Assembly: GCA_026398385.1 (NCBI GenBank)
Contig: JAPLSZ010000251.1
Span: 7,449-49,009, forward strand
DNA length: 41,561 bases
Origin: Kiritimatiellota bacterium
GTDB lineage: Bacteria; Verrucomicrobiota; Kiritimatiellia; CAIQIC01
Direction: 5' to 3'
Part shown: positions 1 to 41,561 of the stretch, piece by piece
Layout of the letters: every line of letters starts with the position of its first letter
How positions within the stretch are numbered: the first letter of the stretch is position 1
Notes under the pieces: model-generated
The model's database searches: none
What the model saw: the letters and a program-made list of their open reading frames with translations, nothing else
Told to the model about the DNA's origin: nothing
Program-made: the position numbers and the translations under genes

Positions 1-126
1 GACCTGGTGGGCTCGAACCTGTACATCAAGAGCACGCCGGTCTGCCGCGGCGGGGGCACCTACACGCTCAGCGGTCTGGGCGTCAACCCGACCTGCTCGG
101 TGGGTGGTCTGCACGTGCTGCCGTAA
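1..126 (+). CDS. 3' fragment of a gene cut by the window edge (hypothetical; ...LYIKSTPVCRGGGTYTLSGLGVNPTCSVGGLHVLP*)
   Basis: Frame +1 is open from base 1 to TAA at 124-126, and a strong terminator follows. The Cys/Gly C-terminal pattern resembles tails of PVC prepilin-like proteins, but that is recollection only. Confidence 0.45.
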   Translation, partial: DLVGSNLYIKSTPVCRGGGTYTLSGLGVNPTCSVGGLHVLP

Positions 127-151
127 CGGTGTGGCATTCGTAGTTCGATCC

Positions 152-187
152 GGCGGCCCCTGATGTCAATCGGGGGCCGCCTCTTTT
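152..187 (+). terminator. Rho-independent terminator
   Basis: Perfect 9-bp GC stem GGCGGCCCC (152-160) / GGGGCCGCC (173-181), 12-nt loop, then TCTTTT (182-187), just downstream of the stop at 126. Confidence 0.7.
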
Positions 188-364
188 ATGGCGGTATGGG
201 TAATGGCCGATCCGCGGTTGGCTTCTGGGACGATTGGGAGTAGCATGCTCCGCGGCGCGGGCGGGGCGATCGTTCACAGGACCACGCTGCTGCGGTATCT
301 GGCCGGGGTTGGCCGGCCGGACGGGGGCGAACGGCATCAGCGAGGGGCGAACGGCATCAGCGAT

Positions 365-1696
365 ATGACTATGAAAGCAAGCCGTGGACGCGGCCGACCC
401 GGCCGGTATCCGTCCGGATTCCGCGCGCGCCGCGGACTGAATTGGGGCTGCATCGGCCTGTCGTACGCCTCCTTCTACTTCTGCCGCTACAACCTCTCTT
501 TTGCGAACAAATCCATCTGCGAGGAATTCGGTTTTACCAAGGATCAGTTTGGCTGGGTGCTGACGGCATTTTTCTGGGCCTACGCGGTGGGGCAGATGCT
601 CAACGGGCTCATCACCGACCGGATTGGCGGGAAACGCGCCCTCGCCATCGGCGCCTGCTCCACCGTGCTCATGAACGCGCTCTTCGGGTTGGCGTCGTTC
701 TGGGGCTTGTTGAGCGTATTCATTTTGATCTGGCTGGTGAACGGCTATCTCCAGGCCTTTGGCGCACCGGGCATGATCAAGACCAATACGGCCTGGTTCA
801 GCCAGACGGAACGCGGTAAATTCGCGGGTATTTTCGGGTTCATGATCCAGCTCGGCCGGTTCGCCATCACCAAGGTTGCGCCGCTGTTGCTGATTGGCTT
901 CACGTTCCTGTGGTGGACGGTGCCGCCCCTGCACTGGCGCTATGTTTTCTGGATCCCCGCCGCGGTCACGGTGTGCATTACCCTGCTCATGCTCCTGGTG
1001 GTGAAAAACACGCCCGAGGAGGCGGGCTATGAAAACGTTCATCCCGGCGAAACCGACCATGCCGAAGACGAGCGCGCCAGCCTCGCGCACTCGTTCAAGG
1101 TCATTTTCAGCAATCGTTACGTCTGGATCGTGGCCGGCGCCTACGCCTGCACAGGCGTCGTGCGCCAGGGTATTGATCAATGGTTCCCCCGCTACATGCA
1201 GGAAGTGCATCACGTGGCGTTGACGTCCCCGGAGTTCGCCTGGGCCGCCTATGGCATTCCGCTGGTGGCCGTCCTGGGGGCGCTGACGTCCGGCTTTATC
1301 TCGGACACGCTGTTCCAAGGACGGCGCGCACCGGTTGCGGCCATACTCTATTTCATGGAAACCGCCATCATCCTGCTCGCCACGCGCGTCCACAGCCTGA
1401 CCGCGGTGACTATCTTTCTGATCCTGATTTCGTTCACGGTGAACGCGACGCACTCGATCCTGGGCACTGCGGCGGCGATGGATATTGGCGGCCGGCGCAT
1501 GGCCGGCACAGCCTCTGGCGTCATTGATTCCTTCCAGTACTATGGCGGCGGCTTCGCCGGCTTCCTGCTGGGCTGGCTGCTGGAAAAATACGGGTGGGGT
1601 TCCTGGCTGATCAGCCTGGCCGGATTCGGCATCATCGGCGGCGTCCTGATGCTGACCATCGCGAAGCGCACCAGCCTGCGCGCGGAAGAAACATAG
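365..1696 (+). CDS. MFS transporter (organophosphate/sugar-phosphate antiporter-like)
   Basis: ORF 188-1696. The multi-TM protein has an N-terminal pattern LSYASFYFCRYNLSFANKSI...GWVLTAFFWAYAVGQMLNGLITDRIGGKRA, typical of GlpT/UhpC-like MFS. Start trimmed to ATG 365 (MTMKAS); the upstream part is non-membrane junk. Confidence 0.8.
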   Translation: MTMKASRGRGRPGRYPSGFRARRGLNWGCIGLSYASFYFCRYNLSFANKSICEEFGFTKDQFGWVLTAFFWAYAVGQMLNGLITDRIGGKRALAIGACSTVLMNALFGLASFWGLLSVFILIWLVNGYLQAFGAPGMIKTNTAWFSQTERGKFAGIFGFMIQLGRFAITKVAPLLLIGFTFLWWTVPPLHWRYVFWIPAAVTVCITLLMLLVVKNTPEEAGYENVHPGETDHAEDERASLAHSFKVIFSNRYVWIVAGAYACTGVVRQGIDQWFPRYMQEVHHVALTSPEFAWAAYGIPLVAVLGALTSGFISDTLFQGRRAPVAAILYFMETAIILLATRVHSLTAVTIFLILISFTVNATHSILGTAAAMDIGGRRMAGTASGVIDSFQYYGGGFAGFLLGWLLEKYGWGSWLISLAGFGIIGGVLMLTIAKRTSLRAEET

Positions 1697-1739
1697 ACCG
1701 GGTTGACACCAAGTTGTGGGGTTTGATAGAAAACACAGC

Positions 1740-3542
1740 ATGAAAAAAATCATAGGGTTGTTTACCGCCGTGTGGCTGGCTGGTAATGGTGTCGCCGCGG
1801 ACTGGAAGCCGGTGCCCGGACACCTGATGACGCGTTGGGCGAAAGCGGTCGCGCCGGACCAGGTGCTCCCCGAATACCCGCGGCCGCAACTGGTGCGCGC
1901 GCAATGGCAGAACCTCAACGGTCTCTGGGATTATGCCATCACCGATCGCGCCGCCGCGCAGCCGGCGCAATTTAACGGCAAAATCCTGGTGCCGTTTTGC
2001 GTCGAGTCGGCGCTCTCCGGCGTAAAGAAACCACTGACCGCGCAGCAGCGCCTGTGGTATCGGCGGACGTTCACCGCGCCTGAGCTGGCCGGCGATAAAC
2101 GGCTGCTGCTCCACTTCGGCGCGGTGGACTGGCAGGCGAAGATCCTGGTCAACGGCCAGGCGGTGGGCGAGCACACCGGCGGCTACGATGCCTTCACGCT
2201 CGACATCACCGCCGCGGTCAAGAGCGGCAACAACGAATTGGTGGTGTCGGTGTTCGACGATAGCGGCGCCTCGCATCAGCCCAAGGGCAAGCAGCATTTC
2301 CCTGCCATCGCCAAGCCGGGCGGCATCATGTACACGCCCTGCTCGGGCATCTGGCAGACCGCGTGGCTGGAAACCGTGCCGGCGGCGTATGTCGAGTCGC
2401 TCAAGATCGTGCCCGACGTGGACGGCGGCGCGGTCTCCGTGACCGTGAACACCCAGGGCGGCGGCCAGGTGCAGGTGACCGCGCTCGACGGCGACCAGCC
2501 TGTCGCGACCGGCGCGGGCGCGGCCGGCCAGCCCATCGTGCTGAAAATCCCCGACGCCAAACTCTGGTCGCCGGACACGCCGTTCCTCTACGGTTTGCGC
2601 GTCGCGTGCGGCGCCGACACGGTGCAGAGCTACTTCGGCATGCGGAAGATCGCGCTCGGCAAAGACGACCAGGGCATCACGCGCATCCTGCTCAACGGCA
2701 AGTTCGTCTTTCAGGTCGGTTTCCTCGACCAGGGCTTCTGGCCCGACGGGATCTATACCGCGCCGACGGACGCGGCGTTGAAATTCGACATCGAAACCAC
2801 CAAAAAGCTCGGCATGAATGTCGCCCGCAAGCATGTCAAGGTCGAGCCGGACCGCTGGTATTACTGGTGCGACAAGCTCGGCCTGCTCGTCTGGCAGGAC
2901 ATGCCCGGCAGCAGCGCGGGCAAGGGCGGCGGCAAGGATAAGACCACTGGCGAGCGGAAAGACGGCGTGCCGTTCTCGCCCGAGGTGGCACAGCAGTTCG
3001 AAGCCGAACTCAAGGCGCTGGTCGAAGGCCGCTGGAACCATCCATCCATCATCATGTGGGTCGTCTTCAACGAAGGTTGGGGCCAATACGACACGCCGCG
3101 GCTGACGCAGTGGGTCAAGAGCATGGATCCGTCGCGACTGGTCAACAACGCCAGCGGCTGGAATGACATTCCGTGCGGCGACGTACAGGACATGCACAGC
3201 TATCCCGGCCCTGGCGCGCCGAAGCCGACCGACGGCCGCGCTGCCGTGCTCGGCGAATTCGGCGGGCTCGGCCTGCCTGTGCCGGGCCACACCTGGGTCG
3301 AGAAGACCTGGGGCTACCGCGGCATGACAAACGCTGCGGAACTCACCCAGCAATACGGCAAGCTGCTGCAGCGCGCCTACGAGTTGAAGGACCAGCCCGG
3401 GCTCAACGCCGTGATCTATACGCAAACGACCGATTGCGAGACGGAGTGCAACGGTTTGATCACCTATGATCGCGAGGTGGTGAAGCCGGACCTGGAAAAG
3501 ACCGCCGCGGCCAACCGCGGCCAATTCCCGCCGGCGCCATGA
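1740..3542 (+). CDS. Glycoside hydrolase family 2 (secreted)
   Basis: Signal peptide MKKIIGLFTAVWLAGNGVAA. GH2 sugar-binding/TIM-barrel motifs include EYPRPQLVR, LHFGAVDWQAKILVNGQ, HTGGYDAFTLDIT and WNHPSIIMWVVFNEGWG (acid/base NE). Confidence 0.9.
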   Translation: MKKIIGLFTAVWLAGNGVAADWKPVPGHLMTRWAKAVAPDQVLPEYPRPQLVRAQWQNLNGLWDYAITDRAAAQPAQFNGKILVPFCVESALSGVKKPLTAQQRLWYRRTFTAPELAGDKRLLLHFGAVDWQAKILVNGQAVGEHTGGYDAFTLDITAAVKSGNNELVVSVFDDSGASHQPKGKQHFPAIAKPGGIMYTPCSGIWQTAWLETVPAAYVESLKIVPDVDGGAVSVTVNTQGGGQVQVTALDGDQPVATGAGAAGQPIVLKIPDAKLWSPDTPFLYGLRVACGADTVQSYFGMRKIALGKDDQGITRILLNGKFVFQVGFLDQGFWPDGIYTAPTDAALKFDIETTKKLGMNVARKHVKVEPDRWYYWCDKLGLLVWQDMPGSSAGKGGGKDKTTGERKDGVPFSPEVAQQFEAELKALVEGRWNHPSIIMWVVFNEGWGQYDTPRLTQWVKSMDPSRLVNNASGWNDIPCGDVQDMHSYPGPGAPKPTDGRAAVLGEFGGLGLPVPGHTWVEKTWGYRGMTNAAELTQQYGKLLQRAYELKDQPGLNAVIYTQTTDCETECNGLITYDREVVKPDLEKTAAANRGQFPPAP

Positions 3543-3672
3543 ACGGCACAACCCGGTCCCGTCTGGAGCGCCGGGCCGGATGTGCTTCGCGGTGGGGATG
3601 AACGGGAAGCGGCCGCGGATTCCGCCCAACTACGCGGCCGGCGATGCTGGGACCGCAGGGGGCGCCCGTGTA

Positions 3673-4269
3673 TTAACGGTGTTTGACGGGCGCCGCGCTG
3701 CCGTGCCGGCAGTGATAAATGAACGCCGGTGGAATATTACGCCAGACCACGGGGGTTTTCCTGACGATCATAAAATAGGAGCGCAGCAGTTTCAGAAAAT
3801 CCCGCGCCGAGGGCAACAACAGGCCGCCCAGGTATGTGAACGTCAGAAATTCACCGTTGTGGTGCAGGGCGCCGATAATGGCGTCCAGCAGCTCGGCCTG
3901 CTGGCTCTTCTTGAAAACGCCCCAGGGCAGGCTGGAAATGATGCAATCACAATGCTCCACGCCATGCTGGCGCAGGTATTTTTTGATGTGCAAGGCCGAG
4001 TCATGGTAGACTGTGGCGGTCGGGCAGTGCTTCCGCGTCTCTGCCACGAAGCCCGGGTTCAGTTCGAGGGCGAAGAAAACGGCTCCGCGCGGAAGATGTT
4101 GCAGGATCTTCTCGGTGAAAACGCCCGTGCCGGGCCCCAACTCCACCACCACGCGGGCTTGGGCCAAGTTGGCCGTAGCGACGATCGACCGGGCCAGATG
4201 CTTCGAAGAGGCCGCGACAGCCCCGGTCTTCCGGGGATGTGTGATGAACTGCTTAAGAAATTTGTGCAT
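3673..4269 (-). CDS. Class I SAM-dependent methyltransferase (COG3963 phospholipid N-methyltransferase-like)
   Basis: 198 aa. FITHPRKTGAVAASSKHLAR followed by the VVELGPGTGVFT glycine-rich SAM loop. Confidence 0.85.
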   Translation of the reverse strand: MHKFLKQFITHPRKTGAVAASSKHLARSIVATANLAQARVVVELGPGTGVFTEKILQHLPRGAVFFALELNPGFVAETRKHCPTATVYHDSALHIKKYLRQHGVEHCDCIISSLPWGVFKKSQQAELLDAIIGALHHNGEFLTFTYLGGLLLPSARDFLKLLRSYFMIVRKTPVVWRNIPPAFIYHCRHGSAAPVKHR

Positions 4270-4335
4270 GCAACGCCCGGCAGTCTAACTTTTGAACCCA
4301 AGAAGTCAAGGCAACGCATGCTGCGGCACAACCCG

Positions 4336-4375
4336 CATAACAAAAATCTATCCGGCCGGATAGATTTTTGTTATG
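4336..4375. repeat. Perfect 40-bp AT-rich palindrome CATAACAAAAATCTATCCGG|CCGGATAGATTTTTGTTATG
   Basis: Read directly: the second 20 nt are the exact reverse complement of the first 20. It lies in the divergent intergenic region between the methyltransferase (start 4269, -) and the URO-D gene (start 4540, +). Confidence 0.95.
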
Positions 4376-4539
4376 CCTCAGGGGCTGGAGGAGCGGGTGT
4401 GACACCGGCGGCGGGTGGGGATCATCATGAGCAGCACGCGCGGGCCTGTGAAGCGCAGCGGGATGATGGTTGACTCCCGTCGGGCGTGGTTTAGGATGCC
4501 CCGCAAGCAGGGAACTTTTTCTCGGATGCAGGCGCAACC

Positions 4540-5742
4540 ATGGGGATGTTCGATACGCTGGGCCGCGCCGCCGCTCAGGCCGGCCGCAAGGAAAACACGC
4601 TGCGCAAGCTGGAGCGAATGAACACGGCCCTGCGCCATGCGGAGCCGGACCGCGTGCCGATCAGCGACTTCTTCTGGGGCAGCTTCATCCAGCGCTGGCG
4701 CGCGGAGCTCAATCTGCCCGCCGACGCCAACCCCTATTACTATTACGATCTCGACTGGATTGTCACCGTGCCCAACATGGATCCGTGGATCCGGCCGTTC
4801 GAAACCCTGCGGGAGACACAAGACGAAGTCGTCGTGAAAACCGGCTTCGGCGCGATCATGCGCAAACAATTCGCCTGTCCCATGCCGGAGACGACCGCCT
4901 GGGACGTGGACACCTTCGAGAAGCTGGAGCAGGCGGTGTTCGACGATCCGGGCGATCCGCGGCGCTTCCACGCAGCGGGCGACAACCAGATCGCCGGGGT
5001 GGGGGACGGCTTCCAGCGCAACTCGCCGGCCTGGCTGGACACCGTCAAGTCGCTGCGGCCGGATTTCCCCGTGTACGGCAGCATGATCGAGGTCTCCGAG
5101 TGCCTGACGCGGCTGATCGGCCAACTGAATACAATGATGTGGATCGGCGAATACCCGGAAGAAATGGGCCGCGTTATCAACCGGCTGGGCGCGTTTTATC
5201 TCGCCTGTGCCGAGGCCGAGTTGGACGCCGGGCAGGACCTGCTCGACGGCCTTGTGGTTTGGGGCGATGTCGCCTACAAGAACGCCACGTTTGTTGCGCC
5301 CAGCTATTGGCGCGAATACTTCAAGCCGTGGGTGGCCAAGATGATCGCCGCCGCCCACCAGCGCGGTCTGCCGGTGATCTATCACGGTTGCGGCAACGTC
5401 CAAAAGATCTTCGCGGACTTCGTGGACATGGGGCTGGACGCCTACAACCCGCTGGAGGTCAAGGCCGGCATGGACGTGGTTGCCCTGCGGCGCCAATACG
5501 GGCAGGGCCTGGGCTTCTGCGGCGGCAGCGACATCCAGGTCTGGGAAACAGGCGACCGCGAAAAGATCCGGCGCGAAGTGCTGCGCAAGCTCAACGCGGC
5601 GAAAGGCGGCGGCTACATCTTCCAGTCCGATCATTCCGTGGCGGCCGATGTTTCAGGCCAGACCTACGATTTCATCGTCAAGCTGGTGCGGGAATACGGC
5701 CGGTATCCCCTGGAGCTGGGCGCTTTCAACGAGGAGCTCTGA
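4540..5742 (+). CDS. Uroporphyrinogen-decarboxylase (URO-D) family protein, MtaA/CmuA-like methyltransferase subgroup
   Basis: 400 aa. URO-D fold signature at the C-terminal half (LPVIYHGCGNVQKIF...GLDAYNPLE...GGGYIFQSDHSV), with an H-x-C...C putative zinc motif (YHGCG at about 5383-5391; GFCGG downstream). Confidence 0.8.
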   Translation: MGMFDTLGRAAAQAGRKENTLRKLERMNTALRHAEPDRVPISDFFWGSFIQRWRAELNLPADANPYYYYDLDWIVTVPNMDPWIRPFETLRETQDEVVVKTGFGAIMRKQFACPMPETTAWDVDTFEKLEQAVFDDPGDPRRFHAAGDNQIAGVGDGFQRNSPAWLDTVKSLRPDFPVYGSMIEVSECLTRLIGQLNTMMWIGEYPEEMGRVINRLGAFYLACAEAELDAGQDLLDGLVVWGDVAYKNATFVAPSYWREYFKPWVAKMIAAAHQRGLPVIYHGCGNVQKIFADFVDMGLDAYNPLEVKAGMDVVALRRQYGQGLGFCGGSDIQVWETGDREKIRREVLRKLNAAKGGGYIFQSDHSVAADVSGQTYDFIVKLVREYGRYPLELGAFNEEL

Positions 5743-5747
5743 CCGCC

Positions 5748-6812
5748 ATGATAACTGCCCAACCCCTGCTCGGCGTAGCCATGCACGCCATAGGCGCGTT
5801 CTTCGCCGCCACCTGCTACGCGCCGCAGAAAAAAGTCAGCCGCTGGTCGTGGCAGAGCTACTTCCTGACGCAAGCCGCCTTCTGCTGGTTCCTGCTGCCG
5901 ATCGTCGGCGCGGTGCTGACCATCCCGCACCTGTGGACCGTGCTGGTCGAGGCGCCGAAGAGCGCCATGCTGACCTCCTACCTGCTGGGCATGGCCTACG
6001 GCATCGGCGGCATGTCGTTCAACGTCTCGATCCGCTACATCGGCTTCTCGCTGACCTACGCCATCGCCGTCGGCCTCTCCAGCGTGCTGGGGACGCTCAT
6101 CCCGCCGCTGATCCGCGGCACCCTGCTGACCACGTTTTCCAAAACCGGCTCCGGCTGGATCCTGGCCGGCATCGTGGTCGGCACGCTCGGCATCGGCTTG
6201 TGCGGCGCCGCCGGCCGGCTCAAGGAAAAGCACCTGTCGGCCGCGGACGGCCAGAACGAATTTTCCCTGATGAAGGGCCTGCTGCTCTCCCTGCTGGCGG
6301 GCGTGCTTTCGGCGGTGTACGGCTTTGCCCTGGAGGCCGGCGAGCCCATCGCCGACGTGGCCACCCGGTTCGGCGCCGGCGTCTGGCGCGGCAACGTCAC
6401 CTACCTCTTCGCCAACACCGGTGCGTTCGTGACCACGGCGATCTACTGCCTCTATCTGCACGCCAAACACCGGACACTGGGCGAGCTGATCGAGCTGCCG
6501 GCGGGCCCCGAGAAGGCCGGGCTGCCGCTGAACTTCGCCCTGGCCGCGCTGACCGGCTTGCTCTGGTACGGCCAGTTCTTTTTCTACAACCTCGGCCATG
6601 TTCGCATGGGCACCTTCAAGTTCACGAGCTGGGCCGTGCACATGATCATGCTGGTGCTGTTCAGCAACCTGATCGGCATCGTGTTCCGCGAATGGAAGGG
6701 CTGCCGGCGTTCGACCAAGTCCGCCATCGCTTTCGCCCTGGCCGTGCTCACGCTGGCGATTCTGGCGGTGACCTACGGCAATTACCTGGGCACGACCTCC
6801 GGGACACCCTAG
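5748..6812 (+). CDS. rhaT: L-rhamnose/H+ symporter RhaT family
   Basis: MITAQPLLGVAMHAIGAFFAATCYAPQKKVSRWSWQSYF matches the E. coli RhaT N-terminus ([25 protein letters not shown]). About 354 aa, 10-TM-like. The 5' part of ORF 4470-6812 is an out-of-frame overlap with the URO-D gene and was discarded. Confidence 0.9.
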   Translation: MITAQPLLGVAMHAIGAFFAATCYAPQKKVSRWSWQSYFLTQAAFCWFLLPIVGAVLTIPHLWTVLVEAPKSAMLTSYLLGMAYGIGGMSFNVSIRYIGFSLTYAIAVGLSSVLGTLIPPLIRGTLLTTFSKTGSGWILAGIVVGTLGIGLCGAAGRLKEKHLSAADGQNEFSLMKGLLLSLLAGVLSAVYGFALEAGEPIADVATRFGAGVWRGNVTYLFANTGAFVTTAIYCLYLHAKHRTLGELIELPAGPEKAGLPLNFALAALTGLLWYGQFFFYNLGHVRMGTFKFTSWAVHMIMLVLFSNLIGIVFREWKGCRRSTKSAIAFALAVLTLAILAVTYGNYLGTTSGTP

Positions 6813-6980
6813 TATGAGACGAATCTGCGGCATTCTCGGCTTGCAGGCGGCGGCATTCGCTGGAGATCGGTCCACATGCTGGGGCGGAGCGGTTGGGTCG
6901 ACATCCGGCTGGATCGGGGTTGAACGCGGCGCGGCTGTCACCGTTTTGCAGGCCGTCTTACCCGAAGGCTGGGATCGAAA

Positions 6981-8693
6981 ATGAAACGCATGCTGACCCT
7001 CTCATTGACGGTGCTGGCGCTCGCTGCCGTCCACGCGGAGACGCCGCATAAGGCCAGACCGGAAGCGCTCCAGCGCTGGCGCGACGGACGGTTCGGGATG
7101 TTCATCCACTGGGGGCCGGTGAGCCTGACCGAAAAGGAGATCAGTTGGTCGCGTGCGAACTCGAATCGGCAGTGTCCGAACAACGGCCCGACGCCCGTCG
7201 CCGTGTACGACAACCTCTATAAAAAGTTCGCCCCGGTGAAGTTCGACGCCCAGGAATGGGTTGGCATCGCGAAGGCCGCCGGGATGAAATACCTGGTGCT
7301 GACCGCCAAGCATTGCGACGGCTTCCTGCTCTGGGACTCGAAGGTGGACGACTACAACATCATGCACACACCGTTCAAGCGCGACGTGTGCGCCGAGCTG
7401 GCGCAGGCCGCGCGCGCGGCGGGCCTGGGTATCGGCTGGTATTATTCGCCGATGGACTGGCGCGATCCCGATTGTCGGAACGCGAAGAACGCCGAATTCG
7501 TCCAGCGCATGCAGGCGGAGTTGACCGAGTTGCTGACCAACTACGGCAAGATCGACGTCCTCTGGTTCGACTGCGATGGCCGGTCGTATCCCTGGGACCA
7601 GGAGCGAACCTATGCGCTCGTTCGCCGGTTACAGCCGGACATCGTGATTGACAATCGGCTGGATCCCGGCGACGCGCACAGCCACATCGGACCGTGGGCG
7701 GATTACTACACCCCCGAGCAGTTCGTCGGCGGATTCAACGTTCAGCAGCCCTGGGAATCGTGTATGACGATCTCGCGCAGCGGCCAGTGGTCGTGGGGCG
7801 GCGCGAAGGACGGCGTCAAGACCCGTGCGCAGTGCCTGAACATGTTGATTCAGTGCGCCGGCGGCGACGGTAATCTGCTGCTGAATGTCGGTCCGCGCCC
7901 CGACGGTGTCATCGATCCGGAACAAGCCAACCGGCTCAAAGAGCTGGGCGCATGGCTGGCGCGGTTCGGCGCGAGCATTTACGGTACGCGCGGCGGACCG
8001 TTTAAGCCGGGGAAATTCGGGGCCTCGACCCACAAGGGCCAGACCGTCTACCTGCACATTCAACGGTGGCCCGGCGACACGTTGACGCTGCCGGCCATCC
8101 CGGCCAAGATTCTCCGCGCCACGGCACTGACCGGCGGCAACGCGACCTTCAAGCTGTCCGGCGACGCCATCGAAATTGCACTGCCCGTCAGCGACCGCCA
8201 GGAGCTCGACACGATCGTCGCTCTTGAATTGGATCGCCCGGCCCGCGAGATCGAGCCGCGGGCCCCGTTCATGGCCGCGCCGTCGCTGGCGACCGGCAAG
8301 CACGCGACGGCCTCGAATGTCTTTCAAGACCATGCCGCCTACGGCGCGGACCAGGCGTTCGACGGCGACAGCGCAACGCGCTGGGCCACCGATTCCGGTA
8401 CGAAGTCAGCGTGGCTGGAAATAGATCTAGGTCAGCCGGCGACCGTTGGCCGCGCTTGCCTCGAACAGGCCTATCCCGAGTTGAAACGCGTCCAAAAGTT
8501 CGCCATCGAGTACTGGCAGGGCGAGCAATGGAAGGCGTGTTACCGCGGCAGGGATCTCGGCGCAACACTGGATGCGACCTTCGCGCCGGTCACCGCGCAG
8601 CGCTTTCGTTTGAACATCACCGAGGCCAGCGATGGCCCGACGTTCTGGGAATTTCAGTTGTACCCGCCAAACAAACAGGAGGAGACCAAATGA
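6981..8693 (+). CDS. GH29 alpha-L-fucosidase with C-terminal F5/8 type C (discoidin) domain, secreted
   Basis: Signal peptide, then GRFGMFIHWGPVS and YLVLTAKHCDGFLLWDS GH29 motifs. C-terminus has ASNVFQ...AFDGDSATRWATD...AWLEIDLG. Confidence 0.9.
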   Translation: MKRMLTLSLTVLALAAVHAETPHKARPEALQRWRDGRFGMFIHWGPVSLTEKEISWSRANSNRQCPNNGPTPVAVYDNLYKKFAPVKFDAQEWVGIAKAAGMKYLVLTAKHCDGFLLWDSKVDDYNIMHTPFKRDVCAELAQAARAAGLGIGWYYSPMDWRDPDCRNAKNAEFVQRMQAELTELLTNYGKIDVLWFDCDGRSYPWDQERTYALVRRLQPDIVIDNRLDPGDAHSHIGPWADYYTPEQFVGGFNVQQPWESCMTISRSGQWSWGGAKDGVKTRAQCLNMLIQCAGGDGNLLLNVGPRPDGVIDPEQANRLKELGAWLARFGASIYGTRGGPFKPGKFGASTHKGQTVYLHIQRWPGDTLTLPAIPAKILRATALTGGNATFKLSGDAIEIALPVSDRQELDTIVALELDRPAREIEPRAPFMAAPSLATGKHATASNVFQDHAAYGADQAFDGDSATRWATDSGTKSAWLEIDLGQPATVGRACLEQAYPELKRVQKFAIEYWQGEQWKACYRGRDLGATLDATFAPVTAQRFRLNITEASDGPTFWEFQLYPPNKQEETK

Positions 8694-9028
8694 AGCGATA
8701 TGGATCCGTCATCGGCGTCCGTGCGGAAAAGCTGGAGGAATACAAGCGCCTGCATGCCGCCGTGTGGCCGGACGTGCTCAAGATGATCAAGGCCTGCCAC
8801 CTGCGCAACTACTCCATTTACCTGCGTAAAATGCCGGACGGCCGCCACTATCTCTTCAGCTACTTCGAGTACACCGGTACGGACTTTGCGGCTGACATGG
8901 CCAGAATGGCCGCCGATCCGACGACGAAAAAATGGTGGGCCGTCTGCGAGCCGTGCCAGGAGCCCCTGGCCGATCGCACCCCCGGCGCCTGGTGGGCCGA
9001 CATGGAGGAAGTCTTCCATTGCGATTGA
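8690..9028 (+). CDS. rhaM: L-rhamnose mutarotase (RhaM/YiiL family)
   Basis: MKRYGSVIGVRAEKLEEYKRLHAAVWPDVLKMIKACHLRNYSIYL...WWA...MEEVFH is the RhaM pattern. ATG 8690 overlaps the fucosidase stop (ATGA). Confidence 0.85.
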   Translation: MKRYGSVIGVRAEKLEEYKRLHAAVWPDVLKMIKACHLRNYSIYLRKMPDGRHYLFSYFEYTGTDFAADMARMAADPTTKKWWAVCEPCQEPLADRTPGAWWADMEEVFHCD

Positions 9029-9196
9029 TGCAGTGGCAAATGCCAAGACTCACAGGCCGGCGGAGCAGCCCGATTCCCTCGCCGCAACCGTTCCGCCCGT
9101 TCCACGGCCCGGTGCGCGGATTCAGCTTCCCGCGCGAGCGTCGCGCCGCCGCAGACAAAACGGCCATCGCCGACCTCCTCCGCGGCCACCGACCGG

Positions 9197-10930
9197 CTAC
9201 CGGGCCATGAACTGATCCGCGAACGCCTTGGCCGAGAGCGGCTGGCCGGTGGCGGCTTCGACATACTTGCGCCAGCCGAGGGTCAGGCCGGGGGCGAAGA
9301 CCTGCTGTTGGAAGTACGTTCCGACCCCGCGGTCGCCCGTGAGGTGGAGCAAGTCGCCGGGCTTGAGGTGGCGCTCGGCGCGGAGTTTCGCGTACATTTG
9401 CGAGGCGAAAAGTTCGCCGAGCATGTAATTGTGGTAATAGACCGGCGCCGAGACGATGTGGATCTTGGCGGCGTAGTCGGGCTCGTTGCGCTGCGGGTCC
9501 GGGGTGAGCAACTGGTACTTCGCCTTGAGCTCCCACCAGAGCTTGTTCAGATCCTGCCCGGGGTTTTCGTACATCGCCTTTTCGAAGCGCAGCATCACCT
9601 GCGTCCAGCGCGAGAAGATGATCTGTTCGAGCTTGAGCGCCTGCTGCGCGGCCGCGGCCAGCGGGGCGACCGCCGCGGGCGGCACGCCGAGGTTATCGCT
9701 GAGCCACGCGGCGTCCTTGGCCTGCCGGCCGAAGAACATGGCCACGCCCTCGGTCGCGAAGATGTGCGCCGCGTCGCGGAGCAGGTAGGGGAGCCGGCGG
9801 TCGGTGTATTTGCTGTACACGCCGTGGCCGAGCTCGTGCAGGAGCGTCCCCATCCACAGCTCGTTGCTCATGAGATTCTGCAGCGTGCGGATGTCGCCTT
9901 CGCGATCGATGTCGGTGCAGAAGGCGTGTGGGCTCTTGCCGGGTTTCTCATAGAGGTCCGACCGGGCGAGGATATCGTCCACGTTGAGGCCGAGGCTGTC
10001 GTAGAATTTCCGGCCGAGTTCCGCGATGTTCCGGCCCTGATAGAGCTGGTTGAGGTTGACCGGGTAGATCTGCGGCGCCTCCTGGAAAAAGAGGTCCTGA
10101 TAATTCCAGGGACGCAGGTCGGCAATCGGCACGCCGAAGCGTTTGGCCATCGCCGCGTCCACCTCGGCCTTGAGGGTCTTGAAGATTCCGGCGGTGTCGG
10201 CGCCGAGCTGGTCGAACAGTTGGAGAAGCTCGGCGCCGTCGAACTCCTGGATGGCGAGCTGGAGGGCGTGGTAGTTGGCGTACCCGGCCGCCCGCGCGCT
10301 CTGGTTGCGCAAGGTCACGAGTTCCCGCAGCTTCGGCTCGATGCGCTTCCCGACCGCCTGATAGGCTTTCCAGGCCGCCTCGACCTCGGCATTGCTGGTC
10401 GAAGTGCGGAGCATCAAGCGGATCTCGTTTTCGGTGACCTTTCGGCCGTTCACCTCCCCGCGGAAGGTGTTGAACAACTGGTCAATCTGGCTGCCGAGCT
10501 CGGTCATCCGGTCGAGGAGCTTGGTATCGACCTGGTAGCCGAGGTGGTTCAGGTAGAGGATGTCGAGCTGCCGGTGGAGCAGCGGGTTCTGTACGGTTCC
10601 GGCCGCGCGCCAGGCCTTGAGCTGGGCGAAGGCCTTCCGGTCGGCGTAGAGCCGGTTCATCTGCATCTCGAGGTCCATCCGTTTCTTGAAGTCCTCGTCC
10701 TTGCCGGTGATGGACGAGGTCCACCACGCGAGCGCACTGGCCTTGCTGAGCGGCTTGAATTTCTTGAGAAACCCGTCGCGCCACTGCGCGAACGCCGCCT
10801 CGTCCTGCGACCGCGCGCCCGCCCCGGCCGGCGCGGGCCGGCCCCTCTCGGCGTGGACGCCCCACACGGCGCAGCCGCCCGTCACGAGTGCGGCCGACAG
10901 GACCGCAATCCGCAGAATTCTGATCTTCAC
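9197..10930 (-). CDS. M2 (ACE-like peptidyl-dipeptidase A) family zinc metallopeptidase, lipoprotein
   Basis: HELGH zinc motif (TLLHELGHGVY), downstream EG(V)A, and the ACE-like WWELKAKYQ...P..R.E.DYAAKIHIVSAPVYYHNY block. Start trimmed to GTG 10930, preceded by GGAGGA. Lipobox LVTGGC. Confidence 0.75.
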   Translation of the reverse strand: MKIRILRIAVLSAALVTGGCAVWGVHAERGRPAPAGAGARSQDEAAFAQWRDGFLKKFKPLSKASALAWWTSSITGKDEDFKKRMDLEMQMNRLYADRKAFAQLKAWRAAGTVQNPLLHRQLDILYLNHLGYQVDTKLLDRMTELGSQIDQLFNTFRGEVNGRKVTENEIRLMLRTSTSNAEVEAAWKAYQAVGKRIEPKLRELVTLRNQSARAAGYANYHALQLAIQEFDGAELLQLFDQLGADTAGIFKTLKAEVDAAMAKRFGVPIADLRPWNYQDLFFQEAPQIYPVNLNQLYQGRNIAELGRKFYDSLGLNVDDILARSDLYEKPGKSPHAFCTDIDREGDIRTLQNLMSNELWMGTLLHELGHGVYSKYTDRRLPYLLRDAAHIFATEGVAMFFGRQAKDAAWLSDNLGVPPAAVAPLAAAAQQALKLEQIIFSRWTQVMLRFEKAMYENPGQDLNKLWWELKAKYQLLTPDPQRNEPDYAAKIHIVSAPVYYHNYMLGELFASQMYAKLRAERHLKPGDLLHLTGDRGVGTYFQQQVFAPGLTLGWRKYVEAATGQPLSAKAFADQFMAR

Positions 10931-11027
10931 ATTCTTCCTCCGTGCTATGCTGGGGGCCAGCGCGCGACACTCCGCCCCGGAAAGATTTCTTGCCAAGTCT
11001 GCGGTCGAACCAGCCTGAGCCGCCGCT

Positions 11028-11543
11028 TTACTTCTTCGCCCTGGGCGCAACGGAGGCGCTGAAAGTCACGTCGTAAGTGAAGGGAACGTCATCGAAAGAA
11101 GCGCCTGGCGTTTTGCGGTAGAGCCTTCCTGTCGCTGTCTGGCCGTCGAACTTCTTCGGTTCGAAGACGTCTTCGGTCGACCCTCCGCTCACCGGCGGCC
11201 CGCCGAACGCCTTGTCGCGCACCGTCACGTTGATCGCTTGGCCCTTCACGTCGATTACGGCCTCGACGGACCGGAGCTTCCCCGCTTGCTCCATCTTCCG
11301 GCGTTCGAAAGCGTCCGTCAGCGCTGCTCCCGATAGCGGTACGTCGGTCAGGAGGATGAGGACGTCCTCACTCTTCTCTTCGAAGAAGCCCTTCTGCGCA
11401 TGTGCATAGGCGTGCCTGAGTTGCACGGGCTTCTTAGCGACGGTAAGCGTTCCCGCAGCCTGCCCCTCACCGGCTTTGGCCGGCATGACGAAAAAAAGCG
11501 AAAGCACAGAAACGGCAGCAAGCATAACAGCGTGTTTCTTCAT
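11028..11543 (-). CDS. Hypothetical secreted protein
   Basis: 171 aa with signal peptide MKKHAVMLAAVSVLSLFFVMPAKA. Co-oriented upstream of the M2 peptidase. No recognisable domain. Confidence 0.55.
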   Translation of the reverse strand: MKKHAVMLAAVSVLSLFFVMPAKAGEGQAAGTLTVAKKPVQLRHAYAHAQKGFFEEKSEDVLILLTDVPLSGAALTDAFERRKMEQAGKLRSVEAVIDVKGQAINVTVRDKAFGGPPVSGGSTEDVFEPKKFDGQTATGRLYRKTPGASFDDVPFTYDVTFSASVAPRAKK

Positions 11544-11984
11544 AAGCTCTCCTTCGGGTTCAGTCTATATCACCATCTGACACGATTCAATCCAGAACCG
11601 TGTCGCTCTTGAGGTACCTCGCCCAGCGCCGTCTTCCGTGCCGCCTGGGTGCCGTACATCAGCATGCTTTCATTATTGCCTGTTGGCGGGGTCTGTCCAA
11701 CCCTTTATCCCGCCCGAAGTAGTGAAGCCCCGACGCTGCGAAACACGAGTTCGGCGTCGCTGAGAAGCTATGCCCGTCTCTTTAGCCCGACAGCAGCGAG
11801 GTTTTCAAGGGCGCAGCGGGTTCCGGGCCGGCCGCCGGCTGGTCCGCCTTGCTGGTGCCGCGCTTGGCAACATGCTGGGTCGCGACTCGGTCGCGGAGGA
11901 TCTTGAGGCACAGCGCCGTGTGATGTTCCAAGCGCGGCATCCACTGAAATTCGCATCTGGGCGTTGATTTCAGGAGCTTGCGGC

Positions 11985-12061
11985 TGGTGGGCCCGGTAGG
12001 ACTCGAACCTACGACCAGAGGATTATGAGTCGCCTGCTCTGACCAACTGAGCTACGGGCCC
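11985..12061 (-). tRNA. tRNA with CAT anticodon (elongator Met, or Ile2 if lysidinylated), CCA encoded
   Basis: Reverse complement reads GGGCCCG-TA-GCTC-AGTTGGTCA-GAGC-A-GGCGA-CTCATAA-TCCTC-TGGTC-GTAGG-TTCGAGT-CCTAC-CGGGCCC-A-CCA. G1:C72 are paired, so it is not an initiator. There is one C:C mismatch in the anticodon stem. Confidence 0.9.
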
Positions 12062-12244
12062 GCGCGATGTACCAGCGAAACCCTAGCCTGTCCGGTCCGT
12101 AAATGCAAGAGCCCCGCCGGCCCGGCGGCGAAACTGTTGGCCGGCGAAAGGATGTCGTGGCTGGGCGCGCAGGCGCCCGCGGCGGCCTTCCGGTGCGCGT
12201 GAAACGGATTGACATTCCGGCGAAAAAATAGAGAATTTCCCGGC

Positions 12245-13492
12245 ATGTACATCCTATCTATCGCACGCCGCAAACTTTCCACACGCCGGCCCGCTCGATG
12301 GCCGGCCGCCATACTCGGTCTGTCCCTGGCCGGCGGCTGGGCGGGCGCGGCCGATTGGCCGCAGTGGCGCGGCCCCACGCGCGACGGCCTTTCCGCCGAG
12401 ACCGGCTGGTCCACCGCGTGGCCGGCCGACGGCCCGCGGCAACTCTGGAAATTCAGCGCCGGCATCGGCTGCTCATCGGTCAGCGTCAGCCAGGGTCGCG
12501 TCTACACTCTGGGCAACCGCGCGGATACCGACACGGTGTATGCCCTGGACGAGAAAACCGGCGCGGTGCTCTGGAAACACAGCTATGCCTGTCCGCTGGA
12601 TCCCAATTTGTTTGAAGGCGGCCCGGCGGCGACGCCGACGGTGGATGGCGATCGGGTATACACGCTCAGCCGCTCCGGACATCTGTGCTGCCTGCGCGCG
12701 GACACCGGCCAGGTGCTCTGGGCCAAGAACCTGTCGAGCGATCTGGGCGGTAAGCGGCCCACCTGGGGCTACGCCGGCTCGCCTGTCGTGGTGGAGAAAC
12801 GGTTGATCCTCGACGTGGGCGCCCCCGGTGCGGCGACCATGGCGCTCGACAAGCTGACCGGCCAGGTGCTCTGGAAAAACGGCAAAGATTCCGCCGGTTA
12901 CAGCACGTTGCTGCCCTTCGTTTGGCAGGGGCAGACCGTCCTGGCCTCCTTTAACGCCGCCGGCCTGGCCGTGCGTGCCGCGAACGACGGGAAGGAACTG
13001 GCGCATTTTCCCTGGAAGACTTCCTACGATGTCAATGCCGCCACGCCGATCGTCGCCGGAGGCAAGATTTTCATTTCCTCCGGCTACAACCGCGGCGGCG
13101 CGCTGCTGCAACTTTCCGCGGGCAACTTGAAGGCCCTGTGGGAACACAAGAAAATGCGCAACCATTTCAACAGTTGCGTGCTGTGGCAGGGCCAGCTCTA
13201 CGGCTTTGATGAAAGCACCCTGACCTGTCTGGACTTCGCCACCGGCGCGGCGCGGTGGCAGCAGGAAGGCCTCGGCAAGGGCTCCTTGATGCTGGCCGGC
13301 GGCAAGCTGGTCATTCAGTCGGAAAAAGGCGATCTCGTGATCGCGGACGCCGCTCCGGGCGCCTATCGGGAACTGGCCCGCGCCAAGGTGCTCGGCGGCC
13401 GGTGCTGGGTCGTGCCGGTGCTGGCCAACGGCCGCGTATACTGCAAGAACAACAACGGCGAGTTGGTCTGTCTGGACGTCTCCGGAAAATAA
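12245..13492 (+). CDS. PQQ-like beta-propeller repeat protein (BamB-like fold), secreted
   Basis: Signal peptide, then DWPQWRGPTRDG. Repeated VYALD..TG..LW / G.VY blades. Start trimmed to ATG 12245. Confidence 0.8.
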   Translation: MYILSIARRKLSTRRPARWPAAILGLSLAGGWAGAADWPQWRGPTRDGLSAETGWSTAWPADGPRQLWKFSAGIGCSSVSVSQGRVYTLGNRADTDTVYALDEKTGAVLWKHSYACPLDPNLFEGGPAATPTVDGDRVYTLSRSGHLCCLRADTGQVLWAKNLSSDLGGKRPTWGYAGSPVVVEKRLILDVGAPGAATMALDKLTGQVLWKNGKDSAGYSTLLPFVWQGQTVLASFNAAGLAVRAANDGKELAHFPWKTSYDVNAATPIVAGGKIFISSGYNRGGALLQLSAGNLKALWEHKKMRNHFNSCVLWQGQLYGFDESTLTCLDFATGAARWQQEGLGKGSLMLAGGKLVIQSEKGDLVIADAAPGAYRELARAKVLGGRCWVVPVLANGRVYCKNNNGELVCLDVSGK

Positions 13493-13576
13493 GCGATGTA
13501 GCGGTTAACGCAAAGGCGCGAAGGTTGGCGGAAGGCGCAGAGAAGAGAATTCAAAGGCGGAAAGAATCGGAGTTTG

Positions 13577-13597
13577 AGCCACGGATGAACACGGATG
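13577..13597 (+). repeat. Copy 1 of the AGCCACGGATGAACACGGATG repeat, preceded by a purine-rich tract
   Basis: Identical 21-mer at 19987-20007; the first 20 nt recur at 21525-21544. All three are preceded by GA-rich sequence. Confidence 0.85.
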
Positions 13598-13629
13598 CAG
13601 GCACAGCCGGAAAGTGATTTTCCTTGTGG

Positions 13630-13648
13630 GCGGGACTTCCAGTCCCGC
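13630..13648. repeat. GC hairpin unit GCGGGAC-TTCCA-GTCCCGC (same family as 26520-26538 and 26563-26581)
   Basis: 7-bp stem, 5-nt loop, with the shared left flank CCTTGTGGGCGG. Compared with the 26.5-kb copies, the A:T stem pair is replaced by G:C on both sides. Confidence 0.8.
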
Positions 13649-13764
13649 GCCTCCGCCCTTGGCGGGCTTGGCGGTTAAAATTCTTTGCCGAAGAACAAGA
13701 TTTTGAACATTAGCTATGCGAAGGCCGAGCTTTCGCAGTTTAACTGTTTTCCTCAGGTTCAACC

Positions 13765-16413
13765 GTGTCTGATTTCAGCCCGTTCTTCCGCGCGCACGCC
13801 CACCGGCTGCAGCAGGCCGCGCTGTATTGGCCGCGGCCGAACCCAGGCTGGGGTAATCCGCCGTGGTCGGCCGCCGGCTTGAAGCTGATGATCATCCGGC
13901 TGTCGTCGTTCCGCGACGTGGACCGTTCGACGCCGCACCTGTTTTTGGCCGACGCGGCGCGGCGCGGGGCGTCCGAGGCCTTCGTGGATTTCGCGTTCTT
14001 CCCGCCGCCGCGCGACCGGCAGTTGCTGCGCGCGTACGGCGTGCCGCTGCTGAGCGGGATCGTCTCGGGCCGCACGGCGGAGGACTTCGACTGGGTGCTG
14101 ATCTCCAATGCCTACACGCTGGAATTGATCAACCTGCCCTTTCTGCTGCTGCATTCCGGCATCCCGCCGCTGGCGACGGACCGCGCGGGCCGCTGGCCGC
14201 CGTTCGTGCTCGGCGGCGCGAACGCCATGGCCGCGCAGGCGCTCGTCGGCGCCCGCGCCGAAAGTTTTGTGGAGGCGATCTTCTTCGGCGAGGGCGAGGG
14301 CCAGGTCGAGAAACTGGTGCGGGGCTTCGGGAAACACGCGCCGTTGCTCCGGGATGCGGCGGCGGGTGCGCCCGCCGTCGCCCCCGGCCCGGGCACTGCT
14401 TCGGCCGCAGCACCCCGTTTCGTGGCCGCCAGGAAGCGCTTGCTGGCGCTGGCGCGCGACATCCCCGGCCTGTGGATCACCGGTCGTTGGCCGGAGCGAC
14501 CGCTCCGCAAGGCCATCTGGACGCAGCGCGGCGTGAAGCGCGTGCCGATGGCCTATCCCGCGCTGAACGGGCCGGAGGCGGGTACGGGCCGGCTGCAGAT
14601 CAGCCGCGGCTGCCCGGCCTTCTGCGCGTTCTGTTTTGAGGGCTACGACCGCAAGCCGTACCGCGAAGTCGCGGCGGCCGACCTGCTGGCGCAGGCGCGG
14701 GCCCTCAAGCGGACGCAGGGCTGCGACACCCTGGAGCTAACCAGCTTCAACTTCAACACGCACAGCGAAATCCTATCCCTGCTGCCGGAAATGAACCGGC
14801 TGTTCGACCGCGTCCGCTGCATGAGCCAGCGGGCGGATCTCCTGCAGGAGCTGCCGGAGCTCCTCGGCGCCGAGCTGACGGCCGACAAGCGGTCGTACAC
14901 GCTCGGCCTCGAGGGCGTCAGCGCGCGGCTGCGCGCCTTCCTGCACAAGAGCCTGGACACGGCGGCGCTGCAGGCCCTGCTGGCGCGCTTGCTGCGCGAA
15001 AAGGTGCGCGAGCTGAAGCTTTTTTTCCTGCTCACCGGCCACGAAACCGCGGCCGACGAGTCCGAATTCGCCGGCTTTTGCCGCCAGGTGCAAGCGCTGC
15101 GCCGTGAGAACAATCCGGGTTTGCGCGTGCTGTTCAGCTTCGGCCTGCTGGTCCGCATGCCGTTTACGCCGCTGCGCTACGACCGGCTGCGGCTGGAGCC
15201 GGCCGGCTGGGAGTCGCTGATCCGCGCCGCGCGCGGCGCGGTGGAGTCCGCCGGTTTCGAGTTCCGGCTGGCGACGCCGTGGACTGATTACGCGGCCACG
15301 CAAATCCTCGCGCTGGCGCCCTACGGGTTGGCCGAGCCCCTGGAGGCCCTGGCGCGGGCCGGTTTCTGTTACGATCAGACGCTGGATCCGGAATATGTGC
15401 GGCGGTTGCGCGTCTGGATGACCGAACACGGGCTTTGGACGGAGACCTGGCTGGGCGAAAAACCGGCGACGTATCCGTTCGCCTTCGCCTTCGTGCAGTC
15501 CAACGTCCCGCCGGCTTTTCTATTCCGCCAGTATCAGGCGGCGCGGGCGGGCCGCGACGATGGCTACTGCCTGGGCCGGTCCGCCGCGCCGGGCCGCTGC
15601 CGGGCCTGCGGCGCCTGCCATACCACGGCGGAGCGGCGGCGGCTGACGGCGCACCGCTGGCGGCGCCCCGCGGATCCCGCCTGGCTGGAAAAATTCGCCG
15701 CGCTCATGGACGCCAAGGCGCGGCCGCCGACGCTCTACGGCCGTTTCTGGCTGGCGCCGGAACTCGCCGGCGCCGATTCCGCCTGGCTCAACGCGCGCGT
15801 CCTGCGCGCGCTGCTGGCCGCGCTGCCGAAGCAGACCGACAACCTGCGGGCGGCCCGCGAGAGCCTCTTCACGGTGGGCGCCAACAGCGCACGCTTCCCG
15901 ATCTTTTCCGGCGAGACGGTCTTTGCGCTGAAGGCGTGGGACGCGGCCCCGCTGCGGGCCGCGCTCGGGGGCTTGCCAGCGGTGGCCAGCCTGTGCTCCG
16001 GAGCATCGCCGGCTCATCGCCGGCGTACCGCCGCGGATCCGACCTTGTCTCCGGAGATCCGCTGGCTGGGCGGCGTGGAACCTTTTGAACCGGGCGTGTT
16101 CCGATCCCGGCCGCTGGAACTGCGGCTGCCGGCTGAATTCTTCCCCCGGGCTGATGCGGTGTTTCAACGCTGGCTGCTGGCCCGTCATGTGCCGTTCAGC
16201 CTCCGCCGCACGCCCCGGGGCTATCGGCTGGACCTCGCCAAACCACGGCCGTCCGGACTGGCCGCCGCCGAGGTGATCGCCATGCCGGCGGAGTTCATCG
16301 CCCACCTGACCGTCGGCCCGAAATTCGATCTCGGCGATTTGTTGGCGGCGTGGGGGGTGGACGGCCTGTTCCGCGAAGCGACCGTGATCTTTGGCGGCGA
16401 AAACGACGCTTGA
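13765..16413 (+). CDS. Radical SAM protein, fused TIGR03960-like (B12-binding-like N-domain + radical SAM core) and DUF2344/TIGR03936-like C-domain
   Basis: CxxxCxxC cluster motif in ISRGCPAFCAFCFEG. N-domain FDWVLISNAYTLELINLPFLLLHSGIPPL...FVLGGANA...FFGEGEG. GTG start at 13765. The family assignment is from memory. Confidence 0.8.
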   Translation: MSDFSPFFRAHAHRLQQAALYWPRPNPGWGNPPWSAAGLKLMIIRLSSFRDVDRSTPHLFLADAARRGASEAFVDFAFFPPPRDRQLLRAYGVPLLSGIVSGRTAEDFDWVLISNAYTLELINLPFLLLHSGIPPLATDRAGRWPPFVLGGANAMAAQALVGARAESFVEAIFFGEGEGQVEKLVRGFGKHAPLLRDAAAGAPAVAPGPGTASAAAPRFVAARKRLLALARDIPGLWITGRWPERPLRKAIWTQRGVKRVPMAYPALNGPEAGTGRLQISRGCPAFCAFCFEGYDRKPYREVAAADLLAQARALKRTQGCDTLELTSFNFNTHSEILSLLPEMNRLFDRVRCMSQRADLLQELPELLGAELTADKRSYTLGLEGVSARLRAFLHKSLDTAALQALLARLLREKVRELKLFFLLTGHETAADESEFAGFCRQVQALRRENNPGLRVLFSFGLLVRMPFTPLRYDRLRLEPAGWESLIRAARGAVESAGFEFRLATPWTDYAATQILALAPYGLAEPLEALARAGFCYDQTLDPEYVRRLRVWMTEHGLWTETWLGEKPATYPFAFAFVQSNVPPAFLFRQYQAARAGRDDGYCLGRSAAPGRCRACGACHTTAERRRLTAHRWRRPADPAWLEKFAALMDAKARPPTLYGRFWLAPELAGADSAWLNARVLRALLAALPKQTDNLRAARESLFTVGANSARFPIFSGETVFALKAWDAAPLRAALGGLPAVASLCSGASPAHRRRTAADPTLSPEIRWLGGVEPFEPGVFRSRPLELRLPAEFFPRADAVFQRWLLARHVPFSLRRTPRGYRLDLAKPRPSGLAAAEVIAMPAEFIAHLTVGPKFDLGDLLAAWGVDGLFREATVIFGGENDA

Positions 16414-16422
16414 CCGGCGGCG

Positions 16423-17658
16423 TCAGTCCGCGCGACAGATCGCGCCCTTGAGGTATTCGCTCTCCGGAAAGATCGCCAGCACGGGATGGTCCGGCGGCTG
16501 GCCCAGCGTTTCCAGGATCTGCACCGGCCGTTGCGCGTCCACCGCGGCCCAGCCGAGCATCTGCCGGAAATCCATCGGCGTCACCAGCCCCGAACACGAG
16601 AACGTCGCCAGGATGCCGCCGGGCGCGAGCAGTTTCATCGCCAGCAGATTGATGTCCTTGTAGGCCCGCAGACCCTTGGCCAACTGCGCGCGGTTGGCCA
16701 CGAATTTCGGCGGATCGAGCACGATCAGGTCGAACGCGCGGCCCGCGTCGCGCAGCCGCCGCAGCGCCTCGGGCACGTCGGCGCGTTCGTACGCCGCCGG
16801 AGCGGCGAGGCCGTTGAGCCGGTGGTGTGCGCGCGCCCGCTCCAGCGCCGGTTCCGAGCGGTCGAGGCCGAGCACCTCCGCGGCGCCGGCCGCCGCGGCG
16901 TGGACCTCAAAGGCGCCGGTATAGCAATAGGCGCTCAGCATCCGCCGGCCGCGCGCATAGGTCGCCACGCGTCGCCGGTTATCGCGTTGATCGAGAAAGA
17001 AACCGGTTTTCTGCCCGCCGCCGGGGTCCACGTCGAACAGCAGGCCGTGCTCCCGGATGCGCACCGGGCCGGCCGGCGGGGCGCCGCCCAGCGCCGCCAG
17101 CTGGGCCGCGTCCAGCCCCTCACGCACCGCGTCGTCACCGGTGGCGGCGACCAGCACGGACGCCGCGCCGGTGAGCCGCCGCAGTTCGTCGAGCAAGCCC
17201 GGCACGAACCGGAGCAGGGCCGCGGAGCCCACCTGTACGGCCAGCGTCTCCGCGTAGCGATCCACGATCAGGCCGGACAGCCCGTCCGACTCCGCGAACA
17301 CCAGCCGCCACGCGTTGGTGATGGCGTTCGCGCCTTCCCCGTAGCCGGGCAACTGCCGGCGTCGCGCCAGCGCGCGTTCGAGCGCGGCCGCCCAGAACGG
17401 CTCGTCCAGCGCCTGCGTCGCCTGCCAGGTATAGAGCCGCACCGCCAGCGCGGCATCCGGATGGGCCAGCCCGCGGGCCAGCCAGCGCCCATTGGCCGCG
17501 AGGACGTCCGTGACCGCCCCCACGGTTGGCGCGCCGCGCCACTCGGCGATCGCGCCGGAGAAAACCCAGGGATGGCCCTGCACAATGTGCTTTTCCCGCC
17601 CGTGCTTTAACCGTGCCACGGCCGCGCATAGGCCGCAGCCTGCTGGTGTTGCGCTCAT
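16423..17658 (-). CDS. rlmI: 23S rRNA (cytosine1962-C5)-methyltransferase RlmI-like (PUA + class I SAM MTase)
   Basis: LKHGREKHIVQGHPWVFSGAI; KTGFFLDQRDNR; LDPPKFV...AYKDINLLAMKLLAPGGILATFSCSG; DHPVLAIFPESEYLKGAICR. These closely parallel E. coli RlmI. Confidence 0.8.
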   Translation of the reverse strand: MSATPAGCGLCAAVARLKHGREKHIVQGHPWVFSGAIAEWRGAPTVGAVTDVLAANGRWLARGLAHPDAALAVRLYTWQATQALDEPFWAAALERALARRRQLPGYGEGANAITNAWRLVFAESDGLSGLIVDRYAETLAVQVGSAALLRFVPGLLDELRRLTGAASVLVAATGDDAVREGLDAAQLAALGGAPPAGPVRIREHGLLFDVDPGGGQKTGFFLDQRDNRRRVATYARGRRMLSAYCYTGAFEVHAAAAGAAEVLGLDRSEPALERARAHHRLNGLAAPAAYERADVPEALRRLRDAGRAFDLIVLDPPKFVANRAQLAKGLRAYKDINLLAMKLLAPGGILATFSCSGLVTPMDFRQMLGWAAVDAQRPVQILETLGQPPDHPVLAIFPESEYLKGAICRAD

Positions 17659-17783
17659 GCCGCCAGCTTAGGATGACGCCGGCGCCGGGGCGACACCAAA
17701 ATGTCGTCGTGTGGAAATTACGAGCCTTCCCATCAGCCTGCGGACATTTTAGCTCGTAGACGTGGCCGCCGGCCGCATTCGAA

Positions 17784-17800
17784 AGCGGCGGGACGCCGCT
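17784..17800 (-). terminator. Possible weak intrinsic terminator after the pseudopilin gene
   Basis: AGCGGCG-GGA-CGCCGCT 7-bp stem. On the minus strand it is followed by only TTC GAAT, so the T-run is poor. Confidence 0.25.
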
Positions 17801-17905
17801 TCTACGTCCTGCGATGTCCTTCAACCTATTGGGAAGGGCCGCAAGTTGAACCCGCTGGCGCGCGCGGTCGCGGCCGGACGGCGAGCCGGGAGCGAGTGAA
17901 TCGCT

Positions 17906-18634
17906 TCAGTGAAAGCGCGTCGCTTCCTTTTTCTTTGTTTCTGCTTGCTGGGTCCGCGACTCGATCCGATTTCCGGCCGGGATGAGAACCTTCGCGTTGG
18001 CCATGGCGCGGATTCCGGCGACCAGGGCCGTGATGTCCAGCCGCGCGGCGCGCGGCACGCTGGAAGTCTGGCCGGCCCCGGCCGGAGGCCACTGGTCATG
18101 CCATGTTTGGCCGTCAAACAGCCGGATTTCCAACTGCGCCAGGTGGCGGATGATTTCGTTCGTACGGGGCGGCTGCCAGGCGCCGGGGCCGGCCAGCGGC
18201 TGGCTGGCGCAGAGCAGCAGGGCGCCGGCGTCCGCCTGTTCCAGCAGGCGGTACGTCACGCGTTCGAGGTTGGCCCAGCGCTCCTCCGGTTCGCCCGGCG
18301 CCGTGGCGCCGCGGCAGAACGACAGTTCCCAGAGGGCGTTGGAAGCGGCCGCGCCGGTGAGCAACAGGAACTTGGCCTGGGGGTCGTCGGCGGCGACGAA
18401 GGTGCGCTCCAGATCGCCGGCCAGCCGACGCAGCGCGCCGCGCGCCGCGTCCTCCGGCGCCTGGCGCCCGGCCTGGCTGCGATGCACGGCGGTGACCAGG
18501 GCGTACGCGGAAAAAATCAGGACGCACAGCATCACCGCCAGGCTCAGGGCCACGATGATCTCAATCAACGTGAAGGCGCCGGCTGGCGCGCCCGGCCGGT
18601 TACTTGATGCGGGAGATGTAGATAAAAAGCGCAA
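17906..18634 (-). CDS. Prepilin-type N-terminal cleavage/methylation domain protein (GspJ/PulJ-like minor pseudopilin)
   Basis: N-terminus ...PAGAFTLIEIIVALSLAVMLCVLIF is the classic pseudopilin motif. TTG is the only available start, at 18634, overlapping the upstream FHA gene by 35 nt. Confidence 0.7.
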   Translation of the reverse strand: MRFLSTSPASSNRPGAPAGAFTLIEIIVALSLAVMLCVLIFSAYALVTAVHRSQAGRQAPEDAARGALRRLAGDLERTFVAADDPQAKFLLLTGAAASNALWELSFCRGATAPGEPEERWANLERVTYRLLEQADAGALLLCASQPLAGPGAWQPPRTNEIIRHLAQLEIRLFDGQTWHDQWPPAGAGQTSSVPRAARLDITALVAGIRAMANAKVLIPAGNRIESRTQQAETKKKEATRFH

Positions 18635-19106
18635 TGGCAGCGCCCAAGGCCAGCAGGCCCACGACGGCGATGATCACGTACCAGATGGTCATGGTCTCAG
18701 GCCGCCGGGTGCCGAAGGGCGAAATACTGGCAAAGGACTCGGGCTTGGCCGAGGAGCCGGAGGTAATCTCGATGCGGGTGGTGTTGGACCGGCTGGCGGC
18801 CTCCTCCTCAGGCGGCTCGTTGGAATCGAACAGGAACTCGAGCGCGCCGGCTTGGAGAATATCCTTGGGCCGCAGGCGCATTTCGACATTGACCTCGCGG
18901 CCATTCAACCGGGTGCCGTTAGTGGAACCCAGGTCGCGGACAAAATAGTGGCGCCCCTCCCGGCGAATCAGGCAGTGCCGCCCGGATATGGATGAATTAT
19001 CCAGCGCCACTTCGCTTTCCTTCCGCCGGCCCACGAGGGTCTCATCGCGGTCCAAGTCAAAGGACTGTCCCTTGACCTCTGCAGACATGCCGATCAATGT
19101 GACCAT
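18600..19106 (-). CDS. FHA domain protein with C-terminal transmembrane anchor
   Basis: FHA core: TLVGRRKESEVALDNSSISGRHCLIRREGRHYFVRDLGSTNGTRLNG. C-terminal TM: MTIWYVIIAVVGLLALGAAIALFIYI. ATG 19106 is preceded by GGAGGA. The longer ORF to 19427 is antisense to larB. Confidence 0.8.
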   Translation of the reverse strand: MVTLIGMSAEVKGQSFDLDRDETLVGRRKESEVALDNSSISGRHCLIRREGRHYFVRDLGSTNGTRLNGREVNVEMRLRPKDILQAGALEFLFDSNEPPEEEAASRSNTTRIEITSGSSAKPESFASISPFGTRRPETMTIWYVIIAVVGLLALGAAIALFIYISRIK

Positions 19107-19212
19107 GGCGACAATCCTCCGATCACGAAAATTCAGTATGGCACGCCGTTCCGGCGGTGTCAACACTGCTGGTGACAAGACTGTCGCCTTGACCTGCCGC
19201 CGCGGGCGCGGC

Positions 19213-19998
19213 ATGCTACAATCCATGGATGTGGATGGAATGCTGAAGCCGCCTGCGGCGGTCCGGCGGGGTGGCTTGGAAAAAAACCTCGGGTTTGCAC
19301 GGCTGGACTTGGGCCGGCACCGGCGCTGCGGCGTGCCGGAGGTGATCTTCTGCGAGGGCAAAACGCCCGCACAGGTGATCCGCATTGTCACGGCCATGCA
19401 GCGGGCGGGGCACAATGTCTTCGGCACGCGCGCGACGCCGGAGTTCCATGCCGCGGTGGCCCGGGCCCATCCGGACCTGGTGTATCATGCGGGCGCCCGC
19501 GCCATCACGCTGGACGTGGCGCCACTGCCCCAGCCGCGCGGACAGGTGGCGGTGGTTTGCGCGGGCACGTCGGATCTGCCGGTGGCCGAGGAAGCCGCCT
19601 TCACCGCCGGGCGGATGGGGGCGCGCGTGGTCTGCGTGCATGACGTCGGCGTGGCGGGGCTGCACCGGCTGATGGGCCACCTGGCCGCGCTCAAGGCGTC
19701 GCGCGCCGTCGTGGTGGTCGCCGGCATGGAAGGCGCGCTGCCGTCGGTGGTCGGCGGACTGATTGACCGGCCGATCATCGCCGTGCCTACCAGCGTCGGC
19801 TATGGCATGAATCTGCAGGGGCTGGCGGCGCTGCTCGCCATGCTGAACTCCTGCGTGCCGGGCATCACCGTGGTCAACGTGGATAACGGCTTCGGCGCCG
19901 GTGTCGCCGCCGCGCTGATCAACCGGATGGCGGAACAGCGGGGACATCAGGACAAAGCGAAAGCGAAGACGGGGAAACGGAAGTTTAGCCACGGATGA
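19213..19998 (+). CDS. larB: LarB, nickel-pincer cofactor biosynthesis (NaAD carboxylase/hydrolase; PurE-like)
   Basis: RCGVPEVIFCEGKT; VAVVCAGTSDLPVAEEA; VVVVAGMEGALPSVVGGL...IAVPTSVGYG. The start is uncertain (19213, 19225 or 19240). The last roughly 22 codons (..QDKAKAKTGKRKFSHG*) lie in a repeat element. Confidence 0.85.
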   Translation: MLQSMDVDGMLKPPAAVRRGGLEKNLGFARLDLGRHRRCGVPEVIFCEGKTPAQVIRIVTAMQRAGHNVFGTRATPEFHAAVARAHPDLVYHAGARAITLDVAPLPQPRGQVAVVCAGTSDLPVAEEAAFTAGRMGARVVCVHDVGVAGLHRLMGHLAALKASRAVVVVAGMEGALPSVVGGLIDRPIIAVPTSVGYGMNLQGLAALLAMLNSCVPGITVVNVDNGFGAGVAAALINRMAEQRGHQDKAKAKTGKRKFSHG

Positions 19999-20007
19999 AC
20001 ACGGATG
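19987..20007 (+). repeat. Copy 2 of the AGCCACGGATGAACACGGATG repeat; supplies the larB stop codon
   Basis: Identical 21-mer to 13577-13597. The TGA at 19996-19998 inside the motif terminates larB. Confidence 0.85.
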
Positions 20008-20159
20008 AAGCATGGAGAAGAATGGGGAAATTGGGGCGGGAAAAGAACGGAGTTCTATCCACAGATTGCACAGAGTACGCAGATGTTCAGCCGCTTTGCG
20101 CCTTGGCGTCTTGGCGCGAGAAACTCTTCGCCTAGGTTTTAACAACAGATAAGGCACGG
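20008..20159. repeat. Composite low-complexity/repeat spacer between larB and larC
   Basis: Contains CCACAGATTGCACAGAGTACGCAGAT (CACAGAT/CACGGAT-like units) and GCTTTGCGCCTTGGCGTCTTGGCGCG. The latter resembles the reverse complement of GCGGTTAACGCAAAGGCGCGAAGGTTGGCGG at about 13500-13530. The region ends in CACGGATGAAG, which carries the larC ATG. Confidence 0.55.
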
Positions 20160-21536
20160 ATGAAGGTTTTACAGTTCCAGAGTGTGGGCGGGGCGAGCGG
20201 CGACATGATTCTGGCCGCGCTGCTGGATCTGGGCGTCGAACCCGCCTGGCTGCGGAAGCAACTCGCGGTGTTGCCGCTGGAACCCTTCCGACTGATCGCC
20301 CGTTCGTTCGGCAGCCATGGGTTGCATGGGACGCAGGTCGAGGTGGCGACGGGCGGGCATATCAAGGCTGAAGGCCGAAGGCTGAAGGCTGAAGGAGGCG
20401 GGTCGGAGGCGGAGAACCGCAGGCTGCAGGCTGAAGGCGCGAGGCATCATCACGGGCGGTCGTTCCAAGACATTCGGCGCCTGATCGAAGGCAGCCGGCT
20501 GCCGGAGCCGGTGCGGGCGCAGAGCGTGCGTGTGTTCCGCCGGCTGGCCGAGGTGGAAGCCGGGATTCACCACGTAGCGGTGAAGGCGGTGCACTTCCAC
20601 GAAATCGGCGCGGTGGATTCCATTGTGGATATCGTCGGCGCCTGCCTCGCGCTGCACCGGATGGGCGTGGAACAGGTGGTGGTGAACTCGCTGCCGACGG
20701 GCGCCGGCGTCGTAACGTGCGCGCATGGCGTCTATCCCGTACCTGCGCCGGCAACAGTCGAATTGCTGCGCGGTTTTCCGCTGCAGCCCTGCGACGAGCC
20801 GCACGAGATGGTGACGCCGACCGGTGCGGCGCTGCTGATGGAATGGAAATCACTGGCGCGTCTGCCGGCGGGCAGCCGCATAATGCAGGCCGGCCACGGT
20901 TTCGGGCACCGGCAACTCGATCGCCGGCCCAATCTGCTGCGCGCGCTGCTGCTGGAAACCGCGGAGGCCGGCGACGCGGCCACGGAAGAAGGCCTGCTGC
21001 TGGAGTGCAACCTCGACGACACGTCGCCGGAGCTGATCGGCCTGCTGACGCAGCGGCTGTTGGCCGCAGGCGCGCTGGATGTCTGGACAACGGCCATACA
21101 GATGAAGAAACAGCGGCCCGGCGTGCTGTTGTCCACGCTTTGCCGCGTGGCGCAACGGGCCGAACTACTCGATCTGATCTTCCGCGAAAGCACGACCTTC
21201 GGGGTGCGCGAAACGCCTGTCCGGAGGACGGTGCTGGCGCGCCGAGTGGAGGAGCGGGCGACGCCCTACGGGCCGGTCAGGATCAAGGTCGGCATCTGGC
21301 AGGGGGCGGAGGTCACCTGTGCGCCGGAAATAGACGATTGCGCGGCGCGCGCCGCGGAGCACAAGGTGGCGGTGCGCGCGGTGTACGAGGCGGCCTGCCG
21401 CGCGGCCACTTTTGGCCAAGCCAAACCTGGAAAGAACCGGAATTCCGTGTCATCAGGGCGTGGAAAGCGGAAGACCAGCGGCGGGGCAGAACGCAAAGCC
21501 GGAAGCGCGGTGTCGAAGAATCTTAGCCACGGATGA
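20160..21536 (+). CDS. larC: LarC, nickel-pincer cofactor biosynthesis (CTP-dependent nickel insertion; DUF111)
   Basis: MKVLQFQSVGGASGDMILAALLDLG; VHFHEIGAVDSIVDIVGACLAL; MVTPTGAALL; LECNLDDTSPE; IQMKKQRPG. These are collinear with L. plantarum LarC. The roughly 40-aa basic C-terminal tail lies in a repeat element. Confidence 0.9.
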   Translation: MKVLQFQSVGGASGDMILAALLDLGVEPAWLRKQLAVLPLEPFRLIARSFGSHGLHGTQVEVATGGHIKAEGRRLKAEGGGSEAENRRLQAEGARHHHGRSFQDIRRLIEGSRLPEPVRAQSVRVFRRLAEVEAGIHHVAVKAVHFHEIGAVDSIVDIVGACLALHRMGVEQVVVNSLPTGAGVVTCAHGVYPVPAPATVELLRGFPLQPCDEPHEMVTPTGAALLMEWKSLARLPAGSRIMQAGHGFGHRQLDRRPNLLRALLLETAEAGDAATEEGLLLECNLDDTSPELIGLLTQRLLAAGALDVWTTAIQMKKQRPGVLLSTLCRVAQRAELLDLIFRESTTFGVRETPVRRTVLARRVEERATPYGPVRIKVGIWQGAEVTCAPEIDDCAARAAEHKVAVRAVYEAACRAATFGQAKPGKNRNSVSSGRGKRKTSGGAERKAGSAVSKNLSHG

Positions 21537-21558
21537 ACACGGATTGACACGGATGAAG
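21525..21558 (+). repeat. Copy 3 of the AGCCACGGATGAACACGGAT repeat plus a third CACGGATGAAG unit
   Basis: The TGA at 21534-21536 inside the motif terminates larC. The ATG at 21553 in the third unit opens the next ORF. Confidence 0.85.
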
Positions 21559-22191
21559 ACGGGAAAGATGGAGCTAGCCAAGATGATCCTGCTGGGCCTG
21601 GCCGTTGTGCAAATGGCCGGCGCGCAAGCGGAAGACGCCGAGTCGGCCATGCCGTCGCTTACCATTAGCGCCCGCCAGTTGGCGCAGCAGGCCGGCGGCC
21701 GTCTGCTGGCGGAAGGGCTGGCGTTGGCGCCCGGTGGACGCGCCGTGTGCGTGCTGAACTTTCCGACCCGGCAGGTGTATACGTTTATCCTGATGGCGCG
21801 CGGTGAGGCCGAGCCCTGGCCGCACATGGAGATCAGGCTGAACACCAATCTGGTGTATGGCGCTGCCGCCGCCTCCAACTGGTCGTCCCACGCCTTCACG
21901 CAGGTCGTCGCGCCGGGGCGGCAAAGCATGGAGATTATGAGCCAGGCCCTGGCGGACAACGGCGCGCGGCCGGCGGTGCTGCACATCGCGTGCCTGACGA
22001 TTACGGCGTCCGACGGCTTGCCGGCGCCGGTTTTGGTCACCAATGTGGCCGCCGCCGTCGCGGCGGTGGTTGTCACCAATACGCCGGTCCCCCTGCGGCC
22101 TTTGGCCGCCGCGGCGACCAATCCGGCGCTGCTCGCCGTCACCAACGCGGCGCCCGTAAAGAGCAAATGGGATGCCCCCGTGGGGCGATGA
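21553..22191 (+). CDS. Hypothetical secreted protein
   Basis: Signal-like (MKTGK)MELAKMILLGLAVVQMAGAQA. No recognised domain; Ala/Val-rich C-terminus. Start is ATG 21553 or 21568. Confidence 0.5.
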   Translation: MKTGKMELAKMILLGLAVVQMAGAQAEDAESAMPSLTISARQLAQQAGGRLLAEGLALAPGGRAVCVLNFPTRQVYTFILMARGEAEPWPHMEIRLNTNLVYGAAAASNWSSHAFTQVVAPGRQSMEIMSQALADNGARPAVLHIACLTITASDGLPAPVLVTNVAAAVAAVVVTNTPVPLRPLAAAATNPALLAVTNAAPVKSKWDAPVGR

Positions 22192-22221
22192 ACAGCGGGA
22201 AATCCGGACTAGCGGAGCACC

Positions 22222-23415
22222 ATGCACATTTTGCTGATAGCCCCGCAGCCGTTTTATCAGGAGCGCGGCACACCGATTGCCGTGGACCTGGTGCTCCGCG
22301 TGCTGTCGGAACGCGGCGACACGGTGGACGTGGCCACCTATCACGAAGGGGCCGACGTCAACTATGCCGGCGTCACGTTGCAGCGCATCGCCCCGCCGCT
22401 TTGGGTCCGCAACGTGCCGCCCGGCTTTTCGATCAAGAAACTGATCTGCGATGTCTGGTTGTTCTTCAAGGTTCGGACAGTGCTGCGCCGCCGCCGGCCG
22501 GATTTGATCCATGCGGTGGAGGAGGCGGTGTTCTTCGCGCGTTGGTGGGGCCGCCGGCTGGGCTTGCCCTATGTGTACGACATGGACTCCTCGCTGGCCG
22601 GGCAGCTCGTGGAGGCCCGGCCGGCGCTGCGGGGCTTGGGCCGGGTCTTCCAGCGCTGGGAAGCGGCGGTCTGCCGCGACGCGCTACTGGTCCTGCCGGT
22701 CTGCGAGGCGCTCGCGGAGATCGCCCGGCGGGCCGACGCGCCGCGCGTGACGCTCCTGCGCGACATCTCGCTGCTCGACCGCTGGACGAGCGCCGTGGAG
22801 CCGGAGTTGTGCCGGCAACTGCCGCTGCGCGGCGTGGTCTTCATGTACGTCGGCAACCTGGAGATCTATCAGGGCCTTGACCTACTGCTGGCGAGTTGGG
22901 CGCAGGCGGCGGCGGTGGAGCAGCCGATGAGCCTGGTGGTGGTCGGCGGCACGCCGGAGCACATCGCGCGCTATCGCCAGCGCGCCGGGGGACTGGGCGT
23001 CGGGGCCAGCGTGTATTTCATCGGCCCGCGTCCGGTGAACCGGCTGGCGGCGCTGTTGCGACAGGCGGACGTGCTTGTTTCGCCCCGTGTACAGGGCCAC
23101 AACACGCCGATGAAGATTTATTCCTACCTCGATGCCGGCAAGCCCGTGCTGGCCACCGACCTGCCTACGCACACGCAGGTGCTGACGCCGGAGATCGCCT
23201 GTCTGGCGCCACCGGAGCCAGCAGCCTTCGCCGCAGCCATCGTGCGACTGGCCCGCGATCCGGAGCTGCGGCAACGGTTGGGCGCCGCCGCCCGGAGTGA
23301 GGCCCGGGCTAAGTACAGCTTCGCCGCTTACCGGGAAACGCTCCTGGCCGCCTACGCCGGGCTGGACCAGAGCGTGGCCGCTCGAGTTGACCAGCGTGCG
23401 GCCTTGCGCGAATAG
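22222..23415 (+). CDS. Glycosyltransferase family 4 (GT-B, GT1/GT4-like)
   Basis: MHILLIAPQPFYQERGTPIAV...; FMYVGNLEIYQGLDLL; VLVSPR..G.NTPMKIYSYLDAGKPVLATD (E-x7-E-like region). Confidence 0.85.
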   Translation: MHILLIAPQPFYQERGTPIAVDLVLRVLSERGDTVDVATYHEGADVNYAGVTLQRIAPPLWVRNVPPGFSIKKLICDVWLFFKVRTVLRRRRPDLIHAVEEAVFFARWWGRRLGLPYVYDMDSSLAGQLVEARPALRGLGRVFQRWEAAVCRDALLVLPVCEALAEIARRADAPRVTLLRDISLLDRWTSAVEPELCRQLPLRGVVFMYVGNLEIYQGLDLLLASWAQAAAVEQPMSLVVVGGTPEHIARYRQRAGGLGVGASVYFIGPRPVNRLAALLRQADVLVSPRVQGHNTPMKIYSYLDAGKPVLATDLPTHTQVLTPEIACLAPPEPAAFAAAIVRLARDPELRQRLGAAARSEARAKYSFAAYRETLLAAYAGLDQSVAARVDQRAALRE

Positions 23416-23418
23416 ATA

Positions 23419-23865
23419 TCACCGCTCGACGGTGTTGGTCGACCGATGGCGGCGCGACGGATGCTCCTCGTGGGAGGGGTCGTCCCCCGGCCGTCGGGAT
23501 TTGGTGGAGGACCAGCGATCCAGCATCTGTCGGTAACGGGCCGTCTGATCCGGCGTGAGGAGCTTTTCGATCTGCTGGCGGTTTTCCTGCAGAAGCCGCC
23601 GGACATCCGGCTGGGTGCGCTGGCGGAGACGGGTGAGTTGTTCCCGCGTGTCGCGCATGATGGCTTGCACCTGCGCCTGCTGCGCGGCGGTCAGGGTCAG
23701 TTCTTGATTCATCCGGCGCAGGAACAGCTCATGCTGGCGATCCGAGTCGCTATGCATGAAGCGTCGGATATGCACGTGCTGATAGGCTTGCATGCCCGCG
23801 GCGCCGGCCAGCACGCCGGCGACAAAGGTGAGGATGAATAAAGACCATATCCGGCGCTTGTTCAT
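23419..23865 (-). CDS. Periplasmic LTXXQ-motif protein (CpxP/Spy/ZraP-like), N-terminal anchor
   Basis: TM/signal RIWSLFILTFVAGVLAGAAG. LTLTAAQQAQV and LLTPDQTARY LTXXQ-type motifs. Last gene of the sigma operon. Confidence 0.65.
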   Translation of the reverse strand: MNKRRIWSLFILTFVAGVLAGAAGMQAYQHVHIRRFMHSDSDRQHELFLRRMNQELTLTAAQQAQVQAIMRDTREQLTRLRQRTQPDVRRLLQENRQQIEKLLTPDQTARYRQMLDRWSSTKSRRPGDDPSHEEHPSRRHRSTNTVER

Positions 23866-23872
23866 ATCCGTT

Positions 23873-24202
23873 TCATTCCCCGTTCCAGGAGTCCACGTTG
23901 ACCACGTCCGAATGACTCAGCCAGGCTTCCTGCGCCAGCAGCGTCTCCGTCGCCGGCGTGATCTGCCAGACCAGCAGCCAGCTCAACGCGGCCGTCAGCA
24001 CCAACAGGGCCGCCGCCCGCTGCAGGGCCAGCCACGAGAAGTCGACGTCGAGCCCGCCGCGGTCGGCGGCCAGACGAATGGCGCGCATGACGCCCGCCTG
24101 CCAGGCCTCGACCGGGGTGGCGAACGCGGGCGCGCTGCTCCGCGCGCCCGCGCGCCAGAGCGCCTGTTCCACCTGGTCCACAGCCGTTGTGTCTCGTTGC
24201 AT
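23873..24202 (-). CDS. Putative membrane anti-sigma factor
   Basis: 109 aa, immediately downstream of the ECF sigma (3-nt gap), with a single TM LALQRAAALLVLTAALSWLLVW. Assignment is by position only. Confidence 0.5.
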   Translation of the reverse strand: MQRDTTAVDQVEQALWRAGARSSAPAFATPVEAWQAGVMRAIRLAADRGGLDVDFSWLALQRAAALLVLTAALSWLLVWQITPATETLLAQEAWLSHSDVVNVDSWNGE

Positions 24203-24205
24203 AAC

Positions 24206-24802
24206 TCACCTTTCCTTGCGCAGCGCGGCGCCCAGCCAGCCGCGCAACTTACGCCGCGCGCGGAACGCCGTTACTTTCACGCGTGCCGCCGTCCACCCGA
24301 GCAGTTCGGCAATATCCCGGATGCTGTGTCCATCGCGGTGGAGCATCGTCACCGTGATGCGCTCCGTGGCGCTCAACCGCGCCAGCGCCCATTCCAGGAC
24401 CTCGGTCGCCGCGCGCCGTTCGGCATCCTTTTCGAACGCCTCCAGCGCGGCGGAGCGTGTGACTTGCTCCAGCCAGTCCGCCTGGTCGCCGTCCAACGCG
24501 GCCGCCGCCGTCTCCGGGAGGCGTTTCTGCTGCCGCCAGAAATCGCAACACGCGCGCACCGCGATACGGGCGAGCCAATGGCCGAACGGCCGTTCCGCGC
24601 GGTAGCTCTTCAGCGACAAAAACGCGCGCACAAACACATCCTGCGCCGTGGCGGCCACCTCCGCCGCCGGCACATGCCGGGCGGCGATGGCCAGCACCTG
24701 CTGCCGGTGCCGTGTGATCAACGGCTCGAAGGCATTGACCTCGCCCGCCCGCACGCGGGCGATGAGTTCCGCATCTGTCGCTGCTGGCGCGCCCGGCATC
24801 AT
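24206..24802 (-). CDS. ECF (group IV) RNA polymerase sigma-70 factor
   Basis: Region 2 (FEPLITRHRQQVLAIAARHV...AQDVFVRAF) and region 4 HTH (LSATERITVTMLHRDGHSIRDIAELLGWTAARVKVTAFRARRKLR). Confidence 0.85.
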   Translation of the reverse strand: MMPGAPAATDAELIARVRAGEVNAFEPLITRHRQQVLAIAARHVPAAEVAATAQDVFVRAFLSLKSYRAERPFGHWLARIAVRACCDFWRQQKRLPETAAAALDGDQADWLEQVTRSAALEAFEKDAERRAATEVLEWALARLSATERITVTMLHRDGHSIRDIAELLGWTAARVKVTAFRARRKLRGWLGAALRKER

Positions 24803-24891
24803 CGCGGACGGATATTATCATAACCACCCAAAGAAGGCAGCCGAACCACGATCCCTCGCCCGGCGGTCATAGGCTTGACAGCCGCGCGAAC

Positions 24892-25461
24892 TCATGTGGC
24901 GGAGGCTGGCGCCGCCGGTTTCTTCTCGCCAGCTCCGCGTTTTTCCTGCCATTGCTTCCGAAGCTGCTCCATGCGCGCGCGTCCATCGGCCATTTTCTTG
25001 GTCAGTTGCGCCGCTTGTTCGGGCGTGAGGAGCGCTTTGATCTCTTTCAGGCCCTCGGCGCGGCTGGCGGCCAGGTTGCCTTCCACCTCCGCGATCTGGC
25101 GGTGCAGGGCGCGGATCTTTTCCGGATCCGGATTATCGCTCCCCATCTGTTCCATGAGCTGCTGCCGGAGGGTCTGGACTGATTCCCGGACCGACTTGTT
25201 TTGTTCTTTCTTCTGCTCGAAGATCTGTTTGATCTTTTCCTTCTGCTCGGGAGTGAGGTTCAATTGATGGAACAGGCCCAACAGATCCTGTCCCGGGTTG
25301 TGCATGAGGCCAGCGCCTCCGGGACCCATGCCCGGCTTGCGCTCATGCTGCCGTGGCGGGGGTGTCCCCGGCTTCTCCCGACCTGCCGCCGGCGCTTGGG
25401 CCAGGGCGCTCATCGCGGCCAGCATTCCTGCGCAAGCGATCAGTCCAATCTCTTTCTTCAT
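24892..25461 (-). CDS. Spy/CpxP-family periplasmic protein (two LTPEQ motifs)
   Basis: Signal peptide MKKEIGLIACAGMLAAMSALAQA. LNLTPEQKEKIKQIF and LLTPEQAAQLTKKM. ATG 25461 is preceded by AAGGAG. Confidence 0.7.
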   Translation of the reverse strand: MKKEIGLIACAGMLAAMSALAQAPAAGREKPGTPPPRQHERKPGMGPGGAGLMHNPGQDLLGLFHQLNLTPEQKEKIKQIFEQKKEQNKSVRESVQTLRQQLMEQMGSDNPDPEKIRALHRQIAEVEGNLAASRAEGLKEIKALLTPEQAAQLTKKMADGRARMEQLRKQWQEKRGAGEKKPAAPASAT

Positions 25462-25702
25462 GGGCAACTCCTTTGTGATGGGCCGGCTTTCCGGGCCAGC
25501 CTTCTACCTGATATAGTCGCGCCCAACCCGTCAGCGGTTGCAAGAATTTTTCATGGGCCGCCTGTCGGCGGCTGGGCCGACCGGCTGGCCGACCGTCCAG
25601 ACGGGATGAGCAGACGACCGGCGGGCGTGCACAAGTTACGGACTTGCTTTGCCCGGCCCAGCGGAATTATAAGACAGCGCCGACTGCGATGAGGGCATAC
25701 TT

Positions 25703-26368
25703 ATGACAAACGTTTTGCGGCGCATGTTGTTATTCGGTCATGCCGGGCTGCCGGTCGCCCTGCTGTTGTTTGTCCTGGGCTGCGGCGGCGGCGACGGGGG
25801 CAACCAGGCGCCGGTGCTCGATGATTTCGGCGGGAACGATCCGAACGTGGTGGTGGCGTTCGGCGACAGCATTACCGAGGGCGTGGACGGCGGCGGCGCT
25901 CCGTATCCAGGCCGCCTGGCCGCCTTGAGCGGCCGACGGGTCATCAACGCCGGCGTCGGCGGGCAGGAAAGCGGACCCGGCCTCAGCCGCCTCGGCGGCA
26001 CGCTGGCCGCCCGCAAGCCCGGTTATCTTTGCATCCTCTTCGGCGCCAACGATGTCATCAGGGGGTATGATCAAAACACTACGATTGCCAACTTGCAGGC
26101 CATGCTCCAGAAGGCGCGCGCCAATAAGACCGTGCCGATTCTGGCCACGTTGACCCCGATGATCGGCGGGCACGGCATCTGGGGCTCCACCGTAAACCGG
26201 CTGAACGACGCCATCCGCAATCTAGCCTCCGCCGAGGGCGTCACGCTGGTGGATCTTAACGCGGAATTCGGCGATGCCGAGGTGCTGTTGATCGGCGACG
26301 GGCTGCATCCCAACGATCAGGGCAACCAAGTCATCGCCCTGGCCTTCAACGACGCGCTGCCACACTAG
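25703..26368 (+). CDS. SGNH/GDSL-family hydrolase, lipoprotein
   Basis: Lipobox LLFVLGCGGG. Block I VVAFGDSITEG, block III FGANDV, block V DGLHPN. Confidence 0.85.
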   Translation: MTNVLRRMLLFGHAGLPVALLLFVLGCGGGDGGNQAPVLDDFGGNDPNVVVAFGDSITEGVDGGGAPYPGRLAALSGRRVINAGVGGQESGPGLSRLGGTLAARKPGYLCILFGANDVIRGYDQNTTIANLQAMLQKARANKTVPILATLTPMIGGHGIWGSTVNRLNDAIRNLASAEGVTLVDLNAEFGDAEVLLIGDGLHPNDQGNQVIALAFNDALPH

Positions 26369-26503
26369 GCGCCTGTCGGACTTACGTCCGCCATGCTCCT
26401 GGCTGTTCAGACGATAAAAGCACCAATTACCGATGGCCCATTGCTATAGGAATTCGTGCAGTAACAGAGGTCTTGTCCGACAGCCTGATAGCGCCGAACC
26501 CTT

Positions 26504-26585
26504 GTGGGCGGGGCTTCCGGCGGGGCTTCCAGCCCCGCGCCCCCAGCAACCGACGTGCCCTCGCGGGGCTGGAAGCCCCGCCCAC
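26504..26585. repeat. Nested inverted repeat built from GC hairpin units, in a convergent intergenic region
   Basis: Outer arms GTGGGCGGGGCTTCC (26504-26518) / GGAAGCCCCGCCCAC (26571-26585) are perfect. Inner hairpins are GCGGGGC-TTCCA-GCCCCGC (26520-26538) and its reverse-complement copy (26563-26581). Lies between the stops of the SGNH gene (+) and the RND gene (-). Confidence 0.85.
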
Positions 26586-26632
26586 GAAGGCAAAGAGGCC
26601 GGACGGCCGACGCGGGAGGTTTCTTAGTCCAC

Positions 26633-29600
26633 TCATTCCAGGTCGGTGCGGGGCTTGAAGAAGCGCTCCTGGATCTTCTCCATGTAGAGGTAGATGCCGG
26701 GGGTGACGAACAGGGTGATGAGCTGGGCGAAAATCATGCCGCCGGCGACGACGAGGCCAAGGGGCTTGCGGCTGGCGGCATCGGCGCCGTAGCCGAGGGC
26801 GATGGGCATGACGCCTAGAATCGCGCACAGGCCGGTCATCAGGATCGGCCGGAACCGGACCACACAGGCATCGTGGATCGCGTCGTAGGCGTTCTTGCCC
26901 TCGCGCCGGCGCTGCTCGGCAAAGTCCACCATCAGTATGCCGTTCTTGGTGATCAGGCCGAGCAGGACGAAGACGCCGATGTAGGCGTAGAGCGACAGCT
27001 CGCTGCGGAAGGCGAACAGCGTCAGAAAGCCGCCGAAGACGGCGACAGGCAGCGTGGTCAGAATCGTGAAGGGGTGGATATAGCTTTCGTAGAGAATCCC
27101 CAGCACAATGTATTTCAGAAAAATCGCGATCAGCAGCAGCGCCCCCAGGCTGGCGATAGATTTCTTGAATTCCAACGCATCGCCGATGAAGGTGCCCGCG
27201 ACGCCCGATGGCATGAGCTGCGCGGCGCGCGCTTCGATGGCCTTGGTGATGTAGCCGAGGGGGACGCCGGGCCAGACGCTGAAGGAGATGGTCGCGGCTT
27301 CGTGCTGGTTGGCGTGCGGGACGTTCTGCGGGCTGGCTTCCTCGGTCCAGTTGACGAGGGATTTGAGCGGGACGAGGCTGCCGCTCAAGGGCGAGCGCAG
27401 ATAGAGCAGCCCGAGGTTCTCCGGCAGGCGCTGGCTGGATTTCTCGATCTCCGGGATGACCTGATACTGATCCTGGTCGGTGGTGAACTGGGTCGCATAG
27501 CCGCCGGCGAAGGCCAGCGCCAGGGCCTGTTCGATGGCCGCGACGCTGATGCCGAGCGCGGAGGCGCGGTCGCGGTCCAGGGCGACGTTCAGCCGCGGCA
27601 TGTTGAGCTTGACGCTGTTCTGGACGGCAAACGGCACGATGCCGCCGATCTGCCGCATCTCTTTTTCGAGTTGCTGCGCGGCGGCATAGACCGTGTCGCG
27701 GTCGAGGCCGGTGAGCATATAGGCGTAGTCGCTGCCCATCTGGGTAGATTCGGCGCCGGAGCTGATCTTGAGGACGGGCGCCGCGCGCAGGGCGACGATG
27801 CCTTCCGGGAAGCGGGCGAGCTTGCCCATGTATTGCTGCACGAGCTGCTCGATCGCCGGGCGCTCGTGCGGGGATTTGAGGCGGGCGAAGATGAAGCCGA
27901 TGCTTTGATCGGCGCCGGGCTGAAATCCGGTGACGCTGCCGAGCTGGGCGATGGCGGGCTCCTGCTTGAGCTGGGCGACGACCTTGGCTTGATAGGCTTG
28001 CATCTGCTCGGTGGAGGCTCCCTGCGGCATGATCATGGCGCCGAACATGAAGGAGCTGTCGCCGGGCGGCAGGAAGGAGGAGGGCAGGACGAAATAGAGG
28101 ACGCCGGTGCCCAGAATACAGGCCAGCCACATGACCACCGCGAGCCACTTGTGGCGGAGCTGCCAGTGCAGGGCCACGCTGTAGCCGCGGATCAGCCGGC
28201 CGATGTTGGCCGTGATCCAGCGCTGCACGCGGTTGGGGGCTTGTTCGTGCTTCAGGATGTGCGCGCACATCATCGGCGTGAGCGTCAGCGCGAGGATGGT
28301 CGAGACGATGATCGCATAGATGACCGTCATCGCAAACTCGTTCAGGTTCCGGCCGACCGCGCCGCTCATGAACACCAGCGGGAGGAAGACGATGATCAGC
28401 GCCGCGCTGGTGGAGATGACCGTAAAGGAGATTTCCCGCATGCTCAGCAGCGCCGCCGGGATCGGCTTCAGGCCTTCCTCCAGGTGGCGGACGGTGTTTT
28501 CCAGCACGACGATCGCGTCATCCACGAGGAAACCGACCGCCAGCACGATGCCCATCAGGGAGAGCATATCTATGTTGAACTTGCTCGGCAGCATCAGCAG
28601 CAGCGTGCCGAGGAGCGAGATCGGCAGCACGATGCTGGGGATGATTGTTTCGCGGATGCGACCGAGGAAGAAGAAGATCACCAGCACGACGAGAATCAGG
28701 GCGATGAGCACCGTCACCTCGACATCGTGCAGCGATTCGCGGATCGGGCCGGCGCCGTTGTGGAGGGCATCAATTTCAATCGAACCGGGCAGTTCGCGCT
28801 TGGCCACCGCGAGCGCTGCCGAGATTTTGTCGGCGACTTCGACGGTGTTCGCGCCGCTGGCGCGGGAGACCGCCATGACCACGCACTTGTCGGTGTCCGG
28901 CACGCCGGGCTTGGTGTAGCGGATGTTGACGAGGTCGTTGGCGATGCTGTCCACGCAGGAGGCCACGTCCTTCAGCCGGATCGGCGCGCCGGCGCGCTGG
29001 GCGATGATCAGTTCGCCGAACTCGCGGCCCGTGCGGAGCTGGCCCTGCGGTTCGATGACATAGGTGCGCACGGCGCCGTTCAGCGTGCCGCCGGGGATGT
29101 TGACCGTGCCGGCGCGCAACGCCGCGGCGAGCTCGTCTACGCCGATCTGGTAGGCCGCCAGCTTCGCCGGGCTGAACTGCACGCGCACGGCGCGCTTCGC
29201 GCCGAACACCTGCACCTGCGAGACGCCCTCGATCATGCTCAATTTGCGCGAGATGATGTGGCTGGCGTAGTCGTTGAGATCGCCATGCGTCAGCGTGGCG
29301 GAGTGCAACATGATGTAATAGATCGGCTGCTCCGATGGGTTGAACTTCTTGTAGGTTGGCGGGTTGGGCAGGTCCCTGGGCAGGTTGTTCTGCGCGCGGG
29401 TGATCGCCGCCTGGACGTCCGGCGCCACCAGGTCCACGCTGCGGCTCAGGCTGAAGGTCAGGTTGATGGTGGAGACGCCCTGCTTGTTGTCGGAGAGCAT
29501 GGACTGCAGGCCGTTGATCTGCGTGAACTCGTTTTCCAGCGGCAGCGCGACGGCGCTGGCCATGGTCGCGGGGCTGGCGCCCGGGTAGGCCACGATGACT

Positions 29601-29737
29601 TGGATGACAGGATAGTCCACCGTCGGCAGGCTGTTGACCGGCAGGCGCAGGTAGGCCCAGGCGCCGGCGACGATCATCAGGGTGGTCATCAAAATCGTCG
29701 CTATCGGGCGCCGTACAAAAACTTCAGAAAAGATCAC
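26633..29737 (-). CDS. RND efflux transporter permease (AcrB/HAE1-like)
   Basis: About 1035 aa, 12-TM. N-terminus (V)IFSEVFVRRPIATILMTTLMIVAG. Start set at GTG 29737 (GGAG upstream) rather than 29785. Confidence 0.93.
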   Translation of the reverse strand: MIFSEVFVRRPIATILMTTLMIVAGAWAYLRLPVNSLPTVDYPVIQVIVAYPGASPATMASAVALPLENEFTQINGLQSMLSDNKQGVSTINLTFSLSRSVDLVAPDVQAAITRAQNNLPRDLPNPPTYKKFNPSEQPIYYIMLHSATLTHGDLNDYASHIISRKLSMIEGVSQVQVFGAKRAVRVQFSPAKLAAYQIGVDELAAALRAGTVNIPGGTLNGAVRTYVIEPQGQLRTGREFGELIIAQRAGAPIRLKDVASCVDSIANDLVNIRYTKPGVPDTDKCVVMAVSRASGANTVEVADKISAALAVAKRELPGSIEIDALHNGAGPIRESLHDVEVTVLIALILVVLVIFFFLGRIRETIIPSIVLPISLLGTLLLMLPSKFNIDMLSLMGIVLAVGFLVDDAIVVLENTVRHLEEGLKPIPAALLSMREISFTVISTSAALIIVFLPLVFMSGAVGRNLNEFAMTVIYAIIVSTILALTLTPMMCAHILKHEQAPNRVQRWITANIGRLIRGYSVALHWQLRHKWLAVVMWLACILGTGVLYFVLPSSFLPPGDSSFMFGAMIMPQGASTEQMQAYQAKVVAQLKQEPAIAQLGSVTGFQPGADQSIGFIFARLKSPHERPAIEQLVQQYMGKLARFPEGIVALRAAPVLKISSGAESTQMGSDYAYMLTGLDRDTVYAAAQQLEKEMRQIGGIVPFAVQNSVKLNMPRLNVALDRDRASALGISVAAIEQALALAFAGGYATQFTTDQDQYQVIPEIEKSSQRLPENLGLLYLRSPLSGSLVPLKSLVNWTEEASPQNVPHANQHEAATISFSVWPGVPLGYITKAIEARAAQLMPSGVAGTFIGDALEFKKSIASLGALLLIAIFLKYIVLGILYESYIHPFTILTTLPVAVFGGFLTLFAFRSELSLYAYIGVFVLLGLITKNGILMVDFAEQRRREGKNAYDAIHDACVVRFRPILMTGLCAILGVMPIALGYGADAASRKPLGLVVAGGMIFAQLITLFVTPGIYLYMEKIQERFFKPRTDLE

Positions 29738-29771
29738 GTTTTGCTCCGTTTCTCGCCTTGGAAAAATCCGC

Positions 29772-30926
29772 TCATTCCCCCTCACGCGCGATCTTCGCCG
29801 CCGTTGGCGCCGCCGCCGGCGGCGGCTGGGTCGCGTCCATCACCGGCGCGCCGGGGAACAGCATCAACTGGCCGAGCACGACGACGTTCTCGCCGGCCTG
29901 CACGCCGGACACCGCCTGCACGAGGTCGCCCACGCGCACGCCGAGCTGTAGCGGCCGCAGTTCCGCGGTGTTCTGCGCCGAGACGACGAACAGATACGGC
30001 CCCTGCTTGCCGAATTGCACCGCGCCCTCCGGCACCATCACCGCGCCGGGCACCGTGCCGGCATGCAGGCGCACGCTGACGAACTGGTGCGCCCAGAGTT
30101 TCAGGTCCGGGTTCGGCGCGGAGCCGCGCAACTGGATGGTGCCGGTCTGCGCGCTGACGGCATTTTCGATAACGTCGAGCGTGGCGGTGTAGGTGTTCGT
30201 CTCGCCGCGCGGGACGAGTTCCAGCTTGACCGGTCCGGCGGCGAGCGCGCGGCGGATCAGCGGGAGGTAATCCTCCGAGACGGAAAAATCCACAAAGAGC
30301 GGATCATAGCTGCGGATGTTCACCAGCCGCGTCAGACCGGCGGCGACGAGGTTGCCGTCGTCGGTAGTGCGCGTCGAGCAGACGCCGGCGAGCGGCGCGG
30401 CGATCGTGCAGCGCGCCAGGTTCAGGCGCGCGAGCGCGAGCAGCGCTTCGTCGGCCTGCAGCGCGGCGCTGGCGGCGGCGAACCTGGTCTTGATCGTGCC
30501 GAAGTCCTCGGCGGAGATCAGTTTCTTTTCGAGCAGCGGCTGGTTGCGCTCCATGGTCAGGCGCGCGAGTTCGCGGTTCGCCTGGTCGGCGGCGCGCGCG
30601 GCCTCGGCCTGCTGGACGCGCGCGGCGTAGTCGCGGGGATCAATCTGGAACAGCGGCTGCGCGTTGGTGACCACGGCGCCGTCCTGGATGAACGTCTGGA
30701 GCAGTTGCCCGGAGACCTGCGGGACGATGTCCACACTCATCCGCGCCTTCGTGGTGCCGAAGGCGTTGATGAGGACCGGCGCATCCATCGGCAGCGCGGG
30801 CGTCAGCTTGACGGGGAACGCCATCTTGGGGGGCGGGCCGGCGTGCTTGCCGCAGCCCGCCATCACGGCTACTACGGCCAGCGTGGCCAGCCCGCGTGTT
30901 GTTTTCAGAAAAATGTTGGGCTTCAT
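29772..30926 (-). CDS. RND efflux periplasmic adaptor (MFP, AcrA-like), lipoprotein
   Basis: Lipobox VMAGCG. Biotinyl-lipoyl/hairpin/beta-barrel pattern (VSGQLLQTFIQDGAVV..GQPLFQIDPRDY...AEAA...C.I.AP..G). Confidence 0.9.
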   Translation of the reverse strand: MKPNIFLKTTRGLATLAVVAVMAGCGKHAGPPPKMAFPVKLTPALPMDAPVLINAFGTTKARMSVDIVPQVSGQLLQTFIQDGAVVTNAQPLFQIDPRDYAARVQQAEAARAADQANRELARLTMERNQPLLEKKLISAEDFGTIKTRFAAASAALQADEALLALARLNLARCTIAAPLAGVCSTRTTDDGNLVAAGLTRLVNIRSYDPLFVDFSVSEDYLPLIRRALAAGPVKLELVPRGETNTYTATLDVIENAVSAQTGTIQLRGSAPNPDLKLWAHQFVSVRLHAGTVPGAVMVPEGAVQFGKQGPYLFVVSAQNTAELRPLQLGVRVGDLVQAVSGVQAGENVVVLGQLMLFPGAPVMDATQPPPAAAPTAAKIAREGE

Positions 30927-30962
30927 GTTTTTCTCCGTCGCGCGATGTTCATCGTTGCATTT

Positions 30963-31036
30963 GTAGGGGCGCAGTCTTGCTGCGTCCCATGTGCTCGGCG
31001 GTCATTTAGACGGGCGCAGCAAGACTGCGCCCCTAC
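30963..31036. repeat. Perfect 22-bp inverted repeat GTAGGGGCGCAGTCTTGCTGCG ... CGCAGCAAGACTGCGCCCCTAC (30-nt spacer)
   Basis: Read directly. It lies inside the efflux operon, between the OMF stop (31072) and the MFP start (30926). Confidence 0.9.
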
Positions 31037-31071
31037 CAACTGGTTGCCAGCCGGCACGGCAAGCCAAGGTT

Positions 31072-32514
31072 TCACGGTTGCCTCTCTGCCCTGGGGGCGT
31101 CCAGGTTTTCCCGGTCGAGCGTACCGCTGGCGAAGGCCAGGTTGGCCAGGGCGGTGAAGGCCTCCTGCCGCGCCGCGATGTTCTGGCTGCGCGCGCGCGC
31201 GAGCTGCGCCTCCGCCGTGAGCAGGTTGAGGATGTTCAACAAGCCGGCCTTATAGCTGTCCAGCGCGAGGTCATAGGCCGCCTGGGCGCTGTTCAGCAGC
31301 GCGGCGCTCGCGGCGCATTTTTTCAGCGCGGTCTGGTAGTTCTGATGCCCGCTCCACACCGCGGCGCTGGCGGCGAGTTCCGCCTGTTGCAACTGGCTGC
31401 GAACCGACGCCGCCTGCGCGGCGGCGGCGCGCCGGGCGTTGCGCGTCTGCAGACCGTCGAACAGCGTCCATTGCAGACTCAGGCCCGCGCCGTAGTTCCA
31501 ATCGTTCTCGGCCACGAACTGGCCGGTCCAGACCTTGTTGTAGTCGCGCAGCGCGTGGCCGTTGAGATAGAGCGACGGCCAGTTCGGCGCGCCGGCGACC
31601 TTGATCGCCGATGTGCTCGCCTGGAGCCGGGCGCGCAGCGCGGCGATGTCCGGCCGGCGGGCGAGCGCGGCATCAATCATCGGCGTCAACTGCGCGGCGT
31701 CCACGGCCGCGGGCAGGGTTTGCGCGGGCGCAGCCACCTGGACCGCCACATCCGCCGGCAACCCCAGCGCCTGGGTCAAGGCGGCCCGCGCGTTTTGCTC
31801 AGCGCCTTCCGCGCCCGCGAGCAGGAACGCGGCTTGATCCATCAGCGCCTGCGCCTGCAACACATCCAGTTCGCGCCCGACGCCGTGGTCGCGCCGGAGC
31901 TTCGCGAACTCGAGCGCGGTCTGCGCATCCGTGAGCTGCGCCTGCGCGGCGGTGATGCCAGCCTGCGCGCTAACAAGACCAAAGTAGGCCTGCTGCACCG
32001 CCAGCAGGATACCCTGCAACGTGCTGTTGAACGTGTAGTTGGCCGCATACACGGTGTGCAGCGCCTGTTCCACGGCCGCTTCGCGTCCGCCGCCGAAGTT
32101 GAAGATCAGGTAGTTGAGCTGCAGACCCGGCCCGTAGCCCAGATAGTCCTGGTCGAGCTGGTCCACACTGGAGTTGACCTTCTGGCGGGTGACGCTGCCC
32201 TGCGCGGTGACGGTCGGCATGAAATAGCCGCGCGCCTGCTGGGCCTGCGCGGCCGCCACGCGGGCGTCGTTCCACGCCTTGCGGCTCGCCGGATTGTTCT
32301 GCAAGGCGATATCGGCCAGTTCCGCCAGCTTCAGCGGTTTGGTCAGATTGGGACAGCGCGCGCGCAGTTCCTGCCACGACTGTAAAGAGGTCCGCGCCCG
32401 TTGCGGCGGCTTCCAAGGCTGAACCGCCGATTCCGGCGCGGGCGCCGAGACGCAGCCGGCCAACGCCATGGCTGCTGTGACCAGCGCGGCCGCAAGGTAA
32501 ATCCGGTGATTCAT
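31072..32514 (-). CDS. Outer-membrane efflux factor (TolC/NodT-family lipoprotein)
   Basis: MNHRIYLAAALVTAAMALAGC lipobox. Two repeated OEP halves with a coiled-coil pattern. Start ATG 32514 overlaps the marR stop (ATGA). Confidence 0.9.
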   Translation of the reverse strand: MNHRIYLAAALVTAAMALAGCVSAPAPESAVQPWKPPQRARTSLQSWQELRARCPNLTKPLKLAELADIALQNNPASRKAWNDARVAAAQAQQARGYFMPTVTAQGSVTRQKVNSSVDQLDQDYLGYGPGLQLNYLIFNFGGGREAAVEQALHTVYAANYTFNSTLQGILLAVQQAYFGLVSAQAGITAAQAQLTDAQTALEFAKLRRDHGVGRELDVLQAQALMDQAAFLLAGAEGAEQNARAALTQALGLPADVAVQVAAPAQTLPAAVDAAQLTPMIDAALARRPDIAALRARLQASTSAIKVAGAPNWPSLYLNGHALRDYNKVWTGQFVAENDWNYGAGLSLQWTLFDGLQTRNARRAAAAQAASVRSQLQQAELAASAAVWSGHQNYQTALKKCAASAALLNSAQAAYDLALDSYKAGLLNILNLLTAEAQLARARSQNIAARQEAFTALANLAFASGTLDRENLDAPRAERQP

Positions 32515-32888
32515 GACGTGTCCCTTTTGCGCGCGCGCGACGCGCGGCGCTGTCCACGCATCTGCTCCAGGCTGCGCCGCCCTCTGGCGGTGAGCGCCAC
32601 GCGCACCTCGCGCCGGTCCGCGCGGCTGCGGCGGCGCGCCACCAGCCCGCGGCGCGCGAGTTGATCCGCCAGGCCCGTCGCCGTCGAGCCGTGCAGCCGC
32701 AGTTCCCCGGCCAGCGCGCGCATGGTGCAGGGGCCGCGATCGAAGAGGTGCTCCAGCGCCCACATCTGCGGCAAGGTGAGCGCGCCCAGCGTGGAAAGAT
32801 CGGTTTGCGAGATGCCGCGCGATAAACGCGGCAGCAGCGCGACGAGGCGCGCGGCAAACTGCTCCAGTGTGAGGGCGGCGGTGGTCAT
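32511..32888 (-). CDS. MarR-family transcriptional regulator
   Basis: 125 aa. Winged-helix pattern LTLPQMWALEHLFDRGPCTMRALAGELRLHGSTATGLADQLARRGLVAR. First gene of the efflux operon. Confidence 0.85.
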   Translation of the reverse strand: MTTAALTLEQFAARLVALLPRLSRGISQTDLSTLGALTLPQMWALEHLFDRGPCTMRALAGELRLHGSTATGLADQLARRGLVARRRSRADRREVRVALTARGRRSLEQMRGQRRASRARKRDTS

Positions 32889-32901
32889 ATTACTTCGCCT
32901 T

Positions 32902-32914
32902 ACGAAATATTCGT
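32902..32914. promoter_or_regulatory. Candidate MarR operator half-site pair ACGAA-ATA-TTCGT
   Basis: Perfect 5+5 inverted repeat 14 nt upstream of the marR ATG. A related CGAAATAAATTCG occurs at 32951-32963. Assignment as an operator is inference. Confidence 0.3.
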
Positions 32915-33075
32915 GACGCGAACTATAACCCCGAATCCGCCGGGTGCAAGCGAAATAAATTCGGTTTTACGCTTGAGAAATGCCGGCGAATGCGGGATTA
33001 TGCACCATGGTTTATGGCTGCGGCAGATCAAGGACAGCGCTGCGGTGGCGGCGTGTCGGGGAAGAAGGGCAGGGT

Positions 33076-34914
33076 ATGCAGACAGGGAAACAAGAGCGCG
33101 GCGTCAGCGTTTGGCTGGCGACGCTGGTAGCACTCGGTCTGGCGGCGGGCCATCTGGCGCCGGCCCAAGCGTTGGGGAGCGGCGCGGTTCCGGCCACTGT
33201 GCACCCGGCGGACGACGAGGCCTTCGTGTTTTCGCTTACGGCCAGCAATCCGCCGGCCGCGGCTGCCGAACCGGCGGGTCTGACGAACGCGCCGCAGGCG
33301 CGTTTGAACGCGGCGCAGAACGACGTGCAGCAGGGCCGGGTGGCCCAGGCGATTCCGACACTGGAACGACTGGTGGACGAGGCGCCGCAACTGACGGACG
33401 CCTGGGAGACGCTCGGCTGGGCTTACTGGCGGCTGGGGCGGGAGGACGAAGCCCTCGCGCTATGGGGGAAATTGCTGAAGCTCAACCCGCAGATGCCGCA
33501 GGCCTACAATCTGCTGGGGGCAGCCAGCGTCAAGCGTAACGAGCTGACCATGGCCGCCATGTACTATGAAAAGAGCCTGCAGATCCAGCCGGACCAATAC
33601 GATGTGGAATTGGCCCTGGCCCGCATCGCGCGCTGGACCGGCGACGAGGAGCGTGCCATCGAAAAATTGCGGGCCTTGGCGGCGAAAGATCCCCGGCGCC
33701 GGGATGTGAAAAACGAGTTGTCCCGCGCGCTGGGGGGCGCAAGCGAAGAGCCGGCCAACCCTGTGGAACCCGGCGCGCCAGGGTCCTCCTCTGCCACCAA
33801 CGAGGAACACCGGGCGCGTCCGGCGGCGGACGCGTCATCTCCGCGCAACGCGCTCGCCGGCCAGCCGCCGGCCAGCCTCCCGGGGGACCGCGCTGCGCCT
33901 GAGCGCGCAGCCCAGCCGCCCGCCCCGCCGCTCGCGGTGGCGAGCGAGGGGCGCGGCGCGCAGAACGTCGCGCGCTACCGGCCGTATGTCGGGGCGCTAG
34001 CCGAAACCTTTCAGGATAATCTGGATAGCCGCAACTGGCGCGCATACGGACGCGCGGGCTTCCAGCCGACGCCCCGTCTGACGGTCGAAGGCCGTGCCGG
34101 TTATGGTCAGATGAAACAGGCCTTCACCAACAGCAGCGCGATCAATGTTCCCGACATCACGTTGGACGAGAAGATGGTCAGCCTCGCCCCCTCGTGCACG
34201 TCCCCGAACGGCTGGACGTTGCTGGGCGAGTTAGCGGCTCGCCAGTTCTCCGGCGCCGTTCCGGGCGCGCAGAATTTTGATAAAACCGTATTGCAATATG
34301 CCCTCGAGGGCCAGGCCAAGCCGCTGCTGCCCCTCGACGTGGCGGCGCGGTACGAGCACGACATCGTCCCCGCCGCCCGCGCGGCCCTCAAGGAGACCAC
34401 CTCCAACATGGCCTTGCTTAGCGCCGTCTGGAGCCTGACCGACTGGTGGAACCTCTGGGCCAGCGGCGAACGGTACGATTTTTCCGATGGCAATGCCCGC
34501 AACCACCTGGCGCTGAGCAGTTCCTGGCTGGTGTGGGAGCCGCTCGGCCTGCATCTGGGCCTGCGGTACGCCTATGCCGACGCCAGCGTGGCCAGTCCCG
34601 ATTACTGGACGCCTTATCAATTGCAGCGGTATTTTGTCGAGGCCGATCTGCGCGGGACGCAGCTGCGCATCTTTTATAACCTGCGCCTGCGCTATGGCCT
34701 GGGGCGGCAGGGCGTGCGGCCGGAAGCCCAGGCGGCCCTCGCCTTGCCCGGCAGCAATCCGCCCGAGGAGGGCTGGCAACCGGTGATCGGCGCCAGCGCC
34801 GCCGCGCGCGCGAAGGTCGGCAAACATTGGGAACTCAGCGGCGAAGTTTCGCACAACAAGATGCCTGACTATAACGAAACCACGGTAACGGCTGGCTTGA
34901 ACTACAGGTTCTGA
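33076..34914 (+). CDS. TPR-repeat protein fused to a C-terminal outer-membrane beta-barrel (PgaA/YaiO-type architecture)
   Basis: Signal peptide MQTGKQERGVSVWLATLVALGLAAGHLAPAQA. TPRs (DAWETLGWAYWRLGREDEALALWGKLLKLNPQMPQAYNLLG...). Pro/Ala linker. An alternating-hydrophobic C-domain of about 310 aa ends in ...TAGLNYRF (aromatic terminal residue). Confidence 0.7.
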   Translation: MQTGKQERGVSVWLATLVALGLAAGHLAPAQALGSGAVPATVHPADDEAFVFSLTASNPPAAAAEPAGLTNAPQARLNAAQNDVQQGRVAQAIPTLERLVDEAPQLTDAWETLGWAYWRLGREDEALALWGKLLKLNPQMPQAYNLLGAASVKRNELTMAAMYYEKSLQIQPDQYDVELALARIARWTGDEERAIEKLRALAAKDPRRRDVKNELSRALGGASEEPANPVEPGAPGSSSATNEEHRARPAADASSPRNALAGQPPASLPGDRAAPERAAQPPAPPLAVASEGRGAQNVARYRPYVGALAETFQDNLDSRNWRAYGRAGFQPTPRLTVEGRAGYGQMKQAFTNSSAINVPDITLDEKMVSLAPSCTSPNGWTLLGELAARQFSGAVPGAQNFDKTVLQYALEGQAKPLLPLDVAARYEHDIVPAARAALKETTSNMALLSAVWSLTDWWNLWASGERYDFSDGNARNHLALSSSWLVWEPLGLHLGLRYAYADASVASPDYWTPYQLQRYFVEADLRGTQLRIFYNLRLRYGLGRQGVRPEAQAALALPGSNPPEEGWQPVIGASAAARAKVGKHWELSGEVSHNKMPDYNETTVTAGLNYRF

Positions 34915-35014
34915 GCATGGTCGGGCTTTGAACCAATACGGACCGGTGCTATAGTGCAGCGGCGCGCCTGTGGCGGGATGGATGTTTGGGGCGGTTACGC
35001 GGACGAAAGGGGAA

Positions 35015-35245
35015 ATGCCAGTGGATACGCAATTGTTTCTCGCGAGCTTGGCCGGAATTCTCAAGGTCCTACCCGGTTCGATCAAGGGGGAAGATCAACT
35101 GGATCAATGTGCGTCTTGGGATTCGCTGGCGGTGGTCACCTTTCTGACCATGGCCAACTCGAAATTTGGCGTGCGCGTATCGCCGCCGGCGGTGATTCGA
35201 TGCAAGACGGTAGCCGATTTGATGCGGCTGGTCGCCAAGCCCTGA
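35015..35245 (+). CDS. Acyl/peptidyl carrier protein (PP-binding)
   Basis: 76 aa. ...QLDQCASWDSLAVVTFLTMANSKFGVRV with Ser codon 35123-35125 in a DSL motif. ATG 35015 is preceded by AAAGGGGAA. Confidence 0.75.
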   Translation: MPVDTQLFLASLAGILKVLPGSIKGEDQLDQCASWDSLAVVTFLTMANSKFGVRVSPPAVIRCKTVADLMRLVAKP

Positions 35246-35322
35246 TCGGCGGCCACCCGATCATAGGAGAGGCCAAGCCTGGGTTCATCCTGGAAGAGTT
35301 TGGCGCAGGCCGCCTGACATGT

Positions 35323-37188
35323 ATGGACGATTTTTTATCCACCGTTCAGAGTTGCCGGCAACTGATGACGCAGGGCGAGGTGGCCACGGCGCTCGCGGGT
35401 TTGCGGGCGGGGTTGCGTTTCGGCCAGCCGGAACCGTTCGAGTATGATCTGGCGGGACAACTGCTGGGGGAAATAGGCGCCGTGGTCCCCGCGCCCGCCG
35501 CCTTTCCGACGTACCGGGTGGGCCTCGTGGCCGACCACACCACCACCACACTGGCGAACGCGATCCGCTGCGCCTTGCTGATGGAGGGGTTGCTGCCCGT
35601 GGTCTACGAAGCGCCTTTCGGCGCGGTTTTCCAGGAAATCCTCGATCGCCACAGCGGTCTTTATCGCGAACCGCGCGACGCGGTGCTCATGGCATTTCAT
35701 CACCGTATGATCGAATATCCGGAACAGCCTTTGGGTGGCGCCGTCCCGGCCGAAGAACTGGCCGCGCGCGTGGTGGGCCGGTGGGCGGAGGCGTGGGCGG
35801 CGCTCCAGCAGAACTTGGGTTGCCAGGTGTGGCAACACACCCTGGTGCCGTCGGGTCTGGCGGGATTGGGGGCGGTGGAGCAGTCGTTGCCGGCGGCGCC
35901 GGACCAGTTCATTGGGCGGATCAATCAGCTCAGCCGCGAGCGGGCGCCGGCCTTTGTGCATTGGGTGGACACGGCCAGCCTGGCGCAACAGGTTGGGTTC
36001 AGAAACTGGCATGATCCGCGCATGTACTACTACGGCAAGTTCGGCTTCAATCCTCAGTATGTGCGGGATTACATCAACGTATTTTTGGGCGCTTTTCGCG
36101 CGGCCACCGGGCGGAACCGCAAAGTCCTGATCACAGACCTGGACAACACGCTGTGGGGCGGGGTTGTCGGCGACGCCGGCCTGGAGGAAATCAAGCTGGG
36201 TCCGGGCACGCCGGAGGGCGAAGCCCACGAAGCTTTCTGCCGCTATCTGAAAAGCCTGAAGGAACGCGGCGTTATGCTGGCGGTCTGCAGCAAGAATGAC
36301 GCGGCGACGGCGCGGGAAGTGTTCGAGCGCCATCCCCACATGCCGTTGCGGCTGGCGGATTTCTCCGCTTTTTGCTGCAACTGGAGTGACAAGGCCGGCA
36401 ATGTACTGCAGATGGCGAAGGAGTTGAACATCGGCCACACGCATCTGGCCTTCGTCGATGACAATCCCGCGGAATGCGAATTGATCCGGCGCGAATTGCC
36501 GGAGGTCGCGGTGGTGGCGTTGCCCGAGGATCCCGCCGATTTCGTGGCCGCTATTGATGAGGCGCATCTCTTCGATGCGGCGCACGTGTCGTCGGAGGAT
36601 TTGCTGCGCGCGCAATCCTACCGGGCGCGCGAGCAGGCGGAAGACGTCAAGCGTTCCGCCGGCAGCTTGGAGGCTTACCTGGCGGACCTGCGCATGGTGG
36701 GGAAATTCTTCCGGGCCAGCGCGGCGGACGTGCCCCGTCTGGCGCAGATGGAGCTCAAGACGAATCAATTCAATGTGACCACCCGTCGCTATAACGCCGA
36801 CCAGATCCGGGCCTTCCTGCAGGATGACCACATGGCGGTGTTCGCTTGTACGCTGGCCGACCGGTTTGCGAATCACGGCCTCGTTTCCACCCTGATCGCA
36901 CGCCGCGCAGGCCAGGACCTGGTGCTGGATAGCTGGCTGATGAGCTGCCGCGTTTTTTCGCGGACGCTGGAACAGTTCATGATGAATGCCTTGATCGAAT
37001 TTGCGCAGAAAAATGGCATCACGCGTATAGTCGGCGATTACCTGCCGACCTCCAAAAATGCCGTGGTGCAGGATCTTTTCTCCTCATTGGGTTTTCAACC
37101 CCTGGGCCCGAAGGCGAGCGGTCGCTGGGTGCGCAACATTCGCGACGACCCACCGCTGCCCACCAGCGTGCGCAACGACGCCACGTAA
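35323..37188 (+). CDS. FkbH-like / HAD-superfamily IIIC phosphatase-acyltransferase (carrier-protein loader)
   Basis: HAD motif I LITDLDNTLWGG (DLDNTLW = 36136-36156). KTNQFNVTTRRY. C-terminal GNAT-like block with WLMSCRVFSRTLE (Cys codon 36946-36948). N-domain VGLVADHTTTTL...VYEAPFGAVFQEILD..SGLY. The start is uncertain (35323, or 35200 overlapping the carrier gene). Confidence 0.85.
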   Translation: MDDFLSTVQSCRQLMTQGEVATALAGLRAGLRFGQPEPFEYDLAGQLLGEIGAVVPAPAAFPTYRVGLVADHTTTTLANAIRCALLMEGLLPVVYEAPFGAVFQEILDRHSGLYREPRDAVLMAFHHRMIEYPEQPLGGAVPAEELAARVVGRWAEAWAALQQNLGCQVWQHTLVPSGLAGLGAVEQSLPAAPDQFIGRINQLSRERAPAFVHWVDTASLAQQVGFRNWHDPRMYYYGKFGFNPQYVRDYINVFLGAFRAATGRNRKVLITDLDNTLWGGVVGDAGLEEIKLGPGTPEGEAHEAFCRYLKSLKERGVMLAVCSKNDAATAREVFERHPHMPLRLADFSAFCCNWSDKAGNVLQMAKELNIGHTHLAFVDDNPAECELIRRELPEVAVVALPEDPADFVAAIDEAHLFDAAHVSSEDLLRAQSYRAREQAEDVKRSAGSLEAYLADLRMVGKFFRASAADVPRLAQMELKTNQFNVTTRRYNADQIRAFLQDDHMAVFACTLADRFANHGLVSTLIARRAGQDLVLDSWLMSCRVFSRTLEQFMMNALIEFAQKNGITRIVGDYLPTSKNAVVQDLFSSLGFQPLGPKASGRWVRNIRDDPPLPTSVRNDAT

Positions 37189-37329
37189 GCAGCCGTCCGC
37201 GCGCGCGGTTATCCGGCGTCTGGAACAGGCGGCGAGTGGTCTGCTGCGGGAGCTTGCGCGCTACACAGGGCAGCGCCACCGCCGGCTAAAACGGAGGGGG
37301 CGCGTTCACGCGGGCCGGCGCTCGACGAT

Positions 37330-37722
37330 TTACATCAAGTGATTGGTCGGCGTGAAAAACCAGGCGATCCGCCGTCCGCCAAACGCGGTGGCAGGCACCG
37401 GTGGGCTCACCAGCGTGCAACCTTGCTGGAGCAGGGCGGCCATCGTCGGCGTCAGATCATCCACTTCGCAGCAAAGGTGGTAGGCGCCGATACCCTTGGC
37501 CAATGTGCGGGTGATCGGCGAGTCGTCGCTCAACGCTTCGATCAATTCGATCGCAGAGTCGGTCCCTTGAGCGGGGCCCAGGAAGCAGACCCGGACTCTT
37601 TGCATGGGGTCATCGAATGGGCCAGAGCGTACGACAAAACCAAAGGCCTGCTGATAAAACTTCACGGCCTGCTCGATGTCCGCCACCGCCACGCCCAGAT
37701 GATGAATCTTAAGATCCGTCAT
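37330..37722 (-). CDS. VOC-family protein (glyoxalase I / methylmalonyl-CoA epimerase-like)
   Basis: 130 aa. MTDLKIHHLGVAVADIEQAVKFYQQAFGF ... GAYHLCCEVDDL. Start trimmed to ATG 37722. Confidence 0.8.
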   Translation of the reverse strand: MTDLKIHHLGVAVADIEQAVKFYQQAFGFVVRSGPFDDPMQRVRVCFLGPAQGTDSAIELIEALSDDSPITRTLAKGIGAYHLCCEVDDLTPTMAALLQQGCTLVSPPVPATAFGGRRIAWFFTPTNHLM

Positions 37723-37943
37723 GGTTATTGCTCTTGCCGAAGTAAAACATACGGCGGCGCACAAGTCCAGGCGCATGGCTTCATCCGCTTGGGCGAGGTG
37801 CGGATTGCCAAACCCGCGGGATTGTAGTAGAAGCTCCGTTTCTTAAAGAAAGGCCTGTGATGAACCGACCGCCGAGCGCGAGAATAAGACGCGAGCTTAT
37901 GGCCGCCGGGCCGGGCGGGTGGGCCCGCGACAGGTGCTAAGTC

Positions 37944-39377
37944 ATGCTTTTCCCAACCCTCGCTTTTGCCGTCTTTTTCCTGATCGTGTTTTGCGGCCAC
38001 TGGCTGTTGATCCGGCACGCGGTCGCGTGGAAGCTGTTCATTCTGGCCGCGAGCTGGTTTTTCTATGCTTATTGGGACTGGCGCTTTCTGGGCCTATTGA
38101 TCCTGTACACGGTGGTCAATTACAGCCTGGCGTTGGCCTCGTACCAGAGCGGCACGCCGCCCCGGCGACGGTGGGTGGCCTTGGCCATCGTGTTCAATCT
38201 CAGCCTGCTGGGGTTCTTCAAATACTACGGCTTTTTCACGGTCTCCGCCTATGCCGTCTGCGGCTGGGTGGGACTGCGCTGTCCGCTGCCCTTGCTGGAC
38301 GTCGTGCTGCCGATCGGCATTTCCTTCTTCACGTTTCAAGCCATAAGCTATGTCATTGATGTGCACCGCGGACTGATCGAGCCGGCGCACAGCGTCATTG
38401 ACTTTGCGATCTATAAGGCTTTTTTCCCGCAACTCGTGGCCGGGCCGATCATCCGGGCGAGTCACTTTATACCGCAATTCTACCAGATCATGAGCGTGCG
38501 GCGCATTGACGCGGGCCGGGCCGCCGCCTTGATCATGGGCGGCCTGTTTAAGAAGGTGGTGATCGCCAACTATATAGCCGTGAACGTGGTGGACCCGGTC
38601 TTTGGCAACCCGTGGGCGTATCAGGGCCTGGATGTCCTGCTGGCGGTGTACGGCTATGCCGTGCAGATTTACTGCGATTTCTCCGCCTATTCCGATATCG
38701 CCATCGGCGTGGCGCAACTGCTGGGATTCCATTTCCCTGAAAATTTCAACGCGCCTTATTTCGCCCGGTCCGTCCGCGAGTTCTGGCAGCGCTGGCACAT
38801 TTCCCTGTCCACCTGGCTGCGGGATTATCTTTTTTTCAGCCTGCTCGGCACCCGGCTGGGCGCCTCGCGTTACGCGCTGGGCCTCTGCGCCTTGCTTACG
38901 TTTCTGCTGGGCGGTTTGTGGCATGGCGCCGCGTGGACGTTTGTCCTATGGGGCGCGTTGCAGGGCCTGTATATGACGACGGAGTTTCTGCTGGCCAAGC
39001 TGCTGGTCTGGATGCGCGCGGGTCGTCCGCTGCCCGAGGGACCGGTGATGCGGTTGGCGCAGCGGATGGCGGTGATCCATTTGATCTGCATTTCCCATTT
39101 GTTCTTTCGGGCGCATTCCATTACGGACGGGGTGCAACTATTACAGGGGATCATGGGTTCGTGGCACGGCGCCGTCTTGCTCACTTTCCCGGCCGTCTTG
39201 GCGCTGATCATCGGCTTTCTCACGCAATACATGGATGGCACCCGCTGCGCGCCGATTTGGAATTGGTACAACCGCCTGCCGGCGGTCGGGCAGGGGCTGC
39301 TGGCGGCGGTGGTGTTGACGATCGTCCTGGCCCTGGGGCCGCAAGGCGTGGCGCCCTTCATCTATTTTCAATTCTGA
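37944..39377 (+). CDS. MBOAT-family membrane O-acyltransferase (AlgI/DltB-like)
   Basis: 477 aa, polytopic. ISFFTFQAISYVIDV; FWQRWHISLSTWLRDYLF; GGLWHGAAWTFVLWG (conserved His codon 38922-38924). Confidence 0.9.
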   Translation: MLFPTLAFAVFFLIVFCGHWLLIRHAVAWKLFILAASWFFYAYWDWRFLGLLILYTVVNYSLALASYQSGTPPRRRWVALAIVFNLSLLGFFKYYGFFTVSAYAVCGWVGLRCPLPLLDVVLPIGISFFTFQAISYVIDVHRGLIEPAHSVIDFAIYKAFFPQLVAGPIIRASHFIPQFYQIMSVRRIDAGRAAALIMGGLFKKVVIANYIAVNVVDPVFGNPWAYQGLDVLLAVYGYAVQIYCDFSAYSDIAIGVAQLLGFHFPENFNAPYFARSVREFWQRWHISLSTWLRDYLFFSLLGTRLGASRYALGLCALLTFLLGGLWHGAAWTFVLWGALQGLYMTTEFLLAKLLVWMRAGRPLPEGPVMRLAQRMAVIHLICISHLFFRAHSITDGVQLLQGIMGSWHGAVLLTFPAVLALIIGFLTQYMDGTRCAPIWNWYNRLPAVGQGLLAAVVLTIVLALGPQGVAPFIYFQF

Positions 39378-39384
39378 GACGACC

Positions 39385-39672
39385 ATGAAAGAAATGTCCG
39401 ACATTGGCGCCGAACGCAGGCAACAAGGCCACGGGCAGACCATCATCCGGACGGCAGCGGCCGTGCTTTGCTTCTATGTGTTTGCGGGCCTGCTCAACGG
39501 CGAGGCCCTCCGGCACGACGTGGAACTCATGCCCTACGGGGGCCGACGGGATGTCTGCGTGGCCCTCGTCAAGCCCATGGCCTGGTTGAGCCGGGTGACC
39601 TACCTGGGATCCTTCCGGAGCTGGATCGAAAAAAGCGTCCGCAAAGCGGATATGGCGGCGCCGAATCCCTGA
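39385..39672 (+). CDS. Small single-TM membrane protein (hypothetical; MBOAT partner candidate)
   Basis: 95 aa, starting 7 nt after the MBOAT stop. One TM, IIRTAAAVLCFYVFAGLL. No recognisable domain. Confidence 0.5.
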   Translation: MKEMSDIGAERRQQGHGQTIIRTAAAVLCFYVFAGLLNGEALRHDVELMPYGGRRDVCVALVKPMAWLSRVTYLGSFRSWIEKSVRKADMAAPNP

Positions 39673-39677
39673 CGGCC

Positions 39678-41561
39678 TTAGAACTTGAACTTGATTCCGC
39701 CCAGCAGGTTCAGCGAGTTATAATCGGGCAGGCGGTTATAGGAAACTTCCCCGTTCAATTCCCAATGGCCACCTAATTTGATCCGCGTGGCCGCCACCAG
39801 CCCCAGCACGGGTTCCCAGCCCGGTTCCTCGATCGGGTTGGCCAGCAGGACATCAATATAATGCTGGAAGTTTCTAATGGTGGCCGGGCTGAATCTTCTG
39901 CTGCGGGCTGTTCGCAGGCTTTGCTGCAACTGTTGCAGATCTTCCTGATACTTGCGCTTGGCTTCAGGACGCAAGCTCTCCTTGCCGAGGCCGTAGCGCA
40001 CGCCGATATTGTAATAGATCCGCCGGTAGGTGCGCCGGAAAAAGGCTTCCAGGTAGTAGCGGTTCAGTTTATAGGGCGTCCAGTAGTCCGGACTGGCTTC
40101 GTCGGCGGAGGTATATTCATAGCGCAGCCCCAGGCGGAAACCGGCGGGCTCATACAGCAGCCACAAGCTTTCCGCCATCAAATGATTGCGGTTGTTGGAA
40201 TCGGAAAACATGTAACGCGTGCCGCTGGCGTTGAGGTCCCACCAATCGAACAGACGGTAGGCCGCGGCGAGCGTGCCGGCGTTGTAGGTGGTATCTTTAA
40301 GCGCCGCGCGCGCGGAAGGCACGATGTCGTGCTCCCAACGCGCGGCCACGTCCAGCGGCAACAGCGGCTTGATCTGTGCTTCCGCCGCATACTGGATTAC
40401 CGTTTTGTCGAAGTTGGCTGTGTGGCCGTTCAAGTCCGTCGGCACCTTGCCCGTGAAGTGGCGATCAGAAAGCTCGCCCAGCAACACCCAGCCGTTGGGG
40501 AATTTGACCGCCGGCGCCACGCCCACCGTGCGCTCATCCAGTCGAATCTCCGGTCCGTTGAGCGCCAGATTGTTGGTGAACGCCTGCTGCATCCGGCCGA
40601 TGCCCGCCGTGCCCTCCACGGTGATGTTGGGGGTCAGGTTCAAACCCCCGAGGCCCAGGAGGCGCCAGTTGCGACTGTCGAGGTTGTCCTTGAGATACTC
40701 CGCCCGGACGCCGACATACGGGTCTTTCAATTCCAGATGGAAGGGTCCCTTGGTGACTTTACTGATACCCACCGGTGTCGTGCGCACCCCCGTCAGGCGT
40801 TCGTACACGTAACTCGCCACTTTGTTGTAGGCATTCGTCGGATAGCCGTCCTGCCGCAATTGCGCCAAGGCGTCCTTGGATTTATAGATCTTGCCTTCCT
40901 GGGCGGCGTATTCGGCCCGCAGCCGGTGGGCCAGAAAGACCGGGTGATTGCGCAGGAGGTATTCCACGGCTTCCGCTCCCGGCAGGCGCCCCAGCTCGTG
41001 GCGCTGGTAGAGCAGGGGGTTGTCGCCGTTGACCGCGTAACCAAACTGGCTTTGGATAAAGCCGGTTTTATAGTTGGCGGCCGCTTCCCGGAGATTGACC
41101 GTGAGGGCCTCGGGCATGTCGCTGCGCGTTTCCTGGCCGAGGTCGCCCATGGGGTAGGCGATGATATCCGCTGCGCCGCCCAGCTTCTGCTGCATAATTT
41201 CGCGGCTGCGCTGGTATTCATATTTGATGCGGGCATCATATTCGTTTTCGGTTTCCAGCCGGTTCGGCGCAGCGAGCCATAGGCGGTTGGCCAGCGGATG
41301 GATGACCGAATTGTCGGACTCCATGTGCAGCACCTCATGGGCTTCCATCAAATGGCTGCCAAACCGCCAGCGGCCCGTGGCTTGAGCGGCCTTCATCTGC
41401 TCCCAGGAACTGGTGTAGGAATCGTGATCCACATGGCCCACGGGCACATGCATGAGGAATGTCGTGTTGAAATCCTGCGCCACCGCGGTCCCCAGCCGCA
41501 GGGCCTCCCGCCGCGCATCGTCGAAGGTGACCATGACCACACGCTCGGGTGTACCCGTCGG
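39678..41561 (-). CDS. NodB/PgaB-like polysaccharide deacetylase fused to a C-terminal outer-membrane beta-barrel; 5' end beyond the window
   Basis: The frame is open to the window edge (...PTGTPERVVMVTFDD). TFDD (41517-41528) and H-x4-H (GSHLMEAH) are as in PgaB, plus AYPMG. The C-terminal domain of about 345 aa is paralogous to 33980-34914 and ends ...GGIKFKF. Confidence 0.75.
   Translation of the reverse strand, partial: PTGTPERVVMVTFDDARREALRLGTAVAQDFNTTFLMHVPVGHVDHDSYTSSWEQMKAAQATGRWRFGSHLMEAHEVLHMESDNSVIHPLANRLWLAAPNRLETENEYDARIKYEYQRSREIMQQKLGGAADIIAYPMGDLGQETRSDMPEALTVNLREAAANYKTGFIQSQFGYAVNGDNPLLYQRHELGRLPGAEAVEYLLRNHPVFLAHRLRAEYAAQEGKIYKSKDALAQLRQDGYPTNAYNKVASYVYERLTGVRTTPVGISKVTKGPFHLELKDPYVGVRAEYLKDNLDSRNWRLLGLGGLNLTPNITVEGTAGIGRMQQAFTNNLALNGPEIRLDERTVGVAPAVKFPNGWVLLGELSDRHFTGKVPTDLNGHTANFDKTVIQYAAEAQIKPLLPLDVAARWEHDIVPSARAALKDTTYNAGTLAAAYRLFDWWDLNASGTRYMFSDSNNRNHLMAESLWLLYEPAGFRLGLRYEYTSADEASPDYWTPYKLNRYYLEAFFRRTYRRIYYNIGVRYGLGKESLRPEAKRKYQEDLQQLQQSLRTARSRRFSPATIRNFQHYIDVLLANPIEEPGWEPVLGLVAATRIKLGGHWELNGEVSYNRLPDYNSLNLLGGIKFKF

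Follow-up and report, generated by a model that had tools for sequence, protein, structure and literature searches.

An MBOAT acyltransferase linked to an FkbH-like protein and an acyl carrier protein in a Kiritimatiellota metagenome-assembled genome

The window analysed here is a stretch of 41,561 nucleotides from a metagenome-assembled genome of a Kiritimatiellota bacterium, and the locus of interest occupies its right-hand end. Seven genes lie there, in which a carrier protein, an FkbH-like protein and a membrane-bound acyltransferase are framed by two putative outer-membrane proteins (Table 1). All seven open reading frames of the initial annotation exist, with coordinates that were exact or a few bases off, and profile searches with each protein agree with every domain assignment made in it.

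Table 1. Genes of the locus, with positions in the window
Feature	Position	Strand	Basis
TPR and predicted barrel outer-membrane protein	33073..34914	+	TPR families, PF13505 OMP_b-brl
76-aa acyl carrier protein (ACP)	35015..35245	+	PP-binding PF00550
FkbH-like putative loader, 621 aa	35323..37188	+	TIGR01686
VOC/glyoxalase-fold protein	37330..37776	-	Glyoxalase_4
MBOAT acyltransferase, 477 aa	37944..39377	+	PF03062
95-aa single-pass membrane microprotein	39385..39672	+	hydrophobic segment; no family
CE4 deacetylase and predicted barrel, C-terminal 627 aa	39678..41561	-	Polysacc_deac_1; gene cut by window edge

The carrier protein (E 5e-8 in the profile search) has its phosphopantetheine-attachment serine, Ser37, in a WDSL motif (nt 35123-35125). 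The FkbH-like protein, whose start is that of the NCBI protein MCX6997538.1, scores above the cut-offs of both the FkbH model (291 bits vs 147) and TIGR01681 (59.5 bits). It consists of an N-terminal FkbH_N region, a HAD-IIIC phosphatase domain and a C-terminal acyl-transfer domain; the HAD part matches PDB entry 3SLR (BF1531) at E 3e-48, and both the DxDxT motif (D272-L-D274-x-T276, nt 36136-36150) and Cys542 within W-x-M-S-C-R (nt 36946-36948) are invariant across 20 homologues. In these features, and in having a dedicated stand-alone ACP gene next door, it resembles the glyceryl-ACP loaders FkbH, OzmB and those of tetronate pathways. By analogy, the acyl group is probably glycerate-derived, an assignment that rests on homology to polyketide enzymes because FkbH-like proteins of glycan loci are uncharacterised. 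Unlike the polyketide pathways, however, the locus has neither a PKS nor a FabH-like tetronate enzyme, the methoxymalonyl genes FkbI/FkbK/FkbG are missing, and a cell-envelope membrane acyltransferase seems to be what uses the acyl-ACP. The VOC protein (E 2e-22), which is conserved at 93% in the related contig L009, finds its best NCBIfam match in methylmalonyl-CoA epimerase (TIGR03081; 66 bits, below the cut-off of 115) and is a candidate tailoring enzyme for the alpha-carbon of an acyl thioester. The tailoring genes beside ACP and FkbH vary between relatives, with an FkbM-family methyltransferase in L002 and MaoC-SDR and methyltransferase genes in L008 in place of the VOC gene, which fits a diversification of the acyl group.

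The MBOAT (E 1e-21) has its catalytic histidine at position 285 (nt 38796-38798) and ends in the acyl-shuttle motif F472-I-Y474-F-Q-F477 (nt 39357-39374), the C-terminus GVAPFIYFQF being invariant in 17 homologues. Shuttle motifs of this FXYXXF type work through an acyl-Tyr mechanism (PMC12148441). The Dlt pathway of teichoic acid D-alanylation (DltA, DltC, DltB, DltX, DltD), which the initial annotation took as its paradigm, holds for the donor but not for the architecture of the MBOAT. As in Dlt, a small carrier protein gene lies beside the MBOAT, DltB is the best structural and NCBIfam match, and the acyl group would be expected to reach an SGNH protein via an acyl-Tyr intermediate (PMC12148441). 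DltB structures, however, match only residues 124-388 (E 2e-31), and with 165 bits the protein falls short of the DltB equivalog cut-off of 375. Judging from its sequence, the MBOAT is built like PatA and AlgI, with two extra C-terminal helices and the shuttle fused at its C-terminus rather than carried by a DltX microprotein, so that the analogy to Dlt is limited to the donor. Other differences are the FkbH/HAD-IIIC loader in place of the adenylating DltA, an acyl group that is probably a hydroxy-acid and not D-Ala, an SGNH partner that is PatB-type in the relatives and not DltD, and a Gram-negative host, with genes for outer-membrane proteins alongside.

Since the shuttle motif already sits at the end of the MBOAT, the neighbouring 95-aa protein, itself devoid of FXYXXF, is not a DltX, and we rejected this identification. 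It matches no Pfam or NCBIfam family even at E 10, and a search of 1.84 billion representatives yielded 75 relatives of about 70-125 aa, save one of 292 aa. Its residues F30, N38 and P64 are invariant. The microprotein adjoins the MBOAT in eight related loci (L002, L008, L011, L015, L171, L172, L173 and L174) and always lies 3' of the MBOATs of the window's clade; we propose that it is a docking subunit between the MBOAT and an SGNH transferase.

The two flanking proteins are both predicted to end in a beta-barrel. The left one has a signal peptide (read by eye), about four TPRs (residues ~70-220; E 1e-13 to 1e-14), a Pro/Ala-rich linker and a C-terminal region of ~330 aa that ends in ...NYRF and shows amphipathic beta-periodicity in 12 segments. 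This region alone reaches 30.4 bits against OMP_b-brl (cut-off 28.7) and faintly resembles PgaA_barrel (E 0.056) and BCSC_C (E 0.17); a profile of it found nothing in the PDB, and an AF2 model has a pLDDT of only 32. The right-hand protein combines a Polysacc_deac_1 domain (E 1e-7), with a TFDD motif and H-x4-H spacing read from the sequence, with a barrel ending in ...KFKF. The two barrels are indeed paralogous, as initially noted (51% identity over 374 residues, E 1e-123), and the left gene, the shorter of the two paralogues, lacks the CE4 domain. The description of the right-hand gene as a NodB deacetylase with a barrel stands but is incomplete: full-length relatives have 1,137-1,254 aa in the order TPR-CE4-barrel, and the window gene probably likewise encodes ~1,150-1,250 aa, with N-terminal TPRs outside the window.

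The likeness to the PgaA/PgaB (IcaB) system of PNAG export is similarly partial. As in PgaA, a TPR region lies ahead of an outer-membrane barrel, and the only PDB matches of the CE4 domain are the PNAG deacetylases BpsB, PgaB and IcaB, in line with the PgaB-like enzyme first suggested. The relatives, by contrast, fuse TPR, CE4 and barrel in one polypeptide, the gene is duplicated, a GH153-like C-terminal domain of PgaB and an adjacent PgaC/PgaD synthase are lacking, and no equivalog model comes anywhere near its cut-off. A synthase had been considered possible beyond the right edge, but none was found within 10 kb on either side (less at contig ends) of the window locus and in six relative neighbourhoods. 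With this and the faint barrel similarity, export of a polymer through these porins is conjectural. Neither an SGNH transferase nor a polymerising glycosyltransferase is present anywhere in the window, and the pathway as visible here is therefore incomplete.

Relatives of the locus supply part of the missing context. ACP, FkbH, MBOAT and microprotein have stayed neighbours in L002/L003 and in L008, arranged in two different ways, with the carrier protein 67-95% identical in L002, L008 and L009. L009 keeps the run from the TPR-barrel gene through ACP and FkbH to VOC before its contig stops 20 residues into the MBOAT, and L173, whose contig starts inside FkbH, keeps FkbH, MBOAT and microprotein. 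This co-conservation of a rearranged set speaks against chance. Sister operons from Kiritimatiellota and Verrucomicrobia comprise a TPR-CE4-barrel gene, an MBOAT 57-68% identical to that of the window, the microprotein and a PatB-type (DUF459) SGNH gene, and lack ACP and FkbH. As judged by this distribution, the ACP/FkbH pair is a recent addition to an older operon without a carrier protein, gained together with variable tailoring genes by the sub-clade that includes the window; it is not part of an ancestral system combining the three logics of the initial annotation. In pairing their MBOAT with a DUF459/PatB-family SGNH domain, the sister operons resemble PatA/PatB, which, like the AlgI-type systems, uses acyl-CoA and no carrier protein (PMC12148441). 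They differ from it in that the DUF459 protein lacks the membrane-anchoring N-terminal region of PatB, with a separate microprotein of 90-97 aa instead, and in that an Ape1 esterase is absent and a CE4/TPR/barrel protein is added.

Outside this clade, we surveyed 80 metagenomic loci with FkbH relatives of 33-44% identity. An ACP of the (G)WDS type adjoins FkbH in 64 of them, an MBOAT is found nearby in 30 and the full FkbH-ACP-MBOAT triad in 28; VOC homologues occur near FkbH in eight. The MBOAT-bearing share rises to 60% if only those 50 loci are counted in which an MBOAT is visible or at least 3 kb of sequence follows FkbH, and in 28 of the 30 MBOAT loci the MBOAT lies after FkbH on the same strand at a distance of 140-5,186 bp. 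The proposed supply line recurs in many uncultured bacteria. The MBOATs themselves carry a corresponding mark: whereas 71 of 74 MBOATs not beside FkbH have the sequence YIPLGG(S/N)R after the catalytic histidine, it is missing from 30 of 34 that are beside FkbH, the four exceptions being L004 and three paralogues in L058 (Fisher p = 7e-20, with kinship of the sequences ignored and L001 left out; among the three loop-less MBOATs without FkbH, L001 is the one that repeats the window's sequence on a short contig). In the window, residues 297-306 read FFSLLGTRLG instead (nt 38832-38861). The same division runs through the clade among members at about equal distance from the window MBOAT: the loop is absent and FkbH present in the window, L002, L008 and L173, and the loop is kept in L171, L174, L172 and L015, which have no FkbH or ACP up to 10 kb on each side (less at contig ends). 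L011 likewise has neither gene, on a contig of only 5.2 kb. The loop is missing, too, from DltB, to our knowledge the only MBOAT proven to depend on a carrier protein. Conserved Arg residues line the acyl-CoA pocket at the cytoplasmic face of PatA (PMC12148441). The loop may contribute to CoA binding. Both the linkage, in the clade and in the metagenomic triads, and this donor-linked motif change lend sequence-based support to the route from loader via carrier protein to MBOAT that was first suggested.

The explanation towards which we lean, with modest confidence, is an MBOAT-SGNH system that acylates a cell-envelope glycan extracytoplasmically and has exchanged acyl-CoA for FkbH-loaded acyl-ACP as its donor. 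Through its HAD domain and Cys542, the FkbH-like enzyme would obtain a three-carbon glycerate unit, by analogy from 1,3-bisphosphoglycerate, and attach this to the ACP as a thioester. The resulting 2-hydroxyacyl thioester may be epimerised, or modified in some other way, by the VOC protein. The acyl-ACP would dock at the cytoplasmic face of the MBOAT, where His285 would catalyse transfer through the membrane tunnel to Tyr474 of the fused shuttle. A PatB-type SGNH transferase encoded outside the window, probably docked to the MBOAT through the microprotein, would then pass the acyl group to the glycan. The flanking TPR/barrel proteins, one with the PgaB-like CE4 domain, would act at the outer membrane on the same polymer, most likely a GlcNAc-rich, PNAG-like exopolysaccharide. 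The domain identities, the linkage, the fused shuttle, the loss of the motif and the PgaB-like CE4 domain are observed; transfer from ACP to MBOAT, a glyceryl unit as the acyl group, the roles given to the VOC protein and the microprotein, and the nature of the polymer are what we infer from them. The locus probably decorates a surface glycan with an unusual acyl group from a carrier protein instead of acetyl-CoA. As the initial annotation had supposed, our literature search found no described system of such composition and no account of an MBOAT fed by FkbH and ACP.

That the genes merely became neighbours by chance or through misassembly, and share no function, is highly improbable. The metagenomic source, the VOC and right-hand genes on the opposite strand and the lack of any significant promoter or terminator signal delimiting an operon in the window would allow it, but it is effectively refuted by independent contigs of other samples, which show identical junctions (L001 and L010 at 100% identity, L009 at 95%); L002, L008 and L173, moreover, retain the gene set with 65-75% identity. 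A different target is a weightier, if still unlikely, proposal: acyl transfer from ACP via MBOAT to SGNH would proceed as above, but onto peptidoglycan, with the TPR-CE4-barrel protein as an outer-membrane-anchored peptidoglycan N-deacetylase and the whole as a lysozyme-resistance module. The DUF459 gene is present in every longer relative, its product has PatB as best NCBIfam match and matches PatB structures at E 1e-15 to 1e-18, and peptidoglycan O-acetylation is the only function characterised for DUF459 (PMC9487903). Moreover, the 10 kb around the operon in L171 and L172 contain no synthase or glycosyltransferase, nor is there one close by in the window. In these two relatives the operon stands beside the housekeeping genes ruvC, yebC and fusA, a position suggestive of a core role in the envelope. 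PatB, however, also accepts chitooligosaccharides in vitro (PMC9487903), so that a DUF459 partner alone does not imply peptidoglycan. Furthermore, the CE4 domain matches no peptidoglycan deacetylase structure in the PDB, and L008 has a GH75 chitosanase-family gene between two TPR proteins. The H-x4-H metal-binding spacing is common to PgaB and IcaB, whereas PgdA-type enzymes have H-x3-H, and the exopolysaccharide porins PgaA, BcsC and PelB, the TPR regions of which are weak NCBIfam matches here, are likewise built of TPRs with a C-terminal barrel.

The donor, too, can be read differently. As the closest relatives of the MBOAT work without a carrier protein, it could still use acetyl-CoA, and ACP, FkbH and VOC would then form a separate cytoplasmic pathway in the same polysaccharide locus, acylating, for example, a nucleotide sugar or a lipid. 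The sister operons without ACP and FkbH in their available flanks, the retained PatA/AlgI architecture with its fused shuttle and the FkbH-ACP pairs of nonulosonic-acid loci, which occur without any MBOAT, are compatible with this, but we regard it as improbable. FkbH loci without an MBOAT (L005-L007) have a cytoplasmic N-acyltransferase instead, and the window encodes no other acyltransferase able to use acyl-ACP. The same-strand order of FkbH, ACP and MBOAT recurs in 28 unrelated loci, and within the clade the adjacency survives rearrangement. The loss of the post-His loop, finally, coincides exactly with the FkbH-bearing lineage, and the neighbourhoods of P0123 and P0125, fetched after their loops had been read, showed the presence or absence of FkbH as predicted from the loop.

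The observation behind the initial annotation is borne out: all seven open reading frames that it had named are present, profile searches confirm each of their domains, and the two barrels are paralogous, as it had proposed, with 51% identity across 374 residues. Its interpretation of the locus is supported in part and requires corrections. The source of the locus is a Kiritimatiellota MAG (NCBI proteins MCX6997538-41, the gene for the 95-aa protein having the locus tag NTV49_10755), and the junctions between these genes recur on contigs obtained independently from other samples (loci L001, L010 and L009); the arrangement is therefore not an assembly artefact. A scan for promoters and terminators yielded counts equal to the shuffled expectation and no informative signal.

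Genes of the locus, with the matches on which their assignment rests
Feature	Coordinates	Strand	Evidence
TPRs + C-terminal barrel	33073-34914	+	barrel alone PF13505, 30.4 bits, over cut-off
Carrier protein, 76 aa	35015-35245	+	PP-binding PF00550, E 5e-8; WDSL serine motif
FkbH-domain protein	35323-37188	+	TIGR01686, 291.2 bits vs 146.65 cut-off; TIGR01681, 59.5 vs 35.75
VOC protein	37330-37776	-	closest to methylmalonyl-CoA epimerase
MBOAT	37944-39377	+	DltB is best NCBIfam and PDB match
95-aa protein	39385-39672	+	one hydrophobic segment, no family match
CE4 deacetylase + barrel	39678-41561	-	truncated at window edge

DltB structures match the MBOAT over residues 124-388 only, and its score against the DltB equivalog TIGR04091 (164.7 bits) falls far under the cut-off of 375. 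The remaining ~90 residues finish in GVAPFIYFQF, a stretch that is, like the catalytic His285, invariant across 17 homologs. FXYXXF is the acyl-shuttle motif: in the Dlt system it is located on the microprotein DltX, while in PatA, AlgI and similar proteins the MBOAT itself carries it, fused on behind two additional helices; the tyrosine of the motif hands the acyl group to the SGNH partner (PMC12148441). With its fused C-terminal FIYFQF, the window MBOAT therefore has the PatA/AlgI architecture. The sequence of the 95-aa protein encoded next to it contains no FXYXXF; as this motif is lacking and the shuttle is already fused to the MBOAT, we rejected its assignment as DltX. Going by its position only, this microprotein may correspond to the N-terminal helices of PatB. 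Its family has a few invariant residues and, in a set of ten members, no NCBIfam match at E 10; 75 relatives were found among 1.84 billion representatives, and apart from a single 292-aa protein they measure ~70-125 aa. Assignments to the AlgI/AlgJ/AlgF/AlgX, Wss and Pel systems were likewise rejected, since homologs of their partner proteins were not found.

The closest relatives of the locus place these genes in an older context. Five loci with MBOATs 52-68% identical to that of the window (L171, L172, L174, L011 and L015) have a cassette in common, in which a TPR-CE4-barrel protein (~1,140-1,220 aa) and the MBOAT are joined by a homolog of the 95-aa microprotein (90-99 aa) and a DUF459 SGNH protein of 216-230 aa; L011 and L015 are short contigs on which the cassette is partly visible, and that of L015 breaks off short of any SGNH gene. 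The family DUF459 is that of PatB (PMC9487903). For the L171 protein, PatB is the best NCBIfam match, and crystal structures of PatB are matched with E-values of 1e-15 to 1e-18. Within up to 10 kb on each side, or less at contig ends, these five loci contain neither ACP and FkbH nor a polymerising glycosyltransferase. Instead, ACP and FkbH are confined to a sub-clade comprising the window, L009 (95% identical), L002/L003, L008 and L173. Their placement varies, the order being ACP-FkbH-MBOAT-microprotein in L002 and MBOAT-microprotein-ACP-FkbH in L008, and so do the accessory genes: the window and L009 carry VOC, L002 an FkbM-family methyltransferase, and L008 MaoC-SDR together with a methyltransferase. 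The window, L009, L002 and L008 each have a second TPR/barrel paralog, whereas the sequence of L173 is not long enough to show one.

In the distant relatives L171 (1935-5616) and L172 (1576-4937), the carrier-free operon adjoins ruvC, yebC and fusA, a neighborhood that suggests a vertically inherited core envelope function; unlike this operon, the module in the window has moved and sits beside an RND efflux-like operon. In L174 (1-9996), three tandem TPR-CE4 paralogs, the last of which carries the barrel, and a PMT/PMT_2 (GT-C) gene that runs past the locus end lie upstream of the MBOAT, which suggests that the deacetylase module was duplicated repeatedly and may be linked to a periplasmic glycosyltransferase.

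The gain of carrier and loader coincides with a change in the MBOAT itself. The motif (I/V)(P/S)LGG(S/N)(R/K) follows the catalytic-His helix (WHISLSTWLRDYLY) in 71 of the 74 MBOATs not adjoining FkbH, one of the three exceptions, L001, being a short contig with the window sequence itself, and is missing from 30 of the 34 that are FkbH-adjacent (Fisher test with L001 left out, p = 7e-20, uncorrected for phylogeny). DltB also lacks it. In the MBOATs of the window, L002, L008 and P0123, a further homolog, the loop is replaced by FFSL(L/Y)..., in the window as FFSLLGTRLG at 38832-38861 (residues 297-306). By contrast, the homologs P0125 and P0128 (the latter in L171), each 66-68% identical to the window MBOAT, have kept YIPLGGSR, so that the loop contrast within the Kiritimatiellota clade is clean at equal sequence distance. 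A prediction made from the loop before the neighborhoods were retrieved held for both proteins concerned: the loop-less P0123 has FkbH directly upstream, and the loop-bearing P0125 has no FkbH in the 10 kb upstream. The loop lies ~14 residues past the histidine, in a helix heading for the cytoplasmic side, and conserved arginine residues line an acyl-CoA pocket on that face of PatA (PMC12148441). We tentatively infer that the loop aids CoA binding and is dispensable or obstructive with an acyl-ACP donor; its presence or absence may serve as a sequence marker of an acyl-CoA or a carrier-protein donor.

In the loader, D272, D274 and T276 of the HAD motif DxDxT, as well as C542 in W-x-M-S-C-R, which from the OzmB/FkbH literature we take to be the catalytic, thioester-forming cysteine, are invariant across 20 homologs. 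In these residues, as in its FkbH-domain score over the curated cut-off, it resembles the polyketide FkbH enzymes, which convert 1,3-bisphosphoglycerate to glyceryl-ACP (PMC7489565). By homology, the acyl group loaded here would start as glyceryl, and the VOC protein could, given its resemblance to methylmalonyl-CoA epimerase, act as an epimerase at the 2-position of the acyl thioester. VOC homologs lie near FkbH in eight of 80 metagenomic loci. In polyketide pathways the FkbH product goes to PKS, tetronate or methoxymalonyl enzymes; the window encodes no homologs of PKS, FabH-like or FkbI/K/G proteins.

A survey of gene neighborhoods, which the initial annotation had suggested, shows that ACP, FkbH and MBOAT co-occur both in the clade and in metagenomic loci outside it. 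A metagenome scan with the FkbH alignment returned the 80 loci just mentioned (33-44% identity); an MBOAT is found in the available flanking sequence of 30, which amounts to 60% of the 50 that either show an MBOAT or extend 3 kb or more downstream. Of these 30 MBOATs, 28 lie 140-5,186 bp downstream of FkbH on the same strand. A (G)WDS-type ACP is present in 64 of the 80 and the full triad in 28, usually in the order FkbH, ACP, MBOAT. Conversely, among 80 genome loci picked as MBOAT relatives, only L058, from Flavobacterium proteolyticum, has FkbH nearby; the pairing is therefore specific and no general property of polysaccharide loci. The soil MBOATs of the metagenomic set are often flanked by a membrane-anchored protein of 350-420 aa, in which Gly-x-Ser (mostly GSS) and a C-terminal histidine (mostly in D-x-x-H) are both invariant. 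These proteins have no Pfam match, and their profile finds only a GDSL lipase at E 0.03; we rejected their assignment as DltD and tentatively regard them as SGNH-like on account of these motifs.

The metagenomic cassettes also differ in their shuttles. In L163 and L136, two FkbH-linked loci with an MBOAT devoid of a fused shuttle, a nearby open reading frame (L163:2117-2323 (-) and L136:3656-4006 (+)) ends in a TM segment followed by FIYIDF or FFYQGF. That of L163 looks like a DltX-type microprotein; that of L136 may alternatively be the frameshifted C-terminus of the MBOAT. MBOATs of ~405-440 aa in L132, L141, L148, L153, L154 and L170 end in ...(K/R)EI(F/L)xxLR, and FXYXXF is not detectable near them. 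FkbH loci without an MBOAT have a cytoplasmic N-acyltransferase instead, in nonulosonic-acid loci. Thus, the FkbH-like genes of L005-L007 (~7552-11923) lie in nonulosonic-acid loci with NeuB, a CMP-transferase, an aminotransferase, MaoC, a methyltransferase, an Antibiotic_NAT-family acyltransferase and a 75-aa open reading frame without a recorded Pfam match (maybe an ACP), but no MBOAT; here a sugar is probably N-acylated in the cytoplasm with a group derived from glycerate.

As to the target polymer, the likeness to PgaA/PgaB that the initial annotation had proposed has some support for the deacetylase and is faint for the barrel. The only PDB matches of the CE4 domain are the PNAG deacetylases BpsB, PgaB and IcaB (E 2e-4 to 4e-2); its NCBIfam PgaB score is 32.5 bits, the cut-off being 322, and its sequence has the H-x4-H spacing that we take to be shared by PgaB and IcaB. 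The order of TPRs and C-terminal barrel is reminiscent of PgaA, in which TPRs are combined with a 16-stranded porin, and of BcsC and PelB. The TPR part matches PgaA weakly; the barrel reaches only E 0.056 against PgaA_barrel and matches the BCSC_C family faintly, and an eight-sequence barrel profile found no match in the PDB at E up to 10. A word-indexed search of 5.8 billion proteins with the barrel domain (33910-34914) returned only two relatives, missing the window's own barrel proteins and those existing in L002, L008, L171, L172 and L174; either the family has few members or its indexing is poor. This scarcity limited structure prediction, and an AF2 model of the barrel from a four-sequence alignment (pLDDT 32) was discarded. 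In the FkbH-bearing relative L008, a gene of the chitosanase family GH75 (11994-12728 (-)) lies between two TPR/deacetylase genes, which hints at a polymer containing deacetylated hexosamine. Taken together, the CE4 matches, the H-x4-H spacing, the TPR-barrel likeness and the GH75 gene lead us to favor a GlcNAc-rich, partly deacetylated exopolysaccharide.

Peptidoglycan is nevertheless a live alternative, because the relatives have a PatB-type SGNH partner and a linked synthase is absent. In PgaABCD, the GT2 synthase PgaC/PgaD is encoded adjacently, whereas no such gene is found in the window, in the gene lists of L002, L008, L171, L172, L173 and L174, or, by tblastn, in the few kb covered of L011 and L015. 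The initial annotation had already noted that the window holds no polymerising glycosyltransferase, and a GT4 at 22222-23415 is indeed the only glycosyltransferase in it.

Taken whole, none of the Dlt, PatA/PatB, FkbH-loader and PgaABCD families accommodates the locus. As in Dlt, a small PP-binding carrier protein is encoded with the MBOAT, and the putative carrier-protein donor is the part of the proposed Dlt likeness that stands. Yet the carrier is charged by an AMP-binding DltA-type ligase in Dlt, whereas the window locus has no AMP-binding protein and an FkbH/HAD-IIIC loader; its MBOAT is of the PatA/AlgI architecture and no DltB equivalog, the 95-aa protein is no DltX, a separate DltX with C-terminal FXYXXF is lacking, and in place of DltD the relatives have a DUF459/PatB-type SGNH partner. 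With PatA/PatB systems, the locus shares an MBOAT with the catalytic histidine and the fused C-terminal motif. Unlike in these systems, the DUF459/PatB gene, though present in L002, L008, L171, L172 and L174, is absent from the 41.5-kb window, where tblastn with the L002 and L008 DUF459 proteins detected no SGNH gene; the ~7.4 kb by which the 49,009-bp source contig exceeds the window may contain it. MBOAT/SGNH pathways other than Dlt have no carrier protein since acyl-CoA serves as their donor (PMC12148441), whereas ACP and loader are linked to the window MBOAT and YIPLGG(S/N)R is lost. In its proposed working, the system resembles Dlt where the donor is concerned and PatA/PatB in its membrane and periplasmic steps, with a polyketide-type loader and PgaA/PgaB-like outer-membrane proteins. 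The initial annotation knew of no characterized system of this composition, in agreement with a full-text search of the freely readable literature, which found no report of FkbH or HAD-IIIC with DltB, AlgI, DltD or an envelope MBOAT; articles that mention both FkbH and an MBOAT deal with cyanobacterial peptides only.

Considering these data jointly, we find it quite possible, if somewhat short of probable, that the locus belongs to a widespread, undescribed MBOAT-SGNH branch fed by FkbH loaders and dedicated ACPs with glycerate-derived acyl groups, which are variously epimerised, methylated or dehydrated. The Kiritimatiellota clade would use a PatA/AlgI-type MBOAT with fused shuttle and at least part of the metagenomic cassettes a shorter, motif-less one. 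The switch from acyl-CoA to a carrier in evolution would be marked by the disappearance of the cytoplasmic loop YIPLGG(S/N)R, a recent event in Kiritimatiellota on a conserved operon of TPR-CE4-barrel protein, MBOAT, microprotein and PatB-like SGNH protein. Reviews of bacterial envelope acylation describe Dlt as the sole carrier-protein-fed MBOAT pathway (PMC12148441). If our reading is true, such MBOATs are common among uncultured soil, peat and PVC bacteria, and the ester chemistry of surface polymers reaches past acetyl and D-alanyl to glycerate-derived groups. The loop would then be a simple sequence marker for predicting the donor of an MBOAT and a target for work on donor specificity. 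The system would also be a candidate route to glyceryl esters on bacterial polysaccharides; gellan carries L-glycerate.

Some neighboring genes in the window deserve mention. Directly upstream of the TPR-barrel gene and divergent from it, an RND efflux-like operon (26633-32888 (-)) encodes a 1,050-aa pump, a periplasmic adaptor, an outer-membrane factor and a MarR-type regulator, as judged by ORF length, translated sequence and operon order. We rejected the GT4 and these upstream RND/MarR genes as parts of the system, as they are kept with the module in no relative. At 18988-21536, an AIR-carboxylase-like (LarB-like) gene lies beside the nickel-insertion gene LarC (PF01969, E 3e-126), near genes for a radical SAM protein (13765-16413) and a PUA-methyltransferase (16423-17658 (-)), possibly a nickel-pincer cofactor locus. 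Finally, the regions 188-8693 and 12209-13492 encode transporters (MFS and RhaT-like), GH2, an alpha-L-fucosidase containing F5/8 type C domains and a PQQ_2 protein similar to BamB. These genes resemble those that follow the sister operon in L171, which are for fucosidase, PQQ_2 and rhamnose-related functions, and the likeness may be remnant synteny.

What the first reader, a model, noticed from the sequence alone, without database searches (positions are those of the whole stretch)
33980..40725. Two diverged paralogous barrel domains in inverted orientation bracket the acylation module
Seen: the C-terminal ~310 aa of the TPR protein (nt ~33980-34911, +) and the C-terminal ~345 aa of the deacetylase protein (nt 39681-~40725, -) align block by block. 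Examples are NLDSRNWR, TVEG.AG.G.M.QAFTN, PNGW.LLGEL, FDKTV.QYA.E.Q.KPLLPLDVAAR.EHDIVP.ARAALK.TT, DWW.L.ASG.RY.FSD.N.RNHL, LGLRY.Y, SPDYWTPY.L.RY and GW.PV.G. By eye, roughly 50-60% of positions in these blocks are identical. At the DNA level the conserved blocks differ mostly at third codon positions, for example 34277-34400 versus the reverse complement of 40290-40410. That points to an old duplication under purifying selection rather than a recent repeat. The deacetylase copy carries an extra ~32-aa basic, helix-like insertion (KRKYQEDLQQLQQSLRTARSRRFSPATIRNFQHYIDVLLA, nt ~39850-39960) absent from the TPR copy. Both end in an aromatic residue (F), typical of the BAM beta-signal.
Basis: seen in the sequence. 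Interest (0 to 1): 0.55.

Follow-up and report, generated by a model that had tools for sequence, protein, structure and literature searches.

The report
Duplicated polysaccharide-export porin, one copy stripped down
Two genes flanking a sugar-acylation gene set encode old duplicate copies of a 16-stranded outer-membrane pore. The pore resembles those that bacteria use to secrete biofilm polysaccharides, and the family, unnamed so far, has the sugar-deacetylating enzyme built into the pore protein.

Summary
The C-terminal ~310-350 aa of the TPR protein (winA, 33076-34914 +) and of the deacetylase protein (winB, 39678->41561 -) align at 51% identity (E 2e-123). dN/dS is 0.27 with near-saturated dS, and there is no DNA-level repeat.

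A deep-alignment AlphaFold model of the winA domain (pLDDT 94) is a 16-stranded beta-barrel. Its best PDB matches are the exopolysaccharide export porins PgaA, BcsC and PelB (TM 0.62-0.71).

The domain defines an unannotated family, seen so far in Lentisphaerae MAGs. Typical members are ~1100 aa: N-terminal TPRs, a CE4 deacetylase, a helical linker and the barrel. In five related loci such a gene sits beside a NodC/PgaC-like GT2 synthase and a second PgaB-like deacetylase.

- winB runs off the window and probably carries TPRs too.
- winA is paralogous along its whole length. It keeps the first TPRs and the barrel, but ~550 aa (distal TPRs, CE4, linker) are replaced by a Pro/Ala-rich linker.
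- The "insertion" in winB is an extended form of loop L7 shared with other members, plus a shortening of that loop in winA.

Export function is inferred, not shown. No synthase lies in the window.

The parts
33076..34914 (+). winA gene: signal peptide, about 4 TPRs, Pro/Ala-rich linker and 16-stranded barrel (612 aa from M33; the mechanical ORF starts at 32980)
   Evidence: ORF. The start is inferred from orthologue P0002/L007, which begins MKAGKQ. Pfam TPR hits at aa 105-250.
33076..33171 (+). winA signal peptide MQTGKQERGVSVWLATLVALGLAAGHLAPAQA. It has no Cys, so the protein is not a lipoprotein.
   Evidence: Read from the sequence. No signal-peptide predictor was run.
33295..33732 (+). winA TPR block, homologous to the first TPRs of the full-length TPR-CE4-barrel family
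   Evidence: 46% identity over 178 aa to P0003 residues 83-259, E 3e-40. Pfam TPR_19, TPR_2 and TPR_16.
33733..33978 (+). winA low-complexity Pro/Ala-rich linker (about 41% P+A). It occupies the place of about 550 aa (distal TPRs, CE4, helical linker) in full-length relatives.
   Evidence: dN/dS against the orthologue is 0.58 here.
33970..34911 (+). Barrel A: 16-stranded beta-barrel domain (314 aa modelled)
   Evidence: AlphaFold2 with a 31-sequence alignment: pLDDT 94.3, pTM 0.87, 16 strands. Foldseek top hits are PgaA 4Y25, BcsC 6TZK/9B8H and PelB 9H80.
34708..34776 (+). Barrel A loop L7 (between strands 13 and 14), shortened to 23 aa
   Evidence: Loop-length table across 45 family barrels; the median is 33 aa.
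34970..35245 (+). Acyl carrier protein (Ser in WDSLA)
   Evidence: Pfam PP-binding, 32.8 bits. DSL motif. Conserved in L007.
35323..37188 (+). FkbH-like HAD-IIIC protein, the presumed loader of the carrier protein
   Evidence: NCBIfam TIGR01686 FkbH domain, 290.8 bits against a cut-off of 146.65. The start is taken from orthologue L007.
37330..37776 (-). VOC/glyoxalase-fold protein (methylmalonyl-CoA-epimerase-like)
   Evidence: Pfam Glyoxalase_4, 80.3 bits. TIGR03081 scores 66 bits, below its cut-off.
37944..39377 (+). MBOAT acyltransferase ending in FIYFQF (FxYxxF acyl-shuttle motif)
   Evidence: Pfam MBOAT, 77.6 bits. DltB model 164.7 bits, below its cut-off. C-terminus read. The motif is defined in PMC12148441.
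39385..39672 (+). Conserved 95-aa protein with one hydrophobic stretch (read by eye; no TM predictor was run) and no family match
   Evidence: 41% identity to the 90-aa ORF that follows the MBOAT gene in Lentisphaerae locus L006. No Pfam or NCBIfam hit.
39678..41561 (-). winB gene, the 3' part only: CE4 deacetylase, helical linker and 16-stranded barrel. The 5' end lies beyond the window.
   Evidence: The reading frame is open to the window edge. It aligns over all 627 aa with about 1100-aa TPR-CE4-barrel genes of L003 (55%), L004/L005 (48%) and L006 (41%).
41112..41561 (-). winB CE4 (NodB-type) deacetylase domain, with TFDD at 41517-41528 and HLMEAH at 41337-41354
   Evidence: Pfam Polysacc_deac_1, 27.3 bits against a cut-off of 23.1. 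Weak PgaB hit at E 5e-8. Motif conservation.
40746..41111 (-). winB conserved region between CE4 and barrel (…HPVFLAHRLRAEYAAQEGK…GYP…). Its helical character is my reading of the sequence; no prediction was run. It is absent from winA.
   Evidence: Family-wide conserved columns H206, P207, A211, R215, Y240, P241. Coordinates.
39681..40745 (-). Barrel B: the paralogous 16-stranded barrel domain (355 aa)
   Evidence: 59% identity to barrel A in the trimmed family alignment, and sister to it in the NJ tree. Strand and turn lengths are the same as in barrel A.
39816..39980 (-).
   Evidence: The 54-55-aa form, with an R-rich 'RxRRxRW/F' segment, is shared with P0005, P0009 and P0022.

Best explanation
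Both segments are outer-membrane channel domains of the class used by synthase-dependent exopolysaccharide systems (PgaA, BcsC, PelB). They belong to an unannotated protein family found so far in Lentisphaerae-type bacteria. In that family one polypeptide carries periplasmic TPRs, a PgaB-like CE4 de-N-acetylase, a conserved linker (helical by my reading of the sequence) and a 16-stranded barrel.

winB is a regular member whose N-terminus lies outside the window. winA arose from the same gene type by a lineage-specific duplication. An internal deletion then removed the distal TPRs, the CE4 domain and the helical linker. What remains is the signal peptide, about four TPRs, a flexible Pro/Ala-rich linker and the barrel.

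Proposed working, all inferred:
1. A GlcNAc-type polymer made by a NodC/PgaC-like GT2 synthase is received by the TPRs in the periplasm.
2. The CE4 domain, held next to the pore, partly de-N-acetylates it. This would be a covalent version of the PgaA-TPR/PgaB-deacetylase complex.
3. The neighbouring ACP/FkbH/MBOAT module may O-acylate it.
4. The polymer is threaded out through the barrel.

winA is co-directional with and 56 nt upstream of the ACP gene. It most likely serves as a second, enzyme-free exit or scaffold for the same or the acylated polymer.

Shown: paralogy, purifying selection, the barrel fold of winA and its nearest structural neighbours, the family architecture, and gene linkage in relatives. 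Inferred: the barrel fold of winB (not modelled), the export function, the substrate, and the division of labour between winA and winB.
For: - Paralogy and selection: 51% identity, E 2e-123. dN/dS 0.27 with dS 1.41. winA against its orthologue in L007 gives dN/dS 0.44 overall, 0.41 in the barrel and 0.22 in the TPRs.
- Fold: AlphaFold2 pLDDT 94.3, pTM 0.87, 16 strands.
- Nearest solved structures: PgaA barrel 4Y25 (E 1.7e-10, TM 0.66/0.70), BcsC 6TZK and 9B8H (TMq 0.70-0.71), PelB 9H80_M (TMq 0.62). Generic porins score TM <= 0.53.
- Faint sequence link: 12 of 31 family barrels hit Pfam PgaA_barrel at E <= 1, best 5.8e-7.
- Family: 148 hits among 1.84 billion representatives, 52 below 1e-30, mostly ~1000-1250 aa with the barrel at the C-terminus. 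P0003, P0005, P0007 and P0017 show TPR + Polysacc_deac_1 + barrel.
- Whole-length paralogy of winA: its TPR block and its barrel match the two ends of P0003.
- winB aligns end to end with the C-terminal 627 aa of ~1100-aa genes.
- winA and winB are each other's nearest relatives in the barrel tree.
- Linkage in relatives: the TPR-CE4-barrel gene is convergent with a ~1330-aa CE4/TPR protein and a chitin-synthase/NodC/PgaC-like GT2 in L006, L003, L009, L010 and L012. In L006 an MBOAT (56% identity), the small ORF and a PatB-like SGNH gene lie directly after the barrel gene.
- Precedent: the porin-proximal TPRs of PgaA bind and activate the PgaB deacetylase domain in a 1:1 complex (PMC9384988).
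- The CE4 motifs TFDD and H-x4-H are present in winB.
Against: - No glycosyltransferase or synthase of the expected type lies in the 41.5-kb window. The only GT found is a GT4 at 22222-23415, which is in unrelated surroundings.
- The barrel does not reach the curated thresholds of PgaA_barrel, BCSC_C or TIGR03939. A family profile finds no solved structure by sequence. The link to export porins therefore rests mainly on a predicted fold.
- Only winA was modelled.
- A rough sequence-based count of lumen-facing charges is near neutral (net +1 and +2), so it does not point to a cationic deacetylated polymer.
- Many family members lack the second metal-binding His or the DD pair, so deacetylase activity is not a fixed property of the family.
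- winA is under looser constraint than its neighbour (dN/dS 0.44 against 0.19 for the FkbH-like gene).
- The NJ tree has no support values.
Confidence: 0.7

Rival explanations
1. The two barrels work together, either as a hetero-complex or as two specialised exits. winB would handle the de-N-acetylated polymer. winA, co-transcribed with the ACP and FkbH-like genes, would be the dedicated exit or outer-membrane scaffold for the carrier-protein-dependent acylated polymer.
For: winA lies 56 nt upstream of the ACP gene on the same strand. The order winA, ACP, FkbH-like, VOC, MBOAT is kept in the related contig L007. In L006 a barrel gene directly precedes MBOAT, the small ORF and SGNH. Lumen-facing positions are more conserved between winA and winB (62%) than lipid-facing ones (50%).
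Against: No interaction prediction could be run. Co-transcription is only suggested by spacing. This is a refinement of the main explanation rather than a contradiction of it.
Confidence: 0.2
2. winA is a decaying remnant of a duplicated porin gene that has lost its enzyme and most of its scaffold and has no role of its own.
For: About 550 aa have been lost internally and replaced by low-complexity sequence. winA has a long branch in the barrel tree. Its constraint is looser than that of the neighbouring gene: dN/dS 0.44 against 0.19, and 0.89 over the first 70 residues.
Against: The reading frame is intact, with a signal peptide, 16 predicted strands at high confidence and a C-terminal aromatic residue. 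dN/dS is well below 1 in the TPRs (0.22) and the barrel (0.41) since the split from L007, and 0.27 against winB. The gene and its position are conserved in a second organism.
Confidence: 0.07
3. The barrels are generic membrane anchors or diffusion porins, or Slam-like lipoprotein translocons with TPRs. They would hold periplasmic domains at the outer membrane and conduct no polysaccharide.
For: The only Pfam model passed is the generic OMP_b-brl (29.7 bits against a cut-off of 28.7). Weak TPR_Slam hits occur in the TPR region.
Against: The three best fold matches are all polysaccharide export porins, and generic porins score much lower. The model has 16 strands, not the 14 I recall for Slam barrels, and no DUF560 hit appears. 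The barrel is fused to a carbohydrate esterase and linked to a GT2 synthase in five related loci.
Confidence: 0.05

Closest known systems
PgaA (poly-beta-1,6-GlcNAc export porin, PDB 4Y25) together with the PgaB deacetylase domain
   Same: Periplasmic TPRs followed by a C-terminal 16-stranded barrel. It is the best Foldseek match (E 1.7e-10, TM 0.66/0.70), and 12 of 31 family barrels show a faint PgaA_barrel Pfam signal. A CE4 de-N-acetylase works at the porin-proximal TPRs (PMC9384988). Related loci carry a PgaC/NodC-like GT2 and a PgaB-like CE4.
   Different: [quoted passage not shown] There is no PgaB-type glycoside-hydrolase domain. Scores are far below the PgaA and PgaB equivalog cut-offs (39 against 367 bits; 32 against 322 bits). 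Barrel sequence identity to 4Y25 is 14%. A CE4-less paralogue sits in the same locus. No pgaC or pgaD lies in the window.
BcsC (cellulose synthase outer-membrane subunit; PDB 6TZK, 9B8H)
   Same: TPR plus 16-stranded barrel; TMq 0.70-0.71. An enzyme-porin fusion has precedent: a BcsZ-BcsC fusion in Zymomonas is reported in PMC7112194.
   Different: No BCSC_C membership (3 of 31 members at E >= 0.017). The fused enzyme is an esterase, not a glycoside hydrolase. The linked synthase in relatives resembles NodC/PgaC, not BcsA.
PelB/PelA of the Pel system (PDB 9H80)
   Same: TPR-porin whose TPRs recruit a de-N-acetylase (PelA). The barrel gives TMq 0.62 (PMC9384988).
   Different: No PelC-like lipoprotein ring gene was seen. 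The deacetylase is fused rather than recruited. There is no sequence-level match.
MBOAT-SGNH polymer acylation systems (AlgIJFX, WssFGHI, PatAB) and the Dlt pathway; relevant to the genes between the two barrels
   Same: An MBOAT with the C-terminal FxYxxF acyl-shuttle motif, as in PatA and AlgI. A carrier protein with a dedicated loader, as in DltC and DltA.
   Different: The window combines a carrier protein with a fused shuttle motif, which PMC12148441 describes as separate solutions. The loader is FkbH-like, not an adenylating enzyme. No SGNH partner lies in the window, although one is present in L006.

Membership tests
Synthase-dependent exopolysaccharide export porins (PgaA/BcsC/PelB class) | C-terminal 16-stranded transmembrane beta-barrel | tested here: met
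   The AlphaFold2 model of barrel A has 16 strands, pLDDT 94.3 and pTM 0.87. Barrel B was not modelled; it is 59% identical with the same strand and turn lengths.
Synthase-dependent exopolysaccharide export porins (PgaA/BcsC/PelB class) | Fold closest to the solved PgaA, BcsC and PelB barrels rather than to other porins | tested here: met
   Foldseek against PDB: ranks 1-3 are 4Y25, 6TZK and 9B8H (TMq 0.66-0.71). 9H80_M gives 0.62, OmpG 0.46 and general porins <= 0.47.
Synthase-dependent exopolysaccharide export porins (PgaA/BcsC/PelB class) | Periplasmic TPR domain N-terminal to the barrel on the same polypeptide | tested here: met
   winA has Pfam TPR_19, TPR_2 and TPR_16 at aa 105-250. The N-terminus of winB is outside the window, but full-length relatives have ~500 aa of TPRs.
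Synthase-dependent exopolysaccharide export porins (PgaA/BcsC/PelB class) | Sequence membership: Pfam PgaA_barrel PF21197 or BCSC_C PF05420, or NCBIfam TIGR03939 or PRK11447, above the curated cut-off | tested here: not met
   PgaA_barrel scores 13.2 bits against a cut-off of 27. TIGR03939 scores 39.4 against 366.65, and only over the TPRs. The best family member reaches E 5.8e-7. A family profile finds no PDB chain.
Synthase-dependent exopolysaccharide export porins (PgaA/BcsC/PelB class) | Encoded with a processive GT2 polysaccharide synthase | tested here: inconclusive
   None lies in the window. A NodC/PgaC/chitin-synthase-like GT2 lies next to the homologue in L003, L006, L009, L010 and L012.
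Synthase-dependent exopolysaccharide export porins (PgaA/BcsC/PelB class) | Conducts the polymer across the outer membrane | not testable with these tools
   This needs genetics, electrophysiology or structures with bound polymer.
CE4 / NodB polysaccharide de-N-acetylases (PgaB-like); applies to winB only | Polysacc_deac_1 domain above the Pfam gathering score | tested here: met
   27.3 bits against 23.1, residues 1-141 of the fragment.
CE4 / NodB polysaccharide de-N-acetylases (PgaB-like); applies to winB only | Catalytic and metal-binding motifs (TFDD Asp pair; two His) | tested here: met
   T12-F13-D14-D15 and H70-x4-H75 are present in winB. Across 39 family members D14 is in 39, D15 in 30, H70 in 25 and H75 in only 10. 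My assignment of these residues to metal binding rests on general CE4 knowledge.
CE4 / NodB polysaccharide de-N-acetylases (PgaB-like); applies to winB only | PgaB equivalog score and the PgaB C-terminal glycoside-hydrolase-like domain | tested here: not met
   TIGR03938 scores 31.7 bits against 321.9. The region after CE4 is the conserved linker plus the barrel.
Slam (surface lipoprotein assembly modifier: TPR + DUF560 barrel) | DUF560 barrel of 14 strands | tested here: not met
   The model has 16 strands. No DUF560 hit appears for any of 31 barrels at E <= 1. There are only weak TPR_Slam hits in the TPR part. The 14-strand figure is from my own knowledge.
BAM-assembled outer-membrane proteins | C-terminal beta-signal ending in an aromatic residue | tested here: met
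   winA ends in ...GLNYRF and winB in ...GIKFKF. F314 is nearly invariant in the family alignment.
MBOAT-SGNH polymer acylation pair (the genes between the barrels) | MBOAT with the C-terminal FxYxxF motif plus an extracytoplasmic SGNH transferase | tested here: inconclusive
   The MBOAT and its FIYFQF C-terminus are present. No SGNH gene lies in the window. A DUF459/PatB-like SGNH follows the homologous MBOAT in L006.

The most novel reading that the evidence does not exclude
The locus could encode a two-pore, modification-coupled secretion device. winB would be a porin with a built-in deacetylase. winA, an enzyme-free paralogue, would have been retained as the outer-membrane partner of an unusual acylation route. 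In that route a carrier protein loaded by an FkbH-type enzyme (that is, with a glyceryl- or lactyl-type unit rather than acetyl) feeds an MBOAT that carries its own tyrosine shuttle. This would be a new chemical decoration of a secreted GlcNAc-type polymer and the first case of paralogous export porins dividing labour by modification state.
Probability: 0.12. Interest if true: 0.75.

Novelty: new variant of a known kind. Interest (0 to 1): 0.45.

Why it matters
Synthase-dependent exopolysaccharide systems (Pga, Bcs, Pel, Alg) are the textbook models for biofilm-matrix secretion. In them the modifying enzymes are separate proteins that dock on the porin's TPRs.

This family hard-wires the deacetylase between the TPR scaffold and the pore. 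That arrangement is independent, evolutionary support for the idea that deacetylation is coupled to export at the outer membrane. It also extends this secretion class to an uncultured PVC-group lineage, where the proteins are annotated only as 'hypothetical' or 'TPR repeat'.

The family also duplicates readily and sheds domains. The window holds a CE4-less copy, and L004 and L005 hold barrel-less copies. These give natural deletion variants for testing what each module contributes.

The practical value is modest. The finding offers a Pfam-less barrel family with a high-confidence model, and a candidate system for new polymer acylation chemistry.

Tried and rejected
- The word-indexed protein search with barrel A found a single fragment. 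The exhaustive HMMER scan was needed to reveal the family.
- The first AlphaFold run, with a 3-sequence alignment, was useless (pLDDT 39.9). Its helices in the N-terminal half were artefacts. The 31-sequence alignment resolved the fold.
- Sequence searches of the PDB with 3-sequence and 31-sequence profiles gave only chance hits, to an EGF-like protein and an antibody chain. I discarded them.
- The metagenome scan with winB alone found nothing. The second scan added only L008 and L009.
- I could not recover sequence to the right of the window. The exact MBOAT protein occurs only on a 2.3-kb Logan contig.
- The inverted-repeat search found no DNA-level similarity between the two barrel regions. 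This rules out a recent repeat or gene conversion.
- An in/out-phase estimate of lumen charge gave a near-neutral result.
- A Slam-like translocon, a generic porin and a pseudogene were considered and ranked low (see the rival explanations).
- I scanned the rest of the window for a synthase. Ten of the larger ORFs upstream of the efflux genes are unrelated: MFS transporter, GH2, URO-D-like, GH29 fucosidase, M2/M3-type peptidase, BamB-like, radical SAM, methyltransferase, LarC-like and GT4. The RND efflux and MarR labels for 26633-32888 are my reading of the translations, not a family search.

Full report
**1. The observation.**
The region holds two long ORFs. The first (32980-34914, +, 644 aa as listed) carries TPR repeats. 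The second (39678-41540, -, 620 aa as listed) carries a polysaccharide deacetylase domain.

BLASTP aligns the C-terminal 337 residues of the first with the C-terminal 374 residues of the second. Identity is 51%, positives 64%, E 2e-123, with one long gap. tblastn finds these two copies and no third in the window.

On 337 aligned codons, nucleotide identity is 62% and differences by codon position are 111/91/181. Nei-Gojobori dN is 0.38 and dS is 1.41, which is close to saturation, so dN/dS is 0.27. A search for inverted DNA repeats finds nothing connecting the two regions.

**2. Corrections to the gene models.**
The minus-strand frame has no stop between the listed GTG and the window edge. It reads PTGTPERVVMVTFDD..., so this gene (winB) continues beyond position 41561.

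For the plus-strand gene (winA), the orthologue on contig L007 (protein P0002; barrel 91-92% identical, whole ORF 85%) starts at the methionine equivalent to M33. That gives a 612-aa protein with a signal peptide ending AQA and no lipobox cysteine.

**3. What the domain is.**
Pfam gives only the generic OMP_b-brl model just above threshold (29.7 against 28.7 bits) and a sub-threshold PgaA_barrel hit. The word-indexed homology search found a single fragment.

An exhaustive HMMER scan of 1.84 billion cluster representatives found 148 proteins, 52 of them below 1e-30. Nearly all have the match at the extreme C-terminus of proteins of ~1000-1250 aa.

A first AlphaFold run on three sequences failed (pLDDT 40). 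With a 31-sequence domain alignment (A2), the winA domain is predicted at pLDDT 94.3 and pTM 0.87. The model has 16 beta-strands, short periplasmic turns and longer loops on the other side.

Foldseek against the PDB ranks the following first:

| Target | Protein | Score |
|---|---|---|
| 4Y25 | PgaA barrel | E 1.7e-10, TM 0.66/0.70 |
| 6TZK, 9B8H | BcsC | TMq 0.70-0.71 |
| 9H80 (rank 20) | PelB | TMq 0.62 |
| 2F1C and others | OmpG and general porins | TM <= 0.53 |

At the sequence level the link is faint. Twelve of 31 family barrels touch PgaA_barrel at E <= 1 (best 5.8e-7) and three touch BCSC_C. A family profile finds no solved structure.

The domain thus works like, and is probably a remote relative of, the PgaA/BcsC/PelB porins. 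It is not a member of their curated sequence families.

**4. The family and what winA and winB are.**
The typical architecture in the family, N-terminus to C-terminus, is:
- about 500 aa of TPRs;
- a Polysacc_deac_1 (CE4) domain;
- a conserved ~110-aa region that I read as helical (no prediction was run);
- the barrel (P0003, P0005, P0007, P0017).

Sources name these proteins 'hypothetical protein' (Lentisphaerae bacterium GWF2_57_35) or 'TPR repeat protein'. All four GTDB-genome hits are Lentisphaerae MAGs.

winB aligns over all its 627 visible residues with the C-terminal parts of such genes: 55% identity in L003, 48% in L004 and L005, 41% in L006. I therefore infer that it is a regular member whose TPR region lies outside the window.

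winA matches the same proteins at both ends. Its residues 106-283 are 46% identical (E 3e-40) to residues 83-259 of P0003, and its barrel matches residues 780-1138. Between them, about 550 residues of P0003 correspond to an ~80-residue linker in winA that is 41% Pro+Ala.

winA is thus an internally deleted paralogue of the whole gene, not a different TPR protein with a similar barrel.

In a neighbour-joining tree of 45 barrels, winA (with P0002) and winB are sisters, and winA sits on the longer branch (no support values). Since its split from the L007 organism (dS ~0.10), winA shows dN/dS of 0.44 overall: 0.22 in the TPRs, 0.41 in the barrel and 0.58 in the linker. The neighbouring FkbH-like gene shows 0.19. 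winA is constrained, but more loosely than its neighbour.

**5. The 'insertion'.**
I mapped the model strands onto the family alignment and assumed the usual topology, with both termini periplasmic. Under that assumption the indel lies in extracellular loop L7, between strands 13 and 14.

| Group | L7 length (aa) |
|---|---|
| Family median | 33 |
| winB, P0005, P0009, P0022 | 54-55 |
| winA, P0002 | 23 |
| P0004, P0006, P0025, P0031, P0032, P0041, P0071 | 13-19 |

The long form shares an Arg-rich 'ARxxRW/F...I' segment. The 32-residue difference therefore combines an extended loop form that is not unique to winB with a shortening in winA.

The most conserved motifs, EHDxxPSAxA and DYWTPY, lie in loops L4 and L6. 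In the solved porins, as I recall, such loops fold into the lumen; I did not check this here.

**6. Genomic context.**
Between the two genes lie five others:
- an acyl carrier protein;
- an FkbH-like HAD-IIIC protein (TIGR01686, 290.8 bits against a cut-off of 146.65);
- a VOC/glyoxalase protein on the opposite strand;
- an MBOAT;
- a conserved 95-aa ORF.

The order winA, ACP, FkbH-like, VOC, MBOAT is kept on L007. To the left is what reads as an RND efflux operon with a MarR-type gene (my reading of the translations; no family search was run on them), followed by unrelated genes. No polysaccharide synthase lies in the window.

Relatives supply the missing context. In L006, L003, L009, L010 and L012 the TPR-CE4-barrel gene is convergent with two genes:
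- a ~1330-aa protein with a PgaB-like CE4 domain and TPRs;
- a 413-443-aa GT2 whose best matches are NodC (154 bits), PgaC/IcaA (109 bits) and chitin synthase, all below the equivalog cut-offs.

In L006 three genes lie between the barrel gene and that pair: an MBOAT 56% identical to the window's, a homologue of the 95-aa ORF, and a DUF459/PatB-like SGNH gene.

L004 and L005 carry tandem paralogues that keep the TPRs and the CE4 region but lack the barrel. L012 has an 813-aa TPR protein directly upstream of its barrel gene; its other domains were not examined. The family therefore duplicates and sheds domains repeatedly.

**7. Mechanism.**
*Established.* In E. coli the porin-proximal TPRs of PgaA bind the deacetylase domain of PgaB 1:1 and raise its activity. 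PelB does the same for PelA (PMC9384988). Enzyme-porin fusions exist for cellulose, as BcsZ-BcsC (PMC7112194).

*Inferred here.* The family is a fused form of that complex:
1. The polymer made by a NodC/PgaC-like synthase is taken up by the TPRs.
2. It is partly de-N-acetylated by the CE4 domain placed directly below the pore. winB keeps TFDD and H-x4-H.
3. It leaves through the 16-stranded barrel.

The neighbouring MBOAT module would O-acylate the polymer in the periplasm. winA keeps only the scaffold start and the pore. Its position at the head of the ACP and FkbH-like genes suggests a role tied to the acylation module, but nothing here tests that.

*Weak points.*
- There is no synthase in the window.
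- The function rests on a predicted fold and on gene linkage in relatives.
- A crude lumen-charge estimate is near neutral.
- The metal-binding histidines are poorly conserved across the family.

**8. Novelty and verdict.**
My searches of the paper library, which were not exhaustive, found no description of a TPR-CE4-porin fusion or of this barrel family. The proteins are annotated as hypothetical.

The kind of system is well known, namely a synthase-dependent exopolysaccharide export porin with an associated deacetylase. What is new is the fused architecture, its occurrence in Lentisphaerae-type bacteria, and the retained domain-deleted paralogue next to a carrier-protein-dependent MBOAT module. 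I rate it a new variant of a known kind, of moderate interest.

Noticed in passing
window 34970-39377: The MBOAT ends in FIYFQF, the FxYxxF tyrosine 'acyl shuttle' motif of PatA/AlgI-type MBOATs. Yet it sits with an acyl carrier protein and an FkbH-like loader. PMC12148441 states that non-Dlt MBOAT/SGNH pathways lack a carrier protein. This looks like a hybrid of the Dlt-type (carrier-fed) and PatA-type (fused shuttle) solutions. An FkbH-type loader suggests a glyceryl- or lactyl-type acyl group rather than acetyl.
   Followed up: partly
window 39385-39672; L006 5723-5995: A 95-aa ORF with one hydrophobic stretch (read by eye) directly follows the MBOAT gene. It is 41% identical to a 90-aa ORF in the same position in a Lentisphaerae MAG. 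It has no Pfam or NCBIfam match. It could be an accessory subunit of the acylation machinery.
   Followed up: partly
window 37944-41561 versus L006 4307-6803: No SGNH/DUF459 transferase gene lies in the window. In L006 a PatB-like DUF459 gene follows the MBOAT and the small ORF. In the window that position is taken by the 3' end of winB.
   Followed up: partly
L003, L006, L009, L010, L012: A conserved three-gene core in relatives: the TPR-CE4-barrel gene is convergent with a ~1330-aa PgaB-like CE4/TPR protein and a NodC/PgaC/chitin-synthase-like GT2. In L010 and L012 a response regulator and KaiC-like ATPase genes follow.
   Followed up: partly
L004 2360-7465; L005; L012 7481-9922: Tandem paralogues in L004 and L005 keep the TPRs and the CE4 region but lack the barrel. 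This is the reverse of the domain loss seen in winA. L012 has an 813-aa TPR protein directly upstream of its barrel gene, whose CE4 content was not examined.
   Followed up: partly
family barrels P0021, P0023, P0024, P0032, P0033, P0036, P0046-P0059, P0066: One subfamily carries a ~50-60-aa Thr/Ser/Glu-rich insertion in loop L2 (between strands 3 and 4), where other members have 8-23 aa. It also has a shorter L4.
   Followed up: no
CE4 domains of family members (alignment): Many members have lost canonical CE4 residues. The second Asp of TFDD is present in 30 of 39, the first His in 25 of 39 and the second His in only 10 of 39. Part of the family may carry a non-catalytic, sugar-binding CE4 module. 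winB keeps all four.
   Followed up: partly
window 26633-32888: Immediately left of winA lie what read as an RND efflux operon (pump 26633-29785, membrane-fusion protein 29772-30926, outer-membrane factor within 31072-32763, all minus strand) and a MarR-type regulator ORF (32511-32888). These labels come from reading the translations, not from a family search.
   Followed up: no
window 1-26000: The rest of the window holds unrelated genes: MFS transporter, GH2, URO-D-like protein, GH29 alpha-L-fucosidase with an F5/8 domain, M2/M3-type peptidase, BamB-like beta-propeller, radical SAM protein, PUA methyltransferase, LarC-like nickel-insertion protein and a GT4. There is one tRNA-Met (11985-12061, minus strand). 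G+C rises to 0.70-0.71 at 14-18 kb and falls to 0.59-0.61 at 36-41 kb.
   Followed up: no
representative-library hits P0075-P0148: More distant hits (E 1e-10 to 1e-3) match only the C-terminal half of the barrel profile. Many are 1300-1980-aa TPR-rich proteins, or ~300-aa proteins, with no Pfam model for the barrel. This suggests a wider superfamily of TPR-barrel proteins that curated families do not cover.
   Followed up: partly

What the first reader, a model, noticed from the sequence alone, without database searches (positions are those of the whole stretch)
35015..37188. FkbH-like loader plus stand-alone carrier protein in place of a DltA-type ligase: possible glyceryl (C3 hydroxy-acid) donor for glycan acylation
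Seen: the carrier protein has the DSL phosphopantetheine serine (35123-35125). The downstream 621-aa protein has the HAD-IIIC DLDNTLW motif (36136-36156), KTNQFN, and the C-terminal SCRV cysteine (36946-36948), which I recall as the acyl-S-enzyme site of FkbH/OzmB-type enzymes. Established: FkbH-type enzymes dephosphorylate 1,3-bisphosphoglycerate and transfer glycerate to an ACP. O-glycerate esters do exist on bacterial polysaccharides, for example native gellan. Inference: here the glyceryl-S-carrier would feed the adjacent MBOAT rather than a PKS. That would be a new acyl-donor route for envelope or exopolysaccharide modification.
Basis: partly seen in the sequence, partly recalled or inferred. 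Interest (0 to 1): 0.75.

Follow-up and report, generated by a model that had tools for sequence, protein, structure and literature searches.

The report
Glycerate-loading cassette for polysaccharide acylation
An enzyme known for loading a glycolysis-derived glyceryl group onto a carrier protein for antibiotic synthesis sits here, with its carrier protein, beside a membrane acyltransferase that decorates secreted sugar polymers, which suggests a widespread and apparently undescribed way of putting three-carbon hydroxy-acid groups on bacterial surface polysaccharides.

Summary
There is a 76-aa carrier protein (Ser37 in DSL) and a 621-aa FkbH-family protein. The FkbH protein scores 291 bits on TIGR01686 (cut-off 147) and has all four HAD motifs, KTNQFN and the single universally conserved Cys542 (SCRV). 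That Cys aligns with FkbH proteins from methoxymalonyl, zwittermicin and tetronate clusters. No KS, AT or adenylation signature occurs in the 41.5-kb window.

The adjacent MBOAT has the catalytic His and ends in FIYFQF, the acyl-shuttle tyrosine motif of PatA, AlgI and DltX. It is followed by a conserved 95-aa membrane protein, which corresponds to the detached N-terminal module of DUF459 SGNH partners. Paralogous TPR and CE4-deacetylase outer-membrane proteins flank the cassette.

In close relatives, ACP, FkbH, MBOAT, the small protein and the DUF459 protein stay together through at least four gene orders. Among 80 genomes with FkbH relatives, 72 have an ACP nearby (61 adjacent) and 42 an MBOAT, from three MBOAT lineages. 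The 80 nearest relatives of the window's MBOAT lack FkbH and ACP, so the donor module was recruited.

The best reading is a Dlt-like, carrier-dependent polysaccharide acylation fed by 1,3-bisphosphoglycerate, with possible tailoring by a VOC enzyme. All of this is in silico. I found no paper describing it. I rate it a new variant of a known kind.

The parts
32980..34914 (+). TPR-repeat protein with a C-terminal ~340-aa outer-membrane beta-barrel-like domain. It is a PgaA/PelB-like candidate for polysaccharide export or scaffolding.
   Evidence: It matches TPR families at residues 105-250 and weakly matches OMP_b-brl at residues 529-644. The NCBIfam hits below cut-off include PgaA, BcsC and PrsT. 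Its C-terminal domain is 51% identical to that of the 39678-41561 protein.
35015..35245 (+). Stand-alone acyl carrier protein of 76 aa. The phosphopantetheine attachment site is Ser37, codon 35123-35125.
   Evidence: It matches PF00550 at E=5e-8 and carries the DSL motif. A homologous ~80-aa ACP is found near the FkbH gene in 72 of 80 related genome loci and lies adjacent on the same strand in 61.
35323..37188 (+). FkbH-family protein of 621 aa with three domains: an N-terminal FkbH_N domain (about residues 1-260), a HAD-IIIC phosphatase domain (about 266-420) and a GNAT-fold transferase domain (about 455-605). The HAD domain carries D272/D274/T276 at 36136-36150, S323, K357 and D379/D380. The GNAT-fold domain carries KTNQFN at 36757-36774 and Cys542 at 36946-36948.
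   Evidence: It scores 291 bits on TIGR01686 (cut-off 147) and also matches TIGR01681. PDB 3SLR (BF1531) matches at E=3e-48, or 4e-88 with a profile. The AF2 model has pLDDT 87.8. Foldseek matches 3SLR at TM 0.87 for the N-terminal plus HAD part, and GNAT acetyltransferases at TM about 0.7 for the C-terminal domain.
37330..37776 (-). VOC (glyoxalase-fold) protein resembling methylmalonyl-CoA epimerase. It is a candidate tailoring enzyme acting on the acyl-thioester, for example as a C2 epimerase.
   Evidence: It matches PF13669 at E=2e-22 and scores 66 bits on TIGR03081, below the cut-off of 115. Homologous VOC genes lie next to FkbH or MBOAT genes in L175, S. meliloti L081, L018, L031, L044 and others.
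37944..39377 (+). MBOAT acyltransferase of 477 aa. The catalytic His287 in RWHISLS is at codon 38796-38798. The C-terminal acyl-shuttle hexapeptide FIYFQF is at 39357-39374, with Tyr474 at 39363-39365.
   Evidence: It matches PF03062 at E=1e-21, scores 165 bits on TIGR04091 DltB, below the cut-off, and matches DltB structures 6BUG and 8JEM at E=2e-31. The C-terminus is read. The role of the motif is taken from PMC12148441.
39385..39672 (+). Conserved 95-aa single-pass membrane protein. It corresponds to the detached N-terminal module of DUF459 SGNH partners of this MBOAT clade.
   Evidence: It is 63-64% identical to the ORFs that follow the MBOAT in L083 and L085. It aligns to residues 14-82 of a 332-aa DUF459 protein at E=9e-8. 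The hydrophobic segment is at residues 19-37. In L088 and L174 the order is MBOAT, small protein, DUF459.
39678..41561 (-). C-terminal part of a large periplasmic CE4 polysaccharide deacetylase fused to the same beta-barrel-like domain. The gene runs off the window end.
   Evidence: It matches PF01522 at E=4e-6 and gives PgaB-like hits. It is homologous to residues 602-1254 of the 1254-aa TPR-CE4 proteins of L083 and L088. In L088 the orthologue sits directly upstream of the MBOAT.
34928..34955 (+). Sigma-70-like promoter match (TTGAAC-16-TATAGT, with TG) upstream of the ACP gene. This is weak evidence only.
   Evidence: The number of such matches in the region is no greater than in shuffled sequence.

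Best explanation
This is a Dlt-like, carrier-protein-dependent pathway for acylating an exported polysaccharide, in which an FkbH-type enzyme replaces the DltA ligase. The proposed steps follow, and each is marked as shown or inferred. (1) The FkbH-like enzyme takes glycolytic 1,3-bisphosphoglycerate. Cys542 in the GNAT-fold domain captures the acyl group as a thioester. The HAD domain (D272 nucleophile) removes the 3-phosphate. The glyceryl group then passes to the phosphopantetheine on Ser37 of the adjacent carrier protein. This step is inferred from family membership and conserved catalytic residues. (2) The VOC, methylmalonyl-CoA-epimerase-like enzyme may modify the thioester, for example by epimerising C2 from D to L. 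This is speculative. (3) The MBOAT takes the acyl group from the carrier protein at the cytoplasmic face, using His287, and places it on Tyr474 of its own C-terminal FIYFQF motif at the periplasmic face. This is inferred by analogy with DltB/DltX and PatA. (4) A DUF459 SGNH transferase passes the acyl group to hydroxyl groups of a polysaccharide. Only its detached membrane module, the 95-aa protein, is encoded in the window. The polysaccharide is also processed and exported by the flanking TPR and CE4-deacetylase outer-membrane proteins. This step is inferred from synteny.
For: Family membership is well above the curated cut-off, and every catalytic motif is present. The Asp and Cys positions align with FkbH proteins from bona fide PKS cassettes, and Cys542 is the only universally conserved Cys. 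OzmB is documented to form phosphoglyceryl-S- and glyceryl-S-enzyme intermediates and then glyceryl-ACP (PMC9057759; PMC7489565).

The model shows FkbH_N, HAD and GNAT-fold domains, with the Cys at the end of a GNAT core beta-strand. The retained HAD phosphatase machinery argues for a phosphorylated acyl phosphate such as 1,3-BPG. No KS, AT or adenylation enzyme is present in the window.

Synteny supports the link to the MBOAT. The window and L175 share one gene order. L083/L084 have ACP-FkbH-MBOAT-small. L085 has MBOAT-small-ACP-FkbH. L174 has MBOAT-small-DUF459-ACP-FkbH, tightly packed and co-directional. L173 has TPR-CE4-ACP-FkbH.

Across 80 species-level genomes, 72 have an ACP and 42 have an MBOAT within 7 kb. 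In 37 of those 42 the MBOAT is on the same strand as the FkbH gene, and 27 of those lie within 700 nt. Of the 42 loci, 28 have an MBOAT that ends in F[LIV]YxxF. These loci span Acidobacteriota, Alpha- and Betaproteobacteria, Planctomycetota, Clostridia, Cyanobacteria, Myxococcota, Nitrospinota and other phyla.

S. meliloti plasmids carry VOC-MBOAT-DltD-like-ACP-FkbH beside the rkp capsule-export genes. The MBOAT has the catalytic His and the Tyr hexapeptide whose acyl-shuttle role was shown for PatA and DltX. There is also a precedent for FkbH genes in glycan acylation: C. jejuni cj1302 correlates with dimethylglyceroyl-pseudaminic acid, and a 50%-identical relative lies in a nonulosonic-acid locus.
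Against: Nothing here is biochemical. The substrate, the acyl group and the acceptor are all inferred. The 80 nearest relatives of the window's MBOAT (40-56% identity) have no FkbH or ACP within 7 kb. Instead, 43 of them pair with a DUF459 SGNH protein. In an NJ tree the window's MBOAT nests inside that carrier-free clade. Its ancestral donor was therefore probably an acyl-CoA, and a switch of donor has to be assumed.

In the window, ACP-FkbH and MBOAT-small are separated by an opposite-strand VOC gene, so they are not one operon. The DUF459 catalytic domain is absent from the 41.5-kb window. No glycosyltransferase or synthase lies next to the cassette. The window's FkbH is only 24-32% identical to PKS-context enzymes. 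About 38 of the 80 FkbH loci have no MBOAT and evidently use other acyltransferases.
Confidence: 0.6

Rival explanations
1. The adjacency is real, but the hand-off goes elsewhere. The MBOAT, small protein and DUF459 system O-acetylates the polymer from acetyl-CoA, as its nearest relatives presumably do. FkbH-ACP supplies a glycerate-derived acyl group to a different, cytoplasmic acyltransferase, for example N-acylation of an amino sugar or re-acylation after CE4 deacetylation. That acyltransferase would be encoded outside the window.
For: None of the 80 closest MBOAT relatives carries FkbH or ACP, and the window's MBOAT nests among them. About 38 of the 80 FkbH-ACP loci lack an MBOAT and instead sit with hexapeptide, AAC(3)-like N-acyltransferase or nucleotide-sugar genes. 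The C. jejuni precedent is an N-acyl group on pseudaminic acid. A CE4 deacetylase that would expose amines is adjacent.
Against: No other acyltransferase is encoded near ACP-FkbH in the window or in L083, L085 or L174. The MBOAT, small protein and DUF459 genes are the only acyl-transfer genes that stay with ACP-FkbH through four different gene orders. Two other MBOAT lineages show independent, repeated linkage to FkbH-ACP.
Confidence: 0.22
2. The FkbH-like enzyme does load the carrier protein for the MBOAT, but the acyl group is not glycerate-derived. This long-form, non-PKS subfamily would use another phosphorylated acyl donor.
For: The enzyme is only 24-32% identical to PKS-context FkbH proteins. 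The subfamily is very large and uncharacterised, with about 5,700 clusters at 50% identity scoring E<=1e-30. The only related structure, 3SLR, has no assigned function.
Against: All HAD motifs, the NQFN motif and the SCRV Cys are invariant across the short PKS forms, the long tetronate forms and this subfamily. The tetronate-type enzymes share the same three-domain length and are accepted glyceryl-ACP synthases. The frequent MaoC dehydratase, SDR and O-methyltransferase neighbours fit tailoring of a 2,3-dihydroxyacyl thioester. Dimethylglyceroyl-Pse correlates with cj1302. No other common metabolite combines an acyl phosphate with a phosphomonoester.
Confidence: 0.1
3. This is a conventional secondary-metabolite use. 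Glyceryl-ACP feeds a PKS (hydroxymalonyl- or methoxymalonyl-ACP) or a tetronate KAS III encoded outside the window, and the MBOAT neighbourhood is coincidental.
For: All biochemically characterised FkbH enzymes serve PKS, NRPS or tetronate pathways. The window covers only 41.5 kb and its right end is unknown.
Against: The window contains no KS, AT, KAS III, acyl-CoA dehydrogenase or hydroxyacyl-CoA dehydrogenase (FkbI/FkbK type), and neither do the relatives' loci. PKS cassettes keep these genes directly adjacent. The synteny with MBOAT, SGNH, TPR and CE4 genes is conserved.
Confidence: 0.03

Closest known systems
Dlt pathway of Firmicutes (DltA, DltC, DltB, DltX, DltD): D-alanylation of teichoic acids
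   Same: The logic is the same: a cytoplasmic loader, a stand-alone phosphopantetheinyl carrier protein, an MBOAT with a catalytic His, a Tyr in an FxYxxF hexapeptide and an SGNH-type extracytoplasmic transferase. The MBOAT matches DltB structures at E=2e-31. The mechanism is described in PMC12148441.
   Different: The loader is a HAD and GNAT-fold FkbH enzyme that uses an acyl phosphate, not an ATP-dependent adenylating ligase. The acyl group would be a C3 hydroxy acid, not D-Ala. The Tyr hexapeptide is fused to the MBOAT instead of lying on a DltX microprotein. The SGNH partner is of the DUF459 type and is split into two genes. The host is a diderm and the target is probably an exopolysaccharide. 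The MBOAT scores below the DltB cut-off, at 165 against 375 bits.
Carrier-independent MBOAT-SGNH pairs (PatA/PatB for peptidoglycan, AlgI/AlgJ/AlgX for alginate, WssH/WssI for cellulose)
   Same: The MBOAT has a fused C-terminal F-I/L-Y-x-x-F acyl-shuttle motif and a separate SGNH partner. The window's MBOAT belongs to a large MBOAT-DUF459 clade of this type.
   Different: PMC12148441 states that these pathways lack a carrier protein because they use acyl-CoA. Here, and in 42 of 80 FkbH loci, a dedicated carrier protein and loader are clustered with the MBOAT.
FkbH, OzmB, ZmaN, Tmn16 and Mad7-type glyceryl-S-ACP synthases of PKS, NRPS and tetronate pathways
   Same: The window's protein meets the same TIGR01686 domain above cut-off, has the same invariant DxDxT, S, K, DD, NQFN and SCRV residues, and has a dedicated ACP next door. 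Its three-domain length matches the tetronate-type enzymes.
   Different: There is no downstream dehydrogenase, methyltransferase and PKS set and no KAS III. The consumer is proposed to be an MBOAT. Sequence identity is only 24-32%.
[quoted passage not shown]
   Same: An fkbH-domain gene (cj1302) lies in a glycan locus. A strain in which it is a pseudogene lacks the dimethylglyceroyl sugars (PMC7099621; PMC3068675). A 50%-identical relative of the window's enzyme lies in a similar nonulosonic-acid locus with an ACP, an N-acyltransferase, MaoC and methyltransferases.
   Different: That modification is a cytoplasmic N-acylation of a nucleotide-sugar precursor, and no MBOAT is involved. The role of cj1302 is correlative and has not been shown biochemically.
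BryA loading module of bryostatin (FkbH domain with DH and KR domains, proposed to make D-lactyl from glyceryl). This is cited from my own knowledge and was not checked here.
   Same: It combines FkbH chemistry with a dehydratase and a reductase, as in the MaoC, SDR and fused MaoC-SDR genes beside 27 and 23 of the 80 FkbH loci and in L085.
   Different: In BryA the domains are part of a PKS megasynthase. Here they are free-standing enzymes in polysaccharide loci. The window itself has a VOC gene rather than MaoC and SDR genes.

Membership tests
FkbH family (TIGR01686; glyceryl-S-ACP synthase type) | The protein scores above the curated family cut-off across the HAD and C-terminal domains. | tested here: met
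   It scores 291.4 bits against a cut-off of 146.65, covering profile positions 3-320 of 323.
FkbH family (TIGR01686; glyceryl-S-ACP synthase type) | The HAD-IIIC catalytic motifs are present: DxDxT nucleophile, Ser/Thr, Lys and DD. | tested here: met
   D272, D274, T276, S323, K357, D379 and D380 are invariant in 18 homologues and in the PKS-context FkbH proteins.
FkbH family (TIGR01686; glyceryl-S-ACP synthase type) | A conserved Cys for the acyl-S-enzyme intermediate lies in the C-terminal domain. | tested here: met
   C542 (SCRV) is the only Cys invariant across A3. An S-linked OzmB intermediate is documented in PMC9057759. That this exact Cys is the OzmB site rests on elimination and my recollection of Dorrestein et al. 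2006, which I could not retrieve.
FkbH family (TIGR01686; glyceryl-S-ACP synthase type) | A dedicated stand-alone ACP is encoded next to the enzyme. | tested here: met
   The ACP at 35015-35245 lies 78 nt upstream. An ACP is present in 72 of 80 related loci.
FkbH family (TIGR01686; glyceryl-S-ACP synthase type) | The enzyme converts 1,3-bisphosphoglycerate to glyceryl-S-ACP. | not testable with these tools
   This needs an enzyme assay with intact-protein MS.
FkbH family (TIGR01686; glyceryl-S-ACP synthase type) | The enzyme is coupled to a PKS, NRPS or tetronate consumer (FkbI/FkbK dehydrogenases, KAS III or a PKS). | tested here: not met
   None of these is present in the window or in the relatives' loci. 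Compare the true cassettes.
Dlt-type carrier-dependent MBOAT acylation | The MBOAT has the catalytic His. | tested here: met
   RWHISLS with His287 aligns to DltB 6BUG.
Dlt-type carrier-dependent MBOAT acylation | A phosphopantetheinyl carrier protein is encoded with the MBOAT. | tested here: met
   This holds in the window and in L083, L085 and L174.
Dlt-type carrier-dependent MBOAT acylation | A DltA-type adenylating ligase loads the carrier. | tested here: not met
   No AMP-binding signature occurs in any frame. FkbH occupies this role.
Dlt-type carrier-dependent MBOAT acylation | A DltX microprotein, or an equivalent FxYxxF acyl-shuttle motif, is present. | tested here: met
   The motif FIYFQF is fused to the MBOAT C-terminus. 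There is no separate DltX.
Dlt-type carrier-dependent MBOAT acylation | The MBOAT is orthologous to DltB (TIGR04091 above cut-off). | tested here: not met
   It scores 164.7 bits against a cut-off of 375.
Dlt-type carrier-dependent MBOAT acylation | An extracytoplasmic SGNH or DltD-type transferase partner is present. | tested here: inconclusive
   Only the 95-aa N-terminal module is in the window. The DUF459 catalytic domain is absent from the 41.5 kb but is present in L083, L085, L088 and L174.
MBOAT-DUF459 (PatA/PatB-like, carrier-independent) pairs | The MBOAT clusters phylogenetically with MBOATs that are followed by a DUF459 SGNH protein. | tested here: met
   It is 40-56% identical to 80 metagenomic relatives, 43 of which have DUF459 downstream. 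It nests in that clade in an NJ tree.
MBOAT-DUF459 (PatA/PatB-like, carrier-independent) pairs | No carrier protein or loader is present, and the donor is an acyl-CoA. | tested here: not met
   ACP and FkbH are clustered with the MBOAT in the window and in five related contigs.

The most novel reading that the evidence does not exclude
FkbH-ACP pairs would be a portable donor module. It taps glycolytic 1,3-bisphosphoglycerate without ATP-dependent activation and has been recruited independently by at least three MBOAT lineages: the short DltB-like type, the long Tyr-motif type and the MBOAT-DUF459 type seen here. It would install C3 hydroxy-acyl esters on extracytoplasmic polysaccharides in many phyla. 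The esters would be glyceryl, or epimerised, dehydrated and reduced (lactyl) or O-methylated derivatives after VOC, MaoC, SDR or methyltransferase tailoring. This would be a second carrier-protein-dependent MBOAT pathway besides Dlt. It would also be a candidate origin for O-glycerate groups such as those of gellan-type polymers.
Probability: 0.45. Interest if true: 0.78.

Novelty: new variant of a known kind. Interest (0 to 1): 0.62.

Why it matters
The current literature divides bacterial MBOAT-SGNH acylation into two kinds: Dlt, which uses a carrier protein and D-Ala, and everything else, which uses acyl-CoA without a carrier (PMC12148441). This cassette would be a second carrier-dependent branch with a different loader chemistry, an acyl phosphate taken from glycolysis and captured on a Cys. 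It would also deliver a different class of acyl group.

The cassette is not a curiosity of one genome. About half of the 80 nearest FkbH-family loci, from many phyla, have the same linkage, and they include Sinorhizobium meliloti megaplasmids where the cassette lies next to capsule-export genes. This gives a concrete, testable hypothesis for thousands of genes currently annotated only as 'HAD-IIIC family phosphatase', 'acyl carrier protein' and 'MBOAT family protein'. It also offers an explanation for how glycerate- or lactate-type substituents reach exopolysaccharides. Such substituents change charge, hydration, gelation and immune or phage recognition.

Tried and rejected
1. I checked for a PKS, NRPS or tetronate context. 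Pfam scans of 27 window ORFs and PROSITE-style regex scans of all six frames found no KS, AT or AMP-binding enzyme, so I rejected this context for the window.

2. I tested whether the GDSL protein at 25703-26368 is the missing SGNH partner. It is not an orthologue of the DUF459 proteins of the relatives (BLASTP E=0.02), so I rejected it.

3. I tested whether the window's MBOAT belongs to a dedicated FkbH-linked MBOAT clade. It does not. It nests in a carrier-free MBOAT-DUF459 clade.

4. I searched the window for a homologue of the S. meliloti 409-aa DltD-like protein and found none.

5. I tried to extend the window through exact-protein look-up of the MBOAT. This returned only a 2.3-kb contig, so what lies beyond 41561 is unknown.

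6. Literature searches for FkbH with MBOAT, O-acyltransferase, glyceroyl, or polysaccharide plus glycerate, and for HAD-IIIC with ACP, MBOAT and polysaccharide, returned only unrelated cyanobacterial NRPS, PKS or other off-topic papers. The OzmB paper and the Schultz et al. 2023 paper are not held, so I could not read the Cys assignment or any bioinformatic survey in the latter.

7. Sequence and profile searches of the PDB found only 3SLR, which has no assigned function.

Full report
OBSERVATION. The gene at 35015-35245(+) encodes a 76-aa protein that matches PF00550 (PP-binding, E=5e-8). Its DSL serine is Ser37, codon 35123-35125. The next ORF begins at the in-frame ATG at 35323 and ends at 37188, giving 621 aa. 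DLDNTLW lies at 36136-36156, KTNQFN at 36757-36774, and the Cys of SCRV at 36946-36948. The protein scores 291 bits on NCBIfam TIGR01686 'FkbH domain' (cut-off 147) and also meets TIGR01681 'HAD-IIIC'. Pfam shows only a weak FkbH_N hit. The one related solved structure is the function-unknown BF1531 fragment 3SLR, at E=3e-48 with the sequence and 4e-88 with a profile.

THE ENZYME. In an alignment of 18 diverse full-length homologues, the HAD motifs are invariant: D272/D274/T276, S323-K324, K357 and D379-D380. So are K479/N481-Q482-F483-N484 and S541-C542-R543. One is a 341-aa gene inside a methoxymalonyl-ACP cassette with methyltransferase, hydroxyacyl-CoA dehydrogenase, ACP, acyl-CoA dehydrogenase, FkbH and a type I PKS (L087). 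Another is the HAD-IIIC gene of the B. thuringiensis hybrid NRPS/PKS cluster that I take to be the zwittermicin cluster, so presumably ZmaN (L082). The third is a 658-aa gene in a KS, KAS III, FkbH, ACP tetronate-type cassette (L086). Identity to the window's protein is only 24-32%. Even so, the Asp, Ser, Lys, DD and NQxN positions and the SCRV motif are invariant, and C542 is the only cysteine conserved in every sequence.

[quoted passage not shown] Both the long tetronate-type and the short methoxymalonyl-type enzymes are accepted glyceryl-ACP synthases (PMC7489565). An AlphaFold model (pLDDT 87.8) has three domains. The N-terminal domain and the HAD domain superpose on 3SLR (TM 0.87). The C-terminal domain has a GNAT fold (TM about 0.7 to RimI-type acetyltransferases), with Cys542 at the end of a core beta-strand. 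That placement fits an acyl-thioester site facing a pantetheine-binding groove. The complete phosphatase machinery argues for a substrate that carries a phosphomonoester as well as the acyl phosphate. 1,3-BPG is the obvious such metabolite; this last point is inference. The family is very large, with about 5,700 clusters at 50% identity scoring E<=1e-30.

THE NEIGHBOURS. The MBOAT at 37944-39377 matches PF03062 and the DltB structures 6BUG and 8JEM (E=2e-31), including the RWHISLS histidine, His287. It falls well below the DltB equivalog cut-off. It ends in ...APFIYFQF. This is the C-terminal hexapeptide whose tyrosine was shown to carry the acyl group in PatA and in the DltX microprotein (PMC12148441).

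The 95-aa ORF that follows (39385-39672) is a real gene. It is 63-64% identical in two related contigs and has one hydrophobic helix. It aligns to the N-terminal region of 330-aa DUF459 SGNH proteins, which normally follow MBOATs of this clade. Between FkbH and the MBOAT, on the opposite strand, lies a VOC protein that resembles methylmalonyl-CoA epimerase.

The cassette is bracketed by two paralogous proteins. One has TPR repeats and the other a CE4 polysaccharide deacetylase domain. They share a C-terminal domain of about 340 aa that is 51% identical and ends in an outer-membrane-type aromatic terminus. In relatives this domain terminates TPR-CE4 proteins of 1081-1254 aa. No KS, AT or adenylation signature exists anywhere in the window. 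The organism is probably a member of the Kiritimatiellae, because the best named FkbH hit (69% identity) comes from a Kiritimatiellae MAG.

IS FkbH-ACP FUNCTIONALLY TIED TO THE MBOAT? Three lines of comparative evidence bear on this.

(a) In the closest relatives (65-95% FkbH identity) the components stay together while the gene order changes. L175 has the same order as the window, including the VOC gene. L083/L084 have ACP-FkbH-MBOAT-small, then a methyltransferase and DUF459. L085 has MBOAT-small-ACP-FkbH, then MaoC-SDR, a methyltransferase and DUF459. L174 has MBOAT-small-DUF459-ACP-FkbH, tightly packed and co-directional, and its MBOAT is 68% identical and ends in PFIYFQF. L173 has TPR-CE4-ACP-FkbH.

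(b) I examined the 80 best FkbH relatives in species-representative genomes. An ACP of about 80 aa is present in 72, on the same strand in 71, and adjacent (within 400 nt) in 61. An MBOAT lies within 7 kb in 42. In 37 of these it is on the same strand, and 27 of those lie within 700 nt. Of the 42 loci, 28 have an MBOAT that ends in F[LIV]YxxF; the others are short and DltB-like. These loci come from at least ten phyla. A well-annotated example is a Sinorhizobium meliloti megaplasmid with VOC-MBOAT-(409-aa membrane-anchored DltD-like protein)-ACP-FkbH beside the rkp capsule-export genes.

(c) The counter-evidence is that the 80 nearest relatives of the window's MBOAT in metagenomes (40-56% identity) have no FkbH or ACP at all. 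Instead, 43 of them have a DUF459 SGNH gene directly downstream. In an NJ tree the window, L083 and L085 nest inside this carrier-free clade, next to L088, whose order is TPR-CE4-barrel, MBOAT, small protein, DUF459.

I read this as recruitment of a portable FkbH-ACP donor module by an MBOAT-DUF459 system that ancestrally used another donor. The same recruitment appears to have happened in two other MBOAT lineages. The NJ tree is approximate, so this should be confirmed with a proper phylogeny.

WHAT ACYL GROUP? Recurrent neighbours of FkbH-ACP are MaoC dehydratases (27 of 80 loci), SDRs (23 of 80, sometimes fused to MaoC), O-methyltransferases and VOC proteins (7 of 80, plus the window, L175 and S. 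meliloti). These fit tailoring of a 2,3-dihydroxypropanoyl thioester. Dehydration followed by reduction would give lactyl, which is the logic proposed for the bryostatin BryA loader (own knowledge). O-methylation would give methoxy derivatives.

A 50%-identical relative sits in a nonulosonic-acid locus with an ACP, an AAC(3)-like N-acyltransferase, MaoC and methyltransferases. That arrangement mirrors the C. jejuni cj1295-cj1302 region. C. jejuni flagellin carries 5-N-(2,3-di-O-methylglyceroyl)-pseudaminic acid (PMC3068675). A strain in which the fkbH-domain gene cj1302 is a pseudogene lacks those sugars (PMC7099621). This is circumstantial, but it is independent support that the non-PKS FkbH subfamily supplies glycerate-derived acyl groups to glycans. 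In the window the only candidate tailoring enzyme is the VOC protein. An epimerase role (D- to L-glyceryl) is my speculation, based on its similarity to methylmalonyl-CoA epimerase.

MECHANISM AND CONFIDENCE. The best explanation has four steps (overall confidence 0.6). First, 1,3-BPG is converted to (phospho)glyceryl-S-Cys542, and the HAD domain then removes the phosphate. Second, the glyceryl group passes to Ser37-Ppant of the ACP, with possible modification by the VOC enzyme. Third, MBOAT His287 transfers the group to Tyr474 of its FIYFQF tail. Fourth, a DUF459 SGNH protein, docked through the 95-aa module, transfers it to hydroxyl groups of a polysaccharide that the flanking TPR and CE4 barrel proteins deacetylate and export.

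What is shown: family membership, the catalytic residues, the architecture, the synteny statistics and the absence of PKS genes. What is inferred: the substrate, the acyl identity, donor use by the MBOAT and the acceptor.

The main rival (0.22) keeps the MBOAT on acetyl-CoA and sends the glyceryl-ACP to an unseen cytoplasmic acyltransferase. The minor rivals are a different acyl substrate (0.1) and a distant PKS consumer (0.03).

NOVELTY. Full-text searches combining FkbH or HAD-IIIC with MBOAT, O-acyltransferase, glyceroyl or polysaccharide found only unrelated natural-product or off-topic papers. The 2025 mechanistic paper on MBOAT-SGNH systems states that pathways other than Dlt lack a carrier protein. 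I could not read Schultz et al. 2023, which may contain a relevant survey. On this evidence the cassette is a new variant of a known kind. Its logic is Dlt-like and it combines known parts (FkbH, ACP, MBOAT, SGNH), but the loader-consumer pairing and the predicted acyl chemistry are undescribed. The pairing is widespread rather than unique to this window.

Noticed in passing
window 32980-34914(+) and 39678-41561(-): Two paralogous proteins share a 51%-identical C-terminal domain of about 340 aa that ends in ...Y[RK]F. It looks like an outer-membrane barrel and has no Pfam family beyond a weak OMP_b-brl hit. One protein fuses it to TPR repeats and the other to a CE4 deacetylase. In relatives the same domain terminates TPR-CE4 proteins of 1081-1254 aa. 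This may be an undescribed export and modification porin family.
   Followed up: partly
window 39385-39672(+); L083:13483-13758; L085:1783-2058; L174:1071-1346; L088:8445-8684: The membrane-anchor and N-terminal module of DUF459 SGNH proteins is encoded as a separate microprotein of 91-95 aa directly after the MBOAT in this lineage. The DUF459 catalytic domain is missing from the 41.5-kb window, although relatives have it one to three genes away.
   Followed up: partly
L088-L167 (metagenome loci): There is a very common and apparently uncharacterised gene pair: an MBOAT of about 475 aa ending in F[LIV]YxxF, followed by a DUF459 SGNH protein. It occurs in 43 of 80 loci, often among housekeeping genes such as TIM, ETF and a cell-wall hydrolase. 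Its target polymer is unknown.
   Followed up: partly
L170/L171: A 50%-identical FkbH relative lies in a nonulosonic-acid biosynthesis locus with NeuB, a CMP-transferase, a DegT aminotransferase, an ACP, an AAC(3)-like N-acyltransferase, MaoC and three methyltransferases. This parallels the C. jejuni cj1295-cj1302 region that is linked to dimethylglyceroyl-pseudaminic acid.
   Followed up: partly
L081 (S. meliloti plasmid CP140944.1, 1048271-1054156): The locus has VOC, MBOAT, a 409-aa protein, ACP and FkbH next to the rkpR/S/T-type capsule-export genes. The 409-aa protein is annotated 'TonB-dependent receptor' but looks like a membrane-anchored DltD-like protein, with a GGSTT block and no Pfam hit. 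About 40 Sinorhizobium plasmids carry the FkbH gene, which makes this a tractable model for testing the pathway.
   Followed up: partly
window 18988-19998(+) and 20160-21536(+): An AIR-carboxylase-like (LarB-type) gene is followed by a nickel-insertion (LarC, PF01969, E=3e-126) gene. Together they suggest biosynthesis of the nickel-pincer cofactor of lactate-racemase-type enzymes.
   Followed up: no
window 26633-32888(-): A tripartite RND efflux operon lies immediately upstream of the cassette on the opposite strand. It comprises a 1050-aa inner-membrane pump, a membrane-fusion protein at 29772-30926 and an OEP outer-membrane factor at 31072-32523, together with a MarR regulator at 32511-32888.
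   Followed up: no
window 13765-16413(+): This is an unusually large (882-aa) radical SAM protein with the Radical_SAM_N2 N-terminal domain. Its function is unknown.
   Followed up: no
L169: A 51%-identical FkbH relative sits in the order two O-methyltransferases (one TylF-type), ACP, FkbH, a 639-aa unknown protein, an MBOAT (522 aa) and two unknown proteins of about 400 aa. The same contig carries a second HAD-IIIC gene. This points to a methoxylated acyl variant of the pathway.
   Followed up: no

Follow-up and report, generated by a model that had tools for sequence, protein, structure and literature searches.

A conserved single-pass microprotein encoded directly behind a long MBOAT acyltransferase in a Kiritimatiellota exopolysaccharide module

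The MBOAT acyltransferase and its neighbouring genes

The stretch of DNA analysed here, 41.5 kb in length and referred to below as the window, carries an exopolysaccharide module whose upstream edge is a plus-strand gene (32980..34914) for a TPR and outer-membrane beta-barrel protein resembling the exporter PgaA (TPR families and OMP_b-brl; PgaA E=2.2e-10). This protein is 47% identical to the TPR protein that precedes the MBOAT at a related locus, L005. Downstream on the same strand lie a gene for a 74-aa acyl carrier protein (ACP) with a DSL phosphopantetheine-attachment site (35021..35245; PP-binding E=8.5e-8), 66-77% identical to the ACPs of related loci L001 and L004, and a gene for an FkbH-like protein of ~621 aa (HAD-IIIC; 35323..37188; TIGR01686 E=1.2e-86) that is likely the loader of the ACP. 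The listed reading frame for the FkbH-like protein, 34954-37188, over-extends its start; the position given here was set by tblastn, using the orthologues from L001 and L004 as queries. A minus-strand gene (37330..37776) encodes a VOC/glyoxalase-fold protein similar to methylmalonyl-CoA epimerase (PF13669 E=1.6e-22; TIGR03081 E=3.7e-18), and such a gene recurs in the related clusters L019 and L020. At the end of the window, again on the minus strand (39678..41561), is the C-terminal part of a PgaB/PgaA-like fusion of a CE4 deacetylase (PF01522) and an outer-membrane beta-barrel. Its start, originally set at 41540, had to be corrected: the frame continues without a stop as far as the last position of the window (41561), the gene runs off the window, and its similarity to TPR-deacetylase-barrel proteins of 1,240-1,254 aa is confined to their C-terminal half (residues ~600-1254 of the L001 protein). 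The linkage of an ACP and an FkbH-like loader to MBOATs of this kind is unusual, and a search of the literature on FkbH together with MBOATs, or on carrier-protein-dependent MBOAT systems for exopolysaccharides, returned nothing relevant.

Between the VOC/glyoxalase-fold and deacetylase genes, the plus strand encodes an MBOAT acyltransferase of 477 aa (37944..39377; PF03062 E=1.4e-21). The conserved MBOAT histidine, reported at 38922-38924 in the original prediction, is indeed present there as the catalytic His327 of a WHG motif. The protein scores E=3.7e-48 against the TIGR04091 DltB model, which is below that model's cut-off, and DltB structures cover residues 124-388 only, leaving an 89-residue C-terminal extension. 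That extension ends in the hexapeptide FIYFQF (residues 472-477; 39357..39374), and the longer ending GVAPFIYFQF is kept in all related MBOATs. The hexapeptide matches FXYXXF, the acyl-shuttle consensus that works through an acyl-Tyr intermediate, defines DltX and is also found in PatA, where it is sufficient (PMC12148441). With a PF03062 domain, the catalytic His and an FXYXXF motif at the extreme C-terminus of extra helices, the MBOAT belongs to the long PatA/AlgI type, and because it ends in the shuttle motif, the role of DltX is already built into the MBOAT itself.

A conserved microprotein gene

Seven nucleotides beyond the MBOAT stop codon (39375-39377), an ATG at 39385 opens a plus-strand reading frame for a 95-aa single-pass inner-membrane microprotein (39385..39672), and 5 nt after its end comes the stop codon (39678-39680) of the convergent deacetylase/barrel gene; both gaps, the length of the frame and its one membrane span agree with the initial description. 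This small frame is not a chance ORF, given that its product has 11 close homologues, each of 89-91 aa, that it belongs to a family of 114 representative clusters (50% identity) in a library of 1.84 billion proteins, that dN/dS is 0.16-0.31 when compared between lineages with and without an adjoining gene for a DUF459 protein (a secreted SGNH enzyme, considered below), and that GC3 reaches 0.80 in the annotated frame only. It is a real, conserved gene under purifying selection. The family is without annotation: no Pfam or NCBIfam model matched the small ORF at E<=0.01, Pfam matches among 83 family members at E<=1 were scattered single ones with none consistent, the family profile found nothing among PDB sequences at E<=10, and a Foldseek comparison of the AF2 model with the PDB gave nothing below E=1.7, a null result to be expected of a protein with few helices.

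Hydropathy analysis places a single hydrophobic span at residues ~19-38, followed by a tail of ~57 residues. The predicted transmembrane (TM) helix (39439..39498; helix 20-37 in the AF2 model) ends in Asn38, which is invariant in 83 of 83 family members. The AF2 model (pLDDT 91) contains helices at residues 7-13, 20-37, 39-47, 53-72 and 74-91. Besides Asn38, conserved positions in the family comprise F30 (82/83), G52, R55, P64 and R78. The cytoplasmic N-terminus (MKEMSDIG..R) is the best-conserved part among close relatives, with M1, K2, M4-G8 and R11 invariant, and its (D/E)I(G/E)xxR motif recurs across the whole family.

At every locus with readable upstream DNA, the small gene sits directly behind an MBOAT that ends in GVAPFIYFQF (L001/2, L004, L005/6, L008, L011, L012, L013, L014, L015, L017, L019, L020 (twice), L021 and the loci of clusters P0073 and P0126), so that the homologues beside MBOATs in other genomes that were sought are in fact present. 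The family is therefore one of proteins of ~90 aa (nearly all 114 clusters span 67-125 aa) with one TM helix and an invariant Asn, encoded straight after an MBOAT of the ...FIYFQF type. A profile search with alignment A1 returned only the L001 contig among genome contigs and five loci among metagenome contigs. At L015, the small gene had been overlooked by the gene caller.

One earlier suggestion was a DltX-like acyl relay, in which a Tyr of the small protein would be acylated by the MBOAT and would pass the group on to an SGNH enzyme. As in Dlt, a single-pass microprotein adjoins an MBOAT and an ACP, and Tyr51 is common in the family (63 of 83 members). That residue is Phe in 17 of the 83, however, and Ser69 is replaced by Ala or Gly in 15; the outer part of the protein holds no Tyr, Ser or Cys conserved among the 83 members. 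Nor does the regular expression F.Y..F find a match in the 95-aa protein, and the C-termini of the family are variable and non-aromatic; the complete motif, sufficient in PatA, instead stands at the end of the MBOAT. Neither Pfam nor NCBIfam gives a DltX match, and at ~90 aa, with three extra helices, the small protein is twice the size of DltX. We consider the relay very improbable.

A probable stand-alone PatB-like membrane module and the absent transferase

The family's affinity is indicated by three distant clusters (P0103, P0123 and P0124), whose members consist of the small module, a Pro/Thr linker and a PF04311 DUF459 domain (E 4e-51 to 3e-64). Aligned by hhalign to these fused DUF459 proteins, the family profile reaches a probability of 98.2-98.3% (E 2-3e-14). 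DUF459 is the PatB family (PMC9487903), and the DUF459 protein of L001 matches PatB structures at E ~1e-14. In the published PatAB model (PMC12148441), the PatB N-terminus consists of a TM helix and amphipathic surface helices that touch helices 1 and 17 of PatA, and a disordered loop links it to the SGNH domain. The AF2 architecture of the small protein agrees with that N-terminus, a TM helix with surface helices, here encoded 7 nt behind a PatA-type MBOAT. Direct alignment of the family profile with full-length PatB (sequences taken from chromosomes mislabelled as plasmids) gave hhalign probabilities of 1% for Neisseria gonorrhoeae and 0.2% for Proteus mirabilis, with short, non-significant matches at equivalent positions. 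Judged by the fused proteins, the small protein appears to be a stand-alone version of the membrane module found at the N-terminus of PatB-like (DUF459) SGNH proteins, with its tie to the docking region of PatB itself being drawn from the fused DUF459 proteins and from architectural analogy.

Gene order points the same way. In ~8 loci (L011, L012, L014, L015, L020 (twice), L021 and P0073), a DUF459 gene lies immediately downstream of the small gene, often overlapping it by 14-20 nt, and at L001 and L004 the DUF459 gene is displaced by 1.3-5.4 kb. The fusion in three clusters and the translational coupling in the ~8 loci argue for a joint function of the module with the DUF459 enzyme. At the same time, no DUF459 gene is found in the window or in the available flanks of L005, L013, L019 and P0126, and the small protein may thus have a role independent of DUF459.

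These latter loci bring in a different reading, under which the small protein is an accessory of the MBOAT that, with no dependence on an SGNH partner, stabilises or gates it (for example by using the N-terminal helix to dock the donor or ACP) or connects it with the polysaccharide synthase/export complex. Consistent with such a role are the five loci or locus groups, the window included, with an MBOAT and small gene and no DUF459 in the available flank, as well as the marked conservation of the cytoplasmic N-terminus, which a purely periplasmic docking role leaves unexplained. An ACP and FkbH are moreover linked to the MBOAT and small gene in the window, L001, L004, L020 and L021, as is FkbH in L017. 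The small gene is also present at L011, L013 and L014, however, where neither ACP nor FkbH is in view, and the accessory role has to be set against the fusions and translational coupling to DUF459. We regard it as unlikely, though with an appreciable chance of being correct.

Similarity to the front end of a larger protein also bears on the second explanation offered at the outset, that the small ORF is a truncated AlgJ-like remnant. The part of that proposal that stands is the homology to the N-terminal membrane module of some SGNH partners. The family in question is PatB/DUF459 and not AlgJ: no AlgJ/AlgX signature was found by Pfam in the small ORF or its 83 relatives, and the long relatives carry DUF459 and not ALGX. 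A degraded remnant, that is, a functionless 5' leftover of a PatB- or AlgJ-like gene whose catalytic part was deleted here, would account for that homology and for a position with no DUF459 gene next to it and a convergent gene only 5 nt away. Against it stand the length kept across nearly all clusters, the purifying selection measured between lineages with and without an adjoining DUF459 gene, and the fact that the small gene remains separate even beside intact DUF459 genes, whose products carry signal-peptide-like N-termini of their own. Loss of function of this sort strikes us as extremely improbable.

The lack of a PatB/AlgJ/AlgX/DltD-type transferase gene, first noted behind the MBOAT, is confirmed over the full 41.5 kb of the window, with DUF459 checked in three ways: seven DUF459 proteins gave no tblastn match to the window, the DUF459 HMM reached at best E=0.22 in its six-frame translation (positive control 3e-67), and Pfam identified no DUF459 (PF04311) among the window's long ORFs, a domain absent from the small ORF as well. 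A search for a DUF459 protein of the source metagenome-assembled genome (MAG) gave 13 matches, none from the window's contig and none with an NTV49 locus tag; this suggests that DUF459 is absent from the MAG, which may be incomplete. With no DUF459 gene in the window, the catalytic partner is therefore encoded elsewhere or lost in this genome, and of these a transferase encoded elsewhere is the more likely. Synteny with L001, L004, L011, L015 and L016 would place a DUF459 gene just upstream of the TPR-deacetylase-barrel gene, some 2-3 kb past position 41561 on the minus strand. The original prediction had pointed to the SGNH lipoprotein at 25703-26368 as a candidate for the cognate extracytoplasmic transferase, and this is indeed the sole SGNH-fold gene in the window, with a lipoprotein-like N-terminus. 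Yet its product is of the Lipase_GDSL_2/TesA type and not DUF459, matching the L001 DUF459 protein by BLASTP over a 22-residue segment only (E=0.02) and the DUF459 HMM at E=0.22. The gene also lies 11.6 kb off, past a minus-strand RND efflux operon (26633-32763), and no related locus has a gene like it near the MBOAT. Its service as the missing transferase is accordingly quite improbable.

Proposed role and relation to known acylation systems

Taken together, we find it probable that the small protein crosses the inner membrane once and serves, with no catalytic activity of its own, as a subunit of a PatA/PatB-type machine for polysaccharide O-acylation, as the free form of the DUF459 N-terminal module. 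Our best reading is that of a split PatB-like transferase in which this protein supplies the membrane docking part as a separate chain. The route of the acyl group would begin with the FkbH-like enzyme loading a glycerate-derived acyl unit onto the ACP, an acyl-CoA being the alternative donor. Going by the motif and by PatA and DltB biochemistry, His327 would then pass the acyl group through the membrane to the Tyr in the MBOAT's own FIYFQF. By analogy with the PatB N-terminus, the TM helix of the small protein would pack on the MBOAT while the three outer helices rested at the surface of the membrane, and the protein would either hold the last, shuttle-bearing MBOAT helix or offer a docking site to the soluble DUF459 transferase. 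Finally, the Ser of DUF459 would take up the acyl group and donate it to the glycan, which by then has been exported and partly deacetylated.

Such a docking arrangement comes closest in its parts to the PatA/PatB systems of Neisseria, Campylobacter and Proteus, which likewise have a long MBOAT with an FXYXXF end (FIYFQF here, FIYANF in N. gonorrhoeae, FIYASF in P. mirabilis), a DUF459/PatB-family SGNH gene as the next gene downstream (at the related loci, though not in the window) and a membrane module in which a TM helix and surface helices precede the catalytic domain. Here, however, the ~90-aa module is a separate gene without detectable sequence similarity to the Neisseria and Proteus PatB N-termini, DUF459 has a signal peptide of its own and is secreted, and the window lacks any DUF459 gene. 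The setting differs as well, being a locus of exopolysaccharide synthase, TPR, deacetylase and barrel genes in place of patA-patB-ape1, and where PatA draws on acetyl-CoA, an ACP and an FkbH-like loader are encoded close by.

Like DltB-DltX-DltC-DltD, these loci devote individual genes to an MBOAT, a single-pass microprotein, a carrier and an SGNH transferase, and the acyl-Tyr shuttle consensus is the same. In Dlt, by contrast, the motif is on DltX and DltB is short, while in the present loci the MBOAT carries it as a fused C-terminal end and the microprotein has none; the carrier is loaded by the adenylating ligase DltA and not by an FkbH-like enzyme; and the SGNH partner is DltD, in place of the DUF459 proteins of the related loci. 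A DltX identity for the small protein was considered and rejected, as the MBOAT, with its 89-residue extension, is not of the short DltB type and the loader is FkbH-like and not a DltA ligase. The alginate (AlgI-AlgJ-AlgF-AlgX) and cellulose (WssFGHI) systems also resemble the present one in placing an MBOAT module among the genes for synthase-dependent exopolysaccharide production, together with a TPR/barrel exporter, but neither an AlgX/AlgJ (PF16822) nor an AlgF-type protein turned up here, those families do not match the small protein, and the partner family at the related loci is DUF459/PatB.

In the current MBOAT-SGNH model, pathways other than Dlt have no carrier protein and no membrane microprotein (PMC12148441). 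The present loci have both, in another arrangement, with the shuttle on the MBOAT and the ACP and FkbH-like loader alongside. More tentatively, and with less than even confidence, we suggest that they represent a widespread, undescribed three-part machine made up of an MBOAT with a Tyr shuttle, an obligatory microprotein replacing the PatB anchor, and a soluble DUF459 enzyme. In Kiritimatiellae, an FkbH-loaded ACP, and not acetyl-CoA, might then feed a glycerate-derived (non-acetyl) ester onto a PNAG-like exopolysaccharide, with the microprotein recruiting the transferase or, where DUF459 is lacking, enabling the MBOAT to hand the acyl group to a different acceptor. The apparent missing transferase of the window probably reflects a split system, its catalytic half outside the stretch or lost, and calls for no new transfer chemistry. 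If the small protein is a docking subunit, it defines a new family without a Pfam model, of ~114 clusters at 50% identity, that annotation has overlooked, and the anchor and catalytic domain of PatB-like enzymes would be separable modules.

The MBOAT and the small gene behind it

The membrane O-acyltransferase (MBOAT) gene at window positions 37944-39377 (+) encodes 477 aa (PF03062, E=1.4e-21), with its WHG histidine at codon 327 (38922-38924, +). Seven nucleotides downstream lies a small ORF (39385-39672, +) encoding a 95-aa protein with a single hydrophobic span at about residues 19-38, and 5 nt separate this ORF from the stop codon of a convergent gene; the original prediction had placed all of these features and both gaps correctly. 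The convergent gene (39678-41561, -) joins a polysaccharide-deacetylase domain to an outer-membrane barrel and aligns solely to the C-terminal half of 1,240-1,254-aa TPR-deacetylase-barrel proteins. Its frame is open to base 41561, and its start lies outside the window, the listed start at 41540 not being the real one. The barrel is paralogous to that of a TPR and barrel exporter-like gene (32980-34914, +) upstream of the MBOAT; at 12474-20276 of a related locus, L001, there are three tandem proteins of 1,226-1,254 aa, the first a TPR-deacetylase-barrel fusion and the other two TPR-rich. Also upstream of the MBOAT are genes for a 74-aa acyl carrier protein (ACP; 35021-35245, +) and an FkbH-like protein (35323-37188, +; TIGR01686, E=1.2e-86), with a VOC-fold gene (37330-37776, -) between the latter and the MBOAT. 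A mechanically listed 744-aa ORF at 34954-37188 is an over-extension of the FkbH-like gene, whose true start is near 35323; the ACP gene sits inside this stretch in a different frame. The other genes in the window (sugar catabolism, peptidase, radical-SAM, LarB/LarC-like and GT4) are unconnected with this cluster; the AIR-carboxylase-like (LarB-type) gene adjoining a nickel-insertion (LarC-type) gene at 18988-21536 (+) suggests nickel-pincer cofactor biosynthesis.

High-GC DNA gives rise to many spurious ORFs, and dozens are listed mechanically in the region of the small ORF. This one is a real gene, as several independent signs show, namely by its 11 close homologues (57-70% identity, all 89-91 aa), by dN/dS values of 0.21-0.31 against three orthologues (0.16-0.31 across all compared pairs), and by a third-position GC of 0.80 in its own frame only. 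The database entry MCX6997541.1 (locus tag NTV49_10755), from a 49,009-bp contig of a Kiritimatiellota metagenome-assembled genome (MAG), matches its product with 100% identity. Searching 1.84 billion representative proteins with a profile yielded 114 clusters at E<=1e-3, of which 34 reach E<=1e-10; only four fall outside a length of 67-125 aa. No entry in Pfam, NCBIfam or the PDB covers the family. An AlphaFold2 model, confident at pLDDT 91 (83 members), predicts a short N-terminal helix (7-13), then a transmembrane helix (20-37), then helices at 39-47, 53-72 and 74-91. The conserved positions are N38 (83/83 members), F30, G52, R55, P64 and R78.

The cytoplasmic N-terminus, residues 1-12 (window 39385-39420), reads MKEMSDIGxxR without variation among close relatives, and (D/E)I(G/E)xxR is a recurrent motif at this end throughout the family. 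A periplasmic docking role alone leaves this conservation unexplained; it suggests that the protein makes a further contact on the cytoplasmic side of the membrane, possibly where the donor binds. One metagenomic homologue, P0024 (113 aa), opens with an MBOAT C-terminus (…GVAPFIY) and continues into the small-protein module; this probably reflects a frameshift or a gene-calling error at the edge of a contig, but a natural MBOAT-microprotein fusion could also explain it.

The acyl shuttle and the relay hypothesis

One role originally proposed for the small protein was that of a DltX-like acyl relay. The defining feature of DltX is a C-terminal FXYXXF hexapeptide with an acyl-carrying Tyr, whereas all other bacterial MBOAT-SGNH systems have this motif as part of the MBOAT, at its C-terminus; in PatA, the corresponding Tyr undergoes auto-acetylation (PMC12148441). 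The motif is absent from the 95-aa protein; as FIYFQF it forms residues 472-477, the very end of the window MBOAT. Alignment to DltB structures covers no more than MBOAT residues 124-388, leaving a C-terminal extension of the kind that in PatA bears two extra helices and the shuttle. Nor did we find a conserved nucleophile in the outer part of the small protein among 83 members: Tyr51 is replaced by Phe in 17 and Ser69 by Ala or Gly in 15, and Cys58 is variable. With the shuttle on the MBOAT and no such nucleophile in its neighbor, the relay position is already taken, and catalysis by the small protein is unlikely.

A proposed split PatB-like partner

A search for homologues of the small protein beside MBOATs elsewhere found the small gene immediately 3' of a 472-490-aa MBOAT in every locus with readable upstream DNA (L001/2, L004, L005/6, L008, L011-L015, L017, L019, L020 in two copies, L021, and the P0073 and P0126 loci), and all of these MBOATs end in GVAPFIYFQF. 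In about eight loci (L011, L012, L014, L015, L020 twice, L021 and the P0073 locus), the next gene encodes a DUF459 (PF04311) SGNH protein with a signal-peptide-like N-terminus of its own; in L001 and L004 it is displaced 1.3-5.4 kb further on, and none was seen in the available flanks of the window or of the L005, L013, L019 and P0126 loci. DUF459 is the PatB family (PMC9487903), and the L001 protein matches PatB crystal structures (E ~1e-14). Where the DUF459 gene and the small gene are adjacent, they often share 14-20 nt, as in three distant loci (L012 8317-8330, L014 8191-8204, L015 1694-1713); such an overlap would fit translational coupling between what were once the halves of one protein. 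The small gene of L015 was missed entirely by the gene caller.

Three of the 114 clusters contain long proteins, P0103 (362 aa), P0124 (361 aa) and P0123 (447 aa), in which an N-terminal small-protein module is followed by a Pro/Thr-rich linker and a DUF459 domain (PF04311, E 4e-51 to 3e-64). The family profile aligns by hhalign with P0124 and P0103 over 69-80 columns (probability 98.2-98.3%, E 2-3e-14), which makes the small protein a homologue of the membrane module at the N-terminus of some PatB-family proteins. In the published PatAB model, the N-terminal region of PatB, a transmembrane helix with amphipathic surface helices, contacts PatA helices 1 and 17, the latter bearing the shuttle, and a disordered loop joins it to the SGNH domain (PMC12148441); the predicted architecture of the small protein, together with the linker of the fused forms, fits this layout. 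For comparison, we retrieved complete PatA and PatB sequences from N. gonorrhoeae and P. mirabilis; since the family profile gave no significant hhalign match to either PatB N-terminus (probability 1% and 0.2%, respectively), we regard the link to characterized PatB as architectural and contextual, not as demonstrated sequence homology.

The original alternative, a remnant of an AlgJ-like N-terminus, was right only in that the module matches the N-terminus of an SGNH partner; the family is PatB rather than AlgJ, and the gene is not degraded. A truncated gene does not account for the conserved length, the purifying selection or the separateness of the small gene beside a complete DUF459 gene.

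As originally noted, the window lacks a PatB-type transferase: for DUF459, tblastn with seven proteins gave no match, and an HMM built from 27 domains and run on the six-frame translation reached only E=0.22 (positive control L020, 3e-67 for each of two copies). That best match is the SGNH lipoprotein (25703-26368) once suggested as a candidate for the final transferase. This lipoprotein is an unlikely partner: it is of Lipase_GDSL_2/TesA type, and the exopolysaccharide module lies beyond a complete operon for RND efflux (26633-32763, -), which is encoded on the opposite strand and comprises an outer-membrane factor, a membrane-fusion protein and an AcrB-like pump. Five related loci (L001, L004, L011, L015 and L016) have a DUF459 gene directly 5' of the TPR-deacetylase-barrel gene, and synteny indicates that one could lie 2-3 kb past the window's right end, on the minus strand. 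With the L001 DUF459 protein as query, however, no homologue was recovered from either the 49-kb contig or the NTV49 genome, a result that may reflect relocation, loss or MAG incompleteness.

Proposed acyl route and donor

Our best reading is that the small protein is the free-standing anchor microprotein of a split PatB-like partner. Its transmembrane helix would dock on the MBOAT, and its surface helices would either keep the last MBOAT helix in place or bring in the soluble DUF459 enzyme. The acyl group would travel from donor to MBOAT Tyr474, then to the DUF459 Ser and on to the glycan.

ACP and FkbH-like genes are linked to PatA-type MBOATs with the fused FIYFQF shuttle in the window (35021-37188), L001 (6167-8396), L004 (2321-4475), L020 (2243-4353) and L021 (2405-3335); in L017 (2-1069) only the FkbH-like gene is seen, upstream of the MBOAT. 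FkbH enzymes of polyketide extender-unit pathways convert 1,3-bisphosphoglycerate to glyceryl-ACP. In L020, tandem MBOAT, small protein and DUF459 cassettes (4685-7131 and 8421-10867) have a VOC-fold gene between them and a single ACP-FkbH pair ahead of both; one donor system may be common to two acylation activities. MBOAT-SGNH pathways other than Dlt are stated to use acyl-CoA without a carrier protein (PMC12148441), a rule to which the clade with ACP-FkbH-linked MBOATs appears to be an exception; our literature searches turned up no account of this clade. This linkage is the most unusual aspect of the locus, and suggests that exopolysaccharide acylation is carrier-dependent and possibly glycerate-derived.

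Follow-up and report, generated by a model that had tools for sequence, protein, structure and literature searches.

A CE4 deacetylase domain embedded in a predicted TPR porin of PVC bacteria

The PgaA-PgaB pair of E. coli (pgaABCD, PNAG) comprises a TPR scaffold, a CE4 domain with an Asp-His-His triad and an H-x4-H spacing, and a 16-stranded barrel, which are the same modules as those of the protein described here. In the pga system they are distributed over two polypeptides, PgaA and the lipoprotein de-N-acetylase/hydrolase PgaB, whereas here they reside in one. Across synthase-dependent exopolysaccharide systems in general, the way in which modification is coupled to export is not yet settled, and in 2022 the membrane-proximal TPRs of PgaA were reportedly first shown to bind and activate the deacetylase domain of PgaB in the case of PNAG. 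This domain docks at the membrane-proximal TPR end of PgaA (PMC9384988). Further, the BcsZ-BcsC fusion of Zymomonas, as reported in an operon survey (PMC7112194), provides a precedent for a periplasmic polymer-processing enzyme joined to a TPR-porin. The stretch of DNA analysed here (the window, 41,561 nucleotides) ends within a gene of a comparable kind:

39678-41561, minus strand: C-terminal part of an outer-membrane protein with TPR-CE4-barrel layout, 627 codons and a stop, recognised from the continuous ORF, an NCBI match and full-length homologues

A deacetylase domain and a barrel in one reading frame

Translation of the minus strand over 39600-41561 is stop-free for 627 codons, with the stop codon at 39678-39680 and the frame still open at the window end, and the GC3 of this ORF (0.78) is similar to that of the remaining window genes. 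The initial annotation had proposed that a single ORF joins deacetylase motifs to a barrel, and the uninterrupted frame bears this out. An NCBI entry (P0001, a 'partial' polysaccharide deacetylase of 627 aa from a Kiritimatiellaeota MAG) is identical to the window protein; since it too is partial, the 5′ end of about 460 codons must lie beyond the contig end. Neither a frameshift nor a stop separates the two parts, which are collinear, with the linker between them, in single stop-to-stop ORFs from more than 60 independent genomes; an origin of the fusion in a frameshift or in faulty assembly can thus be dismissed. The enzymatic part comprises the following features:

40992-41561, minus strand: PgaB/IcaB-type CE4 (NodB-fold) domain, residues 1-190, lacking its first approximately 65 residues (Pfam PF01522, PDB profile matches, hhalign, Foldseek)
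41517-41528, minus strand: TFDD motif, in which D14 aligns with PgaB D114 (catalytic base) and D15 with PgaB D115 (metal ligand)
41337-41360, minus strand: GSHLMEAH, residues 68-75, with H70 and H75 aligned as the H-x4-H metal ligands to PgaB H184/H189
41145-41159, minus strand: AYPMG, residues 135-139, aligned to the (W/Y)PYG motif of PgaB/IcaB

The Pfam model Polysacc_deac_1 (PF01522) matches residues 4-148 with E=1e-7 and 32.4 bits, above its gathering score of 23.1. Profile matches in the PDB include IcaB (4wcj), AaPgaB (4u10), BpsB (5bu6) and PgaB (3vus/4f9d), the best sequence match being IcaB 4WCJ (E=5e-18), and Foldseek comparisons with PgaB-type domains, including BpsB and AaPgaB, reach a TM of 0.77. 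Alignment of E. coli PgaB with the family profile (hhalign, 98% probability, E=1.2e-13) pairs D114, D115, H184 and H189 with D14, D15, H70 and H75; both the base Asp and an Asp-His-His metal triad of PgaB-type H-x4-H spacing are thus retained in the window copy. Indeed, this PgaB-specific spacing and an RxET...EY...R...S helix insert are common to the CE4 domain and the PNAG de-N-acetylases. The PgaB-like character claimed in the initial annotation is thus corroborated, TFDD lies at exactly the position given there (residues 12-15), and the N-terminal domain, for which missing catalytic residues would have counted against the claim, has D14, D15, H70 and H75 in place on proper alignment. The catalytic-acid His of the YH strand (equivalent to PgaB H55) belongs to the part of the gene outside the window; in full-length relatives the YH motif aligns to this His55. 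On the other hand, the PgaB equivalog model (NCBIfam TIGR03938/PRK14582) gives 32.5 bits against a cutoff of 321.9, and the AlphaFold2 (AF2) models contain no second (β/α)-barrel domain after the CE4 domain, only a four-helix module and the barrel. Lacking the CE4 plus GH153 lipoprotein architecture in these models, the fusion protein is not a PgaB orthologue. The remainder of the fragment is predicted to contain:

40791-40979, minus strand: four-helix, TPR-like module, residues 195-257, between enzyme and barrel (AF2 model)
39681-40727, minus strand: 16-stranded outer-membrane β-barrel, residues 279-627, with the C-terminus ...KFKF (AF2, Foldseek)
39816-39977, minus strand: insert forming a helical hairpin, residues 529-582, within the loop that connects strands 13 and 14 (DSSP of models, alignment gaps)

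The AF2 model of the window protein, which starts with the CE4 domain and is without the TPR array, has a mean pLDDT of 84.9. It consists, beyond the CE4 domain, of four helices (195-257), followed by a short disordered segment and then by 16 β-strands (279-626), with a pLDDT mostly above 90 in the barrel; the last residue of the protein is Phe. An equivalent four-helix module occupies 668-729 in the model of a full-length relative (P0002). The HMM scan and structure prediction suggested at the outset thereby recovered the CE4 domain, the helices and the barrel, and the anticipated helical linker of about 100 aa is present, although its length has to be revised to approximately 65 aa of helices plus approximately 20 disordered residues. 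The top Foldseek matches of this model are BcsC 9b8a/6tzk (E=3e-12), PgaA 4y25 (E=5e-12, TM 0.73 on target) and PelB 9h80, and the alignment to 6tzk ('BcsC with terminal TPR repeat') covers 497 columns, about 150 beyond the barrel alone. By its modelled fold, the barrel falls within the PgaA/BcsC/PelB class of export porins. The alignment gap pattern indicates that its hairpin insert is about 25 aa longer than those of its homologues, and the loop bearing it would be extracellular.

At the level of sequence, the barrel has no Pfam model (Opacity reaches only a non-significant E=0.087 for the fusion protein), and it is matched by no NCBIfam model, falling outside both PgaA (TIGR03939) and BcsC (PRK11447); the PgaA, PgaB and BcsC models of NCBIfam all score far below cutoff. 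Comparison of the family profile with E. coli PgaA by hhalign yields no similarity in the barrel and only a weak TPR match (17% probability); a sequence kinship of the barrel with PgaA is rejected, and the two are related at the fold level only. An estimate of lumen charge from alternating strand residues gave a net charge of 0 with poor amphipathic contrast, and this crude measure is therefore uninformative regarding the charge of the polymer.

Full-length homologues, of 1031-1093 aa, start with a signal peptide, and about 11 TPR pairs precede their CE4 domain. The TPR array spans approximately 370 HMM positions in all of them and forms 22 helices in the AF2 model of P0002 (pLDDT 87.2, pTM 0.75). 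Judged by these homologues, the window copy is missing more than a signal or lipobox, namely a TPR array of about 400 aa and the first approximately 65 CE4 residues, including the YH motif. As the full-length relatives carry a signal peptide and TPRs, the protein is to be viewed as a TPR porin in the style of PgaA, BcsC and PelB, its deacetylase being inserted where the TPR array comes nearest to the membrane. Hence, of the earlier description as a PgaB with its own barrel, the covalent join of CE4 and barrel stands, but the overall type is that of a TPR porin with an embedded deacetylase. Measured against these homologues, the fragment makes up the rear two-thirds of a large outer-membrane protein which combines scaffold, deacetylase and predicted export pore in one chain.

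The family, its catalytic site and a proposed function

A barrel-only phmmer search retrieved 78 clusters among 1.84 billion representative proteins, and a scan of species genomes 111 relatives, of which all named ones are PVC bacteria, the remainder being labelled only 'uncultured bacterium'. One carrier, Kiritimatiellaeota bacterium B1221 (locus L047), is a cultured organism. On the basis of these searches the barrel family appears to be small and, among named sources, found only in PVC bacteria of the Kiritimatiellia/Lentisphaerae type. With it, an outer-membrane barrel family without previous annotation and a conserved gene cluster come to light in the Kiritimatiellia/Lentisphaerae, poorly studied bacteria which are known for unusual exopolymers. 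Where members extend upstream of the barrel, the CE4 domain is present in all but three clusters, the exceptions being two CE4-less paralogues and one perhaps truncated version. The association of Polysacc_deac_1 with this barrel, a survey of which had been suggested, is thus near-universal, with almost all full-length members showing the TPR-CE4-barrel architecture.

This architecture probably represents an export pore for a GlcNAc polymer with in-line de-N-acetylation, which would form the last step of a synthase-dependent exopolysaccharide pathway. On its way through the periplasm the polymer chain would be guided by the TPR array; just beneath the outer membrane, a fraction of its N-acetyl groups would be stripped by the in-line CE4 domain, and the barrel would release the modified chain to the outside. 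As a whole, the protein would unite covalently what in the pga system is a non-covalent complex: the deacetylase domain of PgaB bound to the membrane-proximal TPRs of PgaA.

Conservation of the catalytic site bears directly on whether the embedded domain would act as an enzyme. The first Asp (the base) is kept in 66/70 family members and the second in 55/70, while the H-x4-H pair is less constant, with 48/70 for the first His and only 23/70 for the second; the catalytic-acid His is present in 47 of the 62 members covering its position, including P0002 and P0003, and the Y, P and G of the AYPMG site are nearly invariant. Across genomes, the full H-D-D-H-H pentad occurs in only 18/74 barrel-fused CE4 copies, the second metal His being absent in 35/74 and some others being fully degenerate. 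Since so few copies hold all five positions, what is conserved across the family at large is not catalysis. An unlikely alternative is that the CE4 domain is mainly a pseudo-enzyme, i.e., a non-catalytic polymer-binding or guiding module, with deacetylation performed by barrel-less TPR-CE4 paralogues or other enzymes. In line with this, the pentad is intact in 11/16 of those paralogues, non-catalytic positions (W65, E103, R111, YPxG, GFIQ) are better conserved than the metal ligands, and in some systems, such as that of locus L002, both CE4-like proteins carry degenerate residues. However, the window copy retains D14, D15, H70 and H75, and among the nearest full-length relatives (40-50% identity) P0002, P0003 and P0005 have a complete pentad, though in P0004 and P0006 the second metal His is missing. 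Further, many relatives carry tandem arrays of two or three barrel genes, and such arrays mostly contain at least one intact copy. The variable loss of catalytic residues provides a natural series for probing the role of the enzyme domain beyond catalysis.

Gene neighbourhoods in the window and in relatives

At lower window coordinates than the fusion gene lie the following genes:

32980-34914, plus strand: paralogue of 644 aa with a signal region, about 4 TPRs, a Pro/Ala-rich linker and the same barrel, without CE4 (BLASTP)
34970-35245, plus strand: acyl/peptidyl carrier protein (PP-binding; Pfam PF00550, E=8.5e-8)
35323-37188, plus strand: FkbH-domain (HAD-IIIC) protein of 622 aa (NCBIfam TIGR01686, E=1e-86)
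37944-39377, plus strand: MBOAT membrane O-acyltransferase (DltB/AlgI/PatA-like), convergent with the fusion gene (Pfam MBOAT, E=1e-21)
39385-39672, plus strand: single-pass membrane protein of 95 aa, after the MBOAT gene (40% identity to a 90-aa gene of L002)

The product of 32980-34914 shares 53% identity over 347 aa with the fusion barrel (BLASTP) and nests within the CE4-bearing clade, on which grounds it is a paralogue that has apparently lost its enzyme domain. Its TPRs match positions 3-145 only of the family HMM, and against Pfam its barrel gives OMP_b-brl below threshold. The initial annotation had noted a second TPR-barrel; this exists, but the identity of its barrel and its position in the tree do not support an independent porin type. 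A two-porin arrangement, as suggested there, would be compatible with the frequent tandem arrays of such genes in relatives.

The carrier-protein gene is 85% identical to its counterpart in the related locus L082 and the FkbH gene 95% identical to a 622-aa gene there. A 744-aa ORF at 34954-37188 was rejected as a single gene, the comparison with L082 and Pfam indicating an over-extension that comprises these two. The MBOAT protein matches the NCBIfam DltB model with E=4e-48, below cutoff; copies 49-74% identical adjoin fusion genes in relatives, with an MBOAT match in 32/79 loci, and the position of the small gene after it is conserved in 17 loci. A GDSL gene at 25703-26368 was also considered as the SGNH partner of the MBOAT and discarded, as it has no tblastn similarity (1e-8) to the SGNH proteins of relatives and an RND efflux operon intervenes.

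In the 38 relatives' loci of at least 15 kb, a GT2 gene lies within 10 kb in 21/38, a protein of about 1,300 aa is present in 22/38, an MBOAT in 20/38 and an SGNH protein, nearest to PatB (1e-21), in 21/38. The GT2 proteins are nearest to NodC (8e-50) and PgaC (1.5e-33), with scores far below both equivalog cutoffs, which is why they do not settle the sugar and linkage of the polymer. The approximately 1,300-aa partner is a TM/CE4-like/TPR protein and was rejected as the real deacetylase: despite a stronger PgaB HMM match (8e-25), its catalytic positions are non-canonical in 31/31 loci examined, leaving the porin-borne and barrel-less TPR-CE4 domains as the sole canonical deacetylase candidates. 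Among the ORFs scanned across the 41.5-kb window there is no GT2, tblastn with the GT2 proteins of relatives is likewise blank, and the gene for the approximately 1,300-aa partner is also absent. As the contig ends within the fusion gene and the window holds no synthase gene, we infer the service of this copy to a GlcNAc-polymer synthase from relatives sharing no more than 25-55% identity.

The proximity of the acylation genes raises the prospect, which is improbable, that the CE4 domain, instead of being an N-deacetylase, is an esterase trimming the O-acyl groups with which the adjacent MBOAT/carrier-protein system decorates the polymer. O-acetyl esterases are among the known members of the CE4 family, the fusion gene is convergent with the MBOAT gene and in relatives clusters with an MBOAT, the small membrane protein and a PatB-like SGNH protein, and the carrier and FkbH proteins are encoded in the window. 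This is countered by the nearest sequence and structural relatives of the domain (IcaB, PgaB, BpsB), all PNAG de-N-acetylases with the H-x4-H spacing and the helix insert, and by the NodC/PgaC-like associated synthase, which implies an N-acetylated substrate.

It is more improbable still that the barrel merely anchors the TPR-enzyme unit in place of the lipid anchor of PgaB, with the polymer leaving elsewhere, e.g., through the CE4-less paralogue. A second barrel gene does lie 4.8 kb away, many relatives have two or three in tandem, and the helical hairpin of the long loop could, in the models, occlude the lumen. However, the barrel has 16 predicted strands with the polysaccharide porins BcsC, PgaA and PelB as its best structural matches, the CE4-less form is rare (3/78 clusters, one perhaps truncated) and apparently derived, most relatives' loci contain fusion-type barrels only, and at L001-L003, the single relative locus with precomputed Pfam gene calls, no further barrel protein is annotated. 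The idea in the initial annotation that the barrel is an anchoring module instead of a pore accordingly finds no support in its strand number, its structural matches or the annotation of L001-L003. That the fusion arose by frameshift, chimeric assembly or read-through of two genes, as might be suspected of a metagenome-bin contig whose end cuts the gene, is effectively refuted by 627 codons without a stop and by the same architecture as a single ORF in more than 60 independent assemblies.

Building on the preferred reading of an export pore with in-line de-N-acetylation, we tentatively raise a broader possibility: PVC bacteria might use an undescribed single-chain PgaA+PgaB machine, with tandem copies alternating between intact and degenerate, which in the lineage of the window could be coupled to an MBOAT fed by the carrier and FkbH proteins, the product perhaps being a new, partly de-N-acetylated and O-acylated GlcNAc polymer. 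If so, the free amines of the polymer could be an entry point to N-sulfated, glycosaminoglycan-like exopolymers, such as have been reported for cultured Kiritimatiellae (PMC7356697).

Comparison with known exopolysaccharide systems

Full-text literature searches turned up no account of either a TPR-CE4-porin fusion or the present system in PVC bacteria. The large operon survey mentioned above reports BcsZC and GT-PgaB fusions, but neither a TPR-CE4-porin fusion nor PVC taxa (PMC7112194). In terms of neighbouring genes only, the Dlt, PatAB and AlgIJF-type MBOAT systems are comparable, in that relatives share with them an MBOAT, a small membrane protein and an SGNH protein. The carrier protein in the window could supply the acyl group, as DltC does; however, the loader of Dlt-type systems is a DltA-type ligase, whereas an FkbH-domain protein occurs here, for which glyceryl-S-ACP is the expected loaded form, and the target would presumably be the exported polysaccharide.

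The TPR-porins BcsC (cellulose) and PelB (Pel) provide the top structural matches of the linker and barrel (9b8a, 6tzk, 9h80). The BcsZC fusion involves a GH8 hydrolase, another polymer and another phylum. The enzyme here is of class CE4 and is inserted between TPRs and barrel. The PNAG de-N-acetylase IcaB (4WCJ) likewise has a single CE4 domain without a hydrolase and the same order of motifs, with YH before TFDD, but it occurs in Gram-positive systems as an extracellular enzyme, either free or associated with the membrane, in contrast to the CE4 domain embedded between TPRs and barrel.

With respect to the pga system, no PgaD was detected and all NCBIfam Pga models score far below cutoff, the fusion is without the GH153 hydrolase or C-terminal domain of PgaB, a lipid anchor would be unnecessary, and the barrel has no detectable sequence similarity to that of PgaA. 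Unlike the pga operon, that of the relatives has an MBOAT/SGNH acylation module and the approximately 1,300-aa TM/CE4-like/TPR protein, yet it contains a PgaC/NodC-like GT2 as in the pga system. Above all, the CE4 domain of the fusion sits at the membrane-proximal end of the TPRs, i.e., at the docking place of PgaB on PgaA. This natural, hard-wired arrangement lends independent evolutionary support to the PgaA-PgaB geometry, and structural studies of a TPR-enzyme-porin assembly could take the single chain as their target.

A deacetylase domain and a barrel in one reading frame

Translation of the fusion gene (39678-41561, minus strand), convergent with the MBOAT cluster, yields one open frame of 627 codons that reaches the window edge and closes with ...GGIKFKF-stop; its third-position G+C (0.78) is like that of the other window genes (window G+C 65%). 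NCBI lists an identical protein from a Kiritimatiellaeota MAG as a 'partial' polysaccharide deacetylase, and therefore the contig itself, not the window alone, stops within the gene. The initial annotation had proposed a PgaB-like deacetylase joined to a barrel in one ORF, and this is borne out by the continuous frame, the Pfam match, alignment to PgaB and structural models. Counting from the cut N-terminal edge, TFDD lies where it had been placed, at residues 12-15 (41517-41528), and the GSHLMEAH and AYPMG motifs are recovered at residues 68-75 (41337-41360) and 135-139 (41145-41159).

Over residues 4-148 the Pfam model Polysacc_deac_1 exceeds its gathering threshold (E=1e-7), with the NCBIfam PgaB and IcaB models giving weak, far sub-threshold matches. 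A profile of the CE4 segment (the NodB-fold deacetylase domain) retrieves from the PDB IcaB (4WCJ, 5e-18), BpsB (5BU6) and the PgaB proteins of A. actinomycetemcomitans (4U10) and E. coli (3VUS/4F9D). Alignment of this profile to E. coli PgaB (98% probability) pairs YH with H55, TFDD with D114/D115 and GSHxxxxH with H184/H189, and both share the PgaB-specific 'R-x-E-T..EY..R....S' helix; in Foldseek comparisons the predicted CE4 structure scores TM 0.76-0.77 against PgaB-type domains. A second, GH153-like domain is absent from the fusion architecture; by its size the enzyme part hence resembles IcaB, by its motifs PgaB. The barrel has no Pfam model and no sequence kinship to PgaA detectable by hhalign. 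The best Foldseek matches of the window-protein model are the exopolysaccharide porins BcsC (9B8A, 6TZK), PgaA (4Y25, TM 0.73 on the target) and PelB (9H80). The 6TZK alignment covers 497 columns, about 150 beyond the barrel alone, as would be expected if the helical module corresponds to the terminal TPR packed under the barrel.

Complete homologues (25-55% identity to the window protein) are 1,031-1,093 aa long. Their alignment, together with purpose-built HMMs for three segments, gives the N-to-C order signal peptide, TPR section (about 370 aligned positions), CE4, helical module and C-terminal domain, with CE4 opening on the conserved strand 'AVAVLLYHGL', some 65 residues ahead of TFDD. 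The AlphaFold2 models of the window protein (pLDDT 84.9) and of P0002, a full-length homologue (pLDDT 87.2, pTM 0.75), are confident predictions.

Segments predicted by AlphaFold2
P0002, residues 29-410: 22 helices
P0002, residues 413-661: alpha/beta domain
P0002, residues 668-729: four helices, then about 15 disordered residues
P0002, residues 752-1089: 16 beta-strands, with a helical hairpin between strands 13 and 14
Window protein, residues 195-257: helices, counterpart of the P0002 four-helix part
Window protein, residues 279-626: beta-strands
Window protein, residues 529-582 (39816-39977, minus strand): helical hairpin, loop between strands 13 and 14

Relative to homologues, the hairpin of the window protein (39816-39977, minus strand) has about 25 extra residues and a more basic sequence (RKYQEDLQQLQQSLRTARSRRF...).

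Distribution of the fusion and state of the catalytic site

Searched by phmmer with only the barrel as query, 1.84 billion representative proteins yield just 78 clusters, and segment HMMs find CE4 in all members reaching upstream of the barrel except three, namely P0012, P0021 (possibly truncated) and the paralogue in the window. The survey of CE4-barrel co-occurrence that the initial annotation had called for finds the fusion in nearly all members that extend beyond the barrel. A one-genome-per-species scan (185,579 species) finds 111 relatives; the taxon-named matches are all PVC bacteria (Kiritimatiellia, Lentisphaerae, Victivallales, 'Verrucomicrobiota' and one MAG labelled Akkermansia), the rest are labelled 'uncultured bacterium' only, and one match, Kiritimatiellaeota bacterium B1221, is an isolate. 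In the relatives' loci all three parts lie within single stop-to-stop ORFs of 1,050-1,460 codons, and the frameshift or stop that might have separated the parts is found neither there nor in the window. The fusion is hence the ancestral, defining state of the barrel family and no oddity of this contig.

The paralogue (32980-34914, plus strand) had been read as a second TPR-barrel. A TPR/barrel gene does exist there, but it is not a separate type: its barrel is 53% identical to the fusion barrel over 347 residues, and in a neighbour-joining tree of 62 barrels, indicative only as it carries no bootstrap, it groups with P0012 beside the window fusion and P0002/P0003 and is nested in CE4-bearing lineages. 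The TPRs of the paralogue cover no more than the initial 145 positions of the family's TPR model, and a Pro/Ala-rich stretch stands where the remaining TPRs, CE4 domain and helical module would be. It is best read as a duplicate that lost its middle.

Five positions were scored in the CE4 domain (acid His, base Asp, and metal ligands Asp, His, His). The base Asp is kept in 66/70 representative proteins and the second metal His in just 23/70. Among 74 barrel-fused copies in genome loci, 18 have the complete H-D-D-H-H, 35 have H-D-D-H followed by S/G/A/N, and the remainder are further degenerate. Barrel-less TPR-CE4 paralogues (~800-890 aa), which lie directly upstream of a fusion gene (L005 3193-8302; L008 5989-8440; L045 5514-8184) or stand alone (also found in L061-L065), are more often intact (11/16). 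In many genomes fusion genes also occur in tandem, three each in loci L025 (8068-19462) and L043 (1186-11917) and two each in L029, L031, L033 and L055. The copies read HDDHH, HDDRQ, HDDHH in L025 and EDGLH, RQGFD, HDDHG in L043, a hint at sub-functionalised or hetero-oligomeric porins. Across the family, fold and placement of the domain are conserved more than its chemistry. That CE4 is a non-catalytic guide module would accommodate the many losses of the second His; we consider it unlikely, if the strongest of the alternatives. The window copy, for which missing catalytic residues had been a concern, shows D-D-H-H on alignment, its acid His position lying beyond the contig end. Of its closest full-length relatives (40-50% identity), P0002, P0003 and P0005 are H-D-D-H-H, and P0004 and P0006 miss the second metal His; the visible set and the three complete relatives make catalytic activity plausible for the window copy.

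Gene neighbourhoods

Gene calls in L001-L003, the loci around homologue P0007, and tblastn of their proteins on all fetched loci (counted over 38 loci of at least 15 kb) give the following cluster.

Cluster in relatives
L001-L003, one strand: MBOAT, AlgX, fusion gene, MBOAT, 90-aa gene, SGNH/DUF459 gene
L001-L003, divergent strand: 187-aa lipoprotein-like gene, 1,319-aa protein, GT2
L002 10527-14486, minus strand: ~1,300-aa protein, adjoining GT2; homologues in 31 loci
Recurrence: GT2 21/38, ~1,300-aa protein 22/38, MBOAT 20/38, SGNH 21/38

By NCBIfam, the GT2 is nearest NodC (8e-50), then PgaC/IcaA (1.5e-33), both far below equivalog cutoffs, and the SGNH protein is nearest PatB (1e-21). The 1,319-aa protein combines a single N-terminal TM segment with a PgaB-like CE4 fold (N-terminus nearest the PgaB deacetylase domain, 8e-25) and TPRs further on. 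Its CE4-like domain is non-canonical in 31/31 loci (typically E-D-H-H-x), with YE for YH, TFDH/TFDQ for TFDD and the second His absent; a co-polymerase or scaffold of the inner membrane, built around a pseudo-deacetylase, is one possible role. The cluster make-up is that of a putative synthase-dependent pathway for an N-acetylhexosamine polymer both N-deacetylated and O-acylated. The 187-aa protein (L002 9967-10530, minus strand), between the SGNH and ~1,300-aa genes, has a lipoprotein-like signal (…LAGVGTVGC…) and recalls PelC by size and position; tblastn at 1e-8 finds no homologues in other loci.

Window neighbourhood of the fusion gene
32980-34914, plus: paralogue, short TPR and barrel (BLASTP identity to the fusion barrel)
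34970-35245, plus: carrier protein (PP-binding, 8.5e-8)
35323-37188, plus: FkbH-domain protein (TIGR01686, 1e-86)
37330-37776, minus: glyoxalase-fold protein
37944-39377, plus: MBOAT
39385-39672, plus: 95-aa single-pass membrane protein, homologous to the relatives' 90-aa gene
39678-41561, minus: fusion gene

Neither ORFs scanned across the window nor tblastn with the relatives' copies reveals a GT2 or ~1,300-aa gene. The paralogue-carrier-FkbH-glyoxalase order recurs on a second metagenomic contig (L082), and L025 has FkbH, MBOAT, small gene and SGNH before its three fusion genes; the carrier/FkbH/MBOAT/small-membrane-protein set is seen in both. The stretch 34970-39672 (plus) resembles the Dlt pathway in its carrier protein, MBOAT (DltB) and 95-aa protein (small DltX), an FkbH loader taking the place of the DltA ligase. 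By analogy, the exported polymer may be O-acylated by way of the carrier protein, perhaps with a glyceryl-type group. CE4 acting as an O-acyl esterase with this MBOAT system would suit the neighbourhood, set against motifs and structural matches of PgaB and IcaB type, and we regard it as improbable.

A 744-aa ORF (34954-37188), considered as a single gene, was rejected as merging carrier protein and FkbH. Within 34954-35322, the L082 carrier protein matches the window in frame 1 for its first 13 residues (34978-35016) and in frame 2 for the remainder (34976-35242), pointing to an indel/frameshift where the carrier-protein gene starts or to a later start codon (MPVDTQ...).

Elsewhere in the window, the region immediately upstream of the paralogue holds a complete RND efflux operon (26633-32763, minus; AcrB-type pump, HlyD-type adaptor, OEP/TolC-type channel), overlapped by large, probably spurious plus-strand ORFs (26873-30079, 30991-32385) with no Pfam match. 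At 18988-21536 (plus), an AIR-carboxylase-like gene (LarB-type) precedes a nickel-insertion gene (LarC-type, E=3e-126); the pair provides the cofactor of a nickel-pincer enzyme, of which lactate racemase is an example. The genes for GH2 and alpha-L-fucosidase (+F5/8 type C) at 1716-3542 and 6981-8693 (plus) are characteristic of the lifestyle of polysaccharide degradation that has been reported for Kiritimatiellae.

Proposed mechanism and relation to known systems

In the Pga system, membrane-proximal TPRs of PgaA bind PNAG, and bind and stimulate the PgaB deacetylase domain (PMC9384988). From the observed architecture and gene context we infer catalysis, substrate and pore function by this analogy: the TPR array would take the nascent chain from an inner-membrane synthase complex, the embedded CE4 would de-N-acetylate a fraction of residues just beneath the outer membrane, the terminal helical module would dock the assembly onto the barrel, and the chain would exit through it. 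This mechanism of TPR guidance, in-line de-N-acetylation and barrel exit is, as a whole, somewhat favoured. The barrel as an anchor alone is very improbable, its fold being matched best by exopolysaccharide porins, and an artefactual fusion can practically be dismissed beside the unbroken frames. The value of the architecture lies mainly in corroborating, from evolution, how PgaA and PgaB dock, in a single-chain target tractable for structural work and in a way into the exopolymer biology of Kiritimatiellia. Cultured Kiritimatiellia members make N-sulfated hexosamine polymers (PMC7356697); a connection to the fusion system is speculative.

The fusion protein is an orthologue of neither PgaA nor PgaB: all curated Pga models score far below cutoff, there is neither a GH153 domain nor a lipid anchor, no PgaD is found, and the barrel is related to that of PgaA in fold only. 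An operon survey (PMC7112194) reports an earlier case of a periplasmic processing enzyme joined to its TPR-porin (BcsZ-BcsC, Zymomonas) and notes GT-PgaB fusions; it mentions neither a TPR-CE4-porin fusion nor PVC taxa, and the literature searched yielded no description of such a fusion. The TPR-CE4-barrel is a real, conserved, lineage-specific architecture that would work like PgaA and PgaB together.
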